IMG/VR virus record: IMGVR_UViG_2874968258_000001
Coordinates: 1-61,666 of that record
Source of the DNA: a virus
Taxonomy: Duplodnaviria; Heunggongvirae; Uroviricota; Caudoviricetes
DNA length: 61,666 nucleotides
Direction: 5' to 3' (one strand)
Shown: in pieces, positions 1 to 61,666 of the stretch
Position numbering within the stretch: the first letter of the stretch is position 1
Layout: the number at the start of each line of letters is the position of its first letter
The notes under the pieces: generated by a model
The model's input: the letters and a program-made list of their open reading frames with translations, nothing else
What the model was told of the DNA's origin: nothing
Database searches by the model: none
Made by a program: the position numbers and the translations under genes

Positions 1-363
1 ATGCAGACGAAACAACGTCTTGATGTACCGCTGAGTCTGAAATCTGTCAGTGACTCCGGTGAGTTTGAAGGGTATGGCTCCGTCTTTGGTGTAAAGGACA
101 GCCACGATGATGTGGTGATGTCCGGGGCATTTGCTGCTTCCCTGCGGGCGTGGAGTGACAGAAAAGCGTTACCTGCGCTGCTCTGGCAGCACCGCATGGA
201 TGAACCCATCGGTGTTTACACCGAAATGAAGGAAGACGATGTCGGGCTTTACGTCAGGGGACGGTTGCTTATTGATGATGATCCCCTCGCAAAACGTGCA
301 CATGCACACATGAAGGCCGGTTCGTTAACCGGCCTTTCTATTGGGTACGTCCTGAAAGACTGA
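1..363 (+). pseudogene. HK97-family prohead (head maturation) protease, N-terminal ~120 aa only, truncated by IS insertion
   Basis: Translation carries prohead-protease-like motifs (EFEGYGSVFG, LLWQH, PIGVY, GLSIGY); the TGA stop at 361-363 is the first 3 nt of the IS left end; downstream head genes are absent. Confidence 0.6.
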
Positions 364-424
364 GGTAGCCTGAGTTTAACGGACGCTCCTTCCTGAAATA
401 GAATGGCATCAGAAGGAGCTAATA

Positions 425-727
425 ATGAGCAGAAAAACCCAACGTTACTCTAAAGAGTTCAAAGCCGAAGCTGTCAGAACGGTTCTTGAAAATCAACTTT
501 CGATCAGTGAAGGCGCTTCCCGATTATCTCTTCCTGAAGGCACTTTAGGACAATGGGTTACCGCCGCCAGAAAAGGGCTCGGTACTCCTGGTTCCCGCAC
601 GGTGGCTGAACTGGAATCTGAAATTCTGCAACTGCGTAAGGCGTTAAATGAAGCTCGCCTTGAGCGAGATATATTAAAAAAAGCAACAGCGTATTTTGCA
701 CAGGAGTCGCTGAAAAATACGCGTTAA
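425..727 (+). CDS. IS3-family transposase OrfA (HTH)
   Basis: 100-aa ORF MSRKTQRYSKEFKAEAV... with leucine-zipper-like C-terminus; A7 slippery run at 676-682 inside the ORF. Confidence 0.85.
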   Translation: MSRKTQRYSKEFKAEAVRTVLENQLSISEGASRLSLPEGTLGQWVTAARKGLGTPGSRTVAELESEILQLRKALNEARLERDILKKATAYFAQESLKNTR

Positions 728-762
728 TCGAACAATGGCGACAACAATTTCCCATTGAAGCG

Positions 763-1581
763 ATGTGTCAGGTATTTGGTGTATCCAGGAGCGGTTATTA
801 CAACTGGGTACAGCATGAACCCTCAGACAGAAAACAAAGTGATGAGCGGCTAAAACTGGAGATTAAGGTGGCACATATCCGCACTCGCGAAACATATGGA
901 ACCCGGCGGCTCCAGACGGAGCTGGCAGAGAATGGCATCATCGTTGGTCGTGACCGACTGGCACGTCTTCGTAAGGAGCTAAGGCTACGCTGTAAGCAGA
1001 AACGCAAGTTCAGAGCGACTACGAACTCGAACCACAATCTGCCAGTTGCGCCAAATCTGCTGAACCAGACGTTCGCTCCTACAGCACCAAATCAGGTCTG
1101 GGTGGCGGACCTGACGTATGTTGCCACACAGGAGGGATGGTTGTACCTCGCTGGCATCAAAGATGTTTATACGTGCGAAATTGTCGGCTACGCCATGGGA
1201 GAGCGCATGACAAAAGAGCTGACAGGTAAAGCCCTGTTTATGGCGCTCAGGAGCCAGCGCCCACCTGCCGGGCTAATCCACCACTCTGATCGAGGTTCAC
1301 AGTACTGCGCATACGATTACCGGGTCATACAGGAGCAGTCTGGTCTGAAAACATCAATGTCGCGTAAAGGTAACTGTTACGACAACGCTCCGATGGAAAG
1401 CTTCTGGGGAACGCTGAAAAATGAGAGCCTGAGCCACTATCGTTTTAATAACCGGGATGAAGCCATCTCAGTAATACGGGAATACATTGAGATTTTCTAC
1501 AATCGTCAGCGTCGTCACTCTCGTCTGGGGAATATCTCCCCGGCAGCCTTCAGGGAAAAATATCATCAGATGGCTGCTTAA
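763..1581 (+). CDS. IS3-family transposase OrfB (DDE catalytic domain), expressed as OrfAB by -1 frameshift
   Basis: 272-aa ORF in the -1 frame relative to OrfA; integrase-core-like motifs (WVADLTY, HSDRGSQY, NCYDNAPMESFWGTLK). Confidence 0.85.
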   Translation: MCQVFGVSRSGYYNWVQHEPSDRKQSDERLKLEIKVAHIRTRETYGTRRLQTELAENGIIVGRDRLARLRKELRLRCKQKRKFRATTNSNHNLPVAPNLLNQTFAPTAPNQVWVADLTYVATQEGWLYLAGIKDVYTCEIVGYAMGERMTKELTGKALFMALRSQRPPAGLIHHSDRGSQYCAYDYRVIQEQSGLKTSMSRKGNCYDNAPMESFWGTLKNESLSHYRFNNRDEAISVIREYIEIFYNRQRRHSRLGNISPAAFREKYHQMAA

Positions 1582-1643
1582 AAAAAGAACAAATGGTAGT
1601 GTCCGCTATTGCCAGTACACCTCAAGGATAAGGCTAAAAAATC

Positions 1644-3140
1644 ATGACGATAAGTTTTAATACTGTTCCGTCGAATACGCTGGTGCCGTTGTTCTACGCC
1701 GAGATGAACAATTCTGCGGCAAATACAGCGGTGACCAGCGCGCCTGCATTACTGATCGGGCATGCCAGCAACGATGCAGCCATTGAGGTTAACAGCCTGG
1801 TGCTGATGCCATCGGCAGATTATGCCCGCCAGATTTGTGGGGCGGGGAGCCAGCTGGCGCGTATGGTGGAAGTCTACCGTCAGACAGATCCTTTCGGTGA
1901 ACTGTATGTTATTGCAGTACCGGAAGCCAGAGGGGCGGCGGCGACGGTCAGGGTGACGGTTGCCGGAGAAGCAGAGGAAAGCGGCACCCTGAGTCTGTAT
2001 GTCGGGCGCTCCCGTGTACAGGTGCCTGTGGTGAATGGCGATGATGCCACTGCGGTTGCCACCGCGATTAAGGAAGCGGTAAACGGGGTTATCACCCTGC
2101 CGTTTACGGCGTCATCTGATGCAGGTGTGGTGACGCTGACTGCCCGTCATAAGGGGCTGTATGGTAATGAGTTACCGGTCTGTCTGAATTATTATGGTTC
2201 TGGTGGTGGTGAGATTCTGCCAGCAGGGCTTCGGGTGGTGACGGAAGTCGGTGCTGCCGGTAGCGGAGCGCCTGATCTTACCGCCGCTGTTGCTGCTATG
2301 GGCGATGAGGCATTCGACTTTATCGGTCTGCCGTTCAACGATGCCGCCTCCATCAATATGATGATGACCGAAATGAATGACAGCAGCGGTCGCTGGAGTT
2401 ATGCGCGCCAGTTATACGGGCATGTCTATACCGCAAAACTGGGAACGCTGTCAGAGCTGGTTGGTGCCGGAGATATGCATAATCAGCAACATATCACGCT
2501 TGCCGGTTACGAAAAAGAAACCCAGTCGCCTGTCGATGAACTGGTTGCCAGTCGCCTTGCCCGTGAAGCGGTATTTATCCGGAATGATCCTGCCCGTCCG
2601 ACACAGACGGGGGAGCTGGTGGGGATGCTTCCGGCACCGAAAGGTAAGCGATTCATCATGACAGAGCAGCAGACCCTTTTATCTCACGGCGTGGCGACGG
2701 CTTATGTGGAAGGCGGCACGTTGCAGATCCAGCGTTCCGTAACCACCTACAAAAAGAATGCGTATGGCGTGGCAGACAACAGCTATCTGGACAGTGAAAC
2801 TCTGCATACCAGTGCATATGTTCTTCGCAAACTGAAATCGGTCATCACAAGCAAGTACGGACGTCACAAGCTGGCAAATGATGGTACCCGTTTTGGTCCG
2901 GGGCAGGCGATTGTCACTCCTGCCGTTATCAAAGGGGAACTTCTGGCGACATATCGTCAGATGGAGCGTGCCGGTATTGTGGAAAATTACGATCTGTTTA
3001 AACAGTATCTGATAGTTGAGCGTGATGCAGATAACCCGAACCGACTGAATACGCTGTTCCCGCCGGATTATGTTAATCAGTTACGTGTCTTTGCGGTGGT
3101 TAACCAGTTCCGTCTTCAGTATTCAGAGGAGTCAGCATAA
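1644..3140 (+). CDS. Phage contractile tail sheath protein (Mu/SfV-like)
   Basis: 498-aa ORF with RBS, directly followed by tube and chaperone genes; sheath-like sequence by recollection. Confidence 0.7.
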   Translation: MTISFNTVPSNTLVPLFYAEMNNSAANTAVTSAPALLIGHASNDAAIEVNSLVLMPSADYARQICGAGSQLARMVEVYRQTDPFGELYVIAVPEARGAAATVRVTVAGEAEESGTLSLYVGRSRVQVPVVNGDDATAVATAIKEAVNGVITLPFTASSDAGVVTLTARHKGLYGNELPVCLNYYGSGGGEILPAGLRVVTEVGAAGSGAPDLTAAVAAMGDEAFDFIGLPFNDAASINMMMTEMNDSSGRWSYARQLYGHVYTAKLGTLSELVGAGDMHNQQHITLAGYEKETQSPVDELVASRLAREAVFIRNDPARPTQTGELVGMLPAPKGKRFIMTEQQTLLSHGVATAYVEGGTLQIQRSVTTYKKNAYGVADNSYLDSETLHTSAYVLRKLKSVITSKYGRHKLANDGTRFGPGQAIVTPAVIKGELLATYRQMERAGIVENYDLFKQYLIVERDADNPNRLNTLFPPDYVNQLRVFAVVNQFRLQYSEESA

Positions 3141-3496
3141 TGGCAAAGATCGCCGGAACCTGTTTTTTTAAAGTGGATGGTCAGCAGTTATCGCTGACAG
3201 GTGGCATTGAAGTGCCGATGAACACCAATGTCCGGGATGACATCGTCGGCATGGCAGGGGATGTGGATTACAAGGAGACCTGGCGGTCACCTTACGTTAA
3301 GGGCACGTTTAAAGTGCCCAAAAACTTTCCGGTCGACAAAATTACCACCTCAGACCAGATGACGATTACCGCTGAGCTGGCAAACGGCATGGTGTATGTG
3401 CTTTCGGCGGCATGGCTGCACGGAGAGGCTAATCATAATGCCGAAGAAGGCACGGCAGATCTTGAATTCCACGGCGAAGAGGGAGGGTATCAGTAA
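3140..3496 (+). CDS. Phage tail tube protein
   Basis: 118-aa ORF starting on the sheath stop, in canonical sheath-tube order. Confidence 0.65.
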   Translation: MAKIAGTCFFKVDGQQLSLTGGIEVPMNTNVRDDIVGMAGDVDYKETWRSPYVKGTFKVPKNFPVDKITTSDQMTITAELANGMVYVLSAAWLHGEANHNAEEGTADLEFHGEEGGYQ

Positions 3497-3923
3497 TGGC
3501 AATGAACGTTACAGAAATAGTTTTAAAAAAACCGGTGACAGCGCATAACGAAATGCTGCATGTGCTGGAGTTGCGCGAGCCCACGTATGACGAAATCGAG
3601 GCGCTGGGTTTTCCTTTCATTATTTCCGGTGAAGGCAGTATTAAACTGGACAGCCAGGTGGCACTGAAATATATCCCGTTGCTGGCGGGGATCCCGCGTT
3701 CATCGGCGGCGCAGATGGCAAAACTGGATATTTTTAAGACCAGCATGCAGATCCTGCGTTTTTTTACCCAGTCGGAGACGGGAAGCACCTCCGGAAACGA
3801 CTCTACAATGTTGCCTGGTTCTGGAAACTGAATCCACTGGAGCTGCGACGGGGGGCTGTTTCGCAGTTTACAGAACTGGAAGCCGAGGCCGTCCGCATTA
3901 ACGAGGAGATGAAGCATGGCTGA
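3496..3923 (+). CDS. Tail assembly chaperone; short form ends 3831, long form by programmed -1 frameshift at T7 run 3759-3765 and ends at 3923
   Basis: Slippery cgT TTT TTT aligned to the zero frame; the -1 frame stays open for ~53 codons (FFYPVGDGKHLRKRLYNVAWFWKLNPLELRRGAVSQFTELEAEAVRINEEMKHG) and ends just inside the tape measure start; position upstream of TMP is conserved in tailed phages. Confidence 0.55.
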
Positions 3924-5865
3924 CAGTTTTCAGCTGAAGGCGATCATCACTGCCGTGGATAAGGTATCGGCACCGCTGAAGGGAATGCAGCGCCAGCTGA
4001 AAGGTTTTAAAAAGGAGTTTGCCAGCCTGTTACTGGGCGCAGCGGGTGCCGGAACCGCAGTACTGGGGGCGCTGGCGCTCCCGGTCAAATCTGCCATTGC
4101 CCTTGAATCAAAAATGGCGGATGTCCGGAAAGTGGTGGATGGTCTGGATACGCCGGAAGCGTTTAAGGCAATGACGGAGCAGGTGCGCGACCTGTCAACA
4201 GAACTGCCCATGTCGGCGGAAGGTATCGCCGAAATTGTGGCGGCGGGTGGTCAGGCTGGTATCGCCCGTGACGAGCTGATGCAGTTTACTGACGATGCCG
4301 TGAAGATGGGCGTGGCCTTTGACACCACGGCAGAAGAATCCGGTCAGATGATGGCGCAGTGGCGCACTGCCTTTAAACTGACACAGGGAGAGGTGGCAGG
4401 GCTTGCGGATAAGATTAACTATCTTGGTAATACCGGTCCTGCAAGTGCGAAAAAGATTTCTGATGTTGTGACCCGTATTGGCCCTTTAGGCAGTGTTGCG
4501 GGTGTGGCCTCCGGAGAGATTGCCGCAATGGGGGCAACCATTGCCGGAATGGGGGTGGAGTCAGAAATTGCTGCGACGGGGATAAAGAATTTTATGTTGT
4601 CGCTGACAGCGAGGGATTCTGCCACCAAATCGCAGAAAAAAGTGCTCCGCTCGTTGCGCATTAGCCCGAAAAAACTGGCGGCGGATATGCAGAAAGACGC
4701 CCGCGGGGCCATGCTGCACGTACTGGATTCTCTGGCAAAAGTGCCGAAAGAAAAACAGGCTGCTGTGCTGAAAGCGCTGTTCGGGAAGGAATCCCTGGGG
4801 GCCATTGCGCCGCTGCTCACGAATCTGGATTTGTTGCGAACCAACTTTAATCGTGTGGCGGATGCGCAGCAGTATGGCGGCTCAATGCAGAAAGAATATG
4901 CCGCCCGTGCCGCGACGACAGAAAATCAGTTGTTGCTGCTGCAGAACCAGATCAATGCGATTTCTTCCACGCTGGGGGAAACCTTCCTGCCTTCACTCAA
5001 TGAAGGCATAAAAGAGATGAAGCCTTTTCTGGAAGAAGTGCGCACGTTTGTCAGAGAAAATCCTGAGGTCGTAAAAACCATCGCGAAAACTGGTGCGGCA
5101 TTACTGACGATGGGCGTGGCGATTGGCACATTGACACGCATAACAAAAATCATGGGTAGCGTGATGAATATGACGCCGGCAAAGGGATTAATTGCGCTTC
5201 TCGTCGGTGGTGCATATCTCATAATTGATAACTGGGAAACGGTCGGTCCGGTTGTGAAAAAAGTCTGGCAGGAGGTTGATCAGGTTGTCAGAGCAATGGG
5301 GGGATGGGAACAGGCAGTAAAAACAATAGCAACGGTTTCTGCCCTGTATATTGGTGTGAAGGCGGTGGCAAGTATTCGTGCGGCAACAGTCGCCCAGAAT
5401 CAATGGACAACGGCGGCAGGAAAAACAGGGCTGAAATTAAAGGGCCTCGGAAAGATCAGTCTGATTGGTGGATTGCTTGAACTGGGCATGATGGCGCAGG
5501 AGTTTGAAAAAGCACATCCCTGGCTTGTTAAAAATTTTGTGGCTGATGCACTGAACAGTGGATTTGGTCTGAATGATAAGTTCGACGAGTGGGGCAAACA
5601 GTTCCATGATTTTGTCTATGACATGACCGGATGGCAGATGCCACGTGGTGATGGGTATTTATCTCCCGATAAACGCTACACCCCGAATGTATCACTGGAA
5701 AGGAATCAGCTGTTAAGCCTTGCATCTTCACCGGCAACCCGCAGCGAACTTAAGGTGACGTTTGACAACGCGCCGCCTGGAATGCGCGTTATCGATTTGC
5801 CGAAAACAGGCGATCCCTTTATGAAAATCACCCATGATGTTGGGTATTCTCCATTTAAAAGGTGA
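3916..5865 (+). CDS. Tail tape measure protein
   Basis: 649-aa ORF, Ala/Gly-rich with predicted hydrophobic segments, located after the chaperone pair. Confidence 0.75.
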   Translation: MADSFQLKAIITAVDKVSAPLKGMQRQLKGFKKEFASLLLGAAGAGTAVLGALALPVKSAIALESKMADVRKVVDGLDTPEAFKAMTEQVRDLSTELPMSAEGIAEIVAAGGQAGIARDELMQFTDDAVKMGVAFDTTAEESGQMMAQWRTAFKLTQGEVAGLADKINYLGNTGPASAKKISDVVTRIGPLGSVAGVASGEIAAMGATIAGMGVESEIAATGIKNFMLSLTARDSATKSQKKVLRSLRISPKKLAADMQKDARGAMLHVLDSLAKVPKEKQAAVLKALFGKESLGAIAPLLTNLDLLRTNFNRVADAQQYGGSMQKEYAARAATTENQLLLLQNQINAISSTLGETFLPSLNEGIKEMKPFLEEVRTFVRENPEVVKTIAKTGAALLTMGVAIGTLTRITKIMGSVMNMTPAKGLIALLVGGAYLIIDNWETVGPVVKKVWQEVDQVVRAMGGWEQAVKTIATVSALYIGVKAVASIRAATVAQNQWTTAAGKTGLKLKGLGKISLIGGLLELGMMAQEFEKAHPWLVKNFVADALNSGFGLNDKFDEWGKQFHDFVYDMTGWQMPRGDGYLSPDKRYTPNVSLERNQLLSLASSPATRSELKVTFDNAPPGMRVIDLPKTGDPFMKITHDVGYSPFKR

Positions 5866-6097
5866 GTTCTTTTTTTGTGGTGAAAGATGAGGCAAAATTA
5901 TCGCGTAACATGCTAACAATGGAGTTTGTTTTGTGATAAAGCCATTTTTAATGACGGTTGCAATATTAACCTCTTGCTGTGCTCAGGCGAAAATACTAAC
6001 AAATGAGGAGATTGTTTCACGATTTATTAGTAACGTTAAAACGGTGATGCTGCCAACTTACTGATTTAGTGTATGATGGTGTTTTTGAGGTGCTCCA

Positions 6098-6373
6098 GTG
6101 GCTTCTGTTTCTATCAGCTGTCCCTCCTGTTCAGCTACTGACGGGGTGGTGCGTAACGGCAAAAGCACTGCCGGACATCAGCGCTATCTCTGCTCTCACT
6201 GCCGTAAAACATGGCAACTGCAGTTCACTTACACCGCTTCTCAACCCGGTACGCACCAGAAAATCATTGATATGGCCATGAATGGCGTTGGATGCCGGGC
6301 AACTGCACGCATTATGGGCGTTGGCCTCAACACGATTTTACGTCACTTAAAAAACTCAGGCCGCAGTCGGTAA
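6098..6373 (+). CDS. insA: IS1 InsA
   Basis: 91-aa [43 protein letters not shown]... Confidence 0.95.
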
Positions 6374-6795
6374 CCTCGCGCATACAGCCGGGCAGTGACG
6401 TCATCGTCTGCGCGGAAATGGACGAACAGTGGGGCTATGTCGGGGCTAAATCGCGCCAGCGCTGGCTGTTTTACGCGTATGACAGTCTCCGGAAGACGGT
6501 TGTTGCGCACGTATTCGGTGAACGCACTATGGCGACGCTGGGGCGTCTTATGAGCCTGCTGTCACCCTTTGACGTGGTGATATGGATGACGGATGGCTGG
6601 CCGCTGTATGAATCCCGCCTGAAGGGAAAGCTGCACGTAATCAGCAAGCGATATACGCAGCGAATTGAGCGGCATAACCTGAATCTGAGGCAGCACCTGG
6701 CACGGCTGGGACGGAAGTCGCTGTCGTTCTCAAAATCGGTGGAGCTGCATGACAAAGTCATCGGGCATTATCTGAACATAAAACACTATCAATAA
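6292..6795 (+). CDS. insB: IS1 InsB frame (made as InsAB' by -1 frameshift at the A6C motif)
   Basis: 167-aa ORF overlapping insA in the -1 frame; identical copy present in the second IS1. Confidence 0.9.
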
Positions 6796-7198
6796 GTTGG
6801 AGTCATTACCCGTTAAAACATCTGCAGATAATGACGTTGACTTGGATACAGATGGATTCAGACAACTGAGGATATCGTGCCCATCCCCTTCTGCCAGCGG
6901 TGCGATTATATTGAGAAAAGCTTCTTATGAATTCGGCAAAAGTATAGGTGTATTTGATTTTGCAAACAATGCATCACCAGCGACGATGACATTTTTGATC
7001 CCAATATATAAAGATGATGATTTTGATTCAGATACTGTTGGTTTTACATTTGCGTTCAAGATGCCAAGAGGCCAGTTTTTTGTAGATGTAAAAGAAAACG
7101 GGAATATCAGAGCTGGAGTTAATGTTAATGGCGAGTCGGGAGTGACCTACGAAAATTGCAAATTGAATATGAAAGATATTAATGATGATTAATATATA

Positions 7199-7226
7199 AG
7201 CCGCCAGAAATTGGCGGTTTTTTTAT
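7199..7226 (+). terminator. Rho-independent terminator after the disrupted lipoprotein gene
   Basis: Hairpin CCGCCAGAAATTGGCGG followed by T7. Confidence 0.6.
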
Positions 7227-7238
7227 AGTGGAGACAGT

Positions 7239-8630
7239 ATGGACTTACCTTCTTTACCTTCTCTTTCTTCACTCTTTTCTGCATCTTCAGGTATCAATTG
7301 GCGCGATAATCTTTACGACGCTTCATTTCGTGGCGTTCCGTTTTCGGTGGAGAGCGACGAGGGTTCGTTCGGACGCCGCGTTCAGGTCCATGAATACCCA
7401 AACCGTGACAAACCGTACACGGAAGATCTCGGGCGTGCCACGCGACGGCTGACGATTAATGCGTATCTCGTTGGTGATGATTACGCAGAGCAGCGCGACA
7501 GGCTGATTACAGCGATTGAAACCGCCGGGCCGGGGACGCTGATCCATCCGCAGTTCGGTGAAATGCAGGGCTGTATTGACGGGCAGGTGACCGTTTCTCA
7601 CTCCGGCACTGAAGGCCGTATGTGCCGGGTTTCATTTCAGTTTGTTGAGAGCGGGGAACTGTCATTTCCGGTCGCCGGAGCTGCAACCGCCAGAAAACTG
7701 GAGGAGTCGTCCGTATTCCTGGATGAGTTGATTGAAGACATGTTCGGCGATTTTGATCTCGCGGGAATACCGGACTTTATTCAGAACGATGTTATTGCCC
7801 GGACGACCGATATGCTGGGAACCGTTCAGACAGCTTTCAAAATGGTTAATTCGGCTGTTTCTGCCGGAGCGAGACTACTGCAGGGCGATTTATCCGTCAT
7901 TCTGATGCCGCCGTCGGTTGCCAGTGATTTTGTGCATACGTTGCAGGATACCTGGCGGGCCGGAACCCGGCTGGTGGATAACACACAGGATCTGGTGCAG
8001 TCCATAACGACAATGTCCGGCATTACGCTGGACCCAGGACTGGCACCGCGTGCGGTGTGGCCCACAGATTCCGCATCGGTTATCAGGCAAAAACAGCAGA
8101 CAAACCTTGTGGCTGCTGTCATCCGGACGACGGCAATCAGCGAAGCCACAAGGGCGGTCACTTCACTGCCACAACCCGGAAGCCTGGTGAAAAATCAGCA
8201 GGCGGTTGTGGCTGTTGGTGGTTCCACTGAACGTCAGTCCGATATTATTCACGTTTCTCATCCGGCACTTGACAGCGTGGCAGCCAGCACAGGACAGGAT
8301 GAGAGAGCGCAACCACCCACGCGGGAAAATCTCACCATCATACGCGAATCGCTGAACGCGGCGATTGAACAGGAGCTCAGGCGTACGGCGGATGACAGGC
8401 TGTTTTTTCAGCTGACGTCATTACGTACAGAACTGAACCGGGATATTCAGGCGCGTCTGGTTCAGACGGAGGAAACCGCAGAGCGAACGCCAGCGGAAGT
8501 TCTGCCTGCGCTTGTTCTGGCTGCGTCATGGTACGACGATGCGTCCCGTGAAACTGATATCCTGGATCGAAATGCCATCTCTCATCCGGGCTTTGTTCCG
8601 GTCAGGGCATTAAGGGTACCCGTCAGATGA
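7239..8630 (+). CDS. Mu gp43-like DNA circulation / tail protein
   Basis: 463-aa ORF between TMP and baseplate genes in Mu-like order. Confidence 0.65.
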   Translation: MDLPSLPSLSSLFSASSGINWRDNLYDASFRGVPFSVESDEGSFGRRVQVHEYPNRDKPYTEDLGRATRRLTINAYLVGDDYAEQRDRLITAIETAGPGTLIHPQFGEMQGCIDGQVTVSHSGTEGRMCRVSFQFVESGELSFPVAGAATARKLEESSVFLDELIEDMFGDFDLAGIPDFIQNDVIARTTDMLGTVQTAFKMVNSAVSAGARLLQGDLSVILMPPSVASDFVHTLQDTWRAGTRLVDNTQDLVQSITTMSGITLDPGLAPRAVWPTDSASVIRQKQQTNLVAAVIRTTAISEATRAVTSLPQPGSLVKNQQAVVAVGGSTERQSDIIHVSHPALDSVAASTGQDERAQPPTRENLTIIRESLNAAIEQELRRTADDRLFFQLTSLRTELNRDIQARLVQTEETAERTPAEVLPALVLAASWYDDASRETDILDRNAISHPGFVPVRALRVPVR

Positions 8631-9709
8631 ATGATACCGTTTTACTTCGGGTTTCCGGTCGCGAATGGGGCGGCTGGACATCCGTCCGTATCAGTGCGGG
8701 CATTAACCGTATTGCCCGGGATTTTAATGTTGCCATTACCACCCGCTGGCCCGGAAGCCGGGATTATCAACCCCGGATAAAAAATGGTGAGCTGGTTGAA
8801 GTGCTTATCGGGGATGAGCCTGTGCTCACCGGATATGTGGAGGCACTACCGCTTCGTTATGACGCCAGCAGCGTCAGCATGGGAATTGTCGGGCGAAGCA
8901 AAACAGCCGATCTGGTTGACTGCTCTGCTTTGCCACTCCAGCAGAGCGGAAAAAACCTGCTCAGAATAGTCAGTGAACTGGCTGCGCCATTTGGCATCAC
9001 CGTTGTTGATGCTGGCGTGCCGCAGACAGCGGTGATTGATGCCCAGCCGGAACACGGCGAAACCGTTGCCGATTGTCTTAACCGGTTACTGGGGCAGGTT
9101 CAGACGCTGGCTTATGACGATGAATGCGGGCGACTGGTTCTGGGAAAACCCGGAACAGGTAAAGCGGCGACGGCGCTGGTGCTGGTGCTGGGAGAGAATA
9201 TTCTTTCCTGTGACACGGAAAGAAGCATCAGAGAGCGGTTTTCTGAATATCAGGTCAGTGGGCAGCGCCCGGGCAACGACGATGATTTTGGTGAGGCCAC
9301 CATTGCCGCAATACGTCAGACCATTCAGGACAGTGGCGTGACCCGTTATCGCCCTTTGTTGATTCAGCAGTCAGGCACAGCAACGACAGCAACCTGTAAG
9401 GCCCGTTGTGAATTTGAAGCGCGCCAACGGGCTGCGCTTACCCGTGAGACAACATATACGGTTCAGGGCTGGCGGCAGGGCAGTGGCGCGTTATGGCGTC
9501 CGGGGTTATCTGTCATCGTTTTCGACCCGCTGAATAATTTTGATAATGATGAACTGGTGATCGCAGAAGTTACCTATAACCAGGACGACCGGGGCACGAC
9601 GACTGAATTACGGGTTGGCCCGGCAGATGCTTATCTCCCCGAGCCTGTTACCGCCAGGAAGAAAAAAATGTTGAGGAGGATTTCTGATGAACGGGTTTTC
9701 TCTTCGTAA
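8627..9709 (+). CDS. Mu gpP (gp44)-like baseplate hub protein
   Basis: 360-aa ORF overlapping the previous stop; position in baseplate cluster. Confidence 0.65.
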   Translation: MNDTVLLRVSGREWGGWTSVRISAGINRIARDFNVAITTRWPGSRDYQPRIKNGELVEVLIGDEPVLTGYVEALPLRYDASSVSMGIVGRSKTADLVDCSALPLQQSGKNLLRIVSELAAPFGITVVDAGVPQTAVIDAQPEHGETVADCLNRLLGQVQTLAYDDECGRLVLGKPGTGKAATALVLVLGENILSCDTERSIRERFSEYQVSGQRPGNDDDFGEATIAAIRQTIQDSGVTRYRPLLIQQSGTATTATCKARCEFEARQRAALTRETTYTVQGWRQGSGALWRPGLSVIVFDPLNNFDNDELVIAEVTYNQDDRGTTTELRVGPADAYLPEPVTARKKKMLRRISDERVFSS

Positions 9710-10220
9710 TCTGATTTCCCGGGCTGTCATCACGGCGGTGGATTCCGCCAGAAAGTGTCAGTCTGTAGGGTTGAAAATGATAGCCGGAGATCAGAAACAA
9801 CACGTTGAGCACCTTGAACCTTATGGTTTTACATCTGCCGCACAGAACGGTGCTGAGGGCGTTGCTTTATTTCCGGCGGGCGATCGTTCTCATGGTGTGG
9901 TTGTGGTCGTGGCTGACAGACGTTACCGGCTGAAAGGACTGAAACGTGGGGAAGTGGCGCTTTATGACGATCTGGGACAGTCCGTTGTCCTGACCCGTTC
10001 CGGTATTGTGGTGGACGGGGCCGGGAAGGCCATAATTTTTAAAAACGCGCCTAAAGCGCGCTTTGAAATGCCAGTCGAATCCACCGCCGATATTACTGAC
10101 AATTGCGACAGTGGCGGACTCAGCATGCAGCAAATGCGGCAGGCCTACAATGCCCACAAACATACCGAAAATGGTGATGGTGGCGGGATCACTGACACGC
10201 CGGATCAACCGATGGGCTGA
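9687..10220 (+). CDS. Baseplate assembly protein V-like (Mu gp45-like spike)
   Basis: 177-aa ORF in baseplate cluster. Confidence 0.6.
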   Translation: MNGFSLRNLISRAVITAVDSARKCQSVGLKMIAGDQKQHVEHLEPYGFTSAAQNGAEGVALFPAGDRSHGVVVVVADRRYRLKGLKRGEVALYDDLGQSVVLTRSGIVVDGAGKAIIFKNAPKARFEMPVESTADITDNCDSGGLSMQQMRQAYNAHKHTENGDGGGITDTPDQPMG

Positions 10221-10225
10221 AAATC

Positions 10226-10636
10226 ATGATGATTAATGTTAACGGGCGACCCGTGTCGACCGGGGCTTCGATCGACCTTCTGACGCGTGCTGTGATTATT
10301 TCGCTTTTTACATGGCGGCGTGCCGGGCGTGATGATGCACCACGGATATTTGGATGGTGGGGGGATACCTGGCCTGCGGTTCAGAATGATCGCACGGGGT
10401 CGCGTTTGTATCTGTTGCGACGCAGCAAGCTGACAAATAAAACCCCGCAGCTTGCCAGAGATTATGTCCGTGAGGCGCTGGCGTGGATGGTGGAGGATGG
10501 TGTTGCTTCCCGTCTTGATATTAACGCTGTCCGGACCGGGACAGACTCGCTGGCACTTGCCATTACCATTTACCAGCGTGACGGCAATATTCACAACATT
10601 ATTTTTGATGATATCTGGAGTGAACTGAATGGCTGA
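10226..10636 (+). CDS. Mu gp46-like baseplate protein (gp25/W-like)
   Basis: 136-aa ORF in baseplate cluster. Confidence 0.6.
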   Translation: MMINVNGRPVSTGASIDLLTRAVIISLFTWRRAGRDDAPRIFGWWGDTWPAVQNDRTGSRLYLLRRSKLTNKTPQLARDYVREALAWMVEDGVASRLDINAVRTGTDSLALAITIYQRDGNIHNIIFDDIWSELNG

Positions 10637-11237
10637 CAGTCAGTTTTATCGCCCCGGCCTCCCGCAACTTATTTCTATGATCCGGAGCGATTTATTAACC
10701 CGCTTTGAGCAGGATACGCTGCTTCGTCGTATGGATGCGGAAGTGTATGCCCGTGTACAGGCTGCAGCCGTACACACGTTGTACGGGTATATCGATTATC
10801 TTGCCAGAAATCTGTTACCGGACGTGTGTGATGAAGACTGGCTGTACCGGCACGCCAGAATCAAACGCTGCCCGCGAAAAGAAGCGGTGGCAGCCCGGGG
10901 ATTTGTGCGCTGGGATGGCGTAGAGGGGACGCCGGTATTGCCAGCGGGAACGCAGATCCAGCGTGATAATCAGGTGACCTTTACCACGACGGCGACGGTG
11001 ACCGCAGCCGATGGTCTTCTCCGGGTGCCTGTTGTGGCAGACGAACCGGGATCGGCGGGGAATACGGATGATGGTATTGCCATGCAACTGGGAACACCCG
11101 TCAGTGGTCTGCCGTCCACAGGGTACGCTGACACCATTACAGACGGTGAAGATATTGAAAATCTGGAAATATGGCGTGCCCGCGTTATGGAACGTTATTA
11201 CTACATTCCACAGGGGGGCGCAGGTAATGACTCCAAC

Positions 11238-11741
11238 TTATTGATAGTGTTTTATGTTCAGATAATGCCCGATGACTTTGTCATGCAGCTCCACCGATTT
11301 TGAGAACGACAGCGACTTCCGTCCCAGCCGTGCCAGGTGCTGCCTCAGATTCAGGTTATGCCGCTCAATTCGCTGCGTATATCGCTTGCTGATTACGTGC
11401 AGCTTTCCCTTCAGGCGGGATTCATACAGCGGCCAGCCATCCGTCATCCATATCACCACGTCAAAGGGTGACAGCAGGCTCATAAGACGCCCCAGCGTCG
11501 CCATAGTGCGTTCACCGAATACGTGCGCAACAACCGTCTTCCGGAGACTGTCATACGCGTAAAACAGCCAGCGCTGGCGCGATTTAGCCCCGACATAGCC
11601 CCACTGTTCGTCCATTTCCGCGCAGACGATGACGTCACTGCCCGGCTGTATGCGCGAGGTTACCGACTGCGGCCTGAGTTTTTTAAGTGACGTAAAATCG
11701 TGTTAAGGCCAACGCCCATAATGCGTGCAGTTGCCCGGCAT
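11238..11741 (-). CDS. insB: IS1 InsB frame
   Basis: Same translation as the first copy; ORF track shows the part from an internal Met (11238..11615). Confidence 0.85.
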
Positions 11742-11935
11742 CCAACGCCATTCATGGCCATATCAATGATTTTCTGGTGCGTACCGGGTTGAGAAGCGGT
11801 GTAAGTGAACTGCAGTTGCCATGTTTTACGGCAGTGAGAGCAGAGATAGCGCTGATGTCCGGCAGTGCTTTTGCCGTTACGCACCACCCCGTCAGTAGCT
11901 GAACAGGAGGGACAGCTGATAGAAACAGAAGCCAC
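11660..11935 (-). CDS. insA: IS1 InsA
   Basis: Identical 91-aa InsA translation on minus strand. Confidence 0.95.
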
Positions 11936-12487
11936 TGGAGCACCTCAAAAACACCATCATACACTAAATCAGTAAGTTGGCAGCATCACCGGGGGCGCAG
12001 ACCCTGATTATGTTATCTGGGCGAAAGAAGTTCAGGGTATTAACCGTGCATGGACTTTCAGACACTGGAAAGGCACTGGAACGGTTGGCGTGATGGTGGC
12101 GACAAACGATCCGGAACGCCCGGCCCCGGATGAAAGCGTGATTAACGCAGTCAGGGACCACATCCTTCCTCTGGCACCTGTTGCCGGAAGCGGATTGTAT
12201 GTATTCGGTGCCACAGAAAAAGTCATCCCGATGACGATTGCATTATCGAAAGACACACCGCAGATCAGGACTGCAATAAAAGCAGAGCTGAATGCACTGA
12301 TGTTACGGGATGGTGTGCCAGAGGGGCGTATGTATCTGTCCAGAATCAGTGAGGCCATCAGTTTGTCTGCTGGTGAAGTGGCCCACCGGTTAATCGTCCC
12401 TTCATCGGATATTGACCTGGGGGAGACCGAGCTTCCGGTGCTCGGCGAGATCACCTGGCAGGCTTATGACCCGGCAAGGAGTAAATA

Positions 12488-13078
12488 ATGGATTCGTTAC
12501 AGGATGATTATACAAAGCTGCTGTACGGACTGATGCCGCCGGGGCCTGCATGGTCAGATACCGACGGTGTACTTGACGGTCTGGCACCATCGCTTGTGCG
12601 TGTTCACCAGCGGGCTGATGAACTGGTGATTGAAATCGATCCCGGTCAGTCCACAGAGCTGATTGAACGTTATGAAGAATTGTATGGTTTACCTGATTCC
12701 TGTTCCCCTGTCGGAACCCAGACATTACGCCAGCGTCAGCAACGTCTTGAAGCAAAAGCCAATGTGGCTGGTGGCATAAATGAGCAGTTCTTCCTGGATC
12801 AGCTTGAGGCGCTGGGATATACCGGCGTAACGATCGAACAGTTCCAGCACTTGGATGCAAGCCCCGATCCGGAATGGGGAGATCGCTGGCGTTATTTCTG
12901 GCGTGTGACGTTGCCGATGGATGCCGGTGCTCAGTGGCAGACATGCACGGACGCCTGCAACACACCGATCCGGACGTGGGGGGATACGGTTGCGGAGTGC
13001 GTGATTAATAAATTATGTCCGTCACACACCGTCGTTTTATTTTCCTATCCAGATGAGGATGAAGATGCACAGGATTGA
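12488..13078 (+). CDS. Mu gp48-like tail protein (YmfQ/DUF2313-like)
   Basis: 196-aa ORF between baseplate J and tail fibre. Confidence 0.6.
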   Translation: MDSLQDDYTKLLYGLMPPGPAWSDTDGVLDGLAPSLVRVHQRADELVIEIDPGQSTELIERYEELYGLPDSCSPVGTQTLRQRQQRLEAKANVAGGINEQFFLDQLEALGYTGVTIEQFQHLDASPDPEWGDRWRYFWRVTLPMDAGAQWQTCTDACNTPIRTWGDTVAECVINKLCPSHTVVLFSYPDEDEDAQD

Positions 13079-14105
13079 TACGCTGACTGCGGTAAAAGAT
13101 AAGTTTGGTCCGGGTAAGAACGGATTTACTGACGGAAATCTTCGCACAGGACGTCTTGCTACCTGGCTGAACAGTGCCATGTGGAATGCCATTCAGGAGG
13201 AAATCTGTGGTGTCATTGAGAAGGCCGGGATAGAACTGAATAAAGAAGAACACGACCAGCTATATAAGGCTATATTATTGCTGGTGGGCGGTGCAATTAA
13301 CGAAGAGGCATTGCTGATAAAAAATAACCTTTCGGATGTGGAAGACAGGGATGAGGCTGTTGAAAACCTCGGATTAAAACCCACGGTGGATAAGGCAAAA
13401 AATGCCGTTCAGCGTGATGGCGACACCATGACCGGAGAGCTGAAAATCCGTGGTGTTAATGCGCTGAGGATTTTCAACGAAGCTTTTGGCCTGATTTTTC
13501 GTCGTTCGGAAGAGTGCCTGCACCTTATTCCCACCAGTGAAGGTCAGGGGGAAAATGGCGATATTGGTCCCCTGCGCCCGTTCACCATTAATCTGCGGAC
13601 GGGTGAAATATCCATGTCGCATAAAGTGTCTGTTGGCGGTGGTTCGCAGGTCAATGGTGCGCTGGGTATCGGCGTTCAGAACGCCCTGGGGGGGAATTCA
13701 ATTGTTCTTGGTGATAATGACACCGGATTCAAACAGAATGGTGATGGCCTGCTGGATGTTTATGCCAATAGCGTGCATGTGTTGCGTTTTCAGAGTGGCA
13801 GTATCCAGAGTAATAAAGCTGTAAACGTTACAGGACGGGTAACACCGTCAGACTACGGAAACTTTGATGCCCGTTACCAGCAGCGAAATGGTGGCGTGCA
13901 GGATGTGCGGTATGGTTATGAAATGTATTACACCCCCGGCAGTAACACCGTTTCGTGGACATTTCGCTCACCTTCGGGACACGGGCTGTCAGGGATATCG
14001 ATATCGGATACCGGCCGTAACTCAGCGGATAACGTCAACGGCGTGTATTACCGACCGCTGCAAAAACTGATTAATGGCACCTGGTATAACGTAGCGAGTA
14101 TTTAA
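13065..14105 (+). CDS. Tail fibre protein
   Basis: ~347-aa ORF, Gly/Asn/Ser-rich C-terminal region, followed by a tfa-type gene. Confidence 0.65.
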   Translation: MHRIDTLTAVKDKFGPGKNGFTDGNLRTGRLATWLNSAMWNAIQEEICGVIEKAGIELNKEEHDQLYKAILLLVGGAINEEALLIKNNLSDVEDRDEAVENLGLKPTVDKAKNAVQRDGDTMTGELKIRGVNALRIFNEAFGLIFRRSEECLHLIPTSEGQGENGDIGPLRPFTINLRTGEISMSHKVSVGGGSQVNGALGIGVQNALGGNSIVLGDNDTGFKQNGDGLLDVYANSVHVLRFQSGSIQSNKAVNVTGRVTPSDYGNFDARYQQRNGGVQDVRYGYEMYYTPGSNTVSWTFRSPSGHGLSGISISDTGRNSADNVNGVYYRPLQKLINGTWYNVASI

Positions 14106-14107
14106 CA

Positions 14108-14653
14108 ATGTTGCATTTAAAAAATATTACGGCAGGTAATCCGAAAACCGCGGAATAATATCAGCTGACAAAACAGTATGATGTCACCTGGCTTTTTTCG
14201 GAAGACGGCAAAAACTGGTATGAAGAACAGAAGAACTTTGCCAGTGACACCATAAAAATGGTTTACACCGGAGACGGGCGCGTGGTGTGGGTCGGTAAGG
14301 ATGTGACAGGCATTGAACCCCGTAACGCCAGTGTTATTGAAGTTCCTGATATTACCGCCAACCGCCGCATTACCGCGCCGGGTTACTGGTTTTACCGCAA
14401 TGATGAATTTGTCTTTGACTACAGACTCAAAGCGGAAGATGAGCGTGATGCCCTTCTGGCTCAGGTCAGTGCCCGGACAGGGGAATGGGAAGAAGACCTG
14501 CTGCTGGGGCTAATCAGCGACGAAGACCGGGAAAAACTGAAAGCGTACCGTATTTACGCGAAATCGCTGCAGGCGATGGATTTCAGCACCATCACTGATA
14601 AATCCTCATATAACGCCATTGAATGGTCCGTCTCTCCGGAAGGTTCTTCCTGA
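14108..14653 (+). pseudogene. Tail fibre assembly protein with in-frame ochre stop at codon 17 (14156-14158)
   Basis: ATG 14108 gives MLHLKNITAGNPKTAE-stop-YQLTKQYDVTWLFSEDGKNWYEE...; the frame is continuous with the annotated ORF 14258..14653. Confidence 0.55.
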
Positions 14654-14676
14654 TTTAATTTATCGCGAGAAAAACT

Positions 14677-15945
14677 ATGTCTGTAGTGATATCAGGTGCG
14701 CTGACTGATGGCGCAGGCATCCCCATGTCCGGATGCCAGATTATTCTGAAATCCCGTGTAAACACCTCAGAAGTGGTGATGCGTACCAGGGCTGATGTAG
14801 TGACCGGAAATAACGGTGAATATTCGTTTGAGGCACAGGTCGGAAAATATTGCGTGTATCTGAAACGGGACTGGCGCGACGAGTACTGTGTTGGCGACAT
14901 TGCTGTATACGACGACTCAAAGCCCGGCACGCTGAATGACTTTCTGATTGCTCCTGATGAGGGCGACCTGAAACCGGATGTCGTCAAACGCTTTGAGGAA
15001 ATGGTGGCGCAGGCGCAGCAGAGCGCCGGGGCCGCAGCCGGAAACGCACAGCAGACGGCGCAGGATGTGGCGGCAGCCGCAGGTTATGCCCGCGCAGCAG
15101 AGCAGGCCAAAAATGACATTGATGCTGCGCTGACCGGCACTCTGAAAACGGCTAACCATCTGTCTGAAATCGCAGCAGCAGGCGAAAAGGCACAACAGAA
15201 GTCCCGGGATAATCTGGGGCTGAAAAGTGCGGCCACGATGGAAGCACAGAGCGACATTTACGACCGGACAAAAGGCCGTCTGGCGATACCCGGCGCATTC
15301 GGCTTTGGGTGTGCTTTTCTGCCTGAAGATGTTATCCGTTTTGACACTAAGAGTGATTTCCTGGCCTGGGTAAGGAATGCGCTGCCAGGTGAATATTCCG
15401 TTGCTGGCCCCTACGACATCATCATACCCGACACACGGTTTGAAGGGGTGCTCAGCATCCGGTGGACTGATGCACGCCCTGAGACAACAGAACCGAGGTA
15501 CAGAGCCAAATCCCTTACTTTTTACGGCATTAACGGCCCCATTTATCACACCCGCTACTGCTACTGGCCCATATCCAGACTGACTGGCTGGGTGAAAATA
15601 AATATAACCACAGAAGATATTATTTACAGAATCGTGGCGAGCTCTGTCTGCAACAGATGGGGAGACCCTGACATTGGCGGGCTGATTATTGCTGCGTACC
15701 AGGGAGAAGCTGACGGTGATAAAGTCATCAGACTTGTCAGGGGGCAGTCATACAGAGGCTCACGACTGGGACCGGTGGGGATTTCAGTGCCCAGTACTCC
15801 CACCGGAACGTATATAGCATCCCCACAATTTTTCATTACGGGATGTTCAGAGCATTCATTACCGGGGTCATATAGCGCCCTGTCCGGGGTGCCGGATGCT
15901 CATGTCTCTGGCGCAATGCCCGGGCTTTTTATTCGCACATCGTGA
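14677..15945 (+). CDS. Side tail fibre protein with lambda Stf-like N-terminal domain and a different C-terminal domain
   Basis: N-terminus MSVVISGALTDGAGIPMSGCQIILKSR...[13 protein letters not shown] parallels the stf gene at 54196 ([27 protein letters not shown]...[13 protein letters not shown]). Confidence 0.65.
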   Translation: MSVVISGALTDGAGIPMSGCQIILKSRVNTSEVVMRTRADVVTGNNGEYSFEAQVGKYCVYLKRDWRDEYCVGDIAVYDDSKPGTLNDFLIAPDEGDLKPDVVKRFEEMVAQAQQSAGAAAGNAQQTAQDVAAAAGYARAAEQAKNDIDAALTGTLKTANHLSEIAAAGEKAQQKSRDNLGLKSAATMEAQSDIYDRTKGRLAIPGAFGFGCAFLPEDVIRFDTKSDFLAWVRNALPGEYSVAGPYDIIIPDTRFEGVLSIRWTDARPETTEPRYRAKSLTFYGINGPIYHTRYCYWPISRLTGWVKINITTEDIIYRIVASSVCNRWGDPDIGGLIIAAYQGEADGDKVIRLVRGQSYRGSRLGPVGISVPSTPTGTYIASPQFFITGCSEHSLPGSYSALSGVPDAHVSGAMPGLFIRTS

Positions 15946-15955
15946 GGAATGCACC

Positions 15956-16519
15956 GTGGAAATTAAAAAAATCATTAATCCCCGTTATACCGAAAGTGGC
16001 GCAGTAGACTGTGACGTTTTTTTTGACGACAGGGACCTGGCAGTCCCCTACACAGCCACCGCTGATGATGTCGCACCGACGGGTCAGCAAATCTGGCAGG
16101 AACTGCAAAGTGGCAAATGGGGTGAGATAGCCCCATTCACTGTGACACCAGAAATGCTGGAAGCGGCCAGAGAGGCCAGACGTCAGGAAATTGAAGCATG
16201 GCGCACAGAACAGGAGGCGAAGCCGTTCACGTTTGAATGGAATGGTCGTATCTGGAATGCTGGCCCCGACTCACTGGGCCGCCTGTCCCCGGTAGTCATG
16301 CTGGCAAAATCTGTCACAGCACAAACGCATATGGCGTGGGGTGATGCCGATAATCAGCAGGTGAAACTGTCGATGCCGGAACTGGAAGAACTGGCGGCAG
16401 CAATGGTGCAGGCGCAGGTCGATCGCAACGATGAGATTTATCGCCGTCAGCGTGAAATGAAAGAGGAGCTGAGTGGTCTGGAGGATTTGGGAACAATTAG
16501 AGCGTTTGATGTTACGTAA
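15956..16519 (+). CDS. Putative tail fibre assembly / chaperone protein
   Basis: GTG start with GAGGA 8 nt upstream, immediately after the stf-like stop; family assignment uncertain. Confidence 0.4.
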   Translation: MEIKKIINPRYTESGAVDCDVFFDDRDLAVPYTATADDVAPTGQQIWQELQSGKWGEIAPFTVTPEMLEAAREARRQEIEAWRTEQEAKPFTFEWNGRIWNAGPDSLGRLSPVVMLAKSVTAQTHMAWGDADNQQVKLSMPELEELAAAMVQAQVDRNDEIYRRQREMKEELSGLEDLGTIRAFDVT

Positions 16520-16565
16520 TTGGTAAGCTGCATCGTGTTAAATTGTTACCCTTATTTACAACTAG

Positions 16566-16600
16566 AAAAGCCTCTGACTTCATAATCAGAGGCTTTTTTG
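16566..16600 (+). terminator. Rho-independent terminator
   Basis: AAAAGCCTCTGA...TCAGAGGCTTTTTT hairpin plus T-run. Confidence 0.65.
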
Positions 16601-16727
16601 AAATGCACGTGCATTTTGCGTGTATATTTTTGTCTTTTTCTGGTCCGCTTACTGTCTGGTCAGTGTCCGTAAGTGACTGTTTTTATAGTCTCTGTCCGGT
16701 TGCAGTCCTGTCAAAAGTGGTGGAGCT

Positions 16728-16762
16728 GGCGGGAGTTGAACCCGTGTCCGAATATTTGCAAT
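16728..16762 (-). other. Partial copy of ssrA (tmRNA) 3' end; candidate prophage attachment-site core
   Basis: Minus-strand TTCGGACACGGGTTCAACTCCCGCCAGCTCCACCA matches the E. coli tmRNA 3' terminus as I recall it, with one mismatch; similarity stops upstream, so it is a fragment. Confidence 0.6.
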
Positions 16763-16827
16763 GCGTTGATTTATAACGAATAAAATTTAAAGTTGGTTCT
16801 TACGGCTCTTTTGCGGATATTTTACTA

Positions 16828-17646
16828 TCAATTCGTAGTCCTGCCATATTTACGTTTTTTCTTGCGGTTTGTTTCTGGTTTCTTCTCTCGGTTATTGTCT
16901 ACTTTTTCATGTATATCCATATTGAACCAAGAAGCATGCGAAACCTCACTTAATGGAAATATGATACTGGTATCAACTCCATCAAGATCGTTGTAATCAT
17001 TTGAAAACAGGACCCTTAGTGTGTCCTTGTCCCTGTAACCAGATATGATTGGGCTAATAGAAATTTCAAGGTTAGGGCCTTGTTTTTCGTTTGGCTCACT
17101 AATCATGTTAACTGTTCCGACATATACTTTGCGGCATTTCAGGCTTATCAGTACCGGTCTGTTTGTAGTCGCTGAATCAAAGAATAGCTGACCAAGTGAG
17201 CCATCAGACAACAGTTTTTCCAACTCATTAAGCCTGATTAGTTGCTTTGCGAAATTGATAGAAATTGCATTATTGGATGCAGAACTAATAGTTTTTGCTG
17301 CCACAAACATACGAAATTTGCATATCTGCAACCAAATAAAAGCAACTCCACAAGTCGCCACTGATAGCAGGATGAGCCATGATGTTATCCTGTTTTCTTT
17401 AGGGTCTGCACTACCATCAATAAGATGTGATACCCATGTGACCAGTGTAAGGCTTGGTATAAAGTACTTGGTTGCATACGCCAGCACGACTGCAACAATG
17501 AACGAGTACACACCGTACGTGGCCACCTTCATATAGAGAAGCTGGCCGTCGTAACGGTGGAGTCGATAGAATAATTTGATGTTATGGGGCGATGTAACCA
17601 GTAAGGATCCACTTACTAAAAGTGGAATGATCAGCAATGCAAACAT
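16828..17646 (-). CDS. Hypothetical membrane protein, three N-terminal hydrophobic helices plus ~160-aa soluble domain with basic tail
   Basis: 272-aa ORF; hydrophobic segments at residues ~2-17, 41-62, 87-108; AT-rich codon usage; 4 bp downstream of the 82-aa ORF. Confidence 0.55.
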   Translation of the reverse strand: MFALLIIPLLVSGSLLVTSPHNIKLFYRLHRYDGQLLYMKVATYGVYSFIVAVVLAYATKYFIPSLTLVTWVSHLIDGSADPKENRITSWLILLSVATCGVAFIWLQICKFRMFVAAKTISSASNNAISINFAKQLIRLNELEKLLSDGSLGQLFFDSATTNRPVLISLKCRKVYVGTVNMISEPNEKQGPNLEISISPIISGYRDKDTLRVLFSNDYNDLDGVDTSIIFPLSEVSHASWFNMDIHEKVDNNREKKPETNRKKKRKYGRTTN

Positions 17647-17649
17647 TTG

Positions 17650-17898
17650 TTAGTCGTCATTGTCCATTGAGTTAGCTTTAGCGGCTGCAACAGCTTTTGC
17701 ATCCTGCTCGACGAATTTTCTAGCTGCTTTCCTAAGCTGAGTGATTTTTTCTGGGTCAGTAGATGGGTCTACAATAACTGCACCACGCCCTACGACCTTG
17801 ATGTTTTTAACACCAGATTTGTTCAAACGATCGGCCATGGCTTGTCCGCCTTTGACCAAATCATTCAGCCCAAACATCTTCATGACTAGTTCTGACAT
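17650..17898 (-). CDS. Hypothetical small hydrophilic protein, first gene of the cargo operon
   Basis: 82-aa ORF co-oriented and nearly abutting the membrane protein gene. Confidence 0.5.
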   Translation of the reverse strand: MSELVMKMFGLNDLVKGGQAMADRLNKSGVKNIKVVGRGAVIVDPSTDPEKITQLRKAARKFVEQDAKAVAAAKANSMDNDD

Positions 17899-18193
17899 AA
17901 AGACCTCCTTTCAGTCCCCCCAATGTATCCTTTTGAGGCATTTATTGCTCCCCGCAGAACGGGGCGCGGGATTTTACCATAATCTACGTACTGGCTCCAA
18001 GATTTCCCGCGTGTTCCTAGTACTAGGACAGCTGCCTGAGTACCAAGTTCACCTATAACATATATACTTGGTTCGAATTTTTGCAAGGTAAAAAGTGCCT
18101 TATGTTTAAGTATGTATGATGTGGATATGACGAACATAACCACATCACAAATAACTTTTTATCAGGTTTCAGTGGCTATTTGTTCGGGCAGCA

Positions 18194-19369
18194 TCAAGCC
18201 TGTTTTGTATCATTAGTATTTTTAGCGGTATGTCCGTCATATGCAGCAAGGTAACTGCCATAGTGACGAAATAGCATTTCTGGTCCCTTATGGCCCATCT
18301 GGCCTGCAAGCCAGAACAGGTTCGCACCACGGCTGATATGGCTGGTGGCGAATGTATGCCTGGTCTGATATGGGTTACGGTACCGGATACCTGCTTTACG
18401 TAAGGTTGGTATCCACGCTTTTTTCCTTATCGCATCGGCGCTGGCCCACGGTTTGTTTGTCTTTGGATCTTCAAAGACAGTAGCATCCTTCATGAATGTA
18501 AATGGCTTCTGATTTATCAGCGCCAACATTGCCTCTTCTGTCAGTTCAACTTTACGAGTACCGGCTTTTGTCTTTGTTCCTTTGATAACACCGACAACAC
18601 TTGCGCTCTGGACATGGGCAGTTTTTCCAACAAAGTCGATATCACGCCATCGAAGGGCACATAATTCAGAACTACGCAGGCCTGTATGTATAGCGAACCG
18701 GAACAGATTTTCCCATTGTTTGTTTCCGGCTGCTGCTAGTAATGCATCAACTTCTGCTGGTGATAGCGGATCAACCACGTAGCTGCTTTCTGCTTCTGAC
18801 TTATCACTTTGGTAGCGCGAAGCAGTTACCAACGATACGGGGTTAATTTGAAGTACCCCATCGGTTACGGCTTCATCAAGTGCTGACCGCAGGAAAGATA
18901 ACTGGTTGCGAATTGTTTTTAAGGTCGTTTTCTGGCTTTGAATCCACGCTTTCAGGATTGCTGGTGTTAATTCACTTGCAGGGCAAATGTGGAGTGAGGC
19001 TAACGCACTACGGCATTTTTTATAACCACCAATCGTAGAGGGTGAAAGTTTTCTCGTTTCGCAGATTTCAAGGTATTCGTCCAGGTACATTTTTACCGTT
19101 TTGCCTGCAGCAGCATTACCAAAAATTTTCAAACGAGCAGAACGGGGAAAATATTCCGCATAAATGAATGTTCCCCTTTCGATCTTATTATGAATTTCGC
19201 CGAGTGTGCGCTCGGCGTATTTTATGTTCTTTGGTATTACTTCCAGATTGGAAAGAGGCTCACGACATTTAACTCCTTTGTAGGTGAAAGTTATATTGAT
19301 CGTTTCGCCCTGGCGGTGTTTCCTGATTGTTACGCCGCGCGGTAGTTTGAGCAGTTTTGTCTGGCCCAT
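18194..19369 (-). CDS. int: Phage integrase (tyrosine recombinase)
   Basis: 391-aa ORF with R...HxxR...Y catalytic motifs (LRSSELCALRW, YQTRHTFAT, LFRHYGSY). Confidence 0.9.
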   Translation of the reverse strand: MGQTKLLKLPRGVTIRKHRQGETINITFTYKGVKCREPLSNLEVIPKNIKYAERTLGEIHNKIERGTFIYAEYFPRSARLKIFGNAAAGKTVKMYLDEYLEICETRKLSPSTIGGYKKCRSALASLHICPASELTPAILKAWIQSQKTTLKTIRNQLSFLRSALDEAVTDGVLQINPVSLVTASRYQSDKSEAESSYVVDPLSPAEVDALLAAAGNKQWENLFRFAIHTGLRSSELCALRWRDIDFVGKTAHVQSASVVGVIKGTKTKAGTRKVELTEEAMLALINQKPFTFMKDATVFEDPKTNKPWASADAIRKKAWIPTLRKAGIRYRNPYQTRHTFATSHISRGANLFWLAGQMGHKGPEMLFRHYGSYLAAYDGHTAKNTNDTKQA

Positions 19370-19536
19370 TTTGCAACCTCACTAAGATCAATCCACCTCT
19401 CCTTAACGCCTTCAACCTTTAAAACCTGAACACCTTCACGCCAAACACCGCGCTGTACACGTTTGTTTATTGCTTCAGGAGTTTCGCCAGTTTCTTTGCA
19501 ATAAGTTGAGATTGGAACACAATCGAGGTTCAGCAT
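19330..19536 (-). CDS. xis: Excisionase-like protein
   Basis: Small basic ORF overlapping the int start, canonical xis-int arrangement. Confidence 0.55.
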   Translation of the reverse strand: MLNLDCVPISTYCKETGETPEAINKRVQRGVWREGVQVLKVEGVKERWIDLSEVAKWARQNCSNYRAA

Positions 19537-19595
19537 ATGTTTCTCCACTTAGCCCGCTGCACACGGGCAGTAATATCAAATTCCAGTCCTGATAA

Positions 19596-19811
19596 TTAAT
19601 TTTGTTCCCTGGTTGCTACCTGTTTTATTGGCCTGATGCTGTCCAGTAGCAGACGGCGACGCATGTTAGGTGCCCCCCAACGGTAACCAGTCTTTTTGTC
19701 GTAGGATTCACAACGTCCGGCAACCCAGGACGTTTCAGTGGAATGTAATTTCATCCGCTTTTCACCGTCTCGGGTGATAACAATTCCTGTATGAGTTTTT
19801 ATCACGCTCAT
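19596..19811 (-). CDS. Hypothetical early-left protein (YfdT-like position)
   Basis: 71-aa ORF in operon. Confidence 0.35.
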   Translation of the reverse strand: MSVIKTHTGIVITRDGEKRMKLHSTETSWVAGRCESYDKKTGYRWGAPNMRRRLLLDSIRPIKQVATREQN

Positions 19812-20170
19812 TTCTTAGTCTCTGGTGCTTTCGGCATTACTGCCCAGTGAGTGATATTGACGTTTTCAAGGTCCCCGACCTGAAATGTCCACTGCCATTC
19901 TCCGGTTTCTTTTTGTCCCCAGGTGTACCAGAGAGAACGCCAGCCAATCAGCCAGCCTTCTCCGTTAGCATCAAATAACAGAACACTTTCATTTGCTGGT
20001 GGCAGTTCAGCTGACACTGGTATTATTTTGCTTTCCAGTGCCGCACATTTAGCTTCAAGCGCGTCGAATTTACGTACCAGGTACTCAGCATTTGTTTCGT
20101 TCACTTTCAGATCTCGCGGTACACATTTCCCGCGAAGAAACCCTTCCATTTCGAAAACACTCATGCGCAT
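19808..20170 (-). CDS. Hypothetical early-left protein (YfdS-like position)
   Basis: 120-aa ORF, overlapping stop/start with neighbours. Confidence 0.45.
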   Translation of the reverse strand: MRMSVFEMEGFLRGKCVPRDLKVNETNAEYLVRKFDALEAKCAALESKIIPVSAELPPANESVLLFDANGEGWLIGWRSLWYTWGQKETGEWQWTFQVGDLENVNITHWAVMPKAPETKK

Positions 20171-20697
20171 TTGCGTAACTCCGATAATTCGTTAAAGCGT
20201 TCCATAAACATCCCGTAGGCATGGCCTGGAGCCAGTGGAATCACGTTGAACATCTCTGTTGCCGGGATACCTTCCAGCACAGGCCAGAAAGAGCCATCAT
20301 CAAGCCCGAGATCGCGGCGTTCGGTTGCCAGCATGATGAGATCGGCATATTTCACTGGCGTGCTCATAACAGGAGGTAACCCGTATTTCTCACGGATTAC
20401 GGCGTCTATTTTTTCTTCCATCCGTTTATAGTCAGGAAGAAGTCGTTTCAGTGGTGCGGGGATGTCCTGGCAATACGCTTCTGTTGCATCATGCATTAAC
20501 GCTTCAAAAGCAAATTCCTGCGGCACCAGCTGGCTGCAAAGAACCGCATGTTGGGCGACGCTGTAGAAGTGCGAAAGATGACCGGCAAAGCGACAGATAT
20601 TTGAAAGGGAAACCGCGATATCGTTAATATCGATGTCGTCTTTATTTATCCTGTCATAATAAAAATGCTTCCCGGAAAAAGTTTTAATAAATGACAT
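20161..20697 (-). CDS. HD-domain phosphohydrolase (YfdR-like 5'-deoxynucleotidase)
   Basis: H...HD motif (LMHDATEAY) and downstream D; ~178 aa from the internal Met. Confidence 0.65.
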   Translation of the reverse strand: MSFIKTFSGKHFYYDRINKDDIDINDIAVSLSNICRFAGHLSHFYSVAQHAVLCSQLVPQEFAFEALMHDATEAYCQDIPAPLKRLLPDYKRMEEKIDAVIREKYGLPPVMSTPVKYADLIMLATERRDLGLDDGSFWPVLEGIPATEMFNVIPLAPGHAYGMFMERFNELSELRKCA

Positions 20698-20824
20698 TTT
20701 GTTCTCCACGTATATGCGCTGCACCGTGCTGAATTCTGGTAAAAGGAAGCCATCACCATCCGGCGATTATTGAGTAAATTATGTTTCCATAAATGCCCCC
20801 GCAGGGGCATTTGCAGTAATGAAA

Positions 20825-21649
20825 TCAGGCGGTGAAAGTACCAATAAAGGTTTCTACTTTGCTGTCTTTAAATTTCTCAACAAGCAGATCACGAAATTCG
20901 TTAGCCATTTCTTCCTGCACCGCTTCCAGCTGAATAATGCGCAGAACCAGTACAGGACGATCGCCAGTGATAATGCTGAGGCGTAATTTAAACGGACGTT
21001 CTTTAAGGCCTTCAAACGGAACGCATTTAAATTCAAATGCCACTGGCATAATGTCTTTAGTCTTCGCTTCGACAGACTCCATCAGGGAGCGTTTGCCGCT
21101 GAAGTCATTATCTTCAAAATCAGCGGTCTGGTTTGCTTCAATCGTGATTTTACGGACCGCCGCAGCCGCTTTTGTTGCCTGAATGGTGTCACCATTAGCA
21201 TCAAAGCCCACAAGGTAGTCGGCCCAGTCTTCAATCCATTCTGCCAGTGACTTCTGGGAGTTACGCTCGCCGTTAACAGACAACAGGGCAGAGAACGGTG
21301 CTGTCTTTTTCAGTTTGAGAGTGGCGGTGTTATCTGCGTGACCTGGTTCATCAATAGTACCCAGGTTAAGCACACTGACGGCTCGCATATTATCAGCATC
21401 GATAAAGCAGCGGGTGCCTTCATCTGCAAGATCTTTAGAATAACGGGTAAAGTCATCGATGCTGGCAGTGGAAAGCGCACCACGGAAACGGAAGCGATTT
21501 AAATTAAATTTTTCCAGATCATGAATGCGGAAATTCTCAGGCAATGCCACAGCATCGGCACCAATCTTACTGATAATTTCATTAACACCCTGAGCAGAAA
21601 TAAGGGCATGGATTTGATTAATTGCGGTTGCGTCTAAGTTCTGAGACAT
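20825..21649 (-). CDS. YfdQ-like (DUF2303-type) prophage protein
   Basis: 274-aa ORF, size and order as in CPS-53-type early regions. Confidence 0.55.
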
Positions 21650-21714
21650 AATAAGTCCTCACTATATAAAGATATTCAGTGATGAGATAAATAATCAGTT
21701 AATTAAGAACGATA

Positions 21715-22077
21715 TTAATGACCTGCTGCGCGGAGTTTTCCGTCAGGTTCACCGGCAAGAGTCAGTAATTGTCCCTGGTCTTCCTGCAGAATAGTCAGGC
21801 GACCACCGCGATTGACATACATCGGCGTTTCGGTGGTGTCTTCTTCGGAAATTTTCCCGCGGTTAGTCGGGCGAACATATGAGAGTTTGTGTTTGATTTT
21901 CACACGGTTCTCATCAAATGGTTCGATTTCCAGGTTGAGTGAGACCTTACCTTTGGTTTTCGTGTTCATCACACCGGAAGCGACTTCACTGAGAACTGCG
22001 CCGATTTTGGTTTCAAATACGCCGCCGTCCAGCTCCCCGATAAATGCCTGCACATCAGTACTGCGTTCGCTAGCCAT
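21715..22077 (-). CDS. YfdP-like early protein (120 aa)
   Basis: Internal Met MASERSTDV... has AGGAG 7 nt upstream; the longer 197-aa ORF upstream looks non-coding. Confidence 0.5.
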   Translation of the reverse strand: MASERSTDVQAFIGELDGGVFETKIGAVLSEVASGVMNTKTKGKVSLNLEIEPFDENRVKIKHKLSYVRPTNRGKISEEDTTETPMYVNRGGRLTILQEDQGQLLTLAGEPDGKLRAAGH

Positions 22078-22659
22078 TTTGCTGCTCCTCATCATATCGA
22101 CCCTGCAAGGTCGGTTGGTTTCTCCACAAAACAGAGAAGAACACCTGCGGTGGCAGCCGCCCGGATGGATTGGGTTATGAGCCCGTCGTCCGGTGATGCT
22201 CTTCTCTGTTTTGTAAAAAGAGCGGTACCAGCCGGAAGCAAGTGTACAAACTGGTACCGCCAAAGCAGTGGCTGTTGTGGTGGGGTTGTCACTCAGGCGT
22301 ATGGTCAACCTGACAATCCGGTGTCCTCAACGGGGAAAGAGTAACCCCGCCATACTTACCGCCGCGCCATTTCGCGGATTACCACAACGCTGAGAGCACT
22401 TAGCCAGTTACGGCACCACACTTTGTCGCGGCTCTATAAATGCCCTCATCGTTGCACCCTGGTCTCTTCCCAGGCGTCAAACCGAATCGCCACGCTGGTT
22501 AGGCGTCTTATCTGCATCATCATTGACTTGCACATTCCGGCTACCTGGTTTGTTTGCCCGAGCAAGAAGTGGATTGTCCCCTTTAACGTCCCCAGACCGC
22601 TAACGACGCATGTGCCATACGCCGTGTTACAACCAAATTTTGTTTGAATCTTGCCTGCC

Positions 22660-22700
22660 TCATGTTTCTTTTGGATACATTATGTATCTCATGGGTACAT
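22660..22700. promoter_or_regulatory. Putative OL/PL-like operator region
   Basis: Repeated TGTAC/GTACA half-sites (GATACATTATGTATC, GGGTACATTGTC) resembling those in the cI-cro intergenic region. Confidence 0.35.
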
Positions 22701-22710
22701 TGTCAAGTAT

Positions 22711-22733
22711 AAAAAAACCTGCCGAAGCAGGTT
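22711..22733 (-). terminator. Rho-independent terminator downstream of cI
   Basis: Minus strand AACCTGCTTCGGCAGGTTTTTTT. Confidence 0.6.
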
Positions 22734-22745
22734 CATAAATATTGA

Positions 22746-23420
22746 TTAGGCCTTTATTGTGTATCTTCTTGGTTTTCCCGAGAAAATCACTGTACCAATT
22801 ATAGAGCAATTACCGTTAATCTTAATGTAAGGCTCAGGCCAGTTTGGGTTTAATGCTTTGAGATAACGCTGTGTTCCATCTTCTATCAATCGCTTGAAGG
22901 TGGTTTCGCCTGAATCGTGCATCAATGCAATAACGTCGTCACCGTGGCAGGCAGGGACTTCAGGATCAACAAAAATCATGTCTCCCGGGCGGTACTCATC
23001 AATCATTGAATCACCAATCACCCGCAAGATATAAGTCATTTCGCCACAGGGTACAGGGCAGGGATAAGTTTCTGCTGTGCTCAAATCAACCTCAGAATAG
23101 CCAACTTCTTTCCATGCTCCGGCCTGTACCCATGATATGACAGGGACTAACGTTATTTGTTTGTTAGTGATTGAAACATCAGGTTTTTTTGTGATGTTCG
23201 TGGTCTGGTGTTCTTGATCAAGCCATCCGACAGGCAGGTCGAAACATTTTTCGATGTGCCTTGCCATGCTGTCACCGATATTTTTAGTAGCACCATCTCC
23301 CATAAACCTGCTGGTCTGGGTTGGCTCGCGATCAATCATGGTGGCAAAGGAAGAATTCCCGCCAACACCATCTCTCAGTTTTCTGGCGTTAGACCGCCGG
23401 ATGTCATGGACTGTTTTCAT
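22746..23420 (-). CDS. CI-type repressor (HTH plus LexA-like S24 peptidase domain)
   Basis: 224-aa ORF; GDSM serine motif and conserved lysine region; divergent from a cro-like gene. Confidence 0.85.
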   Translation of the reverse strand: MKTVHDIRRSNARKLRDGVGGNSSFATMIDREPTQTSRFMGDGATKNIGDSMARHIEKCFDLPVGWLDQEHQTTNITKKPDVSITNKQITLVPVISWVQAGAWKEVGYSEVDLSTAETYPCPVPCGEMTYILRVIGDSMIDEYRPGDMIFVDPEVPACHGDDVIALMHDSGETTFKRLIEDGTQRYLKALNPNWPEPYIKINGNCSIIGTVIFSGKPRRYTIKA

Positions 23421-23429
23421 AAAGAAATT

Positions 23430-23510
23430 AAAACCTTTGTACCGATAAGGTACAAGTATCTTGAAGGTTCATCTCAATCATGTAATATGTATATCGGAGG
23501 TACATATTGT
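23430..23510. promoter_or_regulatory. Putative OR/PR/PRM operator-promoter region
   Basis: Inverted repeats TTGTACC-N5-GGTACAA and GGTACATATTGTA between divergent cI and cro. Confidence 0.45.
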
Positions 23511-23711
23511 ATGAAAGCGTATTGGGACTCTTTAACCAAAGAACAGCAGGGCGAGTTGGCCGGAAAAGTTGGCTCAACACCTGGCTACTTACGGCTGGTT
23601 TTCAATGGTTATAAAAAAGCCAGTTTTGTGCTGGCGAAAAAACTTGAGCAATGCACGTCAGGTGCAATTACGAAATCTGACTTAAGACCGGATATCTATC
23701 CGAAAGATTAA
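23511..23711 (+). CDS. Cro-like HTH regulator (YdaS-like)
   Basis: 66-aa ORF with GGAGG 10 nt upstream of ATG 23511. Confidence 0.6.
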   Translation: MKAYWDSLTKEQQGELAGKVGSTPGYLRLVFNGYKKASFVLAKKLEQCTSGAITKSDLRPDIYPKD

Positions 23712-23742
23712 CAGAACACCTTCAATTTTTAACCACAGAACG

Positions 23743-24306
23743 ATGAGGCTAACCGTGGGTAAGTATCACTGGAAAGTAGAAAAACAGCCTGAGTGGTACG
23801 TGAAAGCTGTCAGAAAAACTATCGCAGCGTTGCCGGGTGGTTACGCTGAAGCAGCTGACTGGCTGGATGTAACAGAGAACGCATTATTTAACCGCCTTCG
23901 TGCCGATGGCGATCAGATTTTCCCGCTGGGATGGGCAATGGTTTTACAGCGCGCGGCTGGCACTCACTACATTGCGGATGCTGTCGCACAGTCTGCTGGT
24001 GGGGTGTTCGTATCGCTTCCTGAAATTGAGGAAGTAGAGAACGCCGATATAAACCAGCGCCTGCTGGAAGTCATCGAACAGATCGGGAATTACTCAAAGC
24101 AGATTCGTTCGGCAATCGAAGATGGGGTCGTGGAGCCACACGAGCAGACAGCAATTAATGATGAGTTGTATCTGTCAATTTCGAAGCTCCAGGAGCATGC
24201 AGCACTGGTCTACAAAATCTTTTGCGCTCCAGAAAAGAGTGACGCCCGCGAGTGTGCAGCTCCGGGCGTCGTGGCGTTTTGTGTCTGTGGAGAAACTAAC
24301 GCATGA
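23743..24306 (+). CDS. CII-like regulatory protein (YdaT-like)
   Basis: 187-aa ORF after cro; assignment by recollection. Confidence 0.4.
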   Translation: MRLTVGKYHWKVEKQPEWYVKAVRKTIAALPGGYAEAADWLDVTENALFNRLRADGDQIFPLGWAMVLQRAAGTHYIADAVAQSAGGVFVSLPEIEEVENADINQRLLEVIEQIGNYSKQIRSAIEDGVVEPHEQTAINDELYLSISKLQEHAALVYKIFCAPEKSDARECAAPGVVAFCVCGETNA

Positions 24307-25139
24307 ACAGTTTAACGGCAAATAACCGTTTGTCGCAACAGCTGGTGGTCAGTGTCGCTGAACACCTGTTGTTACGGCATGAATGCAGATTACCAAATCA
24401 CCTGGCTGTAAGTAACCACAGAGAACTTTACCTGACTGTGGGGGGCGAGTTGTGCAGGAACTTAACCGCTGGTTTCGTGATGGAAGAGGGCTTTATGTCC
24501 ATGTTATTCGTTGGGAGCCAGAAACACAGCGCGTTATCTATCTTCGCAAAGACTACCCGCATGAGTGCTTTAGTCCTTTGTGGAAATTCAGGCGTGATTT
24601 TGTTGAGTGTGAAGGACCACCAGCACATTGATTCTGCCATTCCGGGACGTTACACTGTTCAGGCACCTTATAAAGCGGGTGCCGGGATTGGCGTCCTGGA
24701 ATTGATCAAGGCGATATATGACGCGCCAGCGTCTTTTTTATCGTCCGCATTTGCTCACATCAAAGTTATGGTGGGCTGGGCGGGGGCATCGAAAGATGCG
24801 CCGGTTTCCTTGATCACCGGTTACGCCAACCCCGTTCAGTTCACCACCAGCGAAATTGGCGTTTCCGGTGGTGGAAGTATTTCACCGATCAAGGAGGCTG
24901 CCATCATGGCTACTGTCCCAGCCCTCACTCGTCTGAATGATGAAGACTTACATAAACTCAGTTATGTAACAACTGCACTACGTGCTCTGCGCAAGGTAAC
25001 TCTTTCGGATCCGCAGGCGCATCAGGTTCTGGTAGAAACCCTTCTTAACTTGCAGGCTGAACGTATCCGTTTGGCGGATAAGGCTAATTTTCATATTCAC
25101 CGTCTCCTGAATATCAGCGGAGGGCATCGTCATGCTTAA
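24303..25139 (+). CDS. Hypothetical protein (YdaU-like position)
   Basis: 278-aa ORF, too long to be chance, overlapping stop/start with the upstream gene. Confidence 0.35.
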   Translation: MNSLTANNRLSQQLVVSVAEHLLLRHECRLPNHLAVSNHRELYLTVGGELCRNLTAGFVMEEGFMSMLFVGSQKHSALSIFAKTTRMSALVLCGNSGVILLSVKDHQHIDSAIPGRYTVQAPYKAGAGIGVLELIKAIYDAPASFLSSAFAHIKVMVGWAGASKDAPVSLITGYANPVQFTTSEIGVSGGGSISPIKEAAIMATVPALTRLNDEDLHKLSYVTTALRALRKVTLSDPQAHQVLVETLLNLQAERIRLADKANFHIHRLLNISGGHRHA

Positions 25140-25364
25140 TCCGTTGATCCTCAATATTTGCCGTTTGCTTCAGCGTAAAAAAACATCAATTCCTACAGTT
25201 GGGCAGTGGTACACCACGCCTGCAGGGCATGTTCTACGTGTTAGCCTGGTTGACCGTGAATGTCAGAAGGTGGTTTGTGAACCGCTGGGCCGTAATTACC
25301 GCGTCAGTATGCCGCTTATAGCCTTTCGCTCCGGAAAAAACATGAAGCATCTCGGAGGTGCAGC

Positions 25365-26183
25365 ATGAGTATGGAGCTGATGGTTAAAGCGATGAAAATT
25401 CGAGTGGGTAATCCATTGCGAAAACTGGTTCTGATCAAGCTGGCTGATAATGCCAGCGATCAGGGTGAGTGCTGGCCCAGCTACCAGCATATTGCTGACC
25501 AGTGCGAGATTAGCAAACGTTCTGTGATGAATCATATTGCGGCCCTTTGTGAGTCCGGGCTGGTAAAAAAAGTCACCCGGAAAGGTGAAAAAGGTAACTC
25601 AAGTAATATCTATCTCCTTCATCTGGATGGTGCAGGAGATTCACTAGGGGGTAGTGCAAATAATTCACTATCTGGTGCAGCAAATTCACCAGGTAGTGCA
25701 GGAGTTGCACCAGGGGGTAGTGCAGGAGATTCACCCAGAACCAGTCACTCTTTTGAACCTGTCAAAGAACCAGTCAATGAACCAATAGCTGTTGGTGCAT
25801 CAGTTGATGAGTCCGTGCGAGTTCGTTCAAACCGACCGGAATACTCTCCGGAGTTTGAGCAGGCATGGCTGGTATATCCCAAACGTGCTGGTGGCAATTC
25901 AAAATCTGCAGCCTTCAAAGCCTGGAAAGCCCGTTTGAATGAGGGAGTAAACCCCGAAACCATGCTGGAAGGTGTGAAACGCTACGCGGGCTGGGTATCT
26001 GCGATGGGTAACAGCGGCACACAATTTGTGAAACAGGCTGTCACGTTCTTTGGTCCGGATCGTCATTTCGAAGAATCCTGGGAAGTTCCTGCGGTATCTG
26101 CAGCCAGACGCGAGGACCCGTACTTCAAAGCCAGTTACGACAACGTGGACTACAGCCAGATCCCGGCAGGATTCAGGGGGTGA
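25365..26183 (+). CDS. Replication initiator (lambda O-like) with N-terminal HTH and Gly/Ser/Ala linker
   Basis: GGAGG RBS; HTH-like N-terminus; iteron repeats lie inside the gene as in lambda O. Confidence 0.6.
   Translation: MSMELMVKAMKIRVGNPLRKLVLIKLADNASDQGECWPSYQHIADQCEISKRSVMNHIAALCESGLVKKVTRKGEKGNSSNIYLLHLDGAGDSLGGSANNSLSGAANSPGSAGVAPGGSAGDSPRTSHSFEPVKEPVNEPIAVGASVDESVRVRSNRPEYSPEFEQAWLVYPKRAGGNSKSAAFKAWKARLNEGVNPETMLEGVKRYAGWVSAMGNSGTQFVKQAVTFFGPDRHFEESWEVPAVSAARREDPYFKASYDNVDYSQIPAGFRG
25629..25735. repeat. Iteron-like repeats (putative origin) inside the O-like gene
   Basis: Five ~15-bp units GTGCAGGAGATTCAC / GTGCAAATAATTCAC / GTGCAGCAAATTCAC / GTGCAGGAGTTGCAC / GTGCAGGAGATTCAC at ~20-23 bp spacing. 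Confidence 0.6.
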
Positions 26184-26674
26184 TCATGAGTCTTTTGAAT
26201 GAAGTTCAGAAATTCATTGAAGCCCATCCGGGGTGTACTTCCGGAGACATTGCGGATGCTTTTGCAGGTTACTCACGGCAGCGCGTTCTGCAGTCAGCAA
26301 GCAAGTTACGTCAGAGTGGGCGTGTGGCTCACCGTTGTGAAGGAGATACACGCAGACATTTCCCGCGCCTGACTGAGAGAGCGCAGGAACCGGAACCACA
26401 ACCAGTTCGAGAAACCAGACCTGTGCGCAATTTCTATGTCGGCACTAACGATCCACGGGTGATTTTGTGCCTGACCCGCCAGGCTGAAGAACTGGAGTCC
26501 AGGGGCTTATACCGTCGTGCTGCAACCGTGTGGATGGCGGCATTCCGTGAAAGCCACTCCCAGCCAGAACGAAACAATTTTCTGGCGCGTCGTGAGCGGT
26601 GCTTACGGAAAAGCAGCAAGCGCGCTGTATCGGGTGATGAGTGGTATCTGTCAGGGAATTACGTGGGGGCTTAA
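26180..26674 (+). CDS. Putative regulator: winged-helix N-terminus, PerC-like C-terminal motif
   Basis: C-terminal AEELESRGLYRRAATVWMAAF...RRERC resembles the PerC/Pch motif as I recall it. Confidence 0.4.
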   Translation: MIMSLLNEVQKFIEAHPGCTSGDIADAFAGYSRQRVLQSASKLRQSGRVAHRCEGDTRRHFPRLTERAQEPEPQPVRETRPVRNFYVGTNDPRVILCLTRQAEELESRGLYRRAATVWMAAFRESHSQPERNNFLARRERCLRKSSKRAVSGDEWYLSGNYVGA

Positions 26675-27327
26675 TGAGTAATAAATATTGCCAGGAGCTG
26701 GTGGAACTGCGGAACAAACCAGCCCATGAACTGAAGGAAGTGGGCGATCAGTGGCGCACGCCGGACAACATTTTCTGGGGAATTAACACCCTGTTTGGTC
26801 CGTTTGTTCTGGATCTGTTCACTGACGGTGATAACGCCAAATGTGCTGCGTATTACACGGCGGAAGACAACGCGCTGGCGCATGACTGGTCAGAACGCCT
26901 TGCGGAGCTTAAAGGTGCTGCCTTTGGAAATCCCCCATACAGCCGCGCCAGTCAGCATGAGGGGCAATACATCACCGGCATGCGTTACATCATGAAGCAT
27001 GCCAGTGCCATGCGTGATAAGGGCGGGCGCTATGTTTTCCTGATCAAAGCTGCCACCAGCGAAGTGTGGTGGCCGGAAGATGCAGATCATATTGCTTTTA
27101 TTCGCGGGCGTATTGGTTTTGAACTGCCTGCCTGGTTTATCCCGAAGGATGAGAAGCAGGTGCCGACAGGCGCTTTCTTCGCTGGTGCTATTGCTGTTTT
27201 CGACAAGACCTGGAAGGGACCGGCAATCAGCTACATCGGGCGCGATGAACTTGAGGCATGTGGTGAGGCGTTTCTGGCGCAGGTTCGCCTGCAGGCGGAA
27301 AAGCTGGTCAGGGAGATGGCGGCATGA
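26674..27327 (+). CDS. Phage Dam-family DNA N6-adenine methyltransferase
   Basis: NPPY motif (FGNPPYSR); ATG 26674 with G-rich RBS. Confidence 0.75.
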   Translation: MSNKYCQELVELRNKPAHELKEVGDQWRTPDNIFWGINTLFGPFVLDLFTDGDNAKCAAYYTAEDNALAHDWSERLAELKGAAFGNPPYSRASQHEGQYITGMRYIMKHASAMRDKGGRYVFLIKAATSEVWWPEDADHIAFIRGRIGFELPAWFIPKDEKQVPTGAFFAGAIAVFDKTWKGPAISYIGRDELEACGEAFLAQVRLQAEKLVREMAA

Positions 27328-27650
27328 CGACGTTAACTCAATGCCAGCAGCAGGTGCTGGATATGCTGATTTCTTATCAGAAAGAGCGTGGCTTCCCGCC
27401 AACCAATCAGGAGGTGGCAACCATGCTGGGATACCGTTCGGTGAATGCAGCGGTGGAGCATCTTCGCGCACTGGAGAAAAAAGGCGTCATCACGATAAAG
27501 CGTGGTGTGGCCCGGGGGATCACGCTTCATACCGCGGTGAAGGACGACGACAGCGAGGCGGTCGGGATTATCCGCTCACTGCTTGCCGGTGAGGAAAACG
27601 CAAGGCTGCGTGCAACTCACTGGTTACATGAGAGAGGCCTGAAAGTATGA
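27324..27650 (+). CDS. LexA N-terminal DNA-binding domain protein lacking the S24 peptidase domain
   Basis: Residues 1-70 align by eye with the LexA DNA-binding domain (QQQVLD...GFPPT..E.A..LGYRS.NAA.EHL.AL..KGVI...G..RGI.L); only ~38 aa follow. Confidence 0.6.
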   Translation: MTTLTQCQQQVLDMLISYQKERGFPPTNQEVATMLGYRSVNAAVEHLRALEKKGVITIKRGVARGITLHTAVKDDDSEAVGIIRSLLAGEENARLRATHWLHERGLKV

Positions 27651-28036
27651 AGCTGATCCTGCCTTTCCCGCCCAGCGTGAACACCTACTGGCGACACCCC
27701 AACAAAGGGGCATTTGCTGGTAAGAGCCTGATAAGCGCGGCGGGGCGAAAATTTCAGAGCGCGGCGTGCGCAGCAATAGTTGAGCAGTTACGTCGTCTGC
27801 CAAAACCAACGTCGGCACCTGCTTCAGTGGAGATCGTGTTGTTTCCTCCGGATAACCGGATCCGCGATCTGGACAACTATAACAAGGCGCTGTTTGACGC
27901 CCTGACCCACGCGGGTGTGTGGGAAGACGACAGACAGGTGAAAAGAATGCTGGTGGAGTGGGGACCGGTTATCCCGAAAGGGAAGGTCGAGATCACTATC
28001 AGTAAGTATGAGAAACCGGCGGGTGCAGCCGCCTGA
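27647..28036 (+). CDS. rusA: RusA-family Holliday junction resolvase
   Basis: 129-aa ORF, N-terminus MKLILPFPPSVNTYWR typical of RusA. Confidence 0.8.
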   Translation: MKLILPFPPSVNTYWRHPNKGAFAGKSLISAAGRKFQSAACAAIVEQLRRLPKPTSAPASVEIVLFPPDNRIRDLDNYNKALFDALTHAGVWEDDRQVKRMLVEWGPVIPKGKVEITISKYEKPAGAAA

Positions 28037-28055
28037 TTAAGAGGAGAAACGAAGT

Positions 28056-28865
28056 ATGAATAATCTGATGGTTATTGATGGTATTGAAGTTCGCCGTGAT
28101 GCTTATGGGCGTTACAGCCTGAACGATCTGCACAGGGCAGCCGGGGGAGAACAAAAAAACCGCCCGAAATACTGGCTCTCCAATAAGCAAACCTGTGAAT
28201 TGATTGAACAACTTTTCACCGAGGGTGGAATTCCGCCTCTGGAACAAAATCAACCAGTTAGCGTCATTAATGGCGGAAATAACCAGGGGACGTATGTCTG
28301 CAAAGAACTGGTGTATGCCTATGCAATGTGGATCAGCCCGTCATTCCATCTGAAGGTGATCCGTACTTTCGATATGGTAACCAGCACACCGGAAAAATTA
28401 TCCGGGCAGGCTGCTGACAAGATGCAGGCTGGAGTGATTCTGCTGGACTTTATGCGCAGGGAGTTAAACCTGTCTAACTCTTCAGTGCTTGGGGCCTGTC
28501 AGAAACTCCAGGAGGCTGTTGGCTTACCGAATCTGGCACCGCGCTATGCCATTGATGCTCCTGCTGATGCACACGATGGCTCAAGTCGCCCGACACTGTC
28601 ACTGAGTGCACTGCTGAAACAGTATGGTATCCGCCTGACGGCTAATCAGGCATATCATCAGATGGTGAAGCTGGGGATCGTCGAGCAGCGCGAACGATAC
28701 AGCCGTACCGGGATTAACAACATCAAAAAATTCTGGTCGCTGACGGCGAAAGGCTGCATGTTCGGCAAGAACATCACCAGTCCAGCAAATCCGCGCGAGA
28801 CGCAGCCGCATTTCTTCGAATCCCGATTCCCTGAGCTGTTAAAGCTGCTCGATACCGTTCATTGA
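28056..28865 (+). CDS. KilA-N domain protein (Roi/antirepressor-like)
   Basis: N-terminal KilA-N-like segment (YVCKELVYAYAMWISPSFHLKV). Confidence 0.55.
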   Translation: MNNLMVIDGIEVRRDAYGRYSLNDLHRAAGGEQKNRPKYWLSNKQTCELIEQLFTEGGIPPLEQNQPVSVINGGNNQGTYVCKELVYAYAMWISPSFHLKVIRTFDMVTSTPEKLSGQAADKMQAGVILLDFMRRELNLSNSSVLGACQKLQEAVGLPNLAPRYAIDAPADAHDGSSRPTLSLSALLKQYGIRLTANQAYHQMVKLGIVEQRERYSRTGINNIKKFWSLTAKGCMFGKNITSPANPRETQPHFFESRFPELLKLLDTVH

Positions 28866-28866
28866 G

Positions 28867-29862
28867 GTGACCGTGAGAGCACTACTGACCCCTGAAATTG
28901 CCCCGCGTATGGGGATCGTATTGTTCAGGCCAGGTTCAGAGCTGATGCCCCTGTTTATGCAGGGGCGTGTCCTGCTGGAGCCTGAGCCGGAACGTTATTC
29001 ATCTTTCGCCAGTGGTGCCGTTCCGGCGGCATCACAACCGCTGGCGGATGATCCTGCCGTTCGGGCCGTGTTCCGCAATGAGGCAGTGATCCGTCGTGCT
29101 GGTGGCGTGGAATGTCTTGAAAGCTGGTTACTTCGTGAAAAAGGCTGCCAGTGGCCTCATTCCGACTGGCACAGCGAGAACATGACCACAATGCGACACG
29201 CTCCGGGCGCAATCCGTCTGTGCTGGCACTGCGATAACCAGCTGCGCGATCAGTTCACGGAACGGCTGGAATCAATGGCAACGGATAACTGTGCCCGCTG
29301 GGTGTTGTCTGTAGTCCGTCGGGATCTCGGTTTTGATGATAACCATGCCGTGACAATGCCGGAACTGTGCTGGTGGCTGATTCGTAATGACCTGGCGGAT
29401 GCCTTACCTGAAAGCGCAGCCCGTAAGGCGCTGAGATTACCGAAACCTGTTGTGCCGTCTGTCACCCGGGAAAGTGACCTTGTGCCTTCGGTTCCTGCCA
29501 CCAGCATCATACAGGATAAAGCGAAAAAGGTGCTGGCGCTGAAAGTGGATCCGGAGTCGCCGGAGTCTTTTATGTTACGCCCAAAACGCCGCCGCTGGGT
29601 TAATGAAAAGTACACGCGCTGGGTTAAGACACAGCCGTGTGCATGTTGTGGAAAGCCTGCTGATGATCCCCACCACCTGATAGGCCACGGTCAGGGTGGA
29701 ATGGGTACAAAAGCGCATGACCTCTTTGTGTTGCCTTTGTGCAGAAAGCATCACGACGAGCTGCATGCGGATACCGTGGCATTTGAAGAGAAGTATGGCT
29801 CTCAGCTGGAGCTGATATTTCGTTTTATCGATCGTGCGCTGGCAATTGGCGTATTGGCGTAA
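28867..29862 (+). CDS. DUF968-type protein with C-terminal Cys/His (HNH-like) motif (NinG/YdfU-like)
   Basis: C-terminus CACCGKPADDPHHLIGHG...CRKHHDELH. Confidence 0.5.
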   Translation: MTVRALLTPEIAPRMGIVLFRPGSELMPLFMQGRVLLEPEPERYSSFASGAVPAASQPLADDPAVRAVFRNEAVIRRAGGVECLESWLLREKGCQWPHSDWHSENMTTMRHAPGAIRLCWHCDNQLRDQFTERLESMATDNCARWVLSVVRRDLGFDDNHAVTMPELCWWLIRNDLADALPESAARKALRLPKPVVPSVTRESDLVPSVPATSIIQDKAKKVLALKVDPESPESFMLRPKRRRWVNEKYTRWVKTQPCACCGKPADDPHHLIGHGQGGMGTKAHDLFVLPLCRKHHDELHADTVAFEEKYGSQLELIFRFIDRALAIGVLA

Positions 29863-29875
29863 GTGGAGAACGAGC

Positions 29876-30628
29876 ATGAACCTTGAAGCCTTACCAAAAT
29901 ATTACTCCCCAAAATCTCCAAAATTGAGCGATGACGCACCGGCGACAGGCTCAGGTGGTTTAACGATTACGGATGTGATGGCTGCGCAGGGGATGGTGCA
30001 GTCGAAAGCACCGCTTGGGTTTGCCTTATTCCTGGCAAAAGTTGGTGTTCAGGATCCTCAATTTGCGATTGAAGGTCTGCTCAATTACGCGATGGCACTG
30101 GATAACCCGACATTGAACAAATTGAGTGAAGAAACCCGGTTACAGATCATCCCTTACCTTGTGAATTTTGCCTTTGCTGATTATTCCAGGTCTGCGGCAA
30201 GTAAGGCTCGCTGTGAGCATTGTGCTGGTACTGGATTTCATAATGTATTGCGCGAAGTGGTGAAACACTCCAGAAGCGGGGAATCTGTTATCAAGGAAGA
30301 GTGGGTGAAGGAACTATGTCAGCATTGTCATGGTAAGGGAGAAGTCAGCACAGCGTGCAGAGGGTGTAAGGGTAAAGGTATTGTCCTGGATGAAAAAAGG
30401 ACCCGGCTTCATGGCACACCTGTTTATAAGATTTGTGGGCGTTGCAATGGAAACCGGTTTAGCCGTTTACCAACCACACTGGCGCGGCATCATGTCCAGA
30501 AGCTGGTACCAGACCTGACGGATTATCAGTGGTACAAAGGATATGCAGATGTCATTGATAAACTGGTTACAAAGTGCTGGCAGGAAGAAGCATATGCAGA
30601 GATACAATTGAGAAAGGTGACAAGATAA
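29876..30628 (+). CDS. Late antiterminator Q-like protein with CxxC zinc-binding repeats
   Basis: CEHCAGTG...CQHCHGKG...CRGCKGKG motifs; position upstream of tR'-like terminator and lysis genes. Confidence 0.55.
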   Translation: MNLEALPKYYSPKSPKLSDDAPATGSGGLTITDVMAAQGMVQSKAPLGFALFLAKVGVQDPQFAIEGLLNYAMALDNPTLNKLSEETRLQIIPYLVNFAFADYSRSAASKARCEHCAGTGFHNVLREVVKHSRSGESVIKEEWVKELCQHCHGKGEVSTACRGCKGKGIVLDEKRTRLHGTPVYKICGRCNGNRFSRLPTTLARHHVQKLVPDLTDYQWYKGYADVIDKLVTKCWQEEAYAEIQLRKVTR

Positions 30629-30734
30629 ATGGTTTTCGCCGAAGATGACGACATGATGCTTGCATTTTTCAAAAAATATGGATAAGATTTTCCCAACGAT
30701 GGGCTTTGTATGTCTACCGTTGATAAGATTTAAG

Positions 30735-30761
30735 AACCCGCCACTGAGCGGGTTTTTTTGT
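30735..30761 (+). terminator. tR'-like rho-independent terminator (copy 1)
   Basis: AACCCGCCACTGAGCGGGTTTTTTT. Confidence 0.7.
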
Positions 30762-30908
30762 GCCTGATGTCTCATGAAACTATGAAATGGATTGGTGCGT
30801 TAAACATTTTTTCTTATTATCTTTTAGATTTTGGAGAGATGGTTAACGTCTGTATTCCAGAAACTCGATGATTATTTAATAAATTAGTTTCAATGATGCT
30901 TCTAGGTT

Positions 30909-31334
30909 ATGACTGTAATGAAAAAGGTATTAATAGCAGCGATAGGTTTTTGTTTAGTTGGTTGTGCAGGTATGAAATTACCTGAGTATTCGCAAGTTAA
31001 AGCAAGTCCGTATTATACAGATTGCCGTGCGTTTGCCATGGATGTTTATAAAAATGATGGATACAGCAAAATTGCGAAAACTACTATCCTTAGCATGGAT
31101 GATGTGAAGGCTAGATATATTGTGACAGGGTGTGTAGTTGCTATGGGGAAAAACACTGTAGAGGAAATCAAAGCTGATCTCTCTGCTAAAGGGAGTTCTT
31201 TTGGGCTTATCAGTGGAGCTTGTTCTAGTGCGGCATGTCGGGTTGATGTAGAGCAGCAAATGAACGCTTATGTACTTGGTAGTTATTATGCTGCAAATAA
31301 AAAATTCCCGGATAAAATGAAAGCAGAGTTTTAA
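30909..31334 (+). CDS. Lipoprotein moron of unknown function
   Basis: Signal peptide with lipobox (LVGCAG); AT-rich; flanked by two copies of the same terminator sequence. Confidence 0.6.
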   Translation: MTVMKKVLIAAIGFCLVGCAGMKLPEYSQVKASPYYTDCRAFAMDVYKNDGYSKIAKTTILSMDDVKARYIVTGCVVAMGKNTVEEIKADLSAKGSSFGLISGACSSAACRVDVEQQMNAYVLGSYYAANKKFPDKMKAEF

Positions 31335-31411
31335 GTAAACCTTGTTTTCGATTATATGTCGAAGATAAATGTTAGTAACGGCATAATAAGTAAATATATA
31401 GCTGTGATAGC

Positions 31412-31437
31412 AACCCGCCACTGAGCGGGTTTTTTGT
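31412..31437 (+). terminator. Rho-independent terminator (copy 2 of the tR'-like sequence)
   Basis: AACCCGCCACTGAGCGGGTTTTTTG. Confidence 0.7.
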
Positions 31438-31911
31438 ACCTGTAAACTTGGTGCAGTACAGTAAACACGCTGGTGGTCGTGAATACTGACTTTTTATCTT
31501 GCTGGCTTTTTAGACAAGAGTTATTGGTATGTCATGTTAACCAGAAGGGAAAAAGACATGCTAAAACAGCAAGATATGACAGAAACCGCCGCCGCAGTCC
31601 TTCATTTCTTACCTGCTGACAAGTGGGTAACGCCACGCATGATGACGAGAACTACCGGAGTAAGTGAAGCCCGGTGCCAGTTAATACTGACTCAGTTAGT
31701 TCTGGCGGGTCTGGCGAAGGATAGCGGCGGGTACGGGAATAAATTCAGACGCTGCCAGTAATGGCGGTTTCCTGCTGTGAAAATGGGCGGCTGGTGGGTG
31801 TTGGTAGCACCTGCCAGCCATTCGCTCATGCTTACTGGTCACAAGCGAACCACGGCCCACTGCTTTAGCGCAAAAGCAGAGTGAGCCTACCAGAGTTACG
31901 CTTACTGATCC

Positions 31912-32964
31912 ATGAAAAATACTGTAAAAATAAACAGTGTTGATTTAATCAACGCTGATTGCCTGCATTTTATTCAGTCCCTGCCTGATGATTCCATTGA
32001 CCTGATTGTTACCGATCCGCCGTACTTCAAGGTGAAACCCAACGGCTGGGACAATCAGTGGAAAGGGGACGAAGATTACCTTAAGTGGCTGGACCACTGT
32101 CTGGCCCAGTTCTGGCGGGTGTTAAAACCTGCCGGAAGCCTTTACCTGTTCTGTGGGCATCGCTTGGCATCTGATATTGAGATCATGATGCGTGAACGTT
32201 TCAACGTGCTTAACCATATCATCTGGGCGAAGCCGTCCGGACGTTGGAATGGGTGTAATAAAGAAAGTCTGCGCGCATATTTTCCTGCCACAGAGCGCGT
32301 TCTGTTTGCTGAACATTACCAGGGTCCATATCGCGGCAAAAGTGACGGCTATGCGGCAAAAGAAAGGGAACTCAAACAGCACATAATGGCACCGCTGATA
32401 TCGTATTTCAGGGATGCTCGTGCCGAACTGGGTATAACGGCAAAACAAATTGCCGAAGCCACAGGTAAGAAAAATATGGTTTCCCACTGGTTTGGTGCCA
32501 GTCAGTGGCAGTTGCCGAATGAGGCTGACTATCGGAAGTTACAGGCACTGTTTTCCCGTATAGCGGCAGAGAAGTTTCAGGAACAACAACTGGAACAACC
32601 ACACCACCAGCTGGTGGCATCTTATGATTCACTGAATCGCAAATATTCTGAATTGCTGGATGAGTTTAAATCTCTCCGGCGCTATTTCTCCGTATCAGTC
32701 TCCGTGCCTTATACCGATGTCTGGATGCATAAACCCGTTCAGTTCTACCCGGGTAAACATCCGTGTGAGAAACCTGCGGATATGCTCCGGCAAATAATCA
32801 ATGCCAGTAGTCGACCTGGTGATCTGGTTGCTGATTTTTTTATGGGATCCGGTTCCACAATAAAAGCAGCAATGGCGCTGGGGCGTCGGGCCTTAGGTGT
32901 TGAGCTTGAGTCAGAGCGGTTTAACCAGACAGTGAAAGAGATAAACGAGCTGGTGGGGAAATAA
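31912..32964 (+). CDS. Orphan DNA methyltransferase (N6-adenine/N4-cytosine type, DPPY motif first, SAM motif last)
   Basis: IVTDPPYF near N-terminus and FFMGSGST near C-terminus. Confidence 0.75.
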   Translation: MKNTVKINSVDLINADCLHFIQSLPDDSIDLIVTDPPYFKVKPNGWDNQWKGDEDYLKWLDHCLAQFWRVLKPAGSLYLFCGHRLASDIEIMMRERFNVLNHIIWAKPSGRWNGCNKESLRAYFPATERVLFAEHYQGPYRGKSDGYAAKERELKQHIMAPLISYFRDARAELGITAKQIAEATGKKNMVSHWFGASQWQLPNEADYRKLQALFSRIAAEKFQEQQLEQPHHQLVASYDSLNRKYSELLDEFKSLRRYFSVSVSVPYTDVWMHKPVQFYPGKHPCEKPADMLRQIINASSRPGDLVADFFMGSGSTIKAAMALGRRALGVELESERFNQTVKEINELVGK

Positions 32965-33030
32965 TCTGGTGGCCACGTAGGTGGCCTTTTTATTTCCATT
33001 ACACAGCACCCGCATCTGCGAGGTGGGGTT

Positions 33031-33246
33031 ATGAAATCCATGGATAAGTTAACAACGGGTGTCGCCTATGGCACCTCAGCAGGTAGTGCCGGGTACTGGT
33101 TTTTACAGTTGCTCGATAAAGTCACGCCCTCACAGTGGGCGGCAATAGGTGTGCTGGGTAGTCTGGTATTTGGCTTGCTGACGTATCTGACAAACCTTTA
33201 TTTCAAGATTAAAGAAGATAAGCGTAAGGCTGCGAGAGGTGAATAA
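33031..33246 (+). CDS. Holin
   Basis: 71-aa ORF with two hydrophobic helices and charged C-terminus, immediately upstream of the endolysin. Confidence 0.65.
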
Positions 33247-33743
33247 TGTCGCCATCATTACGCAAGGCTGTTGCTGCTGCTATTGGTGGTGGGGCTGTTG
33301 CCATAGCGTCTGTGCTCATCACTGGTCCGAGTGGTGACGATGGCCTGGAAGGTGTCAGCTACATACCATACAAAGATATCGTTGGCGTATGGACTGTATG
33401 TCACGGACACACCGGAAAAGACATCATGCTAGGTAAAACGTATACCGAAGCAGAATGCAAAGCCCTCCTGAATAAAGACCTTGCCACGGTCGCCAGACAA
33501 ATTAACCCGTACATCAAAGTCGATATACCGGAAACAACGCGCGGCGCTCTTTACTCGTTCGTCTACAACGTGGGTGCTGGCAATTTCAGAACATCGACGC
33601 TTCTTCGCAAAATAAACCAGGGCGATATCAAAGGCGCATGTGACCAGCTACGTCGCTGGACATACGCTGGCGGTAAGCAATGGAAAGGCCTGATGACTCG
33701 TCGTGAGATTGAGCGTGAAGTCTGTTTGTGGGGGCAACAATGA
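33246..33743 (+). CDS. Endolysin (lysozyme-type, probable signal-anchor-release N-terminus)
   Basis: 165-aa ORF between holin and Rz; hydrophobic N-terminus. Confidence 0.7.
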
Positions 33744-34207
33744 GCAGAGTAACCGCGATTATCTCCGCTCTGGTTATCTGCATCATCGTCTGCCTGTCGT
33801 GGGCGGTCAATCATTACCGTGATAACGCCATCGCCTACAAAGAACAGCGTGATAAAAAAGTCAGTGAGCTGAAGCAGGCGACCGCCACCATCGCTGACAT
33901 GCAGCAGCGTCAGCGTGATGTTGCTGCGATCGATGCAAAATACACGAAGGAGTTAGCCGATGCGAAAACTGAAAATGAAACTCTGCGCGCTGATGTTGCC
34001 GCTGGTCGTAAGCGCCTGCGGGTCAATGCCAGTTGCTCCGCAGCCGTGCGTGAAGCCACCGGACCCACCAGCATGGATAATGCAACCAGCCCCCGACTGG
34101 CAGACACCGCTGAACGGGATTATTTCACCCTCAGAGAACGGTTGATGACGATGCAGAAGCAACTGGAAGGGGCGCAGGAATATATCCGCACCCAGCGCAT
34201 TAAGTAG
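33740..34207 (+). CDS. Rz i-spanin
   Basis: N-terminal TM helix and coiled-coil, embedded Rz1 in the +1 frame. Confidence 0.7.
33960..34145 (+). CDS. Rz1 o-spanin lipoprotein embedded in Rz
   Basis: [22 protein letters not shown] lipobox, proline-rich. Confidence 0.7.
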
Positions 34208-34834
34208 CTGGAGAAAAAACACGAATCTGTGGTTTTTACTGAGCGCGGTGTACACGGTGGAACATATGGCGGGAAGTTTGTTGCTTATGATTATGCAGCA
34301 TGGCTAAACCCCGGATTTAAATATGCAGCCTATAAAGTCCTGGATGACTACTTCACCGGAGAACTTCAGCATCGCAACAGCTTAAGTGCGCAGCTCAATA
34401 TGAAGTGTCATGAGTTTGATCAGAAAAAAGATATGGCGAGCTTCTGTGGACAAGGGCTGGCGGCATGGCGCTATACGAAGCCAGTGTTGGTCGCTGAGAT
34501 TAACTCCCTGGCTAACCAGCTGCAGATAACGATCCCCGGGCTGTCCGGTATTTGCCGGTATGAAATTACCGGAAGGCGCGGTCGTTACTGAGTAACAGCA
34601 GGCATTACAGCAGCCCTTCACTGAGGGGCTGCGATAATGTGAGGAATAAAAAACCGGCAGGGGAAATCCATTGAAGATTTGCCGGTGGCAAAAGATGGCC
34701 ATGCTTTTAACCTTAGTAGCAGAGTTACGGAGTTCAACAACGACCGTCGCCGTTATCTTGCTGAAAGGCGTTTCAATGATTTTCATCAATTTATTCATCA
34801 GCAATGGTGATAATCACTCTCATTTTGGCGGGTC

Positions 34835-34990
34835 CTTCCGGTGGGGTGGCCTGCCACGGGGCGGGAGCGGCGCGGGAAAAGGCTAGTTTTTGAAATTTCA
34901 TTCGTCATCACCACTACTGTAATGCATTGATATTACATTGGTTTTATTTTTATGGTGTCGATTTTGATTGTTTTTTGTTCATCACTAACA
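34835..34990. other. Putative cos region
   Basis: GC-rich block GGCGGGTCCTTCCGGTGGGGTGGCC followed by AT-rich DNA containing TTCGTCAT, just upstream of a Nu1-like small terminase gene. Confidence 0.3.
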
Positions 34991-35044
34991 CCGTTTGCCT
35001 AAAGTTGTTCGCAAGATGCATGTTTAAAACATTCTGGAGCGGGT

Positions 35045-35539
35045 ATGGATCGAGAGTTAAAAAATCTGACGCTGAATATCAGTCAACTGGCGGCACTGTC
35101 AGGTGTACATCGCCAGACTGCTGCGGCAAGGCTGCAAAATCTACCCGTTGCAGGGGGGCATGAAAGCAACCTCAAGCTTTATCGGGTGGTTGATATTGTG
35201 TCGGCATTTCTGGCATTACCACCGCCGGTTGCAGAAGGCGAAATGGACGCGCATGAGCGCAAAGCCTGGTATCAGTCTGAACGTGAGCGTCTTAAGTTCG
35301 AACAGGAAACGGCGCAACTCATTCCGGCCAGTGATGTCAGACGGGAGTTTGCCATCTGGGCAAAAGCGGTCGTGCAGGTGCTGGAGACATTACCGGATAT
35401 TCTGGAACGTGACTGCGGTCTGCAGCCTGCCGCTGTGAGCCGTGTTCAGTCCATTATTGATGATCTGCGCGATCAGATAGCCCTGCGGGTGACCGAAGCA
35501 GGTGCGGATGATGAGGAGGAATTACAGCAGGAGGAGTAA
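35045..35539 (+). CDS. Terminase small subunit (Nu1-like)
   Basis: N-terminal HTH and acidic C-terminus; immediately upstream of large terminase. Confidence 0.65.
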   Translation: MDRELKNLTLNISQLAALSGVHRQTAAARLQNLPVAGGHESNLKLYRVVDIVSAFLALPPPVAEGEMDAHERKAWYQSERERLKFEQETAQLIPASDVRREFAIWAKAVVQVLETLPDILERDCGLQPAAVSRVQSIIDDLRDQIALRVTEAGADDEEELQQEE

Positions 35540-37641
35540 TGCTGAATCAGGAAACCGCAAAGGCAGCACGAACCGATTCAGGTTATATCCTTCGCGCACC
35601 GAGGCGAATGCGGGTTGCTGATGCCGTTGCTCAGTATATGCGGGTGCCCATGGGGGCAGGGAACTCAGTCCCGTGGGATCCGCTGGTGGCACCGTATGTT
35701 ATTGAGCCGATGAACTGCCTGGCCTCGCGTGAATACGACGCAGTGATATTTGTTGGCCCGGCACGAACCGGCAAGACTATCGGCCTGATTGACGGCTGGG
35801 TGATTTACAACGTGATTTGCGATCCTGCTGATATGCTGATCATTCAGATGACGGAGGAAAAAGCCCGCGAACACTCCAAAAAACGACTCGCCAGAACGTT
35901 TCGCGTCAGCCCGGAAGTGGTCAGTCGCCTGAGTCCGAACAAAAATGACAACAACGTTTATGACAGAACATTCCTTGCTGGTAACTACCTGAAAATCGGC
36001 TGGCCGTCAGTCAATATCATGTCCTCATCAGATTATAAATGCGTCGCGCTGACGGATTATGACCGTTTTCCGGAAGATATTGATGGCGAGGGGGATGCTT
36101 TCTCTCTTGCCTCAAAACGTACCACAACATTTATGTCCAGTGGTATGACGCTGGTGGAGAGTTCCCCCGGCAGGGATGTGAAGGATGTGAAATGGCGACG
36201 GACTTCACCGCATGAGGCTCCACCAACCACGGGGATACTGTCGCTCTATAACCGTGGCGATCGCCGTCGCTGGTACTGGCCCTGTCCACACTGTGGTGAG
36301 TATTTTCAGCCCTGCGGCGATGTGGTTGCTGGTTTCCGTGATATTGCCGATCCCGTGCTGGCAAGTGAGGCGGCTTATATTCAGTGTCCTTCCTGTTCAG
36401 GACGGATTATGCCTGAACAAAAACGTGAGCTGAACGGACGTGGGGTCTGGTTGCGGGATGGTGAATCCATCAATGCGGATGGTAGTCGTTATGGTGATCC
36501 CCGACGCTCACGTATTGCGTCATTCTGGATGGAGGGTCCGGCAGCTGCTTACCAGACACTCTCGCAACTCGTTTACAAACTGCTTACTGCAGAACAGGAA
36601 TACGAGACAACCGGAAGTGAAGAAACACTCAGGGCGGTTATCAATACTGACTGGGGATTACCTTATCTTCCCCGCGCCAGCATGGAGCAACGAAAAAGTG
36701 AACTGCTTGAGCAGCGGGCAGAGCCAGTTCCTTCCCGCAGTGTGCCGGATGGCGTTAATTTCCTTGTGGCGACAGTGGATGTGCAGGCGGGACGTCATCG
36801 CCGTTTTGTGGTTCAGGTAACGGGCTATGGCAGCCGTGGCGAACGCTGGATTATTGATCGTTACAACATCACGCAGTCATTGCGCGGTGACAGCGACGGG
36901 GAGAGCCAGCGAATTGATCCGGCCAGCTATCCGGAAGACTGGGATGTCCTGCTGACGGATGTTTTTCATAAAAGCTGGCCGCTGGCCTCCGATCCTTCTC
37001 AACAAATGCGACTGATGGCAATGGCGGTGGACTCCGGCGGTGAAGACGGGGTCACTGATAATGCCTATAAATTCTGGCGTCGTTGCCGTCGTGATGGCCT
37101 TGGTAAACGTATTTACCTGTTTAAGGGCGACAGCATCCGGCGCGCAAAACTGATCACCCGTACATTCCCTGATAACACCGGACGAACGGGCCGACGGGCG
37201 CAGGCCGCAGGTGATGTGCCGCTCTGGCTTCTTCAGACGGATGCCCTGAAAGACCGGGTGAATAACGCGTTATGGCGTGACTCGCCAGGTCCCGGCTATG
37301 TGCATTTTCCTGACTGGCTGGGGAGCTGGTTTTACGACGAACTGACGTATGAAGAGCGGAGCAGTGACGGGAAATGGAGTAAGCCGGGGCGCGGTGCCAA
37401 CGAAGCCTTTGACCTGATGGTGTATGCCGAGGCTCTGGTCATTCTGCATGGATACGAAAAGATCCGCTGGCCGGATGTACCGGAATGGGCGAGCCGGGAA
37501 ACCTGGCTGGAGTGTGTCCCGGACAGTACCGAACCGTCACCCTCACCGGAACCGGTATCCACGCCTGTTAAAAAACAAAAACGGAAGAAAACAGTAACTG
37601 ACGATGTTAACCCCTGGCTGACTTCCGGAGGATGGTTATGA
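35539..37641 (+). CDS. Terminase large subunit (GpA-like)
   Basis: 700-aa ORF with Walker A (VGPARTGKT). Confidence 0.85.
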   Translation: MLNQETAKAARTDSGYILRAPRRMRVADAVAQYMRVPMGAGNSVPWDPLVAPYVIEPMNCLASREYDAVIFVGPARTGKTIGLIDGWVIYNVICDPADMLIIQMTEEKAREHSKKRLARTFRVSPEVVSRLSPNKNDNNVYDRTFLAGNYLKIGWPSVNIMSSSDYKCVALTDYDRFPEDIDGEGDAFSLASKRTTTFMSSGMTLVESSPGRDVKDVKWRRTSPHEAPPTTGILSLYNRGDRRRWYWPCPHCGEYFQPCGDVVAGFRDIADPVLASEAAYIQCPSCSGRIMPEQKRELNGRGVWLRDGESINADGSRYGDPRRSRIASFWMEGPAAAYQTLSQLVYKLLTAEQEYETTGSEETLRAVINTDWGLPYLPRASMEQRKSELLEQRAEPVPSRSVPDGVNFLVATVDVQAGRHRRFVVQVTGYGSRGERWIIDRYNITQSLRGDSDGESQRIDPASYPEDWDVLLTDVFHKSWPLASDPSQQMRLMAMAVDSGGEDGVTDNAYKFWRRCRRDGLGKRIYLFKGDSIRRAKLITRTFPDNTGRTGRRAQAAGDVPLWLLQTDALKDRVNNALWRDSPGPGYVHFPDWLGSWFYDELTYEERSSDGKWSKPGRGANEAFDLMVYAEALVILHGYEKIRWPDVPEWASRETWLECVPDSTEPSPSPEPVSTPVKKQKRKKTVTDDVNPWLTSGGWL

Positions 37642-37850
37642 ACCAGAATGATATCGAAGCCATGATTCAGCGTTATACGGAAGCTGAAATGGCGGTGCTG
37701 GACGGAAAATCCGTCACCTTTAATGGTCAGCAGATGACCATGGAAAACTTATCTGAGATCCGGCAGGGACGGCAGGAGTGGGAGCGCCGCCTTGCGGCTC
37801 TGATTACACGACGACGGGGGCATCCCGGGTACCGGCTGGCGAGGTTCTGA
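37632..37850 (+). CDS. Head-tail joining protein (gpW-like)
   Basis: 72-aa ORF between terminase and portal. Confidence 0.55.
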   Translation: MVMNQNDIEAMIQRYTEAEMAVLDGKSVTFNGQQMTMENLSEIRQGRQEWERRLAALITRRRGHPGYRLARF

Positions 37851-39358
37851 TGGCAATTCTTGATGATGTGATTGGCGTTTTTTCACCAGGATGGAAAGCG
37901 GCAAGGCTGCGTTCCCGTGCGGTGATCCAGGCTTATGAGGCCGTAAAAACGACGCGGACACACAAAGCCCGGCGGGAAAACCGAACTGCCGACCAGTTAA
38001 GCCAGTACGGGGCCGTGTCGTTACGTGAGCAGGCCCGTTACCTTGATAACAACCACGATCTGGTCATTGGTGTATTTGACAAGCTGGAAGAACGGGTGGT
38101 GGGGAAAAACGGGATTATTGTCGAGCCACATCCGGTATTACGCAATGGGGCCATTGCCCGTGACCTGGCTGCGGAGATTCGCACCCGATGGAGTGAATGG
38201 TCTGTCAGCCCGGAAGTCACCGGGCAGTTTACCCGTCCGATGCTGGAACGTCTGATGCTGCGTACCTGGCTGCGCGATGGTGAGGTGTTTGCCCAGATGG
38301 TTTCCGGGCGCATAAACAGCCTGACGCCTTCTGCCGGTGTTCATTTCTGGCTGGAGGCACTCGAGCCGGACTTTATTCCCATGACCAGTGATGAGAGCAA
38401 CAGGCTGAATCAGGGCGTGTTTGTTGATGACTGGGGGCGTCCCGAAAAATATCTGGTGTATAAAAGTCGTCCTGTATCCGGACGGCAGATGGAAACCAAA
38501 GAAGTGGATGCAGAGCGAATGCTGCATCTTAAATTTGTTCGCCGTCTGCACCAGATGCGCGGGACGTCTTTATTGTCCGGTGTACTGATCCGCCTCAGTG
38601 CCCTGAAAGAGTATGAAGATTCTGAGCTGACTGCAGCAAGGATCGCCGCTGCTCTGGGGATGTACATCCGCAAAGGCGACGGGCAGAGCTATGAACCGGA
38701 TGGTAATGGCAGCAAGGATAAGGAACGCGAGCTTACCATTCAGCCAGGCATTATTTACGACGATCTGAAACCCGGCGAAGAAATCGGAATGGTGAAGTCG
38801 GATCGTCCCAATCCTAACCTTGAAACTTTTCGTAATGGTCAGTTGCGTGCCGTGGCGGCGGGCAGTCGTCTGAGTTTTTCCAGTACAGCGCGCAACTATA
38901 ACGGCACTTACAGCGCCCAGCGTCAGGAGCTGGTTGAATCCACTGATGGCTACCTGATCCTGCAGGACTGGTTTATTGGTGCCGTCACCCGCCCGATGTA
39001 CCGTGCCTGGCTGAAACAGGCTGTGGCATCCGGTGTTATCAGGCTACCCCGCGATCTTGACCGTTCTTCACTGTATACCGCGGTGTATTCCGGACCGGTG
39101 ATGCCGTGGATTGACCCTGTTAAGGAGGCTGAGGCCTGGAAAATCCAGATTCGTGGTGGAGCGGCGACAGAATCAGACTGGGTACGTGCTGGTGGTCGTA
39201 ATCCGGATGATGTCAAACGTCGGCGCAAGGCCGAAATTGATGAAAACCGCAAGCTGGATCTGGTATTTGATACCGATCCGGCCAGTGATAAAGGAGGCAG
39301 CAGTGCCGCAACGAAACGACAGGAGCCGCAGCACATCGACGACCAGTCCGAAGAATAA
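37850..39358 (+). CDS. Portal protein
   Basis: ~502-aa ORF after terminase/W. Confidence 0.8.
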   Translation: MAILDDVIGVFSPGWKAARLRSRAVIQAYEAVKTTRTHKARRENRTADQLSQYGAVSLREQARYLDNNHDLVIGVFDKLEERVVGKNGIIVEPHPVLRNGAIARDLAAEIRTRWSEWSVSPEVTGQFTRPMLERLMLRTWLRDGEVFAQMVSGRINSLTPSAGVHFWLEALEPDFIPMTSDESNRLNQGVFVDDWGRPEKYLVYKSRPVSGRQMETKEVDAERMLHLKFVRRLHQMRGTSLLSGVLIRLSALKEYEDSELTAARIAAALGMYIRKGDGQSYEPDGNGSKDKERELTIQPGIIYDDLKPGEEIGMVKSDRPNPNLETFRNGQLRAVAAGSRLSFSSTARNYNGTYSAQRQELVESTDGYLILQDWFIGAVTRPMYRAWLKQAVASGVIRLPRDLDRSSLYTAVYSGPVMPWIDPVKEAEAWKIQIRGGAATESDWVRAGGRNPDDVKRRRKAEIDENRKLDLVFDTDPASDKGGSSAATKRQEPQHIDDQSEE

Positions 39359-39371
39359 TTCCTGGTTCAGG

Positions 39372-41330
39372 ATGCAGGCTGGTCACCAGAGTGACGCGGA
39401 TATTTATATTTATGACGAGATTGGTTTCTGGGGTGTTACAGCGAAGCAGTTTATCAGTGATCTGAATGCACTGGGCGATATCACCCACATTAATCTCCAT
39501 ATCAATTCACCGGGTGGCGATGTCTTTGAAGGCATCGCCATTTTTAATGCACTGAAAACACATGGTGCGTCCATTACCGTTTATGTCGACGGTGTGGCGG
39601 CGTCAATGGCGTCGGTCATTGCGATGGTGGGAAACCCGGTCATTATGCCGGAAAACACCTTCATGATGATTCATAAACCATTTGGCTTTACGGGCGGTGA
39701 TGCGGAGGACATGCGCACCTATGCCGACCTGCTCGATAAGGTTGAGGCGGTTCTGTTACCCGCTTATGCACAGAAAACCGGGAAAACCACCGATGAAATT
39801 GCTGCCATGCTGGCGGATGAGACCTGGATGTCCGGTGCCGAATGTCTGGCACAGGGATTTGCTGATCAGGTGACGCCAGCCGTTAAGGCAATGGCATGTA
39901 TTCAGTCAAAACGTACAGAGGAATTTAAAAAGATGCCGGAATCCATTCGAAACATGATTACTCCGCCACGCAACAGTGCTCCACGCGTACAGGATGATGA
40001 ACCTGCAGCCTCCCGGACGCCAGTGCAGGCAGCAGCACCCGTGGTGGATGAAAACAGCATCCGTGCGCAGGTACTGGCAGAGCAAAAAGCGCGTGTAAAC
40101 GGTATTAATGATCTGTTTGCCATGTTTGGCGGGCGTTATCAGACGCTGCAGGCTCAGTGTCTTGCCGATCCTGAATGTTCGCTGGAGCAGGCCCGCGAAA
40201 AGCTGTTGAACGAGATGGGGCGCGAGTCCACGCCATCCAATAAAAATACCCCGGCTCATATTTATGCCGGTAACGGTAATTTTGTGGGGGACGGGATCCG
40301 CCAGGCGCTGATGGCGCGTGCCGGATTTGAAAAAACCGAACGTGATAATGTCTACAACGGGATGACCCTGCGTGAATATGCCCGTATGTCACTGACTGAA
40401 CGGGGTATTGGGGTTTCCAGTTATAACCCGATGCAGATGGTCGGTGCGGCGTTCACACACAGTACGTCTGACTTCGGTAATATTCTGCTGGATGTTGCGA
40501 ACAAAGCCATTCTGCAGGGCTGGGAAGATGCCCCTGAAACCTATGAACAGTGGACGCGGAAAGGTCAGTTGTCTGATTTTAAAATTGCCCATCGTGTGGG
40601 TATGGGGGGCTTCAGTGCTCTGCGTCAGGTGCGTGAAGGGGCGGAATATAAATACGTCACCACCGGAGATAAACAGGCCACTATTGCACTGGCGACCTAT
40701 GGCGAGCTGTTCAGTATCACCCGTCAGGCCATTATCAATGATGATCTGAATATGCTGACCGATGTCCCGATGAAACTGGGCCGTGCGGCGAAATCCACTA
40801 TTGCCGATCTGGTTTATGCCATTCTGACGTCTAACCCGAAAATCTCCACAGATAATGTAAGTCTGTTCGATAAAGCGAAACATGCAAACGTACTGGAGAG
40901 CGCTGCAATGGACGTGGCATCGCTGGATAAAGCCCGCCAGTTGATGCGCGTTCAGAAAGAGGGGGAGCGTCATCTGAATATTCGTCCTGCGTTCGTACTG
41001 GTACCGACGGCGATGGAGTCTGTTGCTAACCAGGTCATTCGCTCCTCAAGTGTCAAGGGGGCTGACATTAACGCCGGTATTATTAACCCGGTGAAAGATT
41101 TTGCGACCGTTATTGCAGAGCCTCGTCTTGATGATAACAGCCAGACCACCTTCTACCTGGCTGCGTCAAAAGGCTCCGATACGATTGAAGTGGCTTATCT
41201 CAACGGTGTGGATACGCCATATATTGATCAGATGGAGGGCTTCAGTGTGGATGGCGTGACAACGAAAGTGCGTATTGACGCCGGTGTCGCGCCAGTTGAT
41301 CACCGTGGTCTGGTGAAATGTACGGCGTAA
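39372..41330 (+). CDS. Prohead protease (ClpP-like) fused to major capsid protein
   Basis: 652-aa ORF: N-terminal ClpP-like segment (HINSPGGDVFEG...VAASMAS), C-terminal ~330 aa capsid-like. Confidence 0.7.
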   Translation: MQAGHQSDADIYIYDEIGFWGVTAKQFISDLNALGDITHINLHINSPGGDVFEGIAIFNALKTHGASITVYVDGVAASMASVIAMVGNPVIMPENTFMMIHKPFGFTGGDAEDMRTYADLLDKVEAVLLPAYAQKTGKTTDEIAAMLADETWMSGAECLAQGFADQVTPAVKAMACIQSKRTEEFKKMPESIRNMITPPRNSAPRVQDDEPAASRTPVQAAAPVVDENSIRAQVLAEQKARVNGINDLFAMFGGRYQTLQAQCLADPECSLEQAREKLLNEMGRESTPSNKNTPAHIYAGNGNFVGDGIRQALMARAGFEKTERDNVYNGMTLREYARMSLTERGIGVSSYNPMQMVGAAFTHSTSDFGNILLDVANKAILQGWEDAPETYEQWTRKGQLSDFKIAHRVGMGGFSALRQVREGAEYKYVTTGDKQATIALATYGELFSITRQAIINDDLNMLTDVPMKLGRAAKSTIADLVYAILTSNPKISTDNVSLFDKAKHANVLESAAMDVASLDKARQLMRVQKEGERHLNIRPAFVLVPTAMESVANQVIRSSSVKGADINAGIINPVKDFATVIAEPRLDDNSQTTFYLAASKGSDTIEVAYLNGVDTPYIDQMEGFSVDGVTTKVRIDAGVAPVDHRGLVKCTA

Positions 41331-41416
41331 ACGTCGCAGACAACAACTCTGATGGCCCGTAAGGGCTTTTTTTGTACCTGAAATCAGCCCCTGAACGGGG
41401 CTGTGCGGAGACAGTT

Positions 41417-41740
41417 ATGGCAAAGAATTTTGTAGAAGAAGGAAAAACGGTGGCGATTGTTGCCAGTGCAGCCATCAGCAGCGGAGATCTGGTGCAGGTG
41501 GGTGATGTTTTTGCGGTGGCGCTGACCGATATTCCACAGGGTGAAACAGGCGACGGCATGACCGAAGGTGTGTTTATGCTGCCTAAGCTGAAAACGGATG
41601 ATATGAAAACGGGTAAGAAGGTTTATCTGAAGTCCGGAAAAGTTCAGCTGACTAACAGCGGCTCTGATCCGCTGGTCGGGGTTGTCTGGGCAGATGCCGG
41701 AACCAGTGCAGAAGAAGTGCCGGTAAAACTCAATGTCTGA
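41417..41740 (+). CDS. Putative head decoration / capsid accessory protein
   Basis: 107-aa ORF immediately after capsid gene. Confidence 0.35.
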   Translation: MAKNFVEEGKTVAIVASAAISSGDLVQVGDVFAVALTDIPQGETGDGMTEGVFMLPKLKTDDMKTGKKVYLKSGKVQLTNSGSDPLVGVVWADAGTSAEEVPVKLNV

Positions 41741-42008
41741 TCCCTTTTCCCGGCTGGCAGCGCGTATGGATGCGATCACGGTCAGAAAGATGGGAAAGAC
41801 AGCCTCGATTAATGATGTCGATATGACTGTGATCCCGGGAGAAACACTGGCAGAGCTGAATGCTCTGTCCGGACCTGCGGTCTCTCTGGTGGTGTTTTCT
41901 TCGGGATACCGCCCACGGCGCGGGGATCGCGTTGTTTATGACGGACAACAATGGACGGTCACACGGCATGAACGCTTTAACGGTAAGCCAATGATCTTTA
42001 TTGAGTAA
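41733..42008 (+). CDS. Putative head-tail adaptor
   Basis: 91-aa ORF by position. Confidence 0.4.
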   Translation: MSDPFSRLAARMDAITVRKMGKTASINDVDMTVIPGETLAELNALSGPAVSLVVFSSGYRPRRGDRVVYDGQQWTVTRHERFNGKPMIFIE

Positions 42009-42019
42009 AGAGGTGTGGG

Positions 42020-42598
42020 ATGAAGGGGCTTGAGAATGCCATCCGCAATCTGAACAGCCTTGATACCCGTATGGTGCCACAGGCCAGCGCATGGGCGATA
42101 AACCGTGTGGCACAGAAAGCGGTCTCGGTTGCCACCCGGCAGGTTGCCGGGAATACCGTTGCGGGAGATAACCAGGTGAAAGGGATCCCCCTGAAACTGG
42201 TACGTCAGCGTGTCCGGGTGTTTAAAGCCAGTCCGTCAGGAAAAATGACGGCCAGGATCCGCGTTAACCGGGGCAATCTGCCCGCCATTAAGCTGGGGAC
42301 AGCCCGGGTCAGACTGGCCCGGCGTGGTGGAAAACTGCAGTACCGTGGCAGCGTGCTGAAGGTGGGTAAATATCTTTTCCGGGATGCGTTTATTCAGCAA
42401 CTGGCGAATGGTCGCTGGCATGTGATGCGACGTATTGATGGCAAAAATCGTTACCCCATTGATGTGGTGAAAATCCCGCTGTCCGGGCCGCTGACACAGG
42501 CATTTGAAGATGCCCGCGACCACATCATTGCTGCGGAAATGCCGAAACAGCTGGGGTATGCACTGAAACAACAACTGAGGTTATGGCTGACCCGATGA
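42020..42598 (+). CDS. Z: Minor tail protein Z-like
   Basis: 192 aa, same length and order as lambda Z. Confidence 0.6.
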   Translation: MKGLENAIRNLNSLDTRMVPQASAWAINRVAQKAVSVATRQVAGNTVAGDNQVKGIPLKLVRQRVRVFKASPSGKMTARIRVNRGNLPAIKLGTARVRLARRGGKLQYRGSVLKVGKYLFRDAFIQQLANGRWHVMRRIDGKNRYPIDVVKIPLSGPLTQAFEDARDHIIAAEMPKQLGYALKQQLRLWLTR

Positions 42599-42996
42599 AC
42601 CGACATACACAAATCCGCCAGGCCGTACTGGCACGCCTTCGGGAACAGTGTGGAGACAGCGCCACATTTTTTGACGGGCTTCCGGCATTTATTGATGCGC
42701 AGGAACTGCCTGCCGTGGCGGTGTGGCTGAGTGATGCTCAGTACACCGGAAAAATGACGGATGAAGATGACTGGCAGGCTGTTCTGCATATTGCCGTCTT
42801 CATCCGGGCACAGGCACCGGATTCAGAGCTGGATATGTGGATGGAGAGCACCATTTTCCCTGCCCTGAATGATATACCGGCACTTTCCGGACTCATCGAC
42901 ACCCTGATCCCACTCGGTTTTAACTATCAACGTGATAATGAGATGGCCACCTGGGCGATGGCGGAAATCACGTACCAGATCACGTACACGAATTAA
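42583..42996 (+). CDS. U: Tail terminator protein U-like
   Basis: 137 aa, by order. Confidence 0.6.
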   Translation: MADPMNRHTQIRQAVLARLREQCGDSATFFDGLPAFIDAQELPAVAVWLSDAQYTGKMTDEDDWQAVLHIAVFIRAQAPDSELDMWMESTIFPALNDIPALSGLIDTLIPLGFNYQRDNEMATWAMAEITYQITYTN

Positions 42997-43006
42997 GGAG
43001 GTGGTA

Positions 43007-43750
43007 ATGACCACACCAAATCCACTGGCAAAGACGAAAGGTGCGGGGACGACGTTCTGGATGTATACCGGCAACGGCGATGCGTTTGCGAACCCTTTGT
43101 CGGACACTGACTGGCTGCGTCTTGCGATGGTGAAGGATCTGCAACCTGGCGAAATGACCGCTGATGCAGAAGATGACACTTATCTCGATGATGAAGATGC
43201 AGACTGGAAAACGACAACCCAGGGGCAGAAATCCGTTGGTGATACTTCGGCGACGCTGGCCTGGCGTCCGGGTGACAGCGGGCAGAAAAAACTGGTTCAG
43301 TTGTTCGACTCCGGTGAAGTCTGCGCGTTTCGTATCAAATATCCCAACGGCACTGTTGATGTTTTCCGTGGCTGGCTGAGCTCACTGGGTAAAACCATTG
43401 CCTCAAAAGACGTGATGACCCGCACAGTGAAAATCAGCGGTGTTGGGCGTCCGTATCTGGCAGAGGAAGGCACTGAAACAGTGAGCGTTACCGGGCTGAC
43501 GGTGGCACCGGCATCTGCCAGTGTAAAAGTGGGAGCAACCACCACGCTGACCTTTACAGTAAAACCTGACGGAGCCAGTGACAAAGCGATCAGCGTGCAT
43601 TCGACAGATCCACAGACTGCCACGGTGACCCTGAACGGGCTTGTGGCCACGGTGAAAGGCGTGAAGCAGGGCAGTGTCAGCATTGTGGGCATGACTTCTG
43701 ACGGCGATTTTGTGGCAGTGGCTACGGTGGCTGTCAGCGCCGCAGGTTAA
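43007..43750 (+). CDS. V: Major tail protein V with C-terminal Ig-like domain
   Basis: MTTPNPLAKTKGAGTTFWMY...FRIKYPNGTVDVFRGW closely parallels lambda gpV. Confidence 0.85.
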   Translation: MTTPNPLAKTKGAGTTFWMYTGNGDAFANPLSDTDWLRLAMVKDLQPGEMTADAEDDTYLDDEDADWKTTTQGQKSVGDTSATLAWRPGDSGQKKLVQLFDSGEVCAFRIKYPNGTVDVFRGWLSSLGKTIASKDVMTRTVKISGVGRPYLAEEGTETVSVTGLTVAPASASVKVGATTTLTFTVKPDGASDKAISVHSTDPQTATVTLNGLVATVKGVKQGSVSIVGMTSDGDFVAVATVAVSAAG

Positions 43751-43807
43751 CAGGACGATACTCATCATTTGCCCCGGTTATCAGGGGCTTTTTTGCAGGT
43801 GGAGAAC

Positions 43808-44197
43808 ATGATGTTTCTGAAACAGGGCACGTTTAATTATGAAAAGCAGTCCGTGGTGCTCAGTGAGCTGTCCGGGCTGCAGAGAATTGAATATCTGGCG
43901 TTTGTTCAGCAGCGAACGGCAAAGTTTGATGCCGAAGAGGGAGAACTGCCGGAGGCTGAACGACAGATTGCTTTTCTGCGGATGGGGATGGATATCAATG
44001 CCTGGCTGGTTTCCCGCTCACTGTGGAATGCGGAACAGTCTCAGGATGTTGAGACGCTTTGCGCATCCGTTATTACAACATGGTCGTATGATGCCCTGGG
44101 AGCGGGGGCGGAGATGGTTCTGTCGCTGAGCGGTATGGGAGCCATTGAGAATGCCGGGGATTTGGAGCATGAGGTGCTGACGCCGGAAAAGTCCTGA
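43808..44197 (+). CDS. G: Tail assembly chaperone G
   Basis: MMFLK... start with GGAG RBS; position before T/H. Confidence 0.65.
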   Translation: MMFLKQGTFNYEKQSVVLSELSGLQRIEYLAFVQQRTAKFDAEEGELPEAERQIAFLRMGMDINAWLVSRSLWNAEQSQDVETLCASVITTWSYDALGAGAEMVLSLSGMGAIENAGDLEHEVLTPEKS

Positions 44198-44535
44198 CGC
44201 GGGAAATGCAGTTTGTCATGCGGCTTGCCCGGGAGTTCCGGCGGGCAGACTGGCGGCGGATGCTGTCGGAAATGTCGGCCACTGAGCTTGGTGAGTGGGG
44301 CGATTATTTCCGGATGCAGAGCTTCAGTGATGTGTGGATGGATGCGCAGTTTGCCTCGCTGAAGGCATTGATCGTGAGAATGGTGTCCGGCAGCAGTGAT
44401 GCTGCGGTGGCTGATTTCAGCCTTTTACCGGAAGAGAACGGGATACCGGAGCGAACGGACGAAGAACTGATGCATCTTGGGGAAGGTATTTCCGGAGGTG
44501 TGCGTTATGGACCAGATAGCCAACCTGGTCATTGA
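44173..44535 (+). CDS. T: T region of the G-T -1 frameshift fusion chaperone
   Basis: -1 frame opens at 44173 overlapping the G 3' end (GAAAAG region); exact slip site not resolved. Confidence 0.5.
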   Translation, partial: GADAGKVLTREMQFVMRLAREFRRADWRRMLSEMSATELGEWGDYFRMQSFSDVWMDAQFASLKALIVRMVSGSSDAAVADFSLLPEENGIPERTDEELMHLGEGISGGVRYGPDSQPGH

Positions 44536-47500
44536 TTTGGGGATTGATGCGGCAGAGTTTAAAAATGAAATTCCCCGTATCAAAAACCTTCTGAATGGTG
44601 CAGCCAGCGATGCAGAACGGTCTTCTGCCCGTATGCAGCGTTTTATGGAGCGTCAGACTCAGGCCGCCCGGCAGACAATGCAGGCGGCGTCTTCGGCTGC
44701 AACAGCCGCATCCGTCCATGCGCAGACGGTGGAGAAGAGCGCACAGGCTCATGAACGCATGGCCCGCGAGGTGGAGCAAACCCGCCAGCGTATGGAGGCA
44801 CTGAGCCAGAAAATGCGCGAGGAACAGGCGCAGGCCATGGCTCTGGCGGAGGCTCAGGATAAAGCGGCTGCCGCGTTTTATCGTCAGATTGACAGTGTGA
44901 AACAGGCCAGTGCGGGGTTGCAGGAATTACAGCGTATTCAGCAGCAGATCCGACAGGCCAGAAACAGTGGCGGGATTGGTCAGCAGGATTATCTGGCGCT
45001 GATTTCTGAGATTACGGCGAAAACCCGTGTTCTTACGCAGGCTGAGGCAGAGGCTACCCGACAGAAAGTGGCGTTTATCCGTCAGCTTAAAGAGCAGGCA
45101 ACCCGCCAGAATCTTTCTTCTTCTGAGTTGCTTCGTGCCAGGGCTGCCCAGCTGGGGGTAAGCAGTGCTGCAGAAGTGTATATCCGCAAAATGGAGCGGG
45201 CAGGAAAAGCCACGCATTCGCTGGGTCTGAAAAGTGCAGCGGCCCGCCAGGAGATAGGCGTTCTGATAGGTGAACTGGCCCGCGGCAATTTAGGGGCGCT
45301 GAGGGGATCCGGGATAACGCTGGCTAACCGTGCCGGATGGATAGACACACTGATGTCACCGAAAGGCATGATGCTGGGCGGGGTTATTGGCGGTATTACC
45401 GCGGCCGTCTATGGTCTGGGTAAAGCCTGGTATGACGGTCAGAAGGAGGGGGAAGAATTTAACCGCCAGCTGTCGCTGACGGGGCATTATGCCGGAGTCA
45501 CTGCCGGGCAGCTGTGGACGCTCAGTCGTACTATTTCCGGGAATGGTATCACGCAACATGCTGCAGCCGGTGCGCTGGCTCAGGTGGTGGGGAGTGGTGC
45601 ATTTCGTGGAAACGATATCGGTATGGTGGCGAGAGCTGCCGCACAGATGGAGCGATCGGTTGGCCAGTCGGTCAGCGATACCATAAATCAGTTTAAGCGG
45701 CTGAAGGATGATCCTGTAAATGCCGCGAAGTCTCTGGACAATGAGCTGCATTTTCTTACTGCCACTCAGCTTGAGCAGATACGCGTCCTTGGAGAGCAGG
45801 GGCGGTCCAGTGATGCTGCACGGATAGCCATGTCTGCACTGGCAGAGGAAACCGGACGGCGTACTGCGGATATTGATAATAACCTCAATGCGCTGGGTAG
45901 TACGCTGCAAACCTTGTCTGACTGGTGGAAGCAGTTCTGGGATGCGGCCATGAATATTGGTCGTGAAGATTCGCTGGATGCGCAGATTGCCACTTTGCAG
46001 GAGAAAGTGTCGCGGGCGAAAAGACTCCCCTGGACGGCATCATCTTCTCAGGTTGAATACGATCAGCAGCGTCTTAACGATCTTCAGGAGAAAAAACGCC
46101 AGAAGGATTTGCAGGATGCAAAAGAGCAGGCAGAGCGGAATTATCAGGAGCAACAGAAACGCCGTAATGCTGAAAATGCTGCACTGAACCGGATGAATGA
46201 AACGGAAGCTGCACGACATCAGCGTGAAATTGCGCGTATTAATGCCATGCAGTACGCCGATCAGGCTGTCAGGGATGCGGCGATACAACGTGAAAATGAA
46301 CGTTACGAGAAAGCCCTGGCATCCGGTAAGAAAAAAACACGCGAAACCCGTAATGATGAGGCCACCCGGTTATTGCTGCAGTACAGTCAGCAACAGGCAC
46401 AGGTGGAAGGACAGATTGCTGCTGCAAGACAGTCAGCAGGCATTGCCACTGACAGGATGACAGAAGCGCATAAACAGCTTCTGGCTCTGCAGCAGCGCAT
46501 CAGCGATCTGGACGGGAAAAAACTGACGGCAGATGAAAAGAGTGTGCTGGCCCGTAAAGATGAACTGATTCAGGCACTGACGCTGCTGGATGTAAAACAG
46601 CAGGAGCTTCAGAAACAGACGGCACTCAACGATCTGAAGAAAAAAACAATTCAGCTGACCAGTCAACTGGCTGAAGAAGAGCGCGCTCAGCGTCAGCAAC
46701 ATGACCTGGATATCGCCACGGTGGGTATGGGTGATCAGCAGCGGCAGCGATATCAGGTACAACTGAGTCTTCGCCAGAAATACCAGCAACAGCTGGAGCA
46801 GTTGAGGCGGGATAGTGAGCAGAAAGGGACATATAACACGGATGACTACAGAAAGGCCGAGCAGGCGCTGACGGAGAGCCTGAACCGACAACTGAATGAG
46901 AATCGCCGTTACTGGCAACAGCTTGAAGTTGTGCAGGGTAACTGGAAAAACGGAGTCCTGCGTGCATTTCAGGATTTTACCGTGGATGCAGATAATACGG
47001 CAGGAACAGCAGAACAGGTGTTCTCGTCAGCTTTCAGCAACATGGGAAATGGCCTGGCAACTTTTGTCACTACCGGCAAACTCAACTTCAAATCCTTCAC
47101 CTCTTCGGTGCTGTCAGATATGGCGAAAATCCTGGCGCAGGCAACCATGATGAAATCGATAAAAGGGATTGGCAGTGTACTGGGATTTGATCTCAGCAGC
47201 CTTTCCCTGAATGCCAATGGGGGGATTTATCAGTCTGCTGATTTGAGTCGTTACAGTGGCACGGTGGTTAACCGTCCGACGTTTTTTGCTTTTGCAAAAG
47301 GCGCGGGTGTGATGGGGGAAGCTGGACCTGAAGCCATTCTGCCACTGCGTCGTGGTGCTGACGGTAAGCTGGGGGTTGTGGCGGATATTGGTGGTTCAGG
47401 TATGGCGATGTTTGCCCCGCAGTACAACATCGAGATCAATAACGATGGCACGAACGGGCAGATAGGTCCGGCTGCCCTGAAGGTGGTTTATGACCTCGGG

Positions 47501-47572
47501 AAAAAAGCGGCAGCGGACTTTATGCAACAGCAGGCCCGTGATGGTGGTCGGTTAAGTGGAGCATATCGGTAA
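44507..47572 (+). CDS. H: Tail tape measure protein H
   Basis: N-terminus MDQIANLVIDLGIDAAEF and C-terminus NNDGTNGQIGPAALK..DGG parallel lambda gpH. Confidence 0.85.
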   Translation: MDQIANLVIDLGIDAAEFKNEIPRIKNLLNGAASDAERSSARMQRFMERQTQAARQTMQAASSAATAASVHAQTVEKSAQAHERMAREVEQTRQRMEALSQKMREEQAQAMALAEAQDKAAAAFYRQIDSVKQASAGLQELQRIQQQIRQARNSGGIGQQDYLALISEITAKTRVLTQAEAEATRQKVAFIRQLKEQATRQNLSSSELLRARAAQLGVSSAAEVYIRKMERAGKATHSLGLKSAAARQEIGVLIGELARGNLGALRGSGITLANRAGWIDTLMSPKGMMLGGVIGGITAAVYGLGKAWYDGQKEGEEFNRQLSLTGHYAGVTAGQLWTLSRTISGNGITQHAAAGALAQVVGSGAFRGNDIGMVARAAAQMERSVGQSVSDTINQFKRLKDDPVNAAKSLDNELHFLTATQLEQIRVLGEQGRSSDAARIAMSALAEETGRRTADIDNNLNALGSTLQTLSDWWKQFWDAAMNIGREDSLDAQIATLQEKVSRAKRLPWTASSSQVEYDQQRLNDLQEKKRQKDLQDAKEQAERNYQEQQKRRNAENAALNRMNETEAARHQREIARINAMQYADQAVRDAAIQRENERYEKALASGKKKTRETRNDEATRLLLQYSQQQAQVEGQIAAARQSAGIATDRMTEAHKQLLALQQRISDLDGKKLTADEKSVLARKDELIQALTLLDVKQQELQKQTALNDLKKKTIQLTSQLAEEERAQRQQHDLDIATVGMGDQQRQRYQVQLSLRQKYQQQLEQLRRDSEQKGTYNTDDYRKAEQALTESLNRQLNENRRYWQQLEVVQGNWKNGVLRAFQDFTVDADNTAGTAEQVFSSAFSNMGNGLATFVTTGKLNFKSFTSSVLSDMAKILAQATMMKSIKGIGSVLGFDLSSLSLNANGGIYQSADLSRYSGTVVNRPTFFAFAKGAGVMGEAGPEAILPLRRGADGKLGVVADIGGSGMAMFAPQYNIEINNDGTNGQIGPAALKVVYDLGKKAAADFMQQQARDGGRLSGAYR

Positions 47573-47901
47573 TGGAGACGTTTCACTGGAAAGTGCGCCC
47601 GGATATGAATGTGGTATCAGAGCCGAAAGTGGTGACAGTGAAGCTGGGCGATGGTTATGAACAGCGTCGTGCGGCGGGACTGAATAACCAGTTGTCGACT
47701 TACAGCGTGACGATACGTGTTCGTAAATGTGAACACCCATCTTTAAAAGCCTTTCTGGAACGGCACGGTGGCGTCCGCGCATTTCAGTGGACGCCACCTT
47801 ATGACTGGAAGCCGATCAGGGTGGTTTGTCGTAAATGGTCGGCAAGCGTGGGGGCGCTGTGGGTAACCATAACGGCAGATTTTGAACAGGTCGTGGCATA
47901 G
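47572..47901 (+). CDS. M: Minor tail protein M
   Basis: 109 aa, lambda order. Confidence 0.75.
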   Translation: METFHWKVRPDMNVVSEPKVVTVKLGDGYEQRRAAGLNNQLSTYSVTIRVRKCEHPSLKAFLERHGGVRAFQWTPPYDWKPIRVVCRKWSASVGALWVTITADFEQVVA

Positions 47902-47907
47902 GAGGCC

Positions 47908-48609
47908 ATGATGCAGGATATTCCACAGGAAACACATCATGAGACGACACGCCTCACTCAGTCAGCCCAGGTGGTGCTCTGGGAAATCGATCTGACAGAG
48001 GTCGGTGGTGAACGTTATTTTTTCTGTAATGAGCAGAACGAAAAAGGTGAGCCGGTCACCTGGCAGGGGCGGCAGTATCAGGCATACCCCATTCAGGGGA
48101 CAGGATTTGAACTGAACGGCAAGGGCAGTGCTGCCCGTCCGACACTGACGGTTTCTAACCTGCACGGTATGGTCACCGGTATGGCGGAAGATCTGCAGAG
48201 TCTGGTCGGCGGAACGGTGGTCCGGCGTAAGGTTTACGCCCGTTTTCTGGATGCGGTGAACTTCGTCAACGGAAACAGTGATGCCGACCCGGAGCAGGAG
48301 GTGATCAGCCGCTGGCGCATCGAGCAGTGCAGTGAACTGAGTGCGGTCAGTGCTTCTTTTGTACTGTCCACGCCGACGGAAACGGACGGTGCTGTTTTTC
48401 CGGGGCGTATCATGCTGGCCAACACCTGCACCTGGACCTATCGCGGTGATGAGTGCGGTTATAACGGTCCGGCTGTCGCGGATGAATATGACCAGCCGAC
48501 GTCCGATATCACGAAGGATAAATGCAGCAAATGCCTGAGCGGCTGTAAGTTTCGCAATAACGTCGGCAACTTTGGCGGTTACCTTTCCATTAACAAACTT
48601 TCGCAGTAA
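47908..48609 (+). CDS. L: Minor tail protein L
   Basis: 233 aa, Cys-rich C-terminus. Confidence 0.75.
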   Translation: MMQDIPQETHHETTRLTQSAQVVLWEIDLTEVGGERYFFCNEQNEKGEPVTWQGRQYQAYPIQGTGFELNGKGSAARPTLTVSNLHGMVTGMAEDLQSLVGGTVVRRKVYARFLDAVNFVNGNSDADPEQEVISRWRIEQCSELSAVSASFVLSTPTETDGAVFPGRIMLANTCTWTYRGDECGYNGPAVADEYDQPTSDITKDKCSKCLSGCKFRNNVGNFGGYLSINKLSQ

Positions 48610-48614
48610 ATCCC

Positions 48615-49358
48615 ATGACAGAGACAGAATCAGCGATTCTGGCGCACGCCCGGCGATGTGCGCCAGCGGAGTCGTGCGGCTTCGTGGTGAGAATGCCGGA
48701 GGGAGAAAGATATTTTCCCTGCGTGAATATCTCCGGTGAGCCGGAGGCGTATTTCCGGATGGCTCCGGAGGACTGGCTGCGGGCAGAAATGCAGGGTGAG
48801 ATTGTGGCGCTGGTCCACAGTCACCCCGGTGGTCTGCCCTGGCTGAGTGAGGCCGATCGGCGGCTGCAGGTGCAGAGTGATTTGCCGTGGTGGCTGGTCT
48901 GCCGCGGGGCGATTCACAAGTTCCGCTGTGTGCCACATCTTACCGGGCGGCGCTTTGAGCACGGGGTGACGGACTGTTACACGCTGTTCCGGGATGCATA
49001 CCATCTGGCGGGAATTGAGATGCCGGATTTTCATCGCGGAGATGACTGGTGGCGTAACGGCCAGAATCTCTATCTTGACAATATGGAGGCGACTGGTTTT
49101 TACCGTGTCGCACTGACAGAGGCGCAGCCGGGCGATGTGCTGCTGTGCTGTTTTGGTTCATCGGTGCCGAATCATGCCGCCATTTACTGTGGTGATGGCG
49201 AGCTGCTGCACCATATTCCTGAACAACTGAGCAAACGAGAGAGGTATACCGACAAATGGCAGCGACGCACACACTCCCTCTGGCGTCACCGGGCATGGCG
49301 CGCATCTGCCTTTACGGGGATTTGCAACGATTTGGCCGCCGCATCGACCTTCGTGTGA
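48615..49358 (+). CDS. K: Tail assembly protein K (MPN/NlpC-P60-like)
   Basis: HSHP motif; overlaps the I start; true 3' end may be earlier than the ORF end. Confidence 0.65.
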   Translation: MTETESAILAHARRCAPAESCGFVVRMPEGERYFPCVNISGEPEAYFRMAPEDWLRAEMQGEIVALVHSHPGGLPWLSEADRRLQVQSDLPWWLVCRGAIHKFRCVPHLTGRRFEHGVTDCYTLFRDAYHLAGIEMPDFHRGDDWWRNGQNLYLDNMEATGFYRVALTEAQPGDVLLCCFGSSVPNHAAIYCGDGELLHHIPEQLSKRERYTDKWQRRTHSLWRHRAWRASAFTGICNDLAAASTFV

Positions 49359-49903
49359 AAACGGGGGCTGAAGCCATCCGGGCGCTGGCCACACAGCTTC
49401 CGTCGTTTCGCCAGAAACTGAATGAGGGCTGGTATCAGGTGCGCATTGCCGGGCGTGATGCAGGCGAAAATGAATTATCTGCCCGTCTTAATGAGCCGCT
49501 GGAAAATGGTGCCGTGATTCACATCGTGCCGCGTATGGCGGGAGCTAAAAGTGGCGGTGTGTTTCAGGTGGTGCTGGGGGCGGCGCTGATTGCGGTGGCA
49601 TGGTGGAACCCTGTGGGCTGGCTGGGTGCTGCGGCTGTATCGGGCATGTATGCGGCAGGGGCCAGTATGATCCTGGGTGGTGTGGCCCAGATGCTGGCAC
49701 CGAAAGCCAGGACGCCCACGGCAGCCAGTACAGATAACGGCAAACAGAACACCTATTTCTCCTCACTGGATAACATGGTTGCTCAGGGCAATGTTCTGCC
49801 TGTTCTGTACGGTGAAATGCGTGTGGGGTCGCGGGTGGTTTCTCAGGAGATCAGCACGGCAGACGAAGGTGACGGTGGTCAGGTTGTGGTGATTGGTCGC
49901 TGA
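49256..49903 (+). CDS. I: Tail assembly protein I
   Basis: MAATHTLPLASPGMARICLYGDLQRFGRRIDLRVKTGAEAIRALATQLP... matches lambda gpI as recalled. Confidence 0.8.
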   Translation: MAATHTLPLASPGMARICLYGDLQRFGRRIDLRVKTGAEAIRALATQLPSFRQKLNEGWYQVRIAGRDAGENELSARLNEPLENGAVIHIVPRMAGAKSGGVFQVVLGAALIAVAWWNPVGWLGAAAVSGMYAAGASMILGGVAQMLAPKARTPTAASTDNGKQNTYFSSLDNMVAQGNVLPVLYGEMRVGSRVVSQEISTADEGDGGQVVVIGR

Positions 49904-49963
49904 TGCAAAATGTTTTATGTGAAACCGCCTGCGGGCGGTTTTGTCGTTTATGGAGCATGACGA

Positions 49964-52900
49964 ATGGGTAAAGGCAGCAGTAAGGGGCATACCCCGCGCG
50001 AAGCGAAGGACAACCTGAAGTCCACGCAGTTGCTGAGTGTGATCGATGCCATCAGCGAAGGGCCGGTTGAAGGTCCGGTGGATGGGTTAAAAAGCGTGCT
50101 GCTGAACAGTACGCCGGTGCTGGACAGTGAGGGGAATACCAATATCTCCGGTGTCACGGTGGTGTTCCGGGCAGGTGAGCAGGAGCAGACTCCGCCGGAG
50201 GGGTTTGAATCCTCCGGTTCCGAGACGGTGCTGGGTACGGAAGTGAAATATGACACGCCGATCACCCGCACCATTACGTCGGCAAACATCGACCGACTGC
50301 GCTTTACCTTCGGTGTGCAGGCACTGGTGGAAACCACTTCAAAGGGTGACCGGAATCCGTCGGAAGTCCGCCTGCTGGTTCAGATACAACGTAACGGTGG
50401 CTGGGTGACGGAAAAAGACATCACCATTAAAGGCAAAACCACCTCGCAGTATCTGGCCTCGGTGGTGGTGGATAACCTGCCGCCGCGCCCGTTTAATATC
50501 CGGATGCGCAGGATGACGCCGGACAGCACCACAGACCAGCTGCAGAACAAAACGCTCTGGTCGTCATACACCGAAATCATCGATGTGAAACAGTGCTACC
50601 CGAATACGGCACTGGTCGGCGTACAGGTGGATTCGGAGCAGTTCGGCAGCCAGCAGGTGAGCCGTAATTATCATCTTCGCGGGCGCATTCTGCAGGTGCC
50701 GTCGAACTATAACCCGCAGACGCGGCAATACAGCGGTATCTGGGACGGAACGTTTAAGCCAGCATACAGCAACAACATGGCCTGGTGTCTGTGGGATATG
50801 CTGACCCATCCGCGCTACGGCATGGGGAAACGTCTTGGTGCGGCGGATGTGGACAAATGGGCGCTGTATGTCATCGGCCAGCATTGCGATCAGTCGGTGC
50901 CGGACGGTTTTGGCGGCACGGAGCCGCGCATCACCTGTAATGCGTACCTGACCACACAGCGCAAGGCGTGGGATGTGCTCAGTGATTTCTGCTCTGCGAT
51001 GCGCTGTATGCCGGTATGGAACGGGCAGACGCTGACGTTCGTGCAGGACCGACCGTCGGATAAGGTGTGGACCTATAACCGCAGTAATGTGGTGATGCCG
51101 GATGATGGTGCGCCGTTCCGCTACAGCTTCAGCGCCCTGAAGGACCGCCATAATGCCGTTGAGGTGAACTGGATTGACCCGAATAACGGCTGGGAGACGG
51201 CGACAGAGCTTGTGGAGGACACGCAGGCCATTGCCCGTTACGGTCGTAACGTCACGAAGATGGATGCTTTTGGCTGTACCAGCCGGGGGCAGGCACACCG
51301 CGCCGGGCTGTGGCTGATTAAAACAGAACTGCTGGAAACGCAGACCGTGGACTTCAGCGTGGGTGCCGAAGGGCTTCGCCATGTACCGGGCGATGTCATT
51401 GAAATCTGCGATGATGACTATGCCGGTATCCGCACCGGCGGGCGCGTGCTGGCGGTAAACAGCCAGACCCGGACGCTGACGCTCGACCGTGAAATCACGC
51501 TGCCATCTTCCGGCACCACGCTGATAAGCCTGGTTGACGGGCAGGGGAGTCCGGTCAGCGTGGAGGTTCAGTCCGTCACCGACGGCGTGAAGGTGAAAGT
51601 GAGCCGTGTTCCTGACGGCGTTGCTGAATACAGCGTATGGGGGCTGAAGCTGCCGACGTTGCGCCAGCGCCTGTTCCGCTGCGTGAGTATCCGTGAGAAC
51701 GACGACGGCACGTATGCCATCACCGCCGTGCAGCATGTACCGGAAAAAGAGGCCATCGTGGATAACGGGGCGCACTTTGACGGCGACCAGAGCGGCACGG
51801 TAAATGGTGTCACGCCGCCAGCGGTGCAGCACCTGACCGCAGAAGTCACCGCAGACAGCGGGGAATACCAGGTGCTGGCGCGCTGGGACACGCCGAAGGT
51901 GGTGAAGGGCGTGAGCTTCCTGCTTCGCCTGACCGTGGCAGCGGATGACGGCCGTGAGCGGCTGGTCAGCACGGCCCGGACGACGGAAACCACTTACCGC
52001 TTCACACAACTGGCTCTGGGGAACTACAGGCTGACAGTCCGGGCAGTAAATGCGTGGGGGCAGCAGGGCGATCCGGCGTCGGTATCGTTCCGGATTGCCG
52101 CACCGGCAGCGCCGTCGCGGATTGAGCTGACGCCGGGCTATTTTCAGATAACCGCCACGCCGCATCTTGCGGTTTATGACCCGACGGTACAGTTTGAGTT
52201 CTGGTTCTCGGAAAAACGGATTGCGGATATCAGGCAGGTTGAAACCAGCGCGCGTTATCTTGGTACGGCACTGTACTGGATAGCCGCCAGTATCAATATC
52301 AAACCGGGCCATGATTATTATTTTTACGTTCGCAGTGTGAACACCGTTGGCAAATCGGCATTCGTGGAGGCTGTCGGTCAGCCGAGTGATGATGCATCAG
52401 GCTATCTGGATTTTTTCAAAGGCGAGATAGGGAAAACCCATCTGGCTCAGGAGCTGTGGACGCAGATTGATAACGGTCAGCTTGCGCCTGACCTGACTGA
52501 AATCAGGACGTCCATAACGGATGTCAGCAATGAAATAACACAGACCGTCAATAAGAAACTGGAAGACCAGAGTGCAGCGATCCAGCAGATACAGAAGGTT
52601 CAGGTTGATACAAATAATAACCTGAACAGCATGTGGGCAGTGAAGCTGCAGCAGATGCAGGACGGACGCCTTTATATTGCGGGTATCGGTGCCGGTATTG
52701 AGAACACCCCTGACGGCATGCAGAGTCAGGTGCTGCTGGCAGCAGACAGGATTGCGATGATTAATCCTGCGAATGGCAACACAAAGCCGATGTTTGTTGG
52801 TCAGGGCGATCAGATATTCATGAATGAAGTGTTCCTGAAACGCCTGACGGCCCCCACCATTACCAGCGGCGGTAATCCTCCGGCATTTTCCCTGACATCA

Positions 52901-53461
52901 GACGGGAGACTGACGGCGAAAAATGCGGATATCAGTGGCAGTGTGAATGCGAACTCAGGAACGCTCAACAATGTCACGATTAACCAGAACTGTACGATTA
53001 AGGGCATGCTGGAGGCGACCCAGGTCAGAGGAGATTTCGTTAAAGCTGTATCAAAAGCCTTCCCGAAAAAAGTCGGTACGTGGGGTAACACGGAAACACC
53101 AAACGGTACGGTTACAGTCACCATCAGCGATGATCATAACTTTGACCGCCAGATTATTATTCCGCCCATTATTTTTAACGGTATAGCGTATGACGATCCG
53201 GGGAGCGGAAATAACCCGGGAGGCACGCGATACACGGGTTATGGTTTTGAAGTTCGCAAAAACGGCGTATTAATCGCATCCAGAGAAACTAAAGGGGCCA
53301 TTCCCGGTAGTTACAGTGCAGTTATTGATATGCCTAGTGGTGGTGGTAGCGTCACTCTGGAGTTTAAGATTTTCCAGAAAGGCAATCAGGGGGCAGGCAA
53401 TATCACCGACTGTACGGTGATTGTGACCAAAAAAGCGGCTTCCGGCATCAGTATTCGTTGA
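49964..53461 (+). CDS. J: Host specificity protein J (central tail fibre)
   Basis: 1165-aa ORF after I. Confidence 0.85.
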
Positions 53462-53531
53462 AATATTTATAACCCCAATAAATGGCGTCAGGAATGACGC
53501 CTTTTTTATTGCAGAAAAGCGAGAGGTAATT

Positions 53532-54131
53532 ATGCGTAAAGTTTGTGCCGCCATTTTGTCCGCAGCCATTTGTCTGGCCGTATCCGGTGCGCCTGCATGG
53601 GCGTCTGAACATCAGTCCACGCTGAGCGCGGGGTATCTTCATGCCCGGACCAACGTTCCCGGCAGTGATGATCTGAACGGGATTAACGTGAAATACCGTT
53701 ATGAGTTTACGGATACGCTGGGGCTGGTGACGTCATTCAGCTATGCAGGAGACAAGAATCGCCAGCTGACCCATTACAGCGATACTCGCTGGCATGAAGA
53801 TTCCGTTCGTAACCGCTGGTTCAGCGTAATGGCGGGGCCGTCTGTGCGCGTGAATGAATGGTTCAGCGCGTATGCGATGGCGGGTGTGGCTTACAGCCGT
53901 GTGTCGACTTTCTCCGGGGATTATCTCCGCGTAACTGACAACAAGGGGAAAACGCACGACGTGCTGACCGGAAGTGATGACGGTCGCCACAGCAACACGT
54001 CTCTGGCGTGGGGAGCTGGCGTGCAGTTTAACCCGACCGAATCCGTGGCCATTGATATTGCTTATGAAGGCTCCGGCAGTGGCGACTGGCGCACTGACGG
54101 TTTCATCGTGGGTGTCGGTTATAAGTTCTGA
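53532..54131 (+). CDS. lom: Lom-like outer membrane protein (Ail/Lom family)
   Basis: 199 aa with signal peptide and beta-barrel-like alternating pattern, C-terminal ...GVGYKF. Confidence 0.8.
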   Translation: MRKVCAAILSAAICLAVSGAPAWASEHQSTLSAGYLHARTNVPGSDDLNGINVKYRYEFTDTLGLVTSFSYAGDKNRQLTHYSDTRWHEDSVRNRWFSVMAGPSVRVNEWFSAYAMAGVAYSRVSTFSGDYLRVTDNKGKTHDVLTGSDDGRHSNTSLAWGAGVQFNPTESVAIDIAYEGSGSGDWRTDGFIVGVGYKF

Positions 54132-54195
54132 TTAGCCAGGTAACACAGTGTTATGACAGCCCGCCGGTTCAGGCGGGCTTTTTTGTGGGGTGAAT

Positions 54196-57156
54196 ATGGC
54201 AGTAAAGATTTCAGGTGTACTGAAAGACGGCACAGGAAAACCGGTACAGAACTGCACAATCCAGCTGAAAGCAAAACGTAACAGCACCACGGTGGTGGTG
54301 AACACGGTGGCCTCAGAAAATCCGGATGAAGCCGGGCGTTACAGCATGGACGTTGAGTACGGTCAGTACAGCGTTATTCTGTTGGTGGAAGGATTCCCGC
54401 CGTCACATGCCGGGACCATCACCGTGTATGAAGATTCCCGACCCGGTACGCTGAATGATTTTCTCGGTGCCATGACGGAGGATGATGCCCGTCCGGAGGC
54501 TCTGCGCCGTTTTGAACTGATGGTGGAAGAGGTGACGCGTAACGCGTCCGCGGTGGCACAGAACACGGCAGCCGCGAAGAAGTCAGCCAGTGATGCCGGC
54601 ACATCTGCCCGTGAGGCGGCAACCCATGCGACTGATGCTGCAGGCTCAGCGCGTGCAGCCAGCACGTCAGCCGGACAGGCCGCGACTTCGGCTCAGGAGG
54701 CGTCTTCCAGCGCAGGAACGGCATCAACAAAGGCCACTGAAGCATCAAAAAGTGCTGCCGCTGCAGAGTCCTCAAAAAGCGCGGCGGCCACCAGTGCCGG
54801 TGCGGCGAAAACGTCAGAAACGAATGCTGCAGCGTCACAAAAATCAGCAGCCACTTCTGCATCCACTGCGACGACGAAAGCGTCAGAAGCCGCCACTTCA
54901 GCCAGAGATGCGGCGGCCTCCAAAGAGGCGGCAAAATCATCAGAAACGAACGCCTCCACAAGCGCCAGCAGTGCAGCCTCCTCGGCAACGGCGGCAGGAA
55001 ATTCCGTGAAGGCGGCAAAAACGTCCGAGACGAATGCCAGGTCTTCTGAAACGGCAGCGGAACAGAGCGCCTCAGCTGCGGCAGACTCTGAGACAGCAGC
55101 TGCATCATCGGCCCGTGAGGCGTCCATTAAGGCAGAGGAGGCAGCAGTCAGTGCCACCGCCGCCGGAAAATCGGCAGAAAGCGCCGCATCATCCGCTTCA
55201 ACAGCCACAACGAAGGCTGGCGAAGCCACTGAACAGGCCAGCGCAGCAGCGAGGTCTGCTTCCGCAGCGAAGACATCCGAAACGAACGCGAAAGCGTCGG
55301 AAACCAGCGCAGAATCCTCAAAAACGGCTGCCGCATCGTCCGCCAGTTCGGCGGCGTCATCGGCATCATCTGCGTCTGCTTCAAAAGATGAGGCGACCAG
55401 ACAGGCGTCAGCAGCGAGGGGCAGCGCCACGACGGCATCCACGAAGGCGACAGAGGCTGCTGGCAGTGCGGCAGCGGCAGCACAGAGCAAAAGTACGGCG
55501 GAATCCGCGGCAACGCGCGCCGAGACAGCAGCAAAACGGGCAGAGGATATTGCATCCGCCGTGGCGCTTGAGGATGCGAGCACGACGAAAAAGGGGATAG
55601 TACAGCTCAGCAGTGCGACCAACAGCACTTCCGAGTCACAGGCGGCAACGCCAAAAGCCGTTAAGGCCGCGTATGACCTGGCTAACGGGAAATACACCGC
55701 ACAGGATGCAACGACAGCACAGAAAGGGATAGTTCAGCTCAGCAGTGCGACTAACAGCACTTCCGAGTCACAGGCGGCAACGCCAAAAGCCGTTAAGGCC
55801 GCGTATGACCTGGCTAACGGGAAATACACCGCACAGGACGCTACGACAGCACAAAAAGGAATTGTCCAGCTCAGTAGTGCAACCAACAGCACATCTGAAA
55901 CGCTTGCTGCGACACCGAAAGCAGTGAAAGCAGCTAATGACAATGCGAATGGTCGGGTACCTTCTGCCCGTAAGGTGAATGGTAAGGCGCTTTCAGCGGA
56001 TATAACACTGACGCCGAAAGATATTGGTACGCTTAACTCAACAACAATGTCATTCAGCGGTGGTGCTGGTTGGTTCAAATTAGCAACGGTAACCATGCCA
56101 CAGGCGAGTTCTGTTGTTTCAATTACGTTGATTGGTGGCGCTGGATTTAACGTGGGGTCACCTCAACAGGCAGGTATATCTGAACTTGTTTTACGTGCAG
56201 GTAATGGTAATCCGAAGGGGATTACTGGTGCTTTATGGCAGCGCACATCGACAGGGTTTACAAATTTTGCCTGGGTCAATACATCTGGTGATACTTACGA
56301 TATTTACGTTGCAATCGGAAATTATGCGACTGGTGTAAATATTCAATGGGATTATACCAGTAATGCCAGCGTGACGATTCATACGTCACCAGCATATTCT
56401 GCTAATAAGCCGGAAGGGTTAACGGACGGTACAGTTTATTCACTCTATACGCCATCAGAGCAGTTTTATCCGCCTGGCGCACCAATCCCGTGGCCATCAG
56501 ATACCGTTCCGTCTGGCTATGCCCTGATGCAGGGGCAGACTTTTGACAAATCTGCATACCCGAAACTTGCAGCCGCTTATCCGTCAGGCGTGATCCCTGA
56601 TATGCGTGGCTGGACGATTAAGGGCAAACCTGCCAGTGGTCGGGCCGTATTGTCTCAGGAACAGGACGGCATTAAATCGCATACCCACAGCGCCAGCGCA
56701 TCCAGTACGGATTTGGGGACGAAAACCACATCGTCGTTTGATTACGGCACTAAATCCACGAATAACACTGGTGCGCATACCCATAGTTTAAGTGGCAGCA
56801 CGAATGCAGCTGGTAATCACAGCCATAGAGATGGCCGTCGATTTAACCCCAGTGTTTTTAAAGATACTTATCAATATGGTTATACAAGCTCAGGTCAAAA
56901 TACCTGGGGTGTACAAGGCTCAGTAGGTATGTCTACGGGGTGGTTAGCGAATACCAGTACAGATGGTAATCATAGCCATTCACTGTCCGGCACAGCAGCA
57001 TCTGCAGGTGCACACGCGCATACTGTCGGTATTGGTGCTCATACGCACTCCGTTGCGATTGGTTCACATGGACACACCATCACCGTTAACGCTGCTGGTA
57101 ACGCGGAAAACACCGTCAAAAACATCGCATTTAACTATATTGTGAGGCTTGCATAA
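54196..57156 (+). CDS. stf: Side tail fibre protein Stf
   Basis: [26 protein letters not shown]... and C-terminus ...[22 protein letters not shown] parallel lambda Stf; long Ala/Ser-rich region. Confidence 0.85.
55583..55955 (+). repeat. In-frame tandem repeat, ~2.9 copies of a 126-bp unit, inside stf
   Basis: Units begin near 55583, 55711, 55837; each encodes ~42 aa ([43 protein letters not shown]). Confidence 0.75.
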
Positions 57157-57740
57157 TGGCATTCAGAATGAGTGAACAAGCACGGACCATAAAAATTTAT
57201 AATCTGCTGGCCGGAACTAATGAATTTATTGGTGAAGGTGACGCATATATTCCGCCTCATACAGGTCTGCCAGCAAACAGTACCGATATTGCACCACCAG
57301 ATATTCCGGCAGGCTTCGTGGCTGTTTTCAACAGTGATGAGGCATCGTGGCATCTCGTTGAAGACCATCGGGGTAAAACGGTTTATGACGTGGCTTCCGG
57401 CGACGCGTTATTTATTTCTGAACTCGGTCCGTTACCGGAAAATGTTACCTGGTTGTCGCCGGGAGGGGAATATCAGAAGTGGAGCGGCACAGCCTGGGTG
57501 AAGGATACGGAAGCAGAAAAACTGTTCCGGATCCGGGAGGCAGAAGAAACAAAAAACAGCCTGATGCAGGTAGCCAGTGAGCATATTGCGCCACTTCAGG
57601 ATGCTGTAGATCTGGAAATCGCAACGGAGGAAGAAACCTCATTGCTGGAAGCCTGGAAAAAGTATCGGGTGTTGCTGAACCGTGTTGATACATCAACTGC
57701 ACCGGATATTGAGTGGCCAGAAGAACCAGACACCGTGTAA
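57156..57740 (+). CDS. tfa: Tail fibre assembly protein Tfa
   Basis: [54 protein letters not shown]... parallels lambda Tfa. Confidence 0.85.
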
Positions 57741-57809
57741 GCAAAAAAGAAAAACCGCAGACACGACGTATGCATGACGTGCTGCGGTTTATGCTTATCA
57801 CTTAAAGAC

Positions 57810-58628
<819 letters not shown>

Positions 58629-58989
58629 TCATTGCAAGGGCTCACAACCAGTAGTGTTGAGAAAACCATCGGAGAAATGAGGCTAAGCCTTTGAATTTAC
58701 ATAGTACAAAAAAGATACTTTTCCTCATAATGTGAGCTAATTTTATGTTTCGTTTGATGATTGGACCGGTCTCGAAAACCGTAGACACATAGTATGCGTT
58801 AATTTATGAACAAACTACTTATCTGCTGTTTTTCTGTCATTAGTCGTATATAGAATGATTCTCTATGCCTAACAAAGCATCACCAGTGCTAGATTACGTT
58901 GTAGTCACTGTTTAAATATCCAGATAAAACATTTCCTTCTGGGTTGAATGAGTGATAAAGTTTCACCCATTAGACCCCTTGGAGGAATT

Positions 58990-60423
58990 ATGTCTGAATT
59001 TGAAGTGTTGGCACAGCATCTGCTGAAGGAAGCCGAGGCGGAAGAAAAGCTGCGACAGGAAAATGATAAAAAGCTTATCGAGAAAGTGCTGGAAATCTAT
59101 GATCAGAAGTATGTGGCTGAATTACTGAGAAAAGTCGGAAAAAATGAGTGGAGCCGTGAAACCATTAACCGCTGGATTAATGGCAAGTGTTTACCAAAAT
59201 CGTTGACTTCAGTAGAAGAGTCTCTTCTGCGTAAGATGCTACCAGAACCACCTGCAAACCATCCGGAATATGCTTTCCGCTTCATTGACTTATTTGCTGG
59301 AATTGGAGGGATACGGAAAGGTTTTGAGGCCATTGGAGGCCAGTGTGTTTTTACCAGTGAATGGAATAAAGATGCTGTGCGTACATACAAGGCCAACTGG
59401 TTTAACGATGAACAGGTGCATAAATTCAATCTCGATATTCGGGAAGTCACGCTGAGTGATAAAACCGATGTATTGGAAACGGATGCTTATGCATATATTG
59501 ATGAGCATGTGCCGGATCATGATGTGCTTCTTGCGGGGTTCCCGTGCCAGCCATTTAGCCTTGCTGGTGTTAGTAAGAAAAACTCACTTGGTCGTGCGCA
59601 TGGTTTTGAATGTGAAGCACAAGGAACACTTTTTTTTGACGTGGCACGTATTATACGAGCAAAAAAACCGGCAATTTTTGTGCTGGAAAATGTCAAAAAT
59701 CTGAAGAGCCATGATAAGGGTAAAACTTTCAAAGTCATTATGGAGACCCTTGACGAGCTGGGCTACGAAGTTGCCGATGCTGCAGAAATGGGAAAAAACG
59801 ATCCAAAGATTATCGATGGGAAGCATTTTTTGCCTCAGCATCGTGAACGTATTGTTCTGGTCGGATTTAGACGAGATCTGAATATTCACAAGGGGTTTAC
59901 CTTGCGTGATATCAGTCGTTTTTATCCGGAACACCGCCCATCATTTGGTGAATTGCTGGAGCCTGTAGTCGACAGTAAATATATACTTACGCCAAAACTA
60001 TGGGAGTACCTTTATAACTACGCCAAAAAGCATGCAGCCAAGGGGAATGGTTTTGGCTTTGGGTTGGTCAATCCTGAGAATAAGGAAAGCATTGCACGCA
60101 CACTTTCTGCCAGATATCACAAAGACGGATCAGAAATTCTTATTGATCGTGGTTGGGATATGGCAACGGGAGAGGCTGACTTTATGAATGAGAGTAATCA
60201 GGCTCGTCGACCACGCAGGCTGACTCCCCGAGAGTGCGCACGCCTTATGGGATTTGAAAAACCTGGAGGGAAACCATTCCGTATTCCGGTTTCAGATACT
60301 CAGTCATATCGGCAGTTCGGTAACTCAGTTGTGGTGCCAGTATTTGAAGCTGTTGCCAGACTTCTGGAACCCTATATCCTCAAAGCTGTTTCTGCTGATG
60401 CTGGTAAGACTGGGCAGCCTTGA
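58990..60423 (+). CDS. ecoRIIM: DNA cytosine-5 methyltransferase, M.EcoRII/Dcm-like
   Basis: FAGIGG, PCQPFS, ENV, QFGNSV motifs; 477 aa from ATG 58990 with GGAGG RBS. Confidence 0.85.
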
Positions 60424-60429
60424 GAACAT

Positions 60430-60452
60430 CTCCCGGCCTTTTAAGCCGGGAG
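60430..60452. terminator. Bidirectional hairpin between convergent M and R genes
   Basis: CTCCCGGC-CTTTTAA-GCCGGGAG. Confidence 0.5.
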
Positions 60453-60457
60453 TCAGC

Positions 60458-61666
60458 CTATGATAGTTCAGCGTAAAGCTCTATCAGCTCAGTAATGAAT
60501 GCTCCGAGCGTTATTAATTCTTCTCTAACTGCTTCTGGGTATTTTTTATGTAAAGTTGATGGTACAACGAGTCTGACACCCGCATCTTTCATTTCTCGGT
60601 ATTGTGCTGAAGAAACACCTTCTTGCAGTGTAAATAAATGTACCTGATGGATTTTATCTGCTTCATTCAGTATCTGACGCCAGCGATCTTTGCAGGTGGT
60701 CTTTACTGCCAGCATACGTAAGTTTTCTACAGGAAATTCAACGTTATGATATGCCTCTGCTGAAGGAAACAGGAAATCTGGTTTTTTATTACCTTCAGTA
60801 ACTGCCTGAGTGGAGAAATGCCGTAGTCCGTGCTCGATAAAAAGCTTCTCTAGGTGAAGTTCAAGTGATTTGCCTGCCCTTGATTTACGTCGATTACTGA
60901 CAGAGTTGGCTAATGCAATAAACTCATCTACAGAATCGAATCCTTTCTTAATAATATCAAGAACATGTAATTCCTCGACGAGTAGAAAAATATCATACTC
61001 GACACGCCGACGGTCAATCAGTTGCTCATCTGGATCCTTGGAGTTTTTAGCATAATGGCCAGCAGCATATTGAATAATTTCGTTTCCAGAAGGAAAACGC
61101 TTCTTCCAGTCTTCAGGAATAACATATTTATGATTTACTGGAGTTTGCTGAAGAGACAATCCGCCCAAAATTTGTCCGGCAGGGCCGGAAATTAGGGTTC
61201 CAGGTATGATTTCGCCAATAGCAGACTCGATGATATCCTCTTCATCGGGATTGACGCAGACCCATATATCTACCTCGGAACAGTCAGTGTTCTGTTCGTT
61301 TAACCTGAAAGCAAGAATTGTGAGGGCTCCTGTATTTTCAGGGTTCTGTAATGGACTTCCTCTCCCCCAGCGCGTAATTCTTTTTTCGTTTCGGGTCTTA
61401 CCAAAATAACGGTTGTTGTAATAAATTGCGCGTGCTTGGGTATCAGGGCAATCATGGGATGATACATGCGCAGTAAGGAAGACTGAAGGGTTCAGTTCGC
61501 GAGTATGATTGATAGATGGAAAAAGCTTTTCAACGATATTTGAGGGGATATAAAGTCCGACCTGATGGCCACCTGTTGCGCCTGTGTCGTTTGCAGAAAG
61601 GCGTTTGATGTAGATAAAGTAATTCCCGCTTGCGATATCAAGCAGCCAGTTATGAAAAACCGACAT
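60458..61666 (-). CDS. ecoRIIR: EcoRII-type restriction endonuclease
   Basis: 402-aa ORF starting at the last base of the window; N-terminus MSVFHNWLLDIASGNYFIYIKRLSANDTGATGGHQVGLYIP matches EcoRII as recalled; convergent with the Dcm-like gene. Confidence 0.75.
   Translation of the reverse strand: MSVFHNWLLDIASGNYFIYIKRLSANDTGATGGHQVGLYIPSNIVEKLFPSINHTRELNPSVFLTAHVSSHDCPDTQARAIYYNNRYFGKTRNEKRITRWGRGSPLQNPENTGALTILAFRLNEQNTDCSEVDIWVCVNPDEEDIIESAIGEIIPGTLISGPAGQILGGLSLQQTPVNHKYVIPEDWKKRFPSGNEIIQYAAGHYAKNSKDPDEQLIDRRRVEYDIFLLVEELHVLDIIKKGFDSVDEFIALANSVSNRRKSRAGKSLELHLEKLFIEHGLRHFSTQAVTEGNKKPDFLFPSAEAYHNVEFPVENLRMLAVKTTCKDRWRQILNEADKIHQVHLFTLQEGVSSAQYREMKDAGVRLVVPSTLHKKYPEAVREELITLGAFITELIELYAELS

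What the first reader, a model, noticed from the sequence alone, without database searches (positions are those of the whole stretch)
58990..61666. EcoRII-type restriction-modification pair at the tail-distal end of the prophage
A Dcm-like C5 methyltransferase and a convergent endonuclease whose N-terminus matches EcoRII as I recall it, separated by a bidirectional hairpin. This is a known system type, but it sits right after stf-tfa, the usual accessory position of lambdoid prophages. No second att core is visible in the window, so I cannot tell whether it is inside the prophage.
Basis: partly seen in the sequence, partly recalled or inferred. Interest (0 to 1): 0.45.

Follow-up and report, generated by a model that had tools for sequence, protein, structure and literature searches.

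The report
Prophage-borne EcoRII-type restriction-modification pair
This is an intact, ordinary EcoRII-family restriction-modification gene pair carried as cargo next to the attachment site of a lambda-like prophage, beside a second known anti-phage nuclease, so it is a routine defence islet and not a new system.

Summary
Window 58990-60423 (+) encodes a 477-aa C5 cytosine methyltransferase, 91% identical to plasmid M.EcoRII. Window 60458-61666 (-) encodes a full-length, unframeshifted 402-aa endonuclease, 87% identical to R.EcoRII. All 21 catalytic and DNA-contact residues checked are conserved. The genes converge on a conserved 8-bp hairpin.

The open question, inside or outside the prophage, is answered: inside. 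In two E. coli genomes with a 100% identical cassette, R lies 234 bp from the 3' end of ssrA (tmRNA). Compared with an empty glaH-ssrA site, the whole 46.6-kb stretch from R to the integrase end is one insertion bounded by ssrA-derived direct repeats. The integrase-side copy of that core is in the window at 16718-16744. The other copy lies about 235 bp beyond the window end.

The same cassette sits in a circular 43.7-kb phage genome and in 33 IMG/VR viral contigs.

The gene between tfa and M (57810-58583) is CMoRE/PD-T4-3, a characterised type IV nuclease against hydroxymethylcytosine phages. The region is therefore a two-system defence cassette.

About 99% of E. coli genomes carry a dcm-family methylase gene, which should blunt both the defence and the addiction effects of this pair. 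This is a known kind of system and interest is low.

The parts
58990..60423 (+). C5 cytosine methyltransferase of the M.EcoRII/Dcm family, 477 aa. It has an N-terminal DNA_meth_N (repressor-type) domain followed by the catalytic domain.
   Evidence: Pfam DNA_methylase and DNA_meth_N. NCBIfam PRK10458 scores 927 bits against a cutoff of 710. It is 91% identical to plasmid M.EcoRII. Motifs [22 protein letters not shown] and GNSV are all present, and only 6 substitutions fall between motifs VIII and IX.
60458..61666 (-). Type IIE restriction endonuclease of the EcoRII family, 402 aa. It has an N-terminal effector domain and a C-terminal catalytic domain. The ATG is the last codon of the window.
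   Evidence: Pfam EcoRII-N and EcoRII-C. PDB 1NA6 matches at E=1.3e-242 over the full length. It is 87% identical to plasmid R.EcoRII. Conserved residues: E271/D299/K324/E337, N260/K328/D329/R330, N28/H36/Q37/Y85/R94/E96/R98, and six phosphate contacts (residue roles from PMC2770665).
60430..60452 (.). Hairpin in the 34-bp M-R intergenic spacer: CTCCCGGC, a 7-nt loop, then GCCGGGAG.
   Evidence: Read from the sequence and folded. The stem is identical in the plasmid EcoRII operon although the flanks diverge. It has no T-run and was not called as a terminator.
58908..58989 (+). Upstream region of M that is shared with the plasmid EcoRII operon. It probably holds the promoter and operator for autoregulation by M.
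   Evidence: Homology to the plasmid EcoRII locus begins at window-equivalent position 58908. The aligned upstream blocks are conserved. The function is inferred from published M.EcoRII autoregulation (PMC12707154).
57810..58583 (-). CMoRE / PD-T4-3: a GIY-YIG type IV nuclease that depends on DNA modification and targets 5hmC/5ghmC DNA. It is the first gene of the cassette.
   Evidence: PADLOC PD-T4-3 at 7.6e-140 over the full length. PDB 9U75 at E=5e-171, with 7 differences in 257 aa. The Y17/Y19/Y31 'GIYxY-YIG' motif is present in the translation (motif from PMC12923530).
57752..57790 (.). Left edge of the cassette. It is a 13-bp-stem hairpin, followed on the - strand by a T-run, which makes it a likely terminator of CMoRE.
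   Evidence: The homology break falls at 57752 in L003, L004, L005 and L006. Alignment A2 shows the hairpin.
58763..58784 (+). Relic of a tRNA-Ser anticodon arm at the junction between the CMoRE module and the R-M module.
   Evidence: Homology to CMoRE-only loci ends at 58784. In O157 Sakai the same position continues as the 3' part of a tRNA-Ser gene.
16718..16744 (.). Integrase-side copy of the att core, equal to the last 27 nt of ssrA (TGGTGGAGCTGGCGGGAGTTGAACCCG). It marks the far boundary of the lambdoid prophage that carries the R-M pair.
   Evidence: blastn and alignment against the ssrA junction of strain SA186. Identity between the window and SA186 begins exactly at this core.
18194..19369 (-). 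Site-specific (tyrosine) integrase of the lambdoid prophage.
   Evidence: ORF list. The matching gene is annotated as a site-specific integrase in SA186 and AR_0081.
54190..57740 (+). Side tail fibre (stf) and tail fibre assembly (tfa) genes immediately upstream of the cassette.
   Evidence: Pfam phage_tail_N, Phage_fiber_2, Collar and Caudo_TAP.

Best explanation
This is a functional EcoRII-family type IIE restriction-modification system, with specificity almost certainly CCWGG. It is carried as non-essential cargo (a 'moron') on the arm of a lambdoid prophage's attachment site that lies opposite the integrase.

How the prophage sits in the chromosome. The phage integrates into the 3' end of ssrA (tmRNA). 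After integration the order is ssrA, 234 bp, R, M, CMoRE, tfa, stf, the rest of the phage, int, then the displaced ssrA core.

How the enzymes work (inferred from the conserved residues and the published behaviour of EcoRII). M methylates the inner cytosine of CCWGG. It probably represses its own promoter through its N-terminal domain. R is autoinhibited by its N-terminal effector domain and cuts unmethylated CCWGG only when a second site is bound.

The neighbouring system. The adjacent CMoRE/PD-T4-3 nuclease attacks 5hmC/5ghmC DNA of T-even phages, which a cytosine-dependent R-M cannot cut. The cassette therefore gives the lysogen two complementary layers of defence against superinfection.

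What is shown and what is inferred. Shown here: gene integrity, family membership by sequence, position inside the att-bounded insertion, and carriage by several different phage backbones. Inferred: enzymatic activity, CCWGG specificity, regulation, and the benefit to the lysogen.
For: Family and integrity. These show full-length proteins, 87% and 91% identity to the EcoRII pair, conservation of all 21 assigned R residues, and presence of all methyltransferase motifs.

Inside the prophage:
- SA186 and AR_0081 carry a 100% identical cassette, with R 234 bp from ssrA.
- Strain 2014C-3338 has an empty glaH-ssrA site.
- The 46.6-kb insertion is bounded by 186-188-bp direct repeats made of the last 35 nt of ssrA plus about 151 nt downstream.
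- The integrase-side core is in the window at 16718-16744.

Carried by phages:
- A circular 43.7-kb record holding a full temperate-phage gene set has the cassette between the tail-fibre genes and dinI-int.
- In 33 IMG/VR viral contigs with R at 99% identity or more, M is adjacent in 33 of 33 and CMoRE in 30 of 33.
- The spacer plus ssrA core follows R in all 22 contigs that extend that far.
- Only 11 share the window's tfa, so several different backbones carry the cassette.

Foreign origin: the cassette is 42.8% GC against 51.6% for the prophage.

Neighbour: CMoRE identity and its published mechanism (PMC12923530).

Regulation and type IIE behaviour: PMC12707154 and PMC2770665.
Against: No activity was measured here.

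A dcm-family methylase gene (same CCWGG specificity) is present in 5366 of 5426 complete E. coli genomes. SA186, which carries the cassette, has both genes. Phages grown on typical E. coli therefore arrive at least partly pre-methylated, and the defence benefit within the species may be small.

The window's own right-hand junction was not seen, because the window stops at R's ATG. No complete genome in the collection reproduces the window's tandem-prophage junction. ssrA adjacency in this particular genome is therefore inferred from 129 other genomes.

No close relative occurs in isolated, sequenced phages, so packaging of the cassette into virions is not directly documented.
Confidence: 0.85

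Rival explanations
1. The R-M pair is an independent chromosomal islet. It merely sits between the prophage end and ssrA and is not part of the phage.
For: The cassette is AT-rich compared with the phage. It has the same sharp edges in unrelated backgrounds. In the CT01 phage it is flanked on both sides by decayed att-like copies, as expected if it once was a separate att-bounded element. Integrases are more often found next to the tRNA or tmRNA gene, whereas here int is at the far end (my own knowledge).
Against: Against the empty site, the only duplicated att sequences lie outside R on one side and outside int on the other. No ssrA core lies between tfa (ends 57740) and the cassette (starts 57752) in the window or in SA186. 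A circular phage genome carries the cassette between the tail genes and int. Prophage predictions in IMG/VR include it. The layout with int at the far end follows directly from the orientation of the ssrA fragment in the circular form.
Confidence: 0.08
2. The pair is intact but works mainly as a selfish addiction module, or is effectively neutral, and gives no real anti-phage defence. Host Dcm already methylates CCWGG.
For: A dcm-family gene is present in about 99% of complete E. coli genomes and co-resides with the cassette in SA186. Published work shows that Dcm attenuates host killing after loss of EcoRII (PMC3874152). The phage-type allele is nearly clonal, at 99% identity or more in 263 records. 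That pattern fits recent hitch-hiking as well as it fits selection.
Against: R is full length in every one of the 33 IMG/VR copies and is found as an exact protein on at least 1000 contigs. This argues against neutral decay. It is physically coupled to a proven defence gene, CMoRE, in a classic prophage defence position. Dcm protection of fast-replicating phage DNA is reported to be only partial (my own knowledge; Hattman 1973).
Confidence: 0.25
3. The system has drifted to a specificity other than CCWGG, for example CCNGG or another related site.
For: There are 51 substitutions in R and 45 in M compared with the plasmid enzymes. Relatives such as Ecl18kI and PspGI share the fold but differ in how they read the central base (PMC2577355 abstract).
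Against: All base-contacting residues of both R domains are identical, including those that read the central T:A pair in the effector domain (N28, Q37, Y85, R98). The target-recognition region of M has only 6 substitutions.
Confidence: 0.04

Closest known systems
EcoRII restriction-modification system of enterobacterial resistance plasmids (R.EcoRII, PDB 1NA6/3HQF/3HQG; M.EcoRII)
   Same: The gene order is the same: convergent M and R with a conserved intergenic hairpin. The protein lengths match (477 aa; 402 or 404 aa) and so do the domain architectures. R is 87% and M is 91% identical. All catalytic and DNA-contact residues are identical. The 82 bp upstream of M are also shared.
   Different: It forms a separate allele lineage. 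The gene is about 80% identical at the DNA level to the plasmid type, and in the methylase-gene search nothing falls between 90% and 99% identity. It is carried on the chromosome in prophages next to an ssrA att site, not on conjugative plasmids. It is linked to CMoRE.
Dcm, the orphan chromosomal CCWGG methyltransferase of E. coli (with Vsr)
   Same: It belongs to the same methyltransferase subfamily (NCBIfam PRK10458). The PDB 3ME5 methyltransferase aligns over residues 42-482 of the 491-aa ORF. The predicted target site is the same.
   Different: Dcm has no partner endonuclease and is paired with vsr. The window's M is only about 69% identical to dcm at the DNA level, is paired with R, and has no vsr next to it.
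Burkholderia phage KL3 module: EcoRII-C endonuclease, Vsr and Dcm-type methylase (PMC3091744)
   Same: It is a temperate-phage-borne restriction-modification module of the CCWGG type. It is the only relative found in an isolated phage of known host.
   Different: KL3's endonuclease matches only residues 169-395 of the query, at 39% identity. Its module includes vsr, and its three genes are co-directional in a P2-like phage. The window's enzyme is the full two-domain type IIE form.
CMoRE / PD-T4-3 single-gene defence system (PDB 9U75, 9U7U; PMC12923530)
   Same: The neighbouring gene at 57810-58583 is a member of this system, about 97% identical to the O157:H7 protein whose structure was solved.
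   Different: It is not part of the R-M mechanism. It occurs without the R-M pair in most carriers: 807 genomes have CMoRE, but only 243 have the CMoRE-M junction.
Prophage 'moron' or accessory loci downstream of tail-fibre genes next to attP (the lambda b-region position)
   Same: The position is the same: after stf-tfa, adjacent to att, with lower GC content and its own terminators.
   Different: None of substance. This is a typical example.

Membership tests
EcoRII family of type IIE restriction endonucleases | Two-domain architecture: an N-terminal effector (B3-like) domain plus a C-terminal catalytic domain | tested here: met
   Pfam EcoRII-N covers residues 16-163 (3.9e-61) and EcoRII-C covers 227-391 (2.4e-71). 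The protein aligns to 1NA6 over residues 1-401.
EcoRII family of type IIE restriction endonucleases | Catalytic residues Glu271, Asp299, Lys324 and Glu337 (404-aa numbering) | tested here: met
   All four are identical. The residue list comes from PMC2770665.
EcoRII family of type IIE restriction endonucleases | CC:GG readout by Lys328-Asp329-Arg330 and Asn260, and effector-domain readout by Asn28, His36, Gln37, Tyr85, Arg94, Glu96 and Arg98 | tested here: met
   All are identical, as are the six phosphate-contact residues.
EcoRII family of type IIE restriction endonucleases | Cleavage of unmethylated CCWGG that requires a second (effector) site | not testable with these tools
   This needs enzyme assays on one-site and two-site substrates.
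M.EcoRII/Dcm subfamily of C5 cytosine methyltransferases | Conserved C5-methyltransferase motifs, including the catalytic PCQ cysteine | tested here: met
   [22 protein letters not shown] and GNSV sit at the same positions as in plasmid M.EcoRII. Pfam DNA_methylase scores 4.7e-78.
M.EcoRII/Dcm subfamily of C5 cytosine methyltransferases | N-terminal extension (DNA_meth_N) used for autoregulation, and a subfamily-level HMM score above the curated cutoff | tested here: met
   PF18284 covers residues 42-98 of the 491-aa ORF, which is 28-84 of the 477-aa protein (7.1e-27). NF007772 scores 927 bits against a cutoff of 710. Repressor function itself was not tested.
M.EcoRII/Dcm subfamily of C5 cytosine methyltransferases | Methylation of the inner cytosine of CCWGG | not testable with these tools
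   This needs methylome data from a dcm-deleted lysogen.
Prophage cargo (inside the att-bounded element) | The genes lie between the two att copies created by integration, judged against an empty site | tested here: met
   This is met for SA186 and AR_0081, which have a 100% identical cassette, against the empty site in strain 2014C-3338. For the window itself only the integrase-side core (16718-16744) is visible. The R-side copy lies beyond the window end, so for this genome the result is inferred.
Prophage cargo (inside the att-bounded element) | Presence in the excised or circular phage genome | tested here: inconclusive
   A circular 43.7-kb record with a full phage gene set carries the cassette. 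However, it is a different phage, and the record is labelled a plasmid. No isolated phage genome holds a close relative.
CMoRE / PD-T4-3 (neighbouring gene) | GIYxY-YIG nuclease domain plus the C-terminal modification-sensing domain, matched over the full length | tested here: met
   The PADLOC model matches positions 1-255 of 256. PDB 9U75 aligns over residues 1-257. Y17, Y19 and Y31 are present (PMC12923530).

The most novel reading that the evidence does not exclude
The cassette may be a modular defence unit that is mobilised in cis and moves between unrelated temperate phages by integrase-mediated exchange at tRNA- or tmRNA-type att cores.

Three observations point that way. Its right edge coincides exactly with the end of the 27-nt ssrA core in the other phage or prophage backgrounds examined. 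The junction between the CMoRE and R-M modules carries a relic of a tRNA-Ser anticodon arm. In the CT01 phage the whole cassette is bracketed by two decayed att-like copies.

If this is right, tandem prophage arrays at ssrA, such as the one in this window, would be the places where phages swap defence cargo.
Probability: 0.3. Interest if true: 0.5.

Novelty: new member of a known kind. Interest (0 to 1): 0.2.

Why it matters
It matters little as a discovery. It is a textbook restriction-modification family in a textbook prophage accessory slot, and standard tools detect it. PADLOC's REase_II and MTase_II models score about 1e-230, and RefSeq already names both genes.

It has three modest uses.
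1. It documents a distinct, nearly clonal, phage-borne EcoRII lineage. The methylase allele occurs at 99% identity or more in 263 records of complete E. coli assemblies.
2. It is a natural pairing of a cytosine-dependent R-M with a nuclease specific for hydroxymethylcytosine. That is a clean case of complementary defences travelling together.
3. It poses a tidy question: what does a CCWGG restriction system gain in a species where almost every strain, and therefore most incoming DNA, already carries Dcm methylation?

Tried and rejected
- Close DNA relatives in isolated phage genomes: none found. At the protein level there were only Burkholderia phage KL3 (39% identity, C-terminal domain) and two metagenomic fragments.
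- tRNA or tmRNA genes in the window: none. The R-side att therefore cannot be seen in the window.
- Rfam scan of 57700-61666 at a permissive threshold: nothing.
- Promoter and terminator scans of the region: no more hits than in shuffled sequence, and the M-R hairpin was not called as a terminator.
- A complete E. coli genome with the window's exact tandem-prophage junction: none. I could not read the window's own right flank.
- A recurring 17-nt junction motif (CACGTCGTATGCAAGAA) in the window: one hit with 3 mismatches at the cassette's left edge, and 20 of 100 shuffles do as well. I do not rest anything on the motif itself, only on the homology break-points.
- The window's left-hand myovirus as a cassette-free twin of the CT01 phage: rejected, because the tail modules are only 63-76% identical.
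- NCBIfam has no model for R or for CMoRE.
- Structure prediction and the large protein-database searches were not used. Solved structures at 87% and 97% identity make them unnecessary.
Full report
**1. What is there**

The last 2.7 kb of the window hold two convergent genes.

The first, 58990-60423 on the + strand, encodes a 477-aa C5 cytosine methyltransferase (M). A longer ORF starts at 58948. However, a GGAGG ribosome-binding site precedes the ATG at 58990, and RefSeq and canonical M.EcoRII both start there. Pfam finds the catalytic DNA_methylase domain and the N-terminal DNA_meth_N domain. NCBIfam's Dcm-type subfamily model scores 927 bits against a cutoff of 710.

The second, 60458-61666 on the - strand, encodes a 402-aa protein (R) with the EcoRII-N and EcoRII-C domains. 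It aligns without gaps to the solved EcoRII structure 1NA6 over residues 1-401, E=1.3e-242.

The 34-bp spacer holds an 8-bp GC-rich hairpin, 60430-60437 paired with 60445-60452. Its stem is identical in the plasmid EcoRII operon although the flanking bases differ. It has no T-run, and the terminator scan did not pick it up.

The window stops exactly on R's ATG. In full genomes an in-frame ATG lies 6 nt further upstream, matching the 404-aa canonical form (MFMSVF in the plasmid enzyme, MYMSVF here). Several IMG/VR viral contigs end at the same base. This suggests the window boundary comes from a gene-based prophage call.

**2. How close it is to EcoRII**

I compared both proteins with an EcoRII pair from a resistance plasmid (L007). 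R is 350/401 identical (87%) and M is 432/474 identical (91%).

Using the residue roles given in the EcoRII-DNA co-crystal paper (PMC2770665), the following are all identical in the window's enzyme:
- the four catalytic residues E271, D299, K324 and E337;
- the CC:GG-reading residues N260, K328, D329 and R330;
- the seven base-contacting residues of the effector domain;
- six phosphate contacts.

M keeps every C5-methyltransferase motif at the same position. It has only six substitutions between motifs VIII and IX, where the target-recognition region lies.

CCWGG specificity and type IIE behaviour (autoinhibition relieved by a second site) are therefore the expected properties. They are inferred, not measured.

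**3. Inside or outside the prophage**

The 3-kb region is 100% identical in at least 12 complete E. coli chromosomes. In two of them, SA186 and AR_0081, R's start lies 234 bp from the 3' end of ssrA, the tmRNA gene. The same lambdoid prophage then extends about 45 kb to an integrase and two small genes next to glaH.

Strain 2014C-3338 has the empty site, with glaH and ssrA 682 bp apart. Aligning the empty site to both SA186 junctions shows that 186-188 bp are duplicated at the two ends of a 46.6-kb insertion. The duplicated stretch is the last 35 nt of ssrA plus about 151 nt downstream. R, M and the neighbouring gene lie inside that insertion. No additional ssrA core separates them from tfa.

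The integrase-side copy of the core, TGGTGGAGCTGGCGGGAGTTGAACCCG, is in the window at 16718-16744. It lies just beyond the integrase (18194-19369) and a 272-aa ORF.

To the left of that core the window does not continue into glaH. It continues into the tail end of a second prophage, a myovirus type (sheath, tape measure, baseplate, tail fibre). The window therefore shows a tandem array at ssrA. No complete genome in the collection reproduces this exact junction. For the window's own genome, ssrA adjacency is thus inferred from the 129 genomes in which R and ssrA are contiguous.

**4. The cassette travels with different phages**

The segment from 57752 to the end of the ssrA core (window-equivalent 61928) is 98-99% identical, with identical edges, in three other settings:
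- a circular 43.7-kb record from strain CT01, which has a complete temperate myovirus-type gene set;
- a prophage ending in pinE in strain SH21PTE31;
- a chromosomal fragment deposited as a plasmid.

In the CT01 circle it lies between the tail-fibre genes and dinI-int, the position next to attP.

In IMG/VR, 33 viral contigs carry R at 99% identity or more:
- M is adjacent in all 33.
- The neighbouring gene is adjacent in 30.
- The spacer plus core follows R in all 22 contigs that extend that far.
- The ssrA body follows in 8.
- Only 11 share the window's tfa.

The cassette is 42.8% GC, against 51.6% for the prophage.

**5.

Window 57810-58583 on the - strand encodes a 257-aa GIY-YIG protein. 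It matches PADLOC's PD-T4-3 model end to end, 7.6e-140. It is about 97% identical to the solved O157:H7 protein 9U75.

This system was recently characterised and renamed CMoRE. It is a type IV restriction endonuclease that degrades DNA modified with 5hmC or 5ghmC and protects against T-even phages. It binds 5mC DNA and unmodified DNA much more weakly (PMC12923530; native-host data).

The tail-distal region is thus a two-system defence cassette. The EcoRII-type pair acts on ordinary cytosine DNA. CMoRE acts on the hypermodified DNA that escapes such enzymes.

The two modules are separable. CMoRE occurs in 807 complete genomes, but the CMoRE-M junction occurs in only 243. In O157 Sakai, CMoRE is followed by the 3' part of a tRNA-Ser gene and no R-M.

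**6. Likely mode of action and its limits**

Published work indicates that M.EcoRII represses its own promoter through the fused N-terminal domain once its sites are methylated (PMC12707154). The 82 bp upstream of M are shared with the plasmid operon, so the same control is plausible here.

A real caveat concerns the host. A dcm-family gene is present in 5366 of 5426 complete E. coli genomes, at about 69% DNA identity to this M. SA186 has both genes. Dcm is reported to attenuate EcoRII's post-segregational killing (PMC3874152). It also pre-methylates DNA coming from other E. coli. In keeping with this, CCWGG is not avoided in the prophage: 98 sites observed against 86.5 expected.

The system is intact and widespread. 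The exact proteins are each found on at least 1000 contigs. Even so, its benefit may be confined to DNA from Dcm-negative or under-methylated sources.

**7. Comparison with what is known, and novelty**

This is an EcoRII-family system by every sequence criterion that I could test. It forms a discrete, nearly clonal allele lineage. The methylase allele is at 99% identity or more in 263 records, and the plasmid type sits at 80-90% with nothing between 90% and 99%.

Isolated phage genomes hold no close relative. The nearest published phage example is the EcoRII-C/Vsr/Dcm module of Burkholderia phage KL3.

I rate it a new member of a known kind and of low interest.

The one mildly novel thread is structural. 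The cassette's right edge falls exactly at the end of an att core. A tRNA-Ser relic lies at the internal module junction (58763-58784). Two decayed att-like copies bracket the cassette in the CT01 phage. Together these suggest that cargo is swapped between phages by recombination at att sites in tandem arrays. A 17-nt motif that I thought recurred at the junctions is not statistically convincing in the window, so this remains a hypothesis.

Noticed in passing
window 57810-58583 (- strand): The gene between tfa and M is CMoRE/PD-T4-3, a characterised GIY-YIG type IV nuclease against 5hmC/5ghmC phage DNA. It is about 97% identical to PDB 9U75. It travels with the R-M pair in 30 of 33 IMG/VR copies, but it also occurs alone in many genomes.
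   Followed up: yes
window 1-16717 and 16718-16744: The window holds two prophages in tandem. The left one is the tail end of a myovirus-type prophage (sheath, tape measure, baseplate, tail fibre). It abuts the ssrA-derived att core that bounds the lambdoid prophage. Its own att arm (16520-16717) carries only a terminator-like hairpin (about 16567-16600) and no cargo genes. No complete E. coli genome in the collection has this junction.
   Followed up: partly
window 58763-58784; L005 7003-7085: A 19-22-nt relic of a tRNA-Ser anticodon arm sits exactly where homology to CMoRE-only loci ends. In O157 Sakai the same position continues as the 3' part of a tRNA-Ser gene. This suggests the CMoRE module once lay next to a tRNA-Ser-type att site before the R-M module was joined to it.
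   Followed up: partly
L003 27957-28053 and 32107-32216 (CT01 circular phage): In this 43.7-kb circular phage record the whole cassette is bracketed by two decayed copies of the ssrA-downstream sequence plus core. The core is too degenerate to rebuild ssrA, so this phage probably integrates elsewhere and the att-like copies are relics that came with the cassette.
   Followed up: partly
window 61664-61666 and beyond: The window ends exactly on R's ATG, as do several IMG/VR contigs. An in-frame ATG 6 nt upstream (MYMSVF...) would give the 404-aa canonical length. R's ribosome-binding site and promoter, and a terminator hairpin downstream of ssrA, lie in the 234 bp outside the window.
   Followed up: yes
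L020 3720-5464; L014 4316-5400: Some IMG/VR copies of the cassette are decayed on the CMoRE side. In L020 a deletion fuses a truncated CMoRE with a truncated stf. In L014 CMoRE is missing altogether. M and R remain intact in both.
   Followed up: partly
window about 26670-27330 and about 31910-32960 (mapped from the SA186 annotation): The same prophage appears to encode two further DNA methyltransferases: a phage N6-adenine methyltransferase in the early region and a 'DNA-methyltransferase' next to the lysis genes. This comes from the SA186 annotation and the window-to-SA186 mapping. I did not check it in the window itself.
   Followed up: no
window 54600-55700 (inside stf): The side tail fibre has a long Ala/Ser/Thr-rich low-complexity stretch, followed by three near-identical Phage_fiber_2 repeats. 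The region throws up many long spurious ORFs on other frames and on the opposite strand.
   Followed up: no
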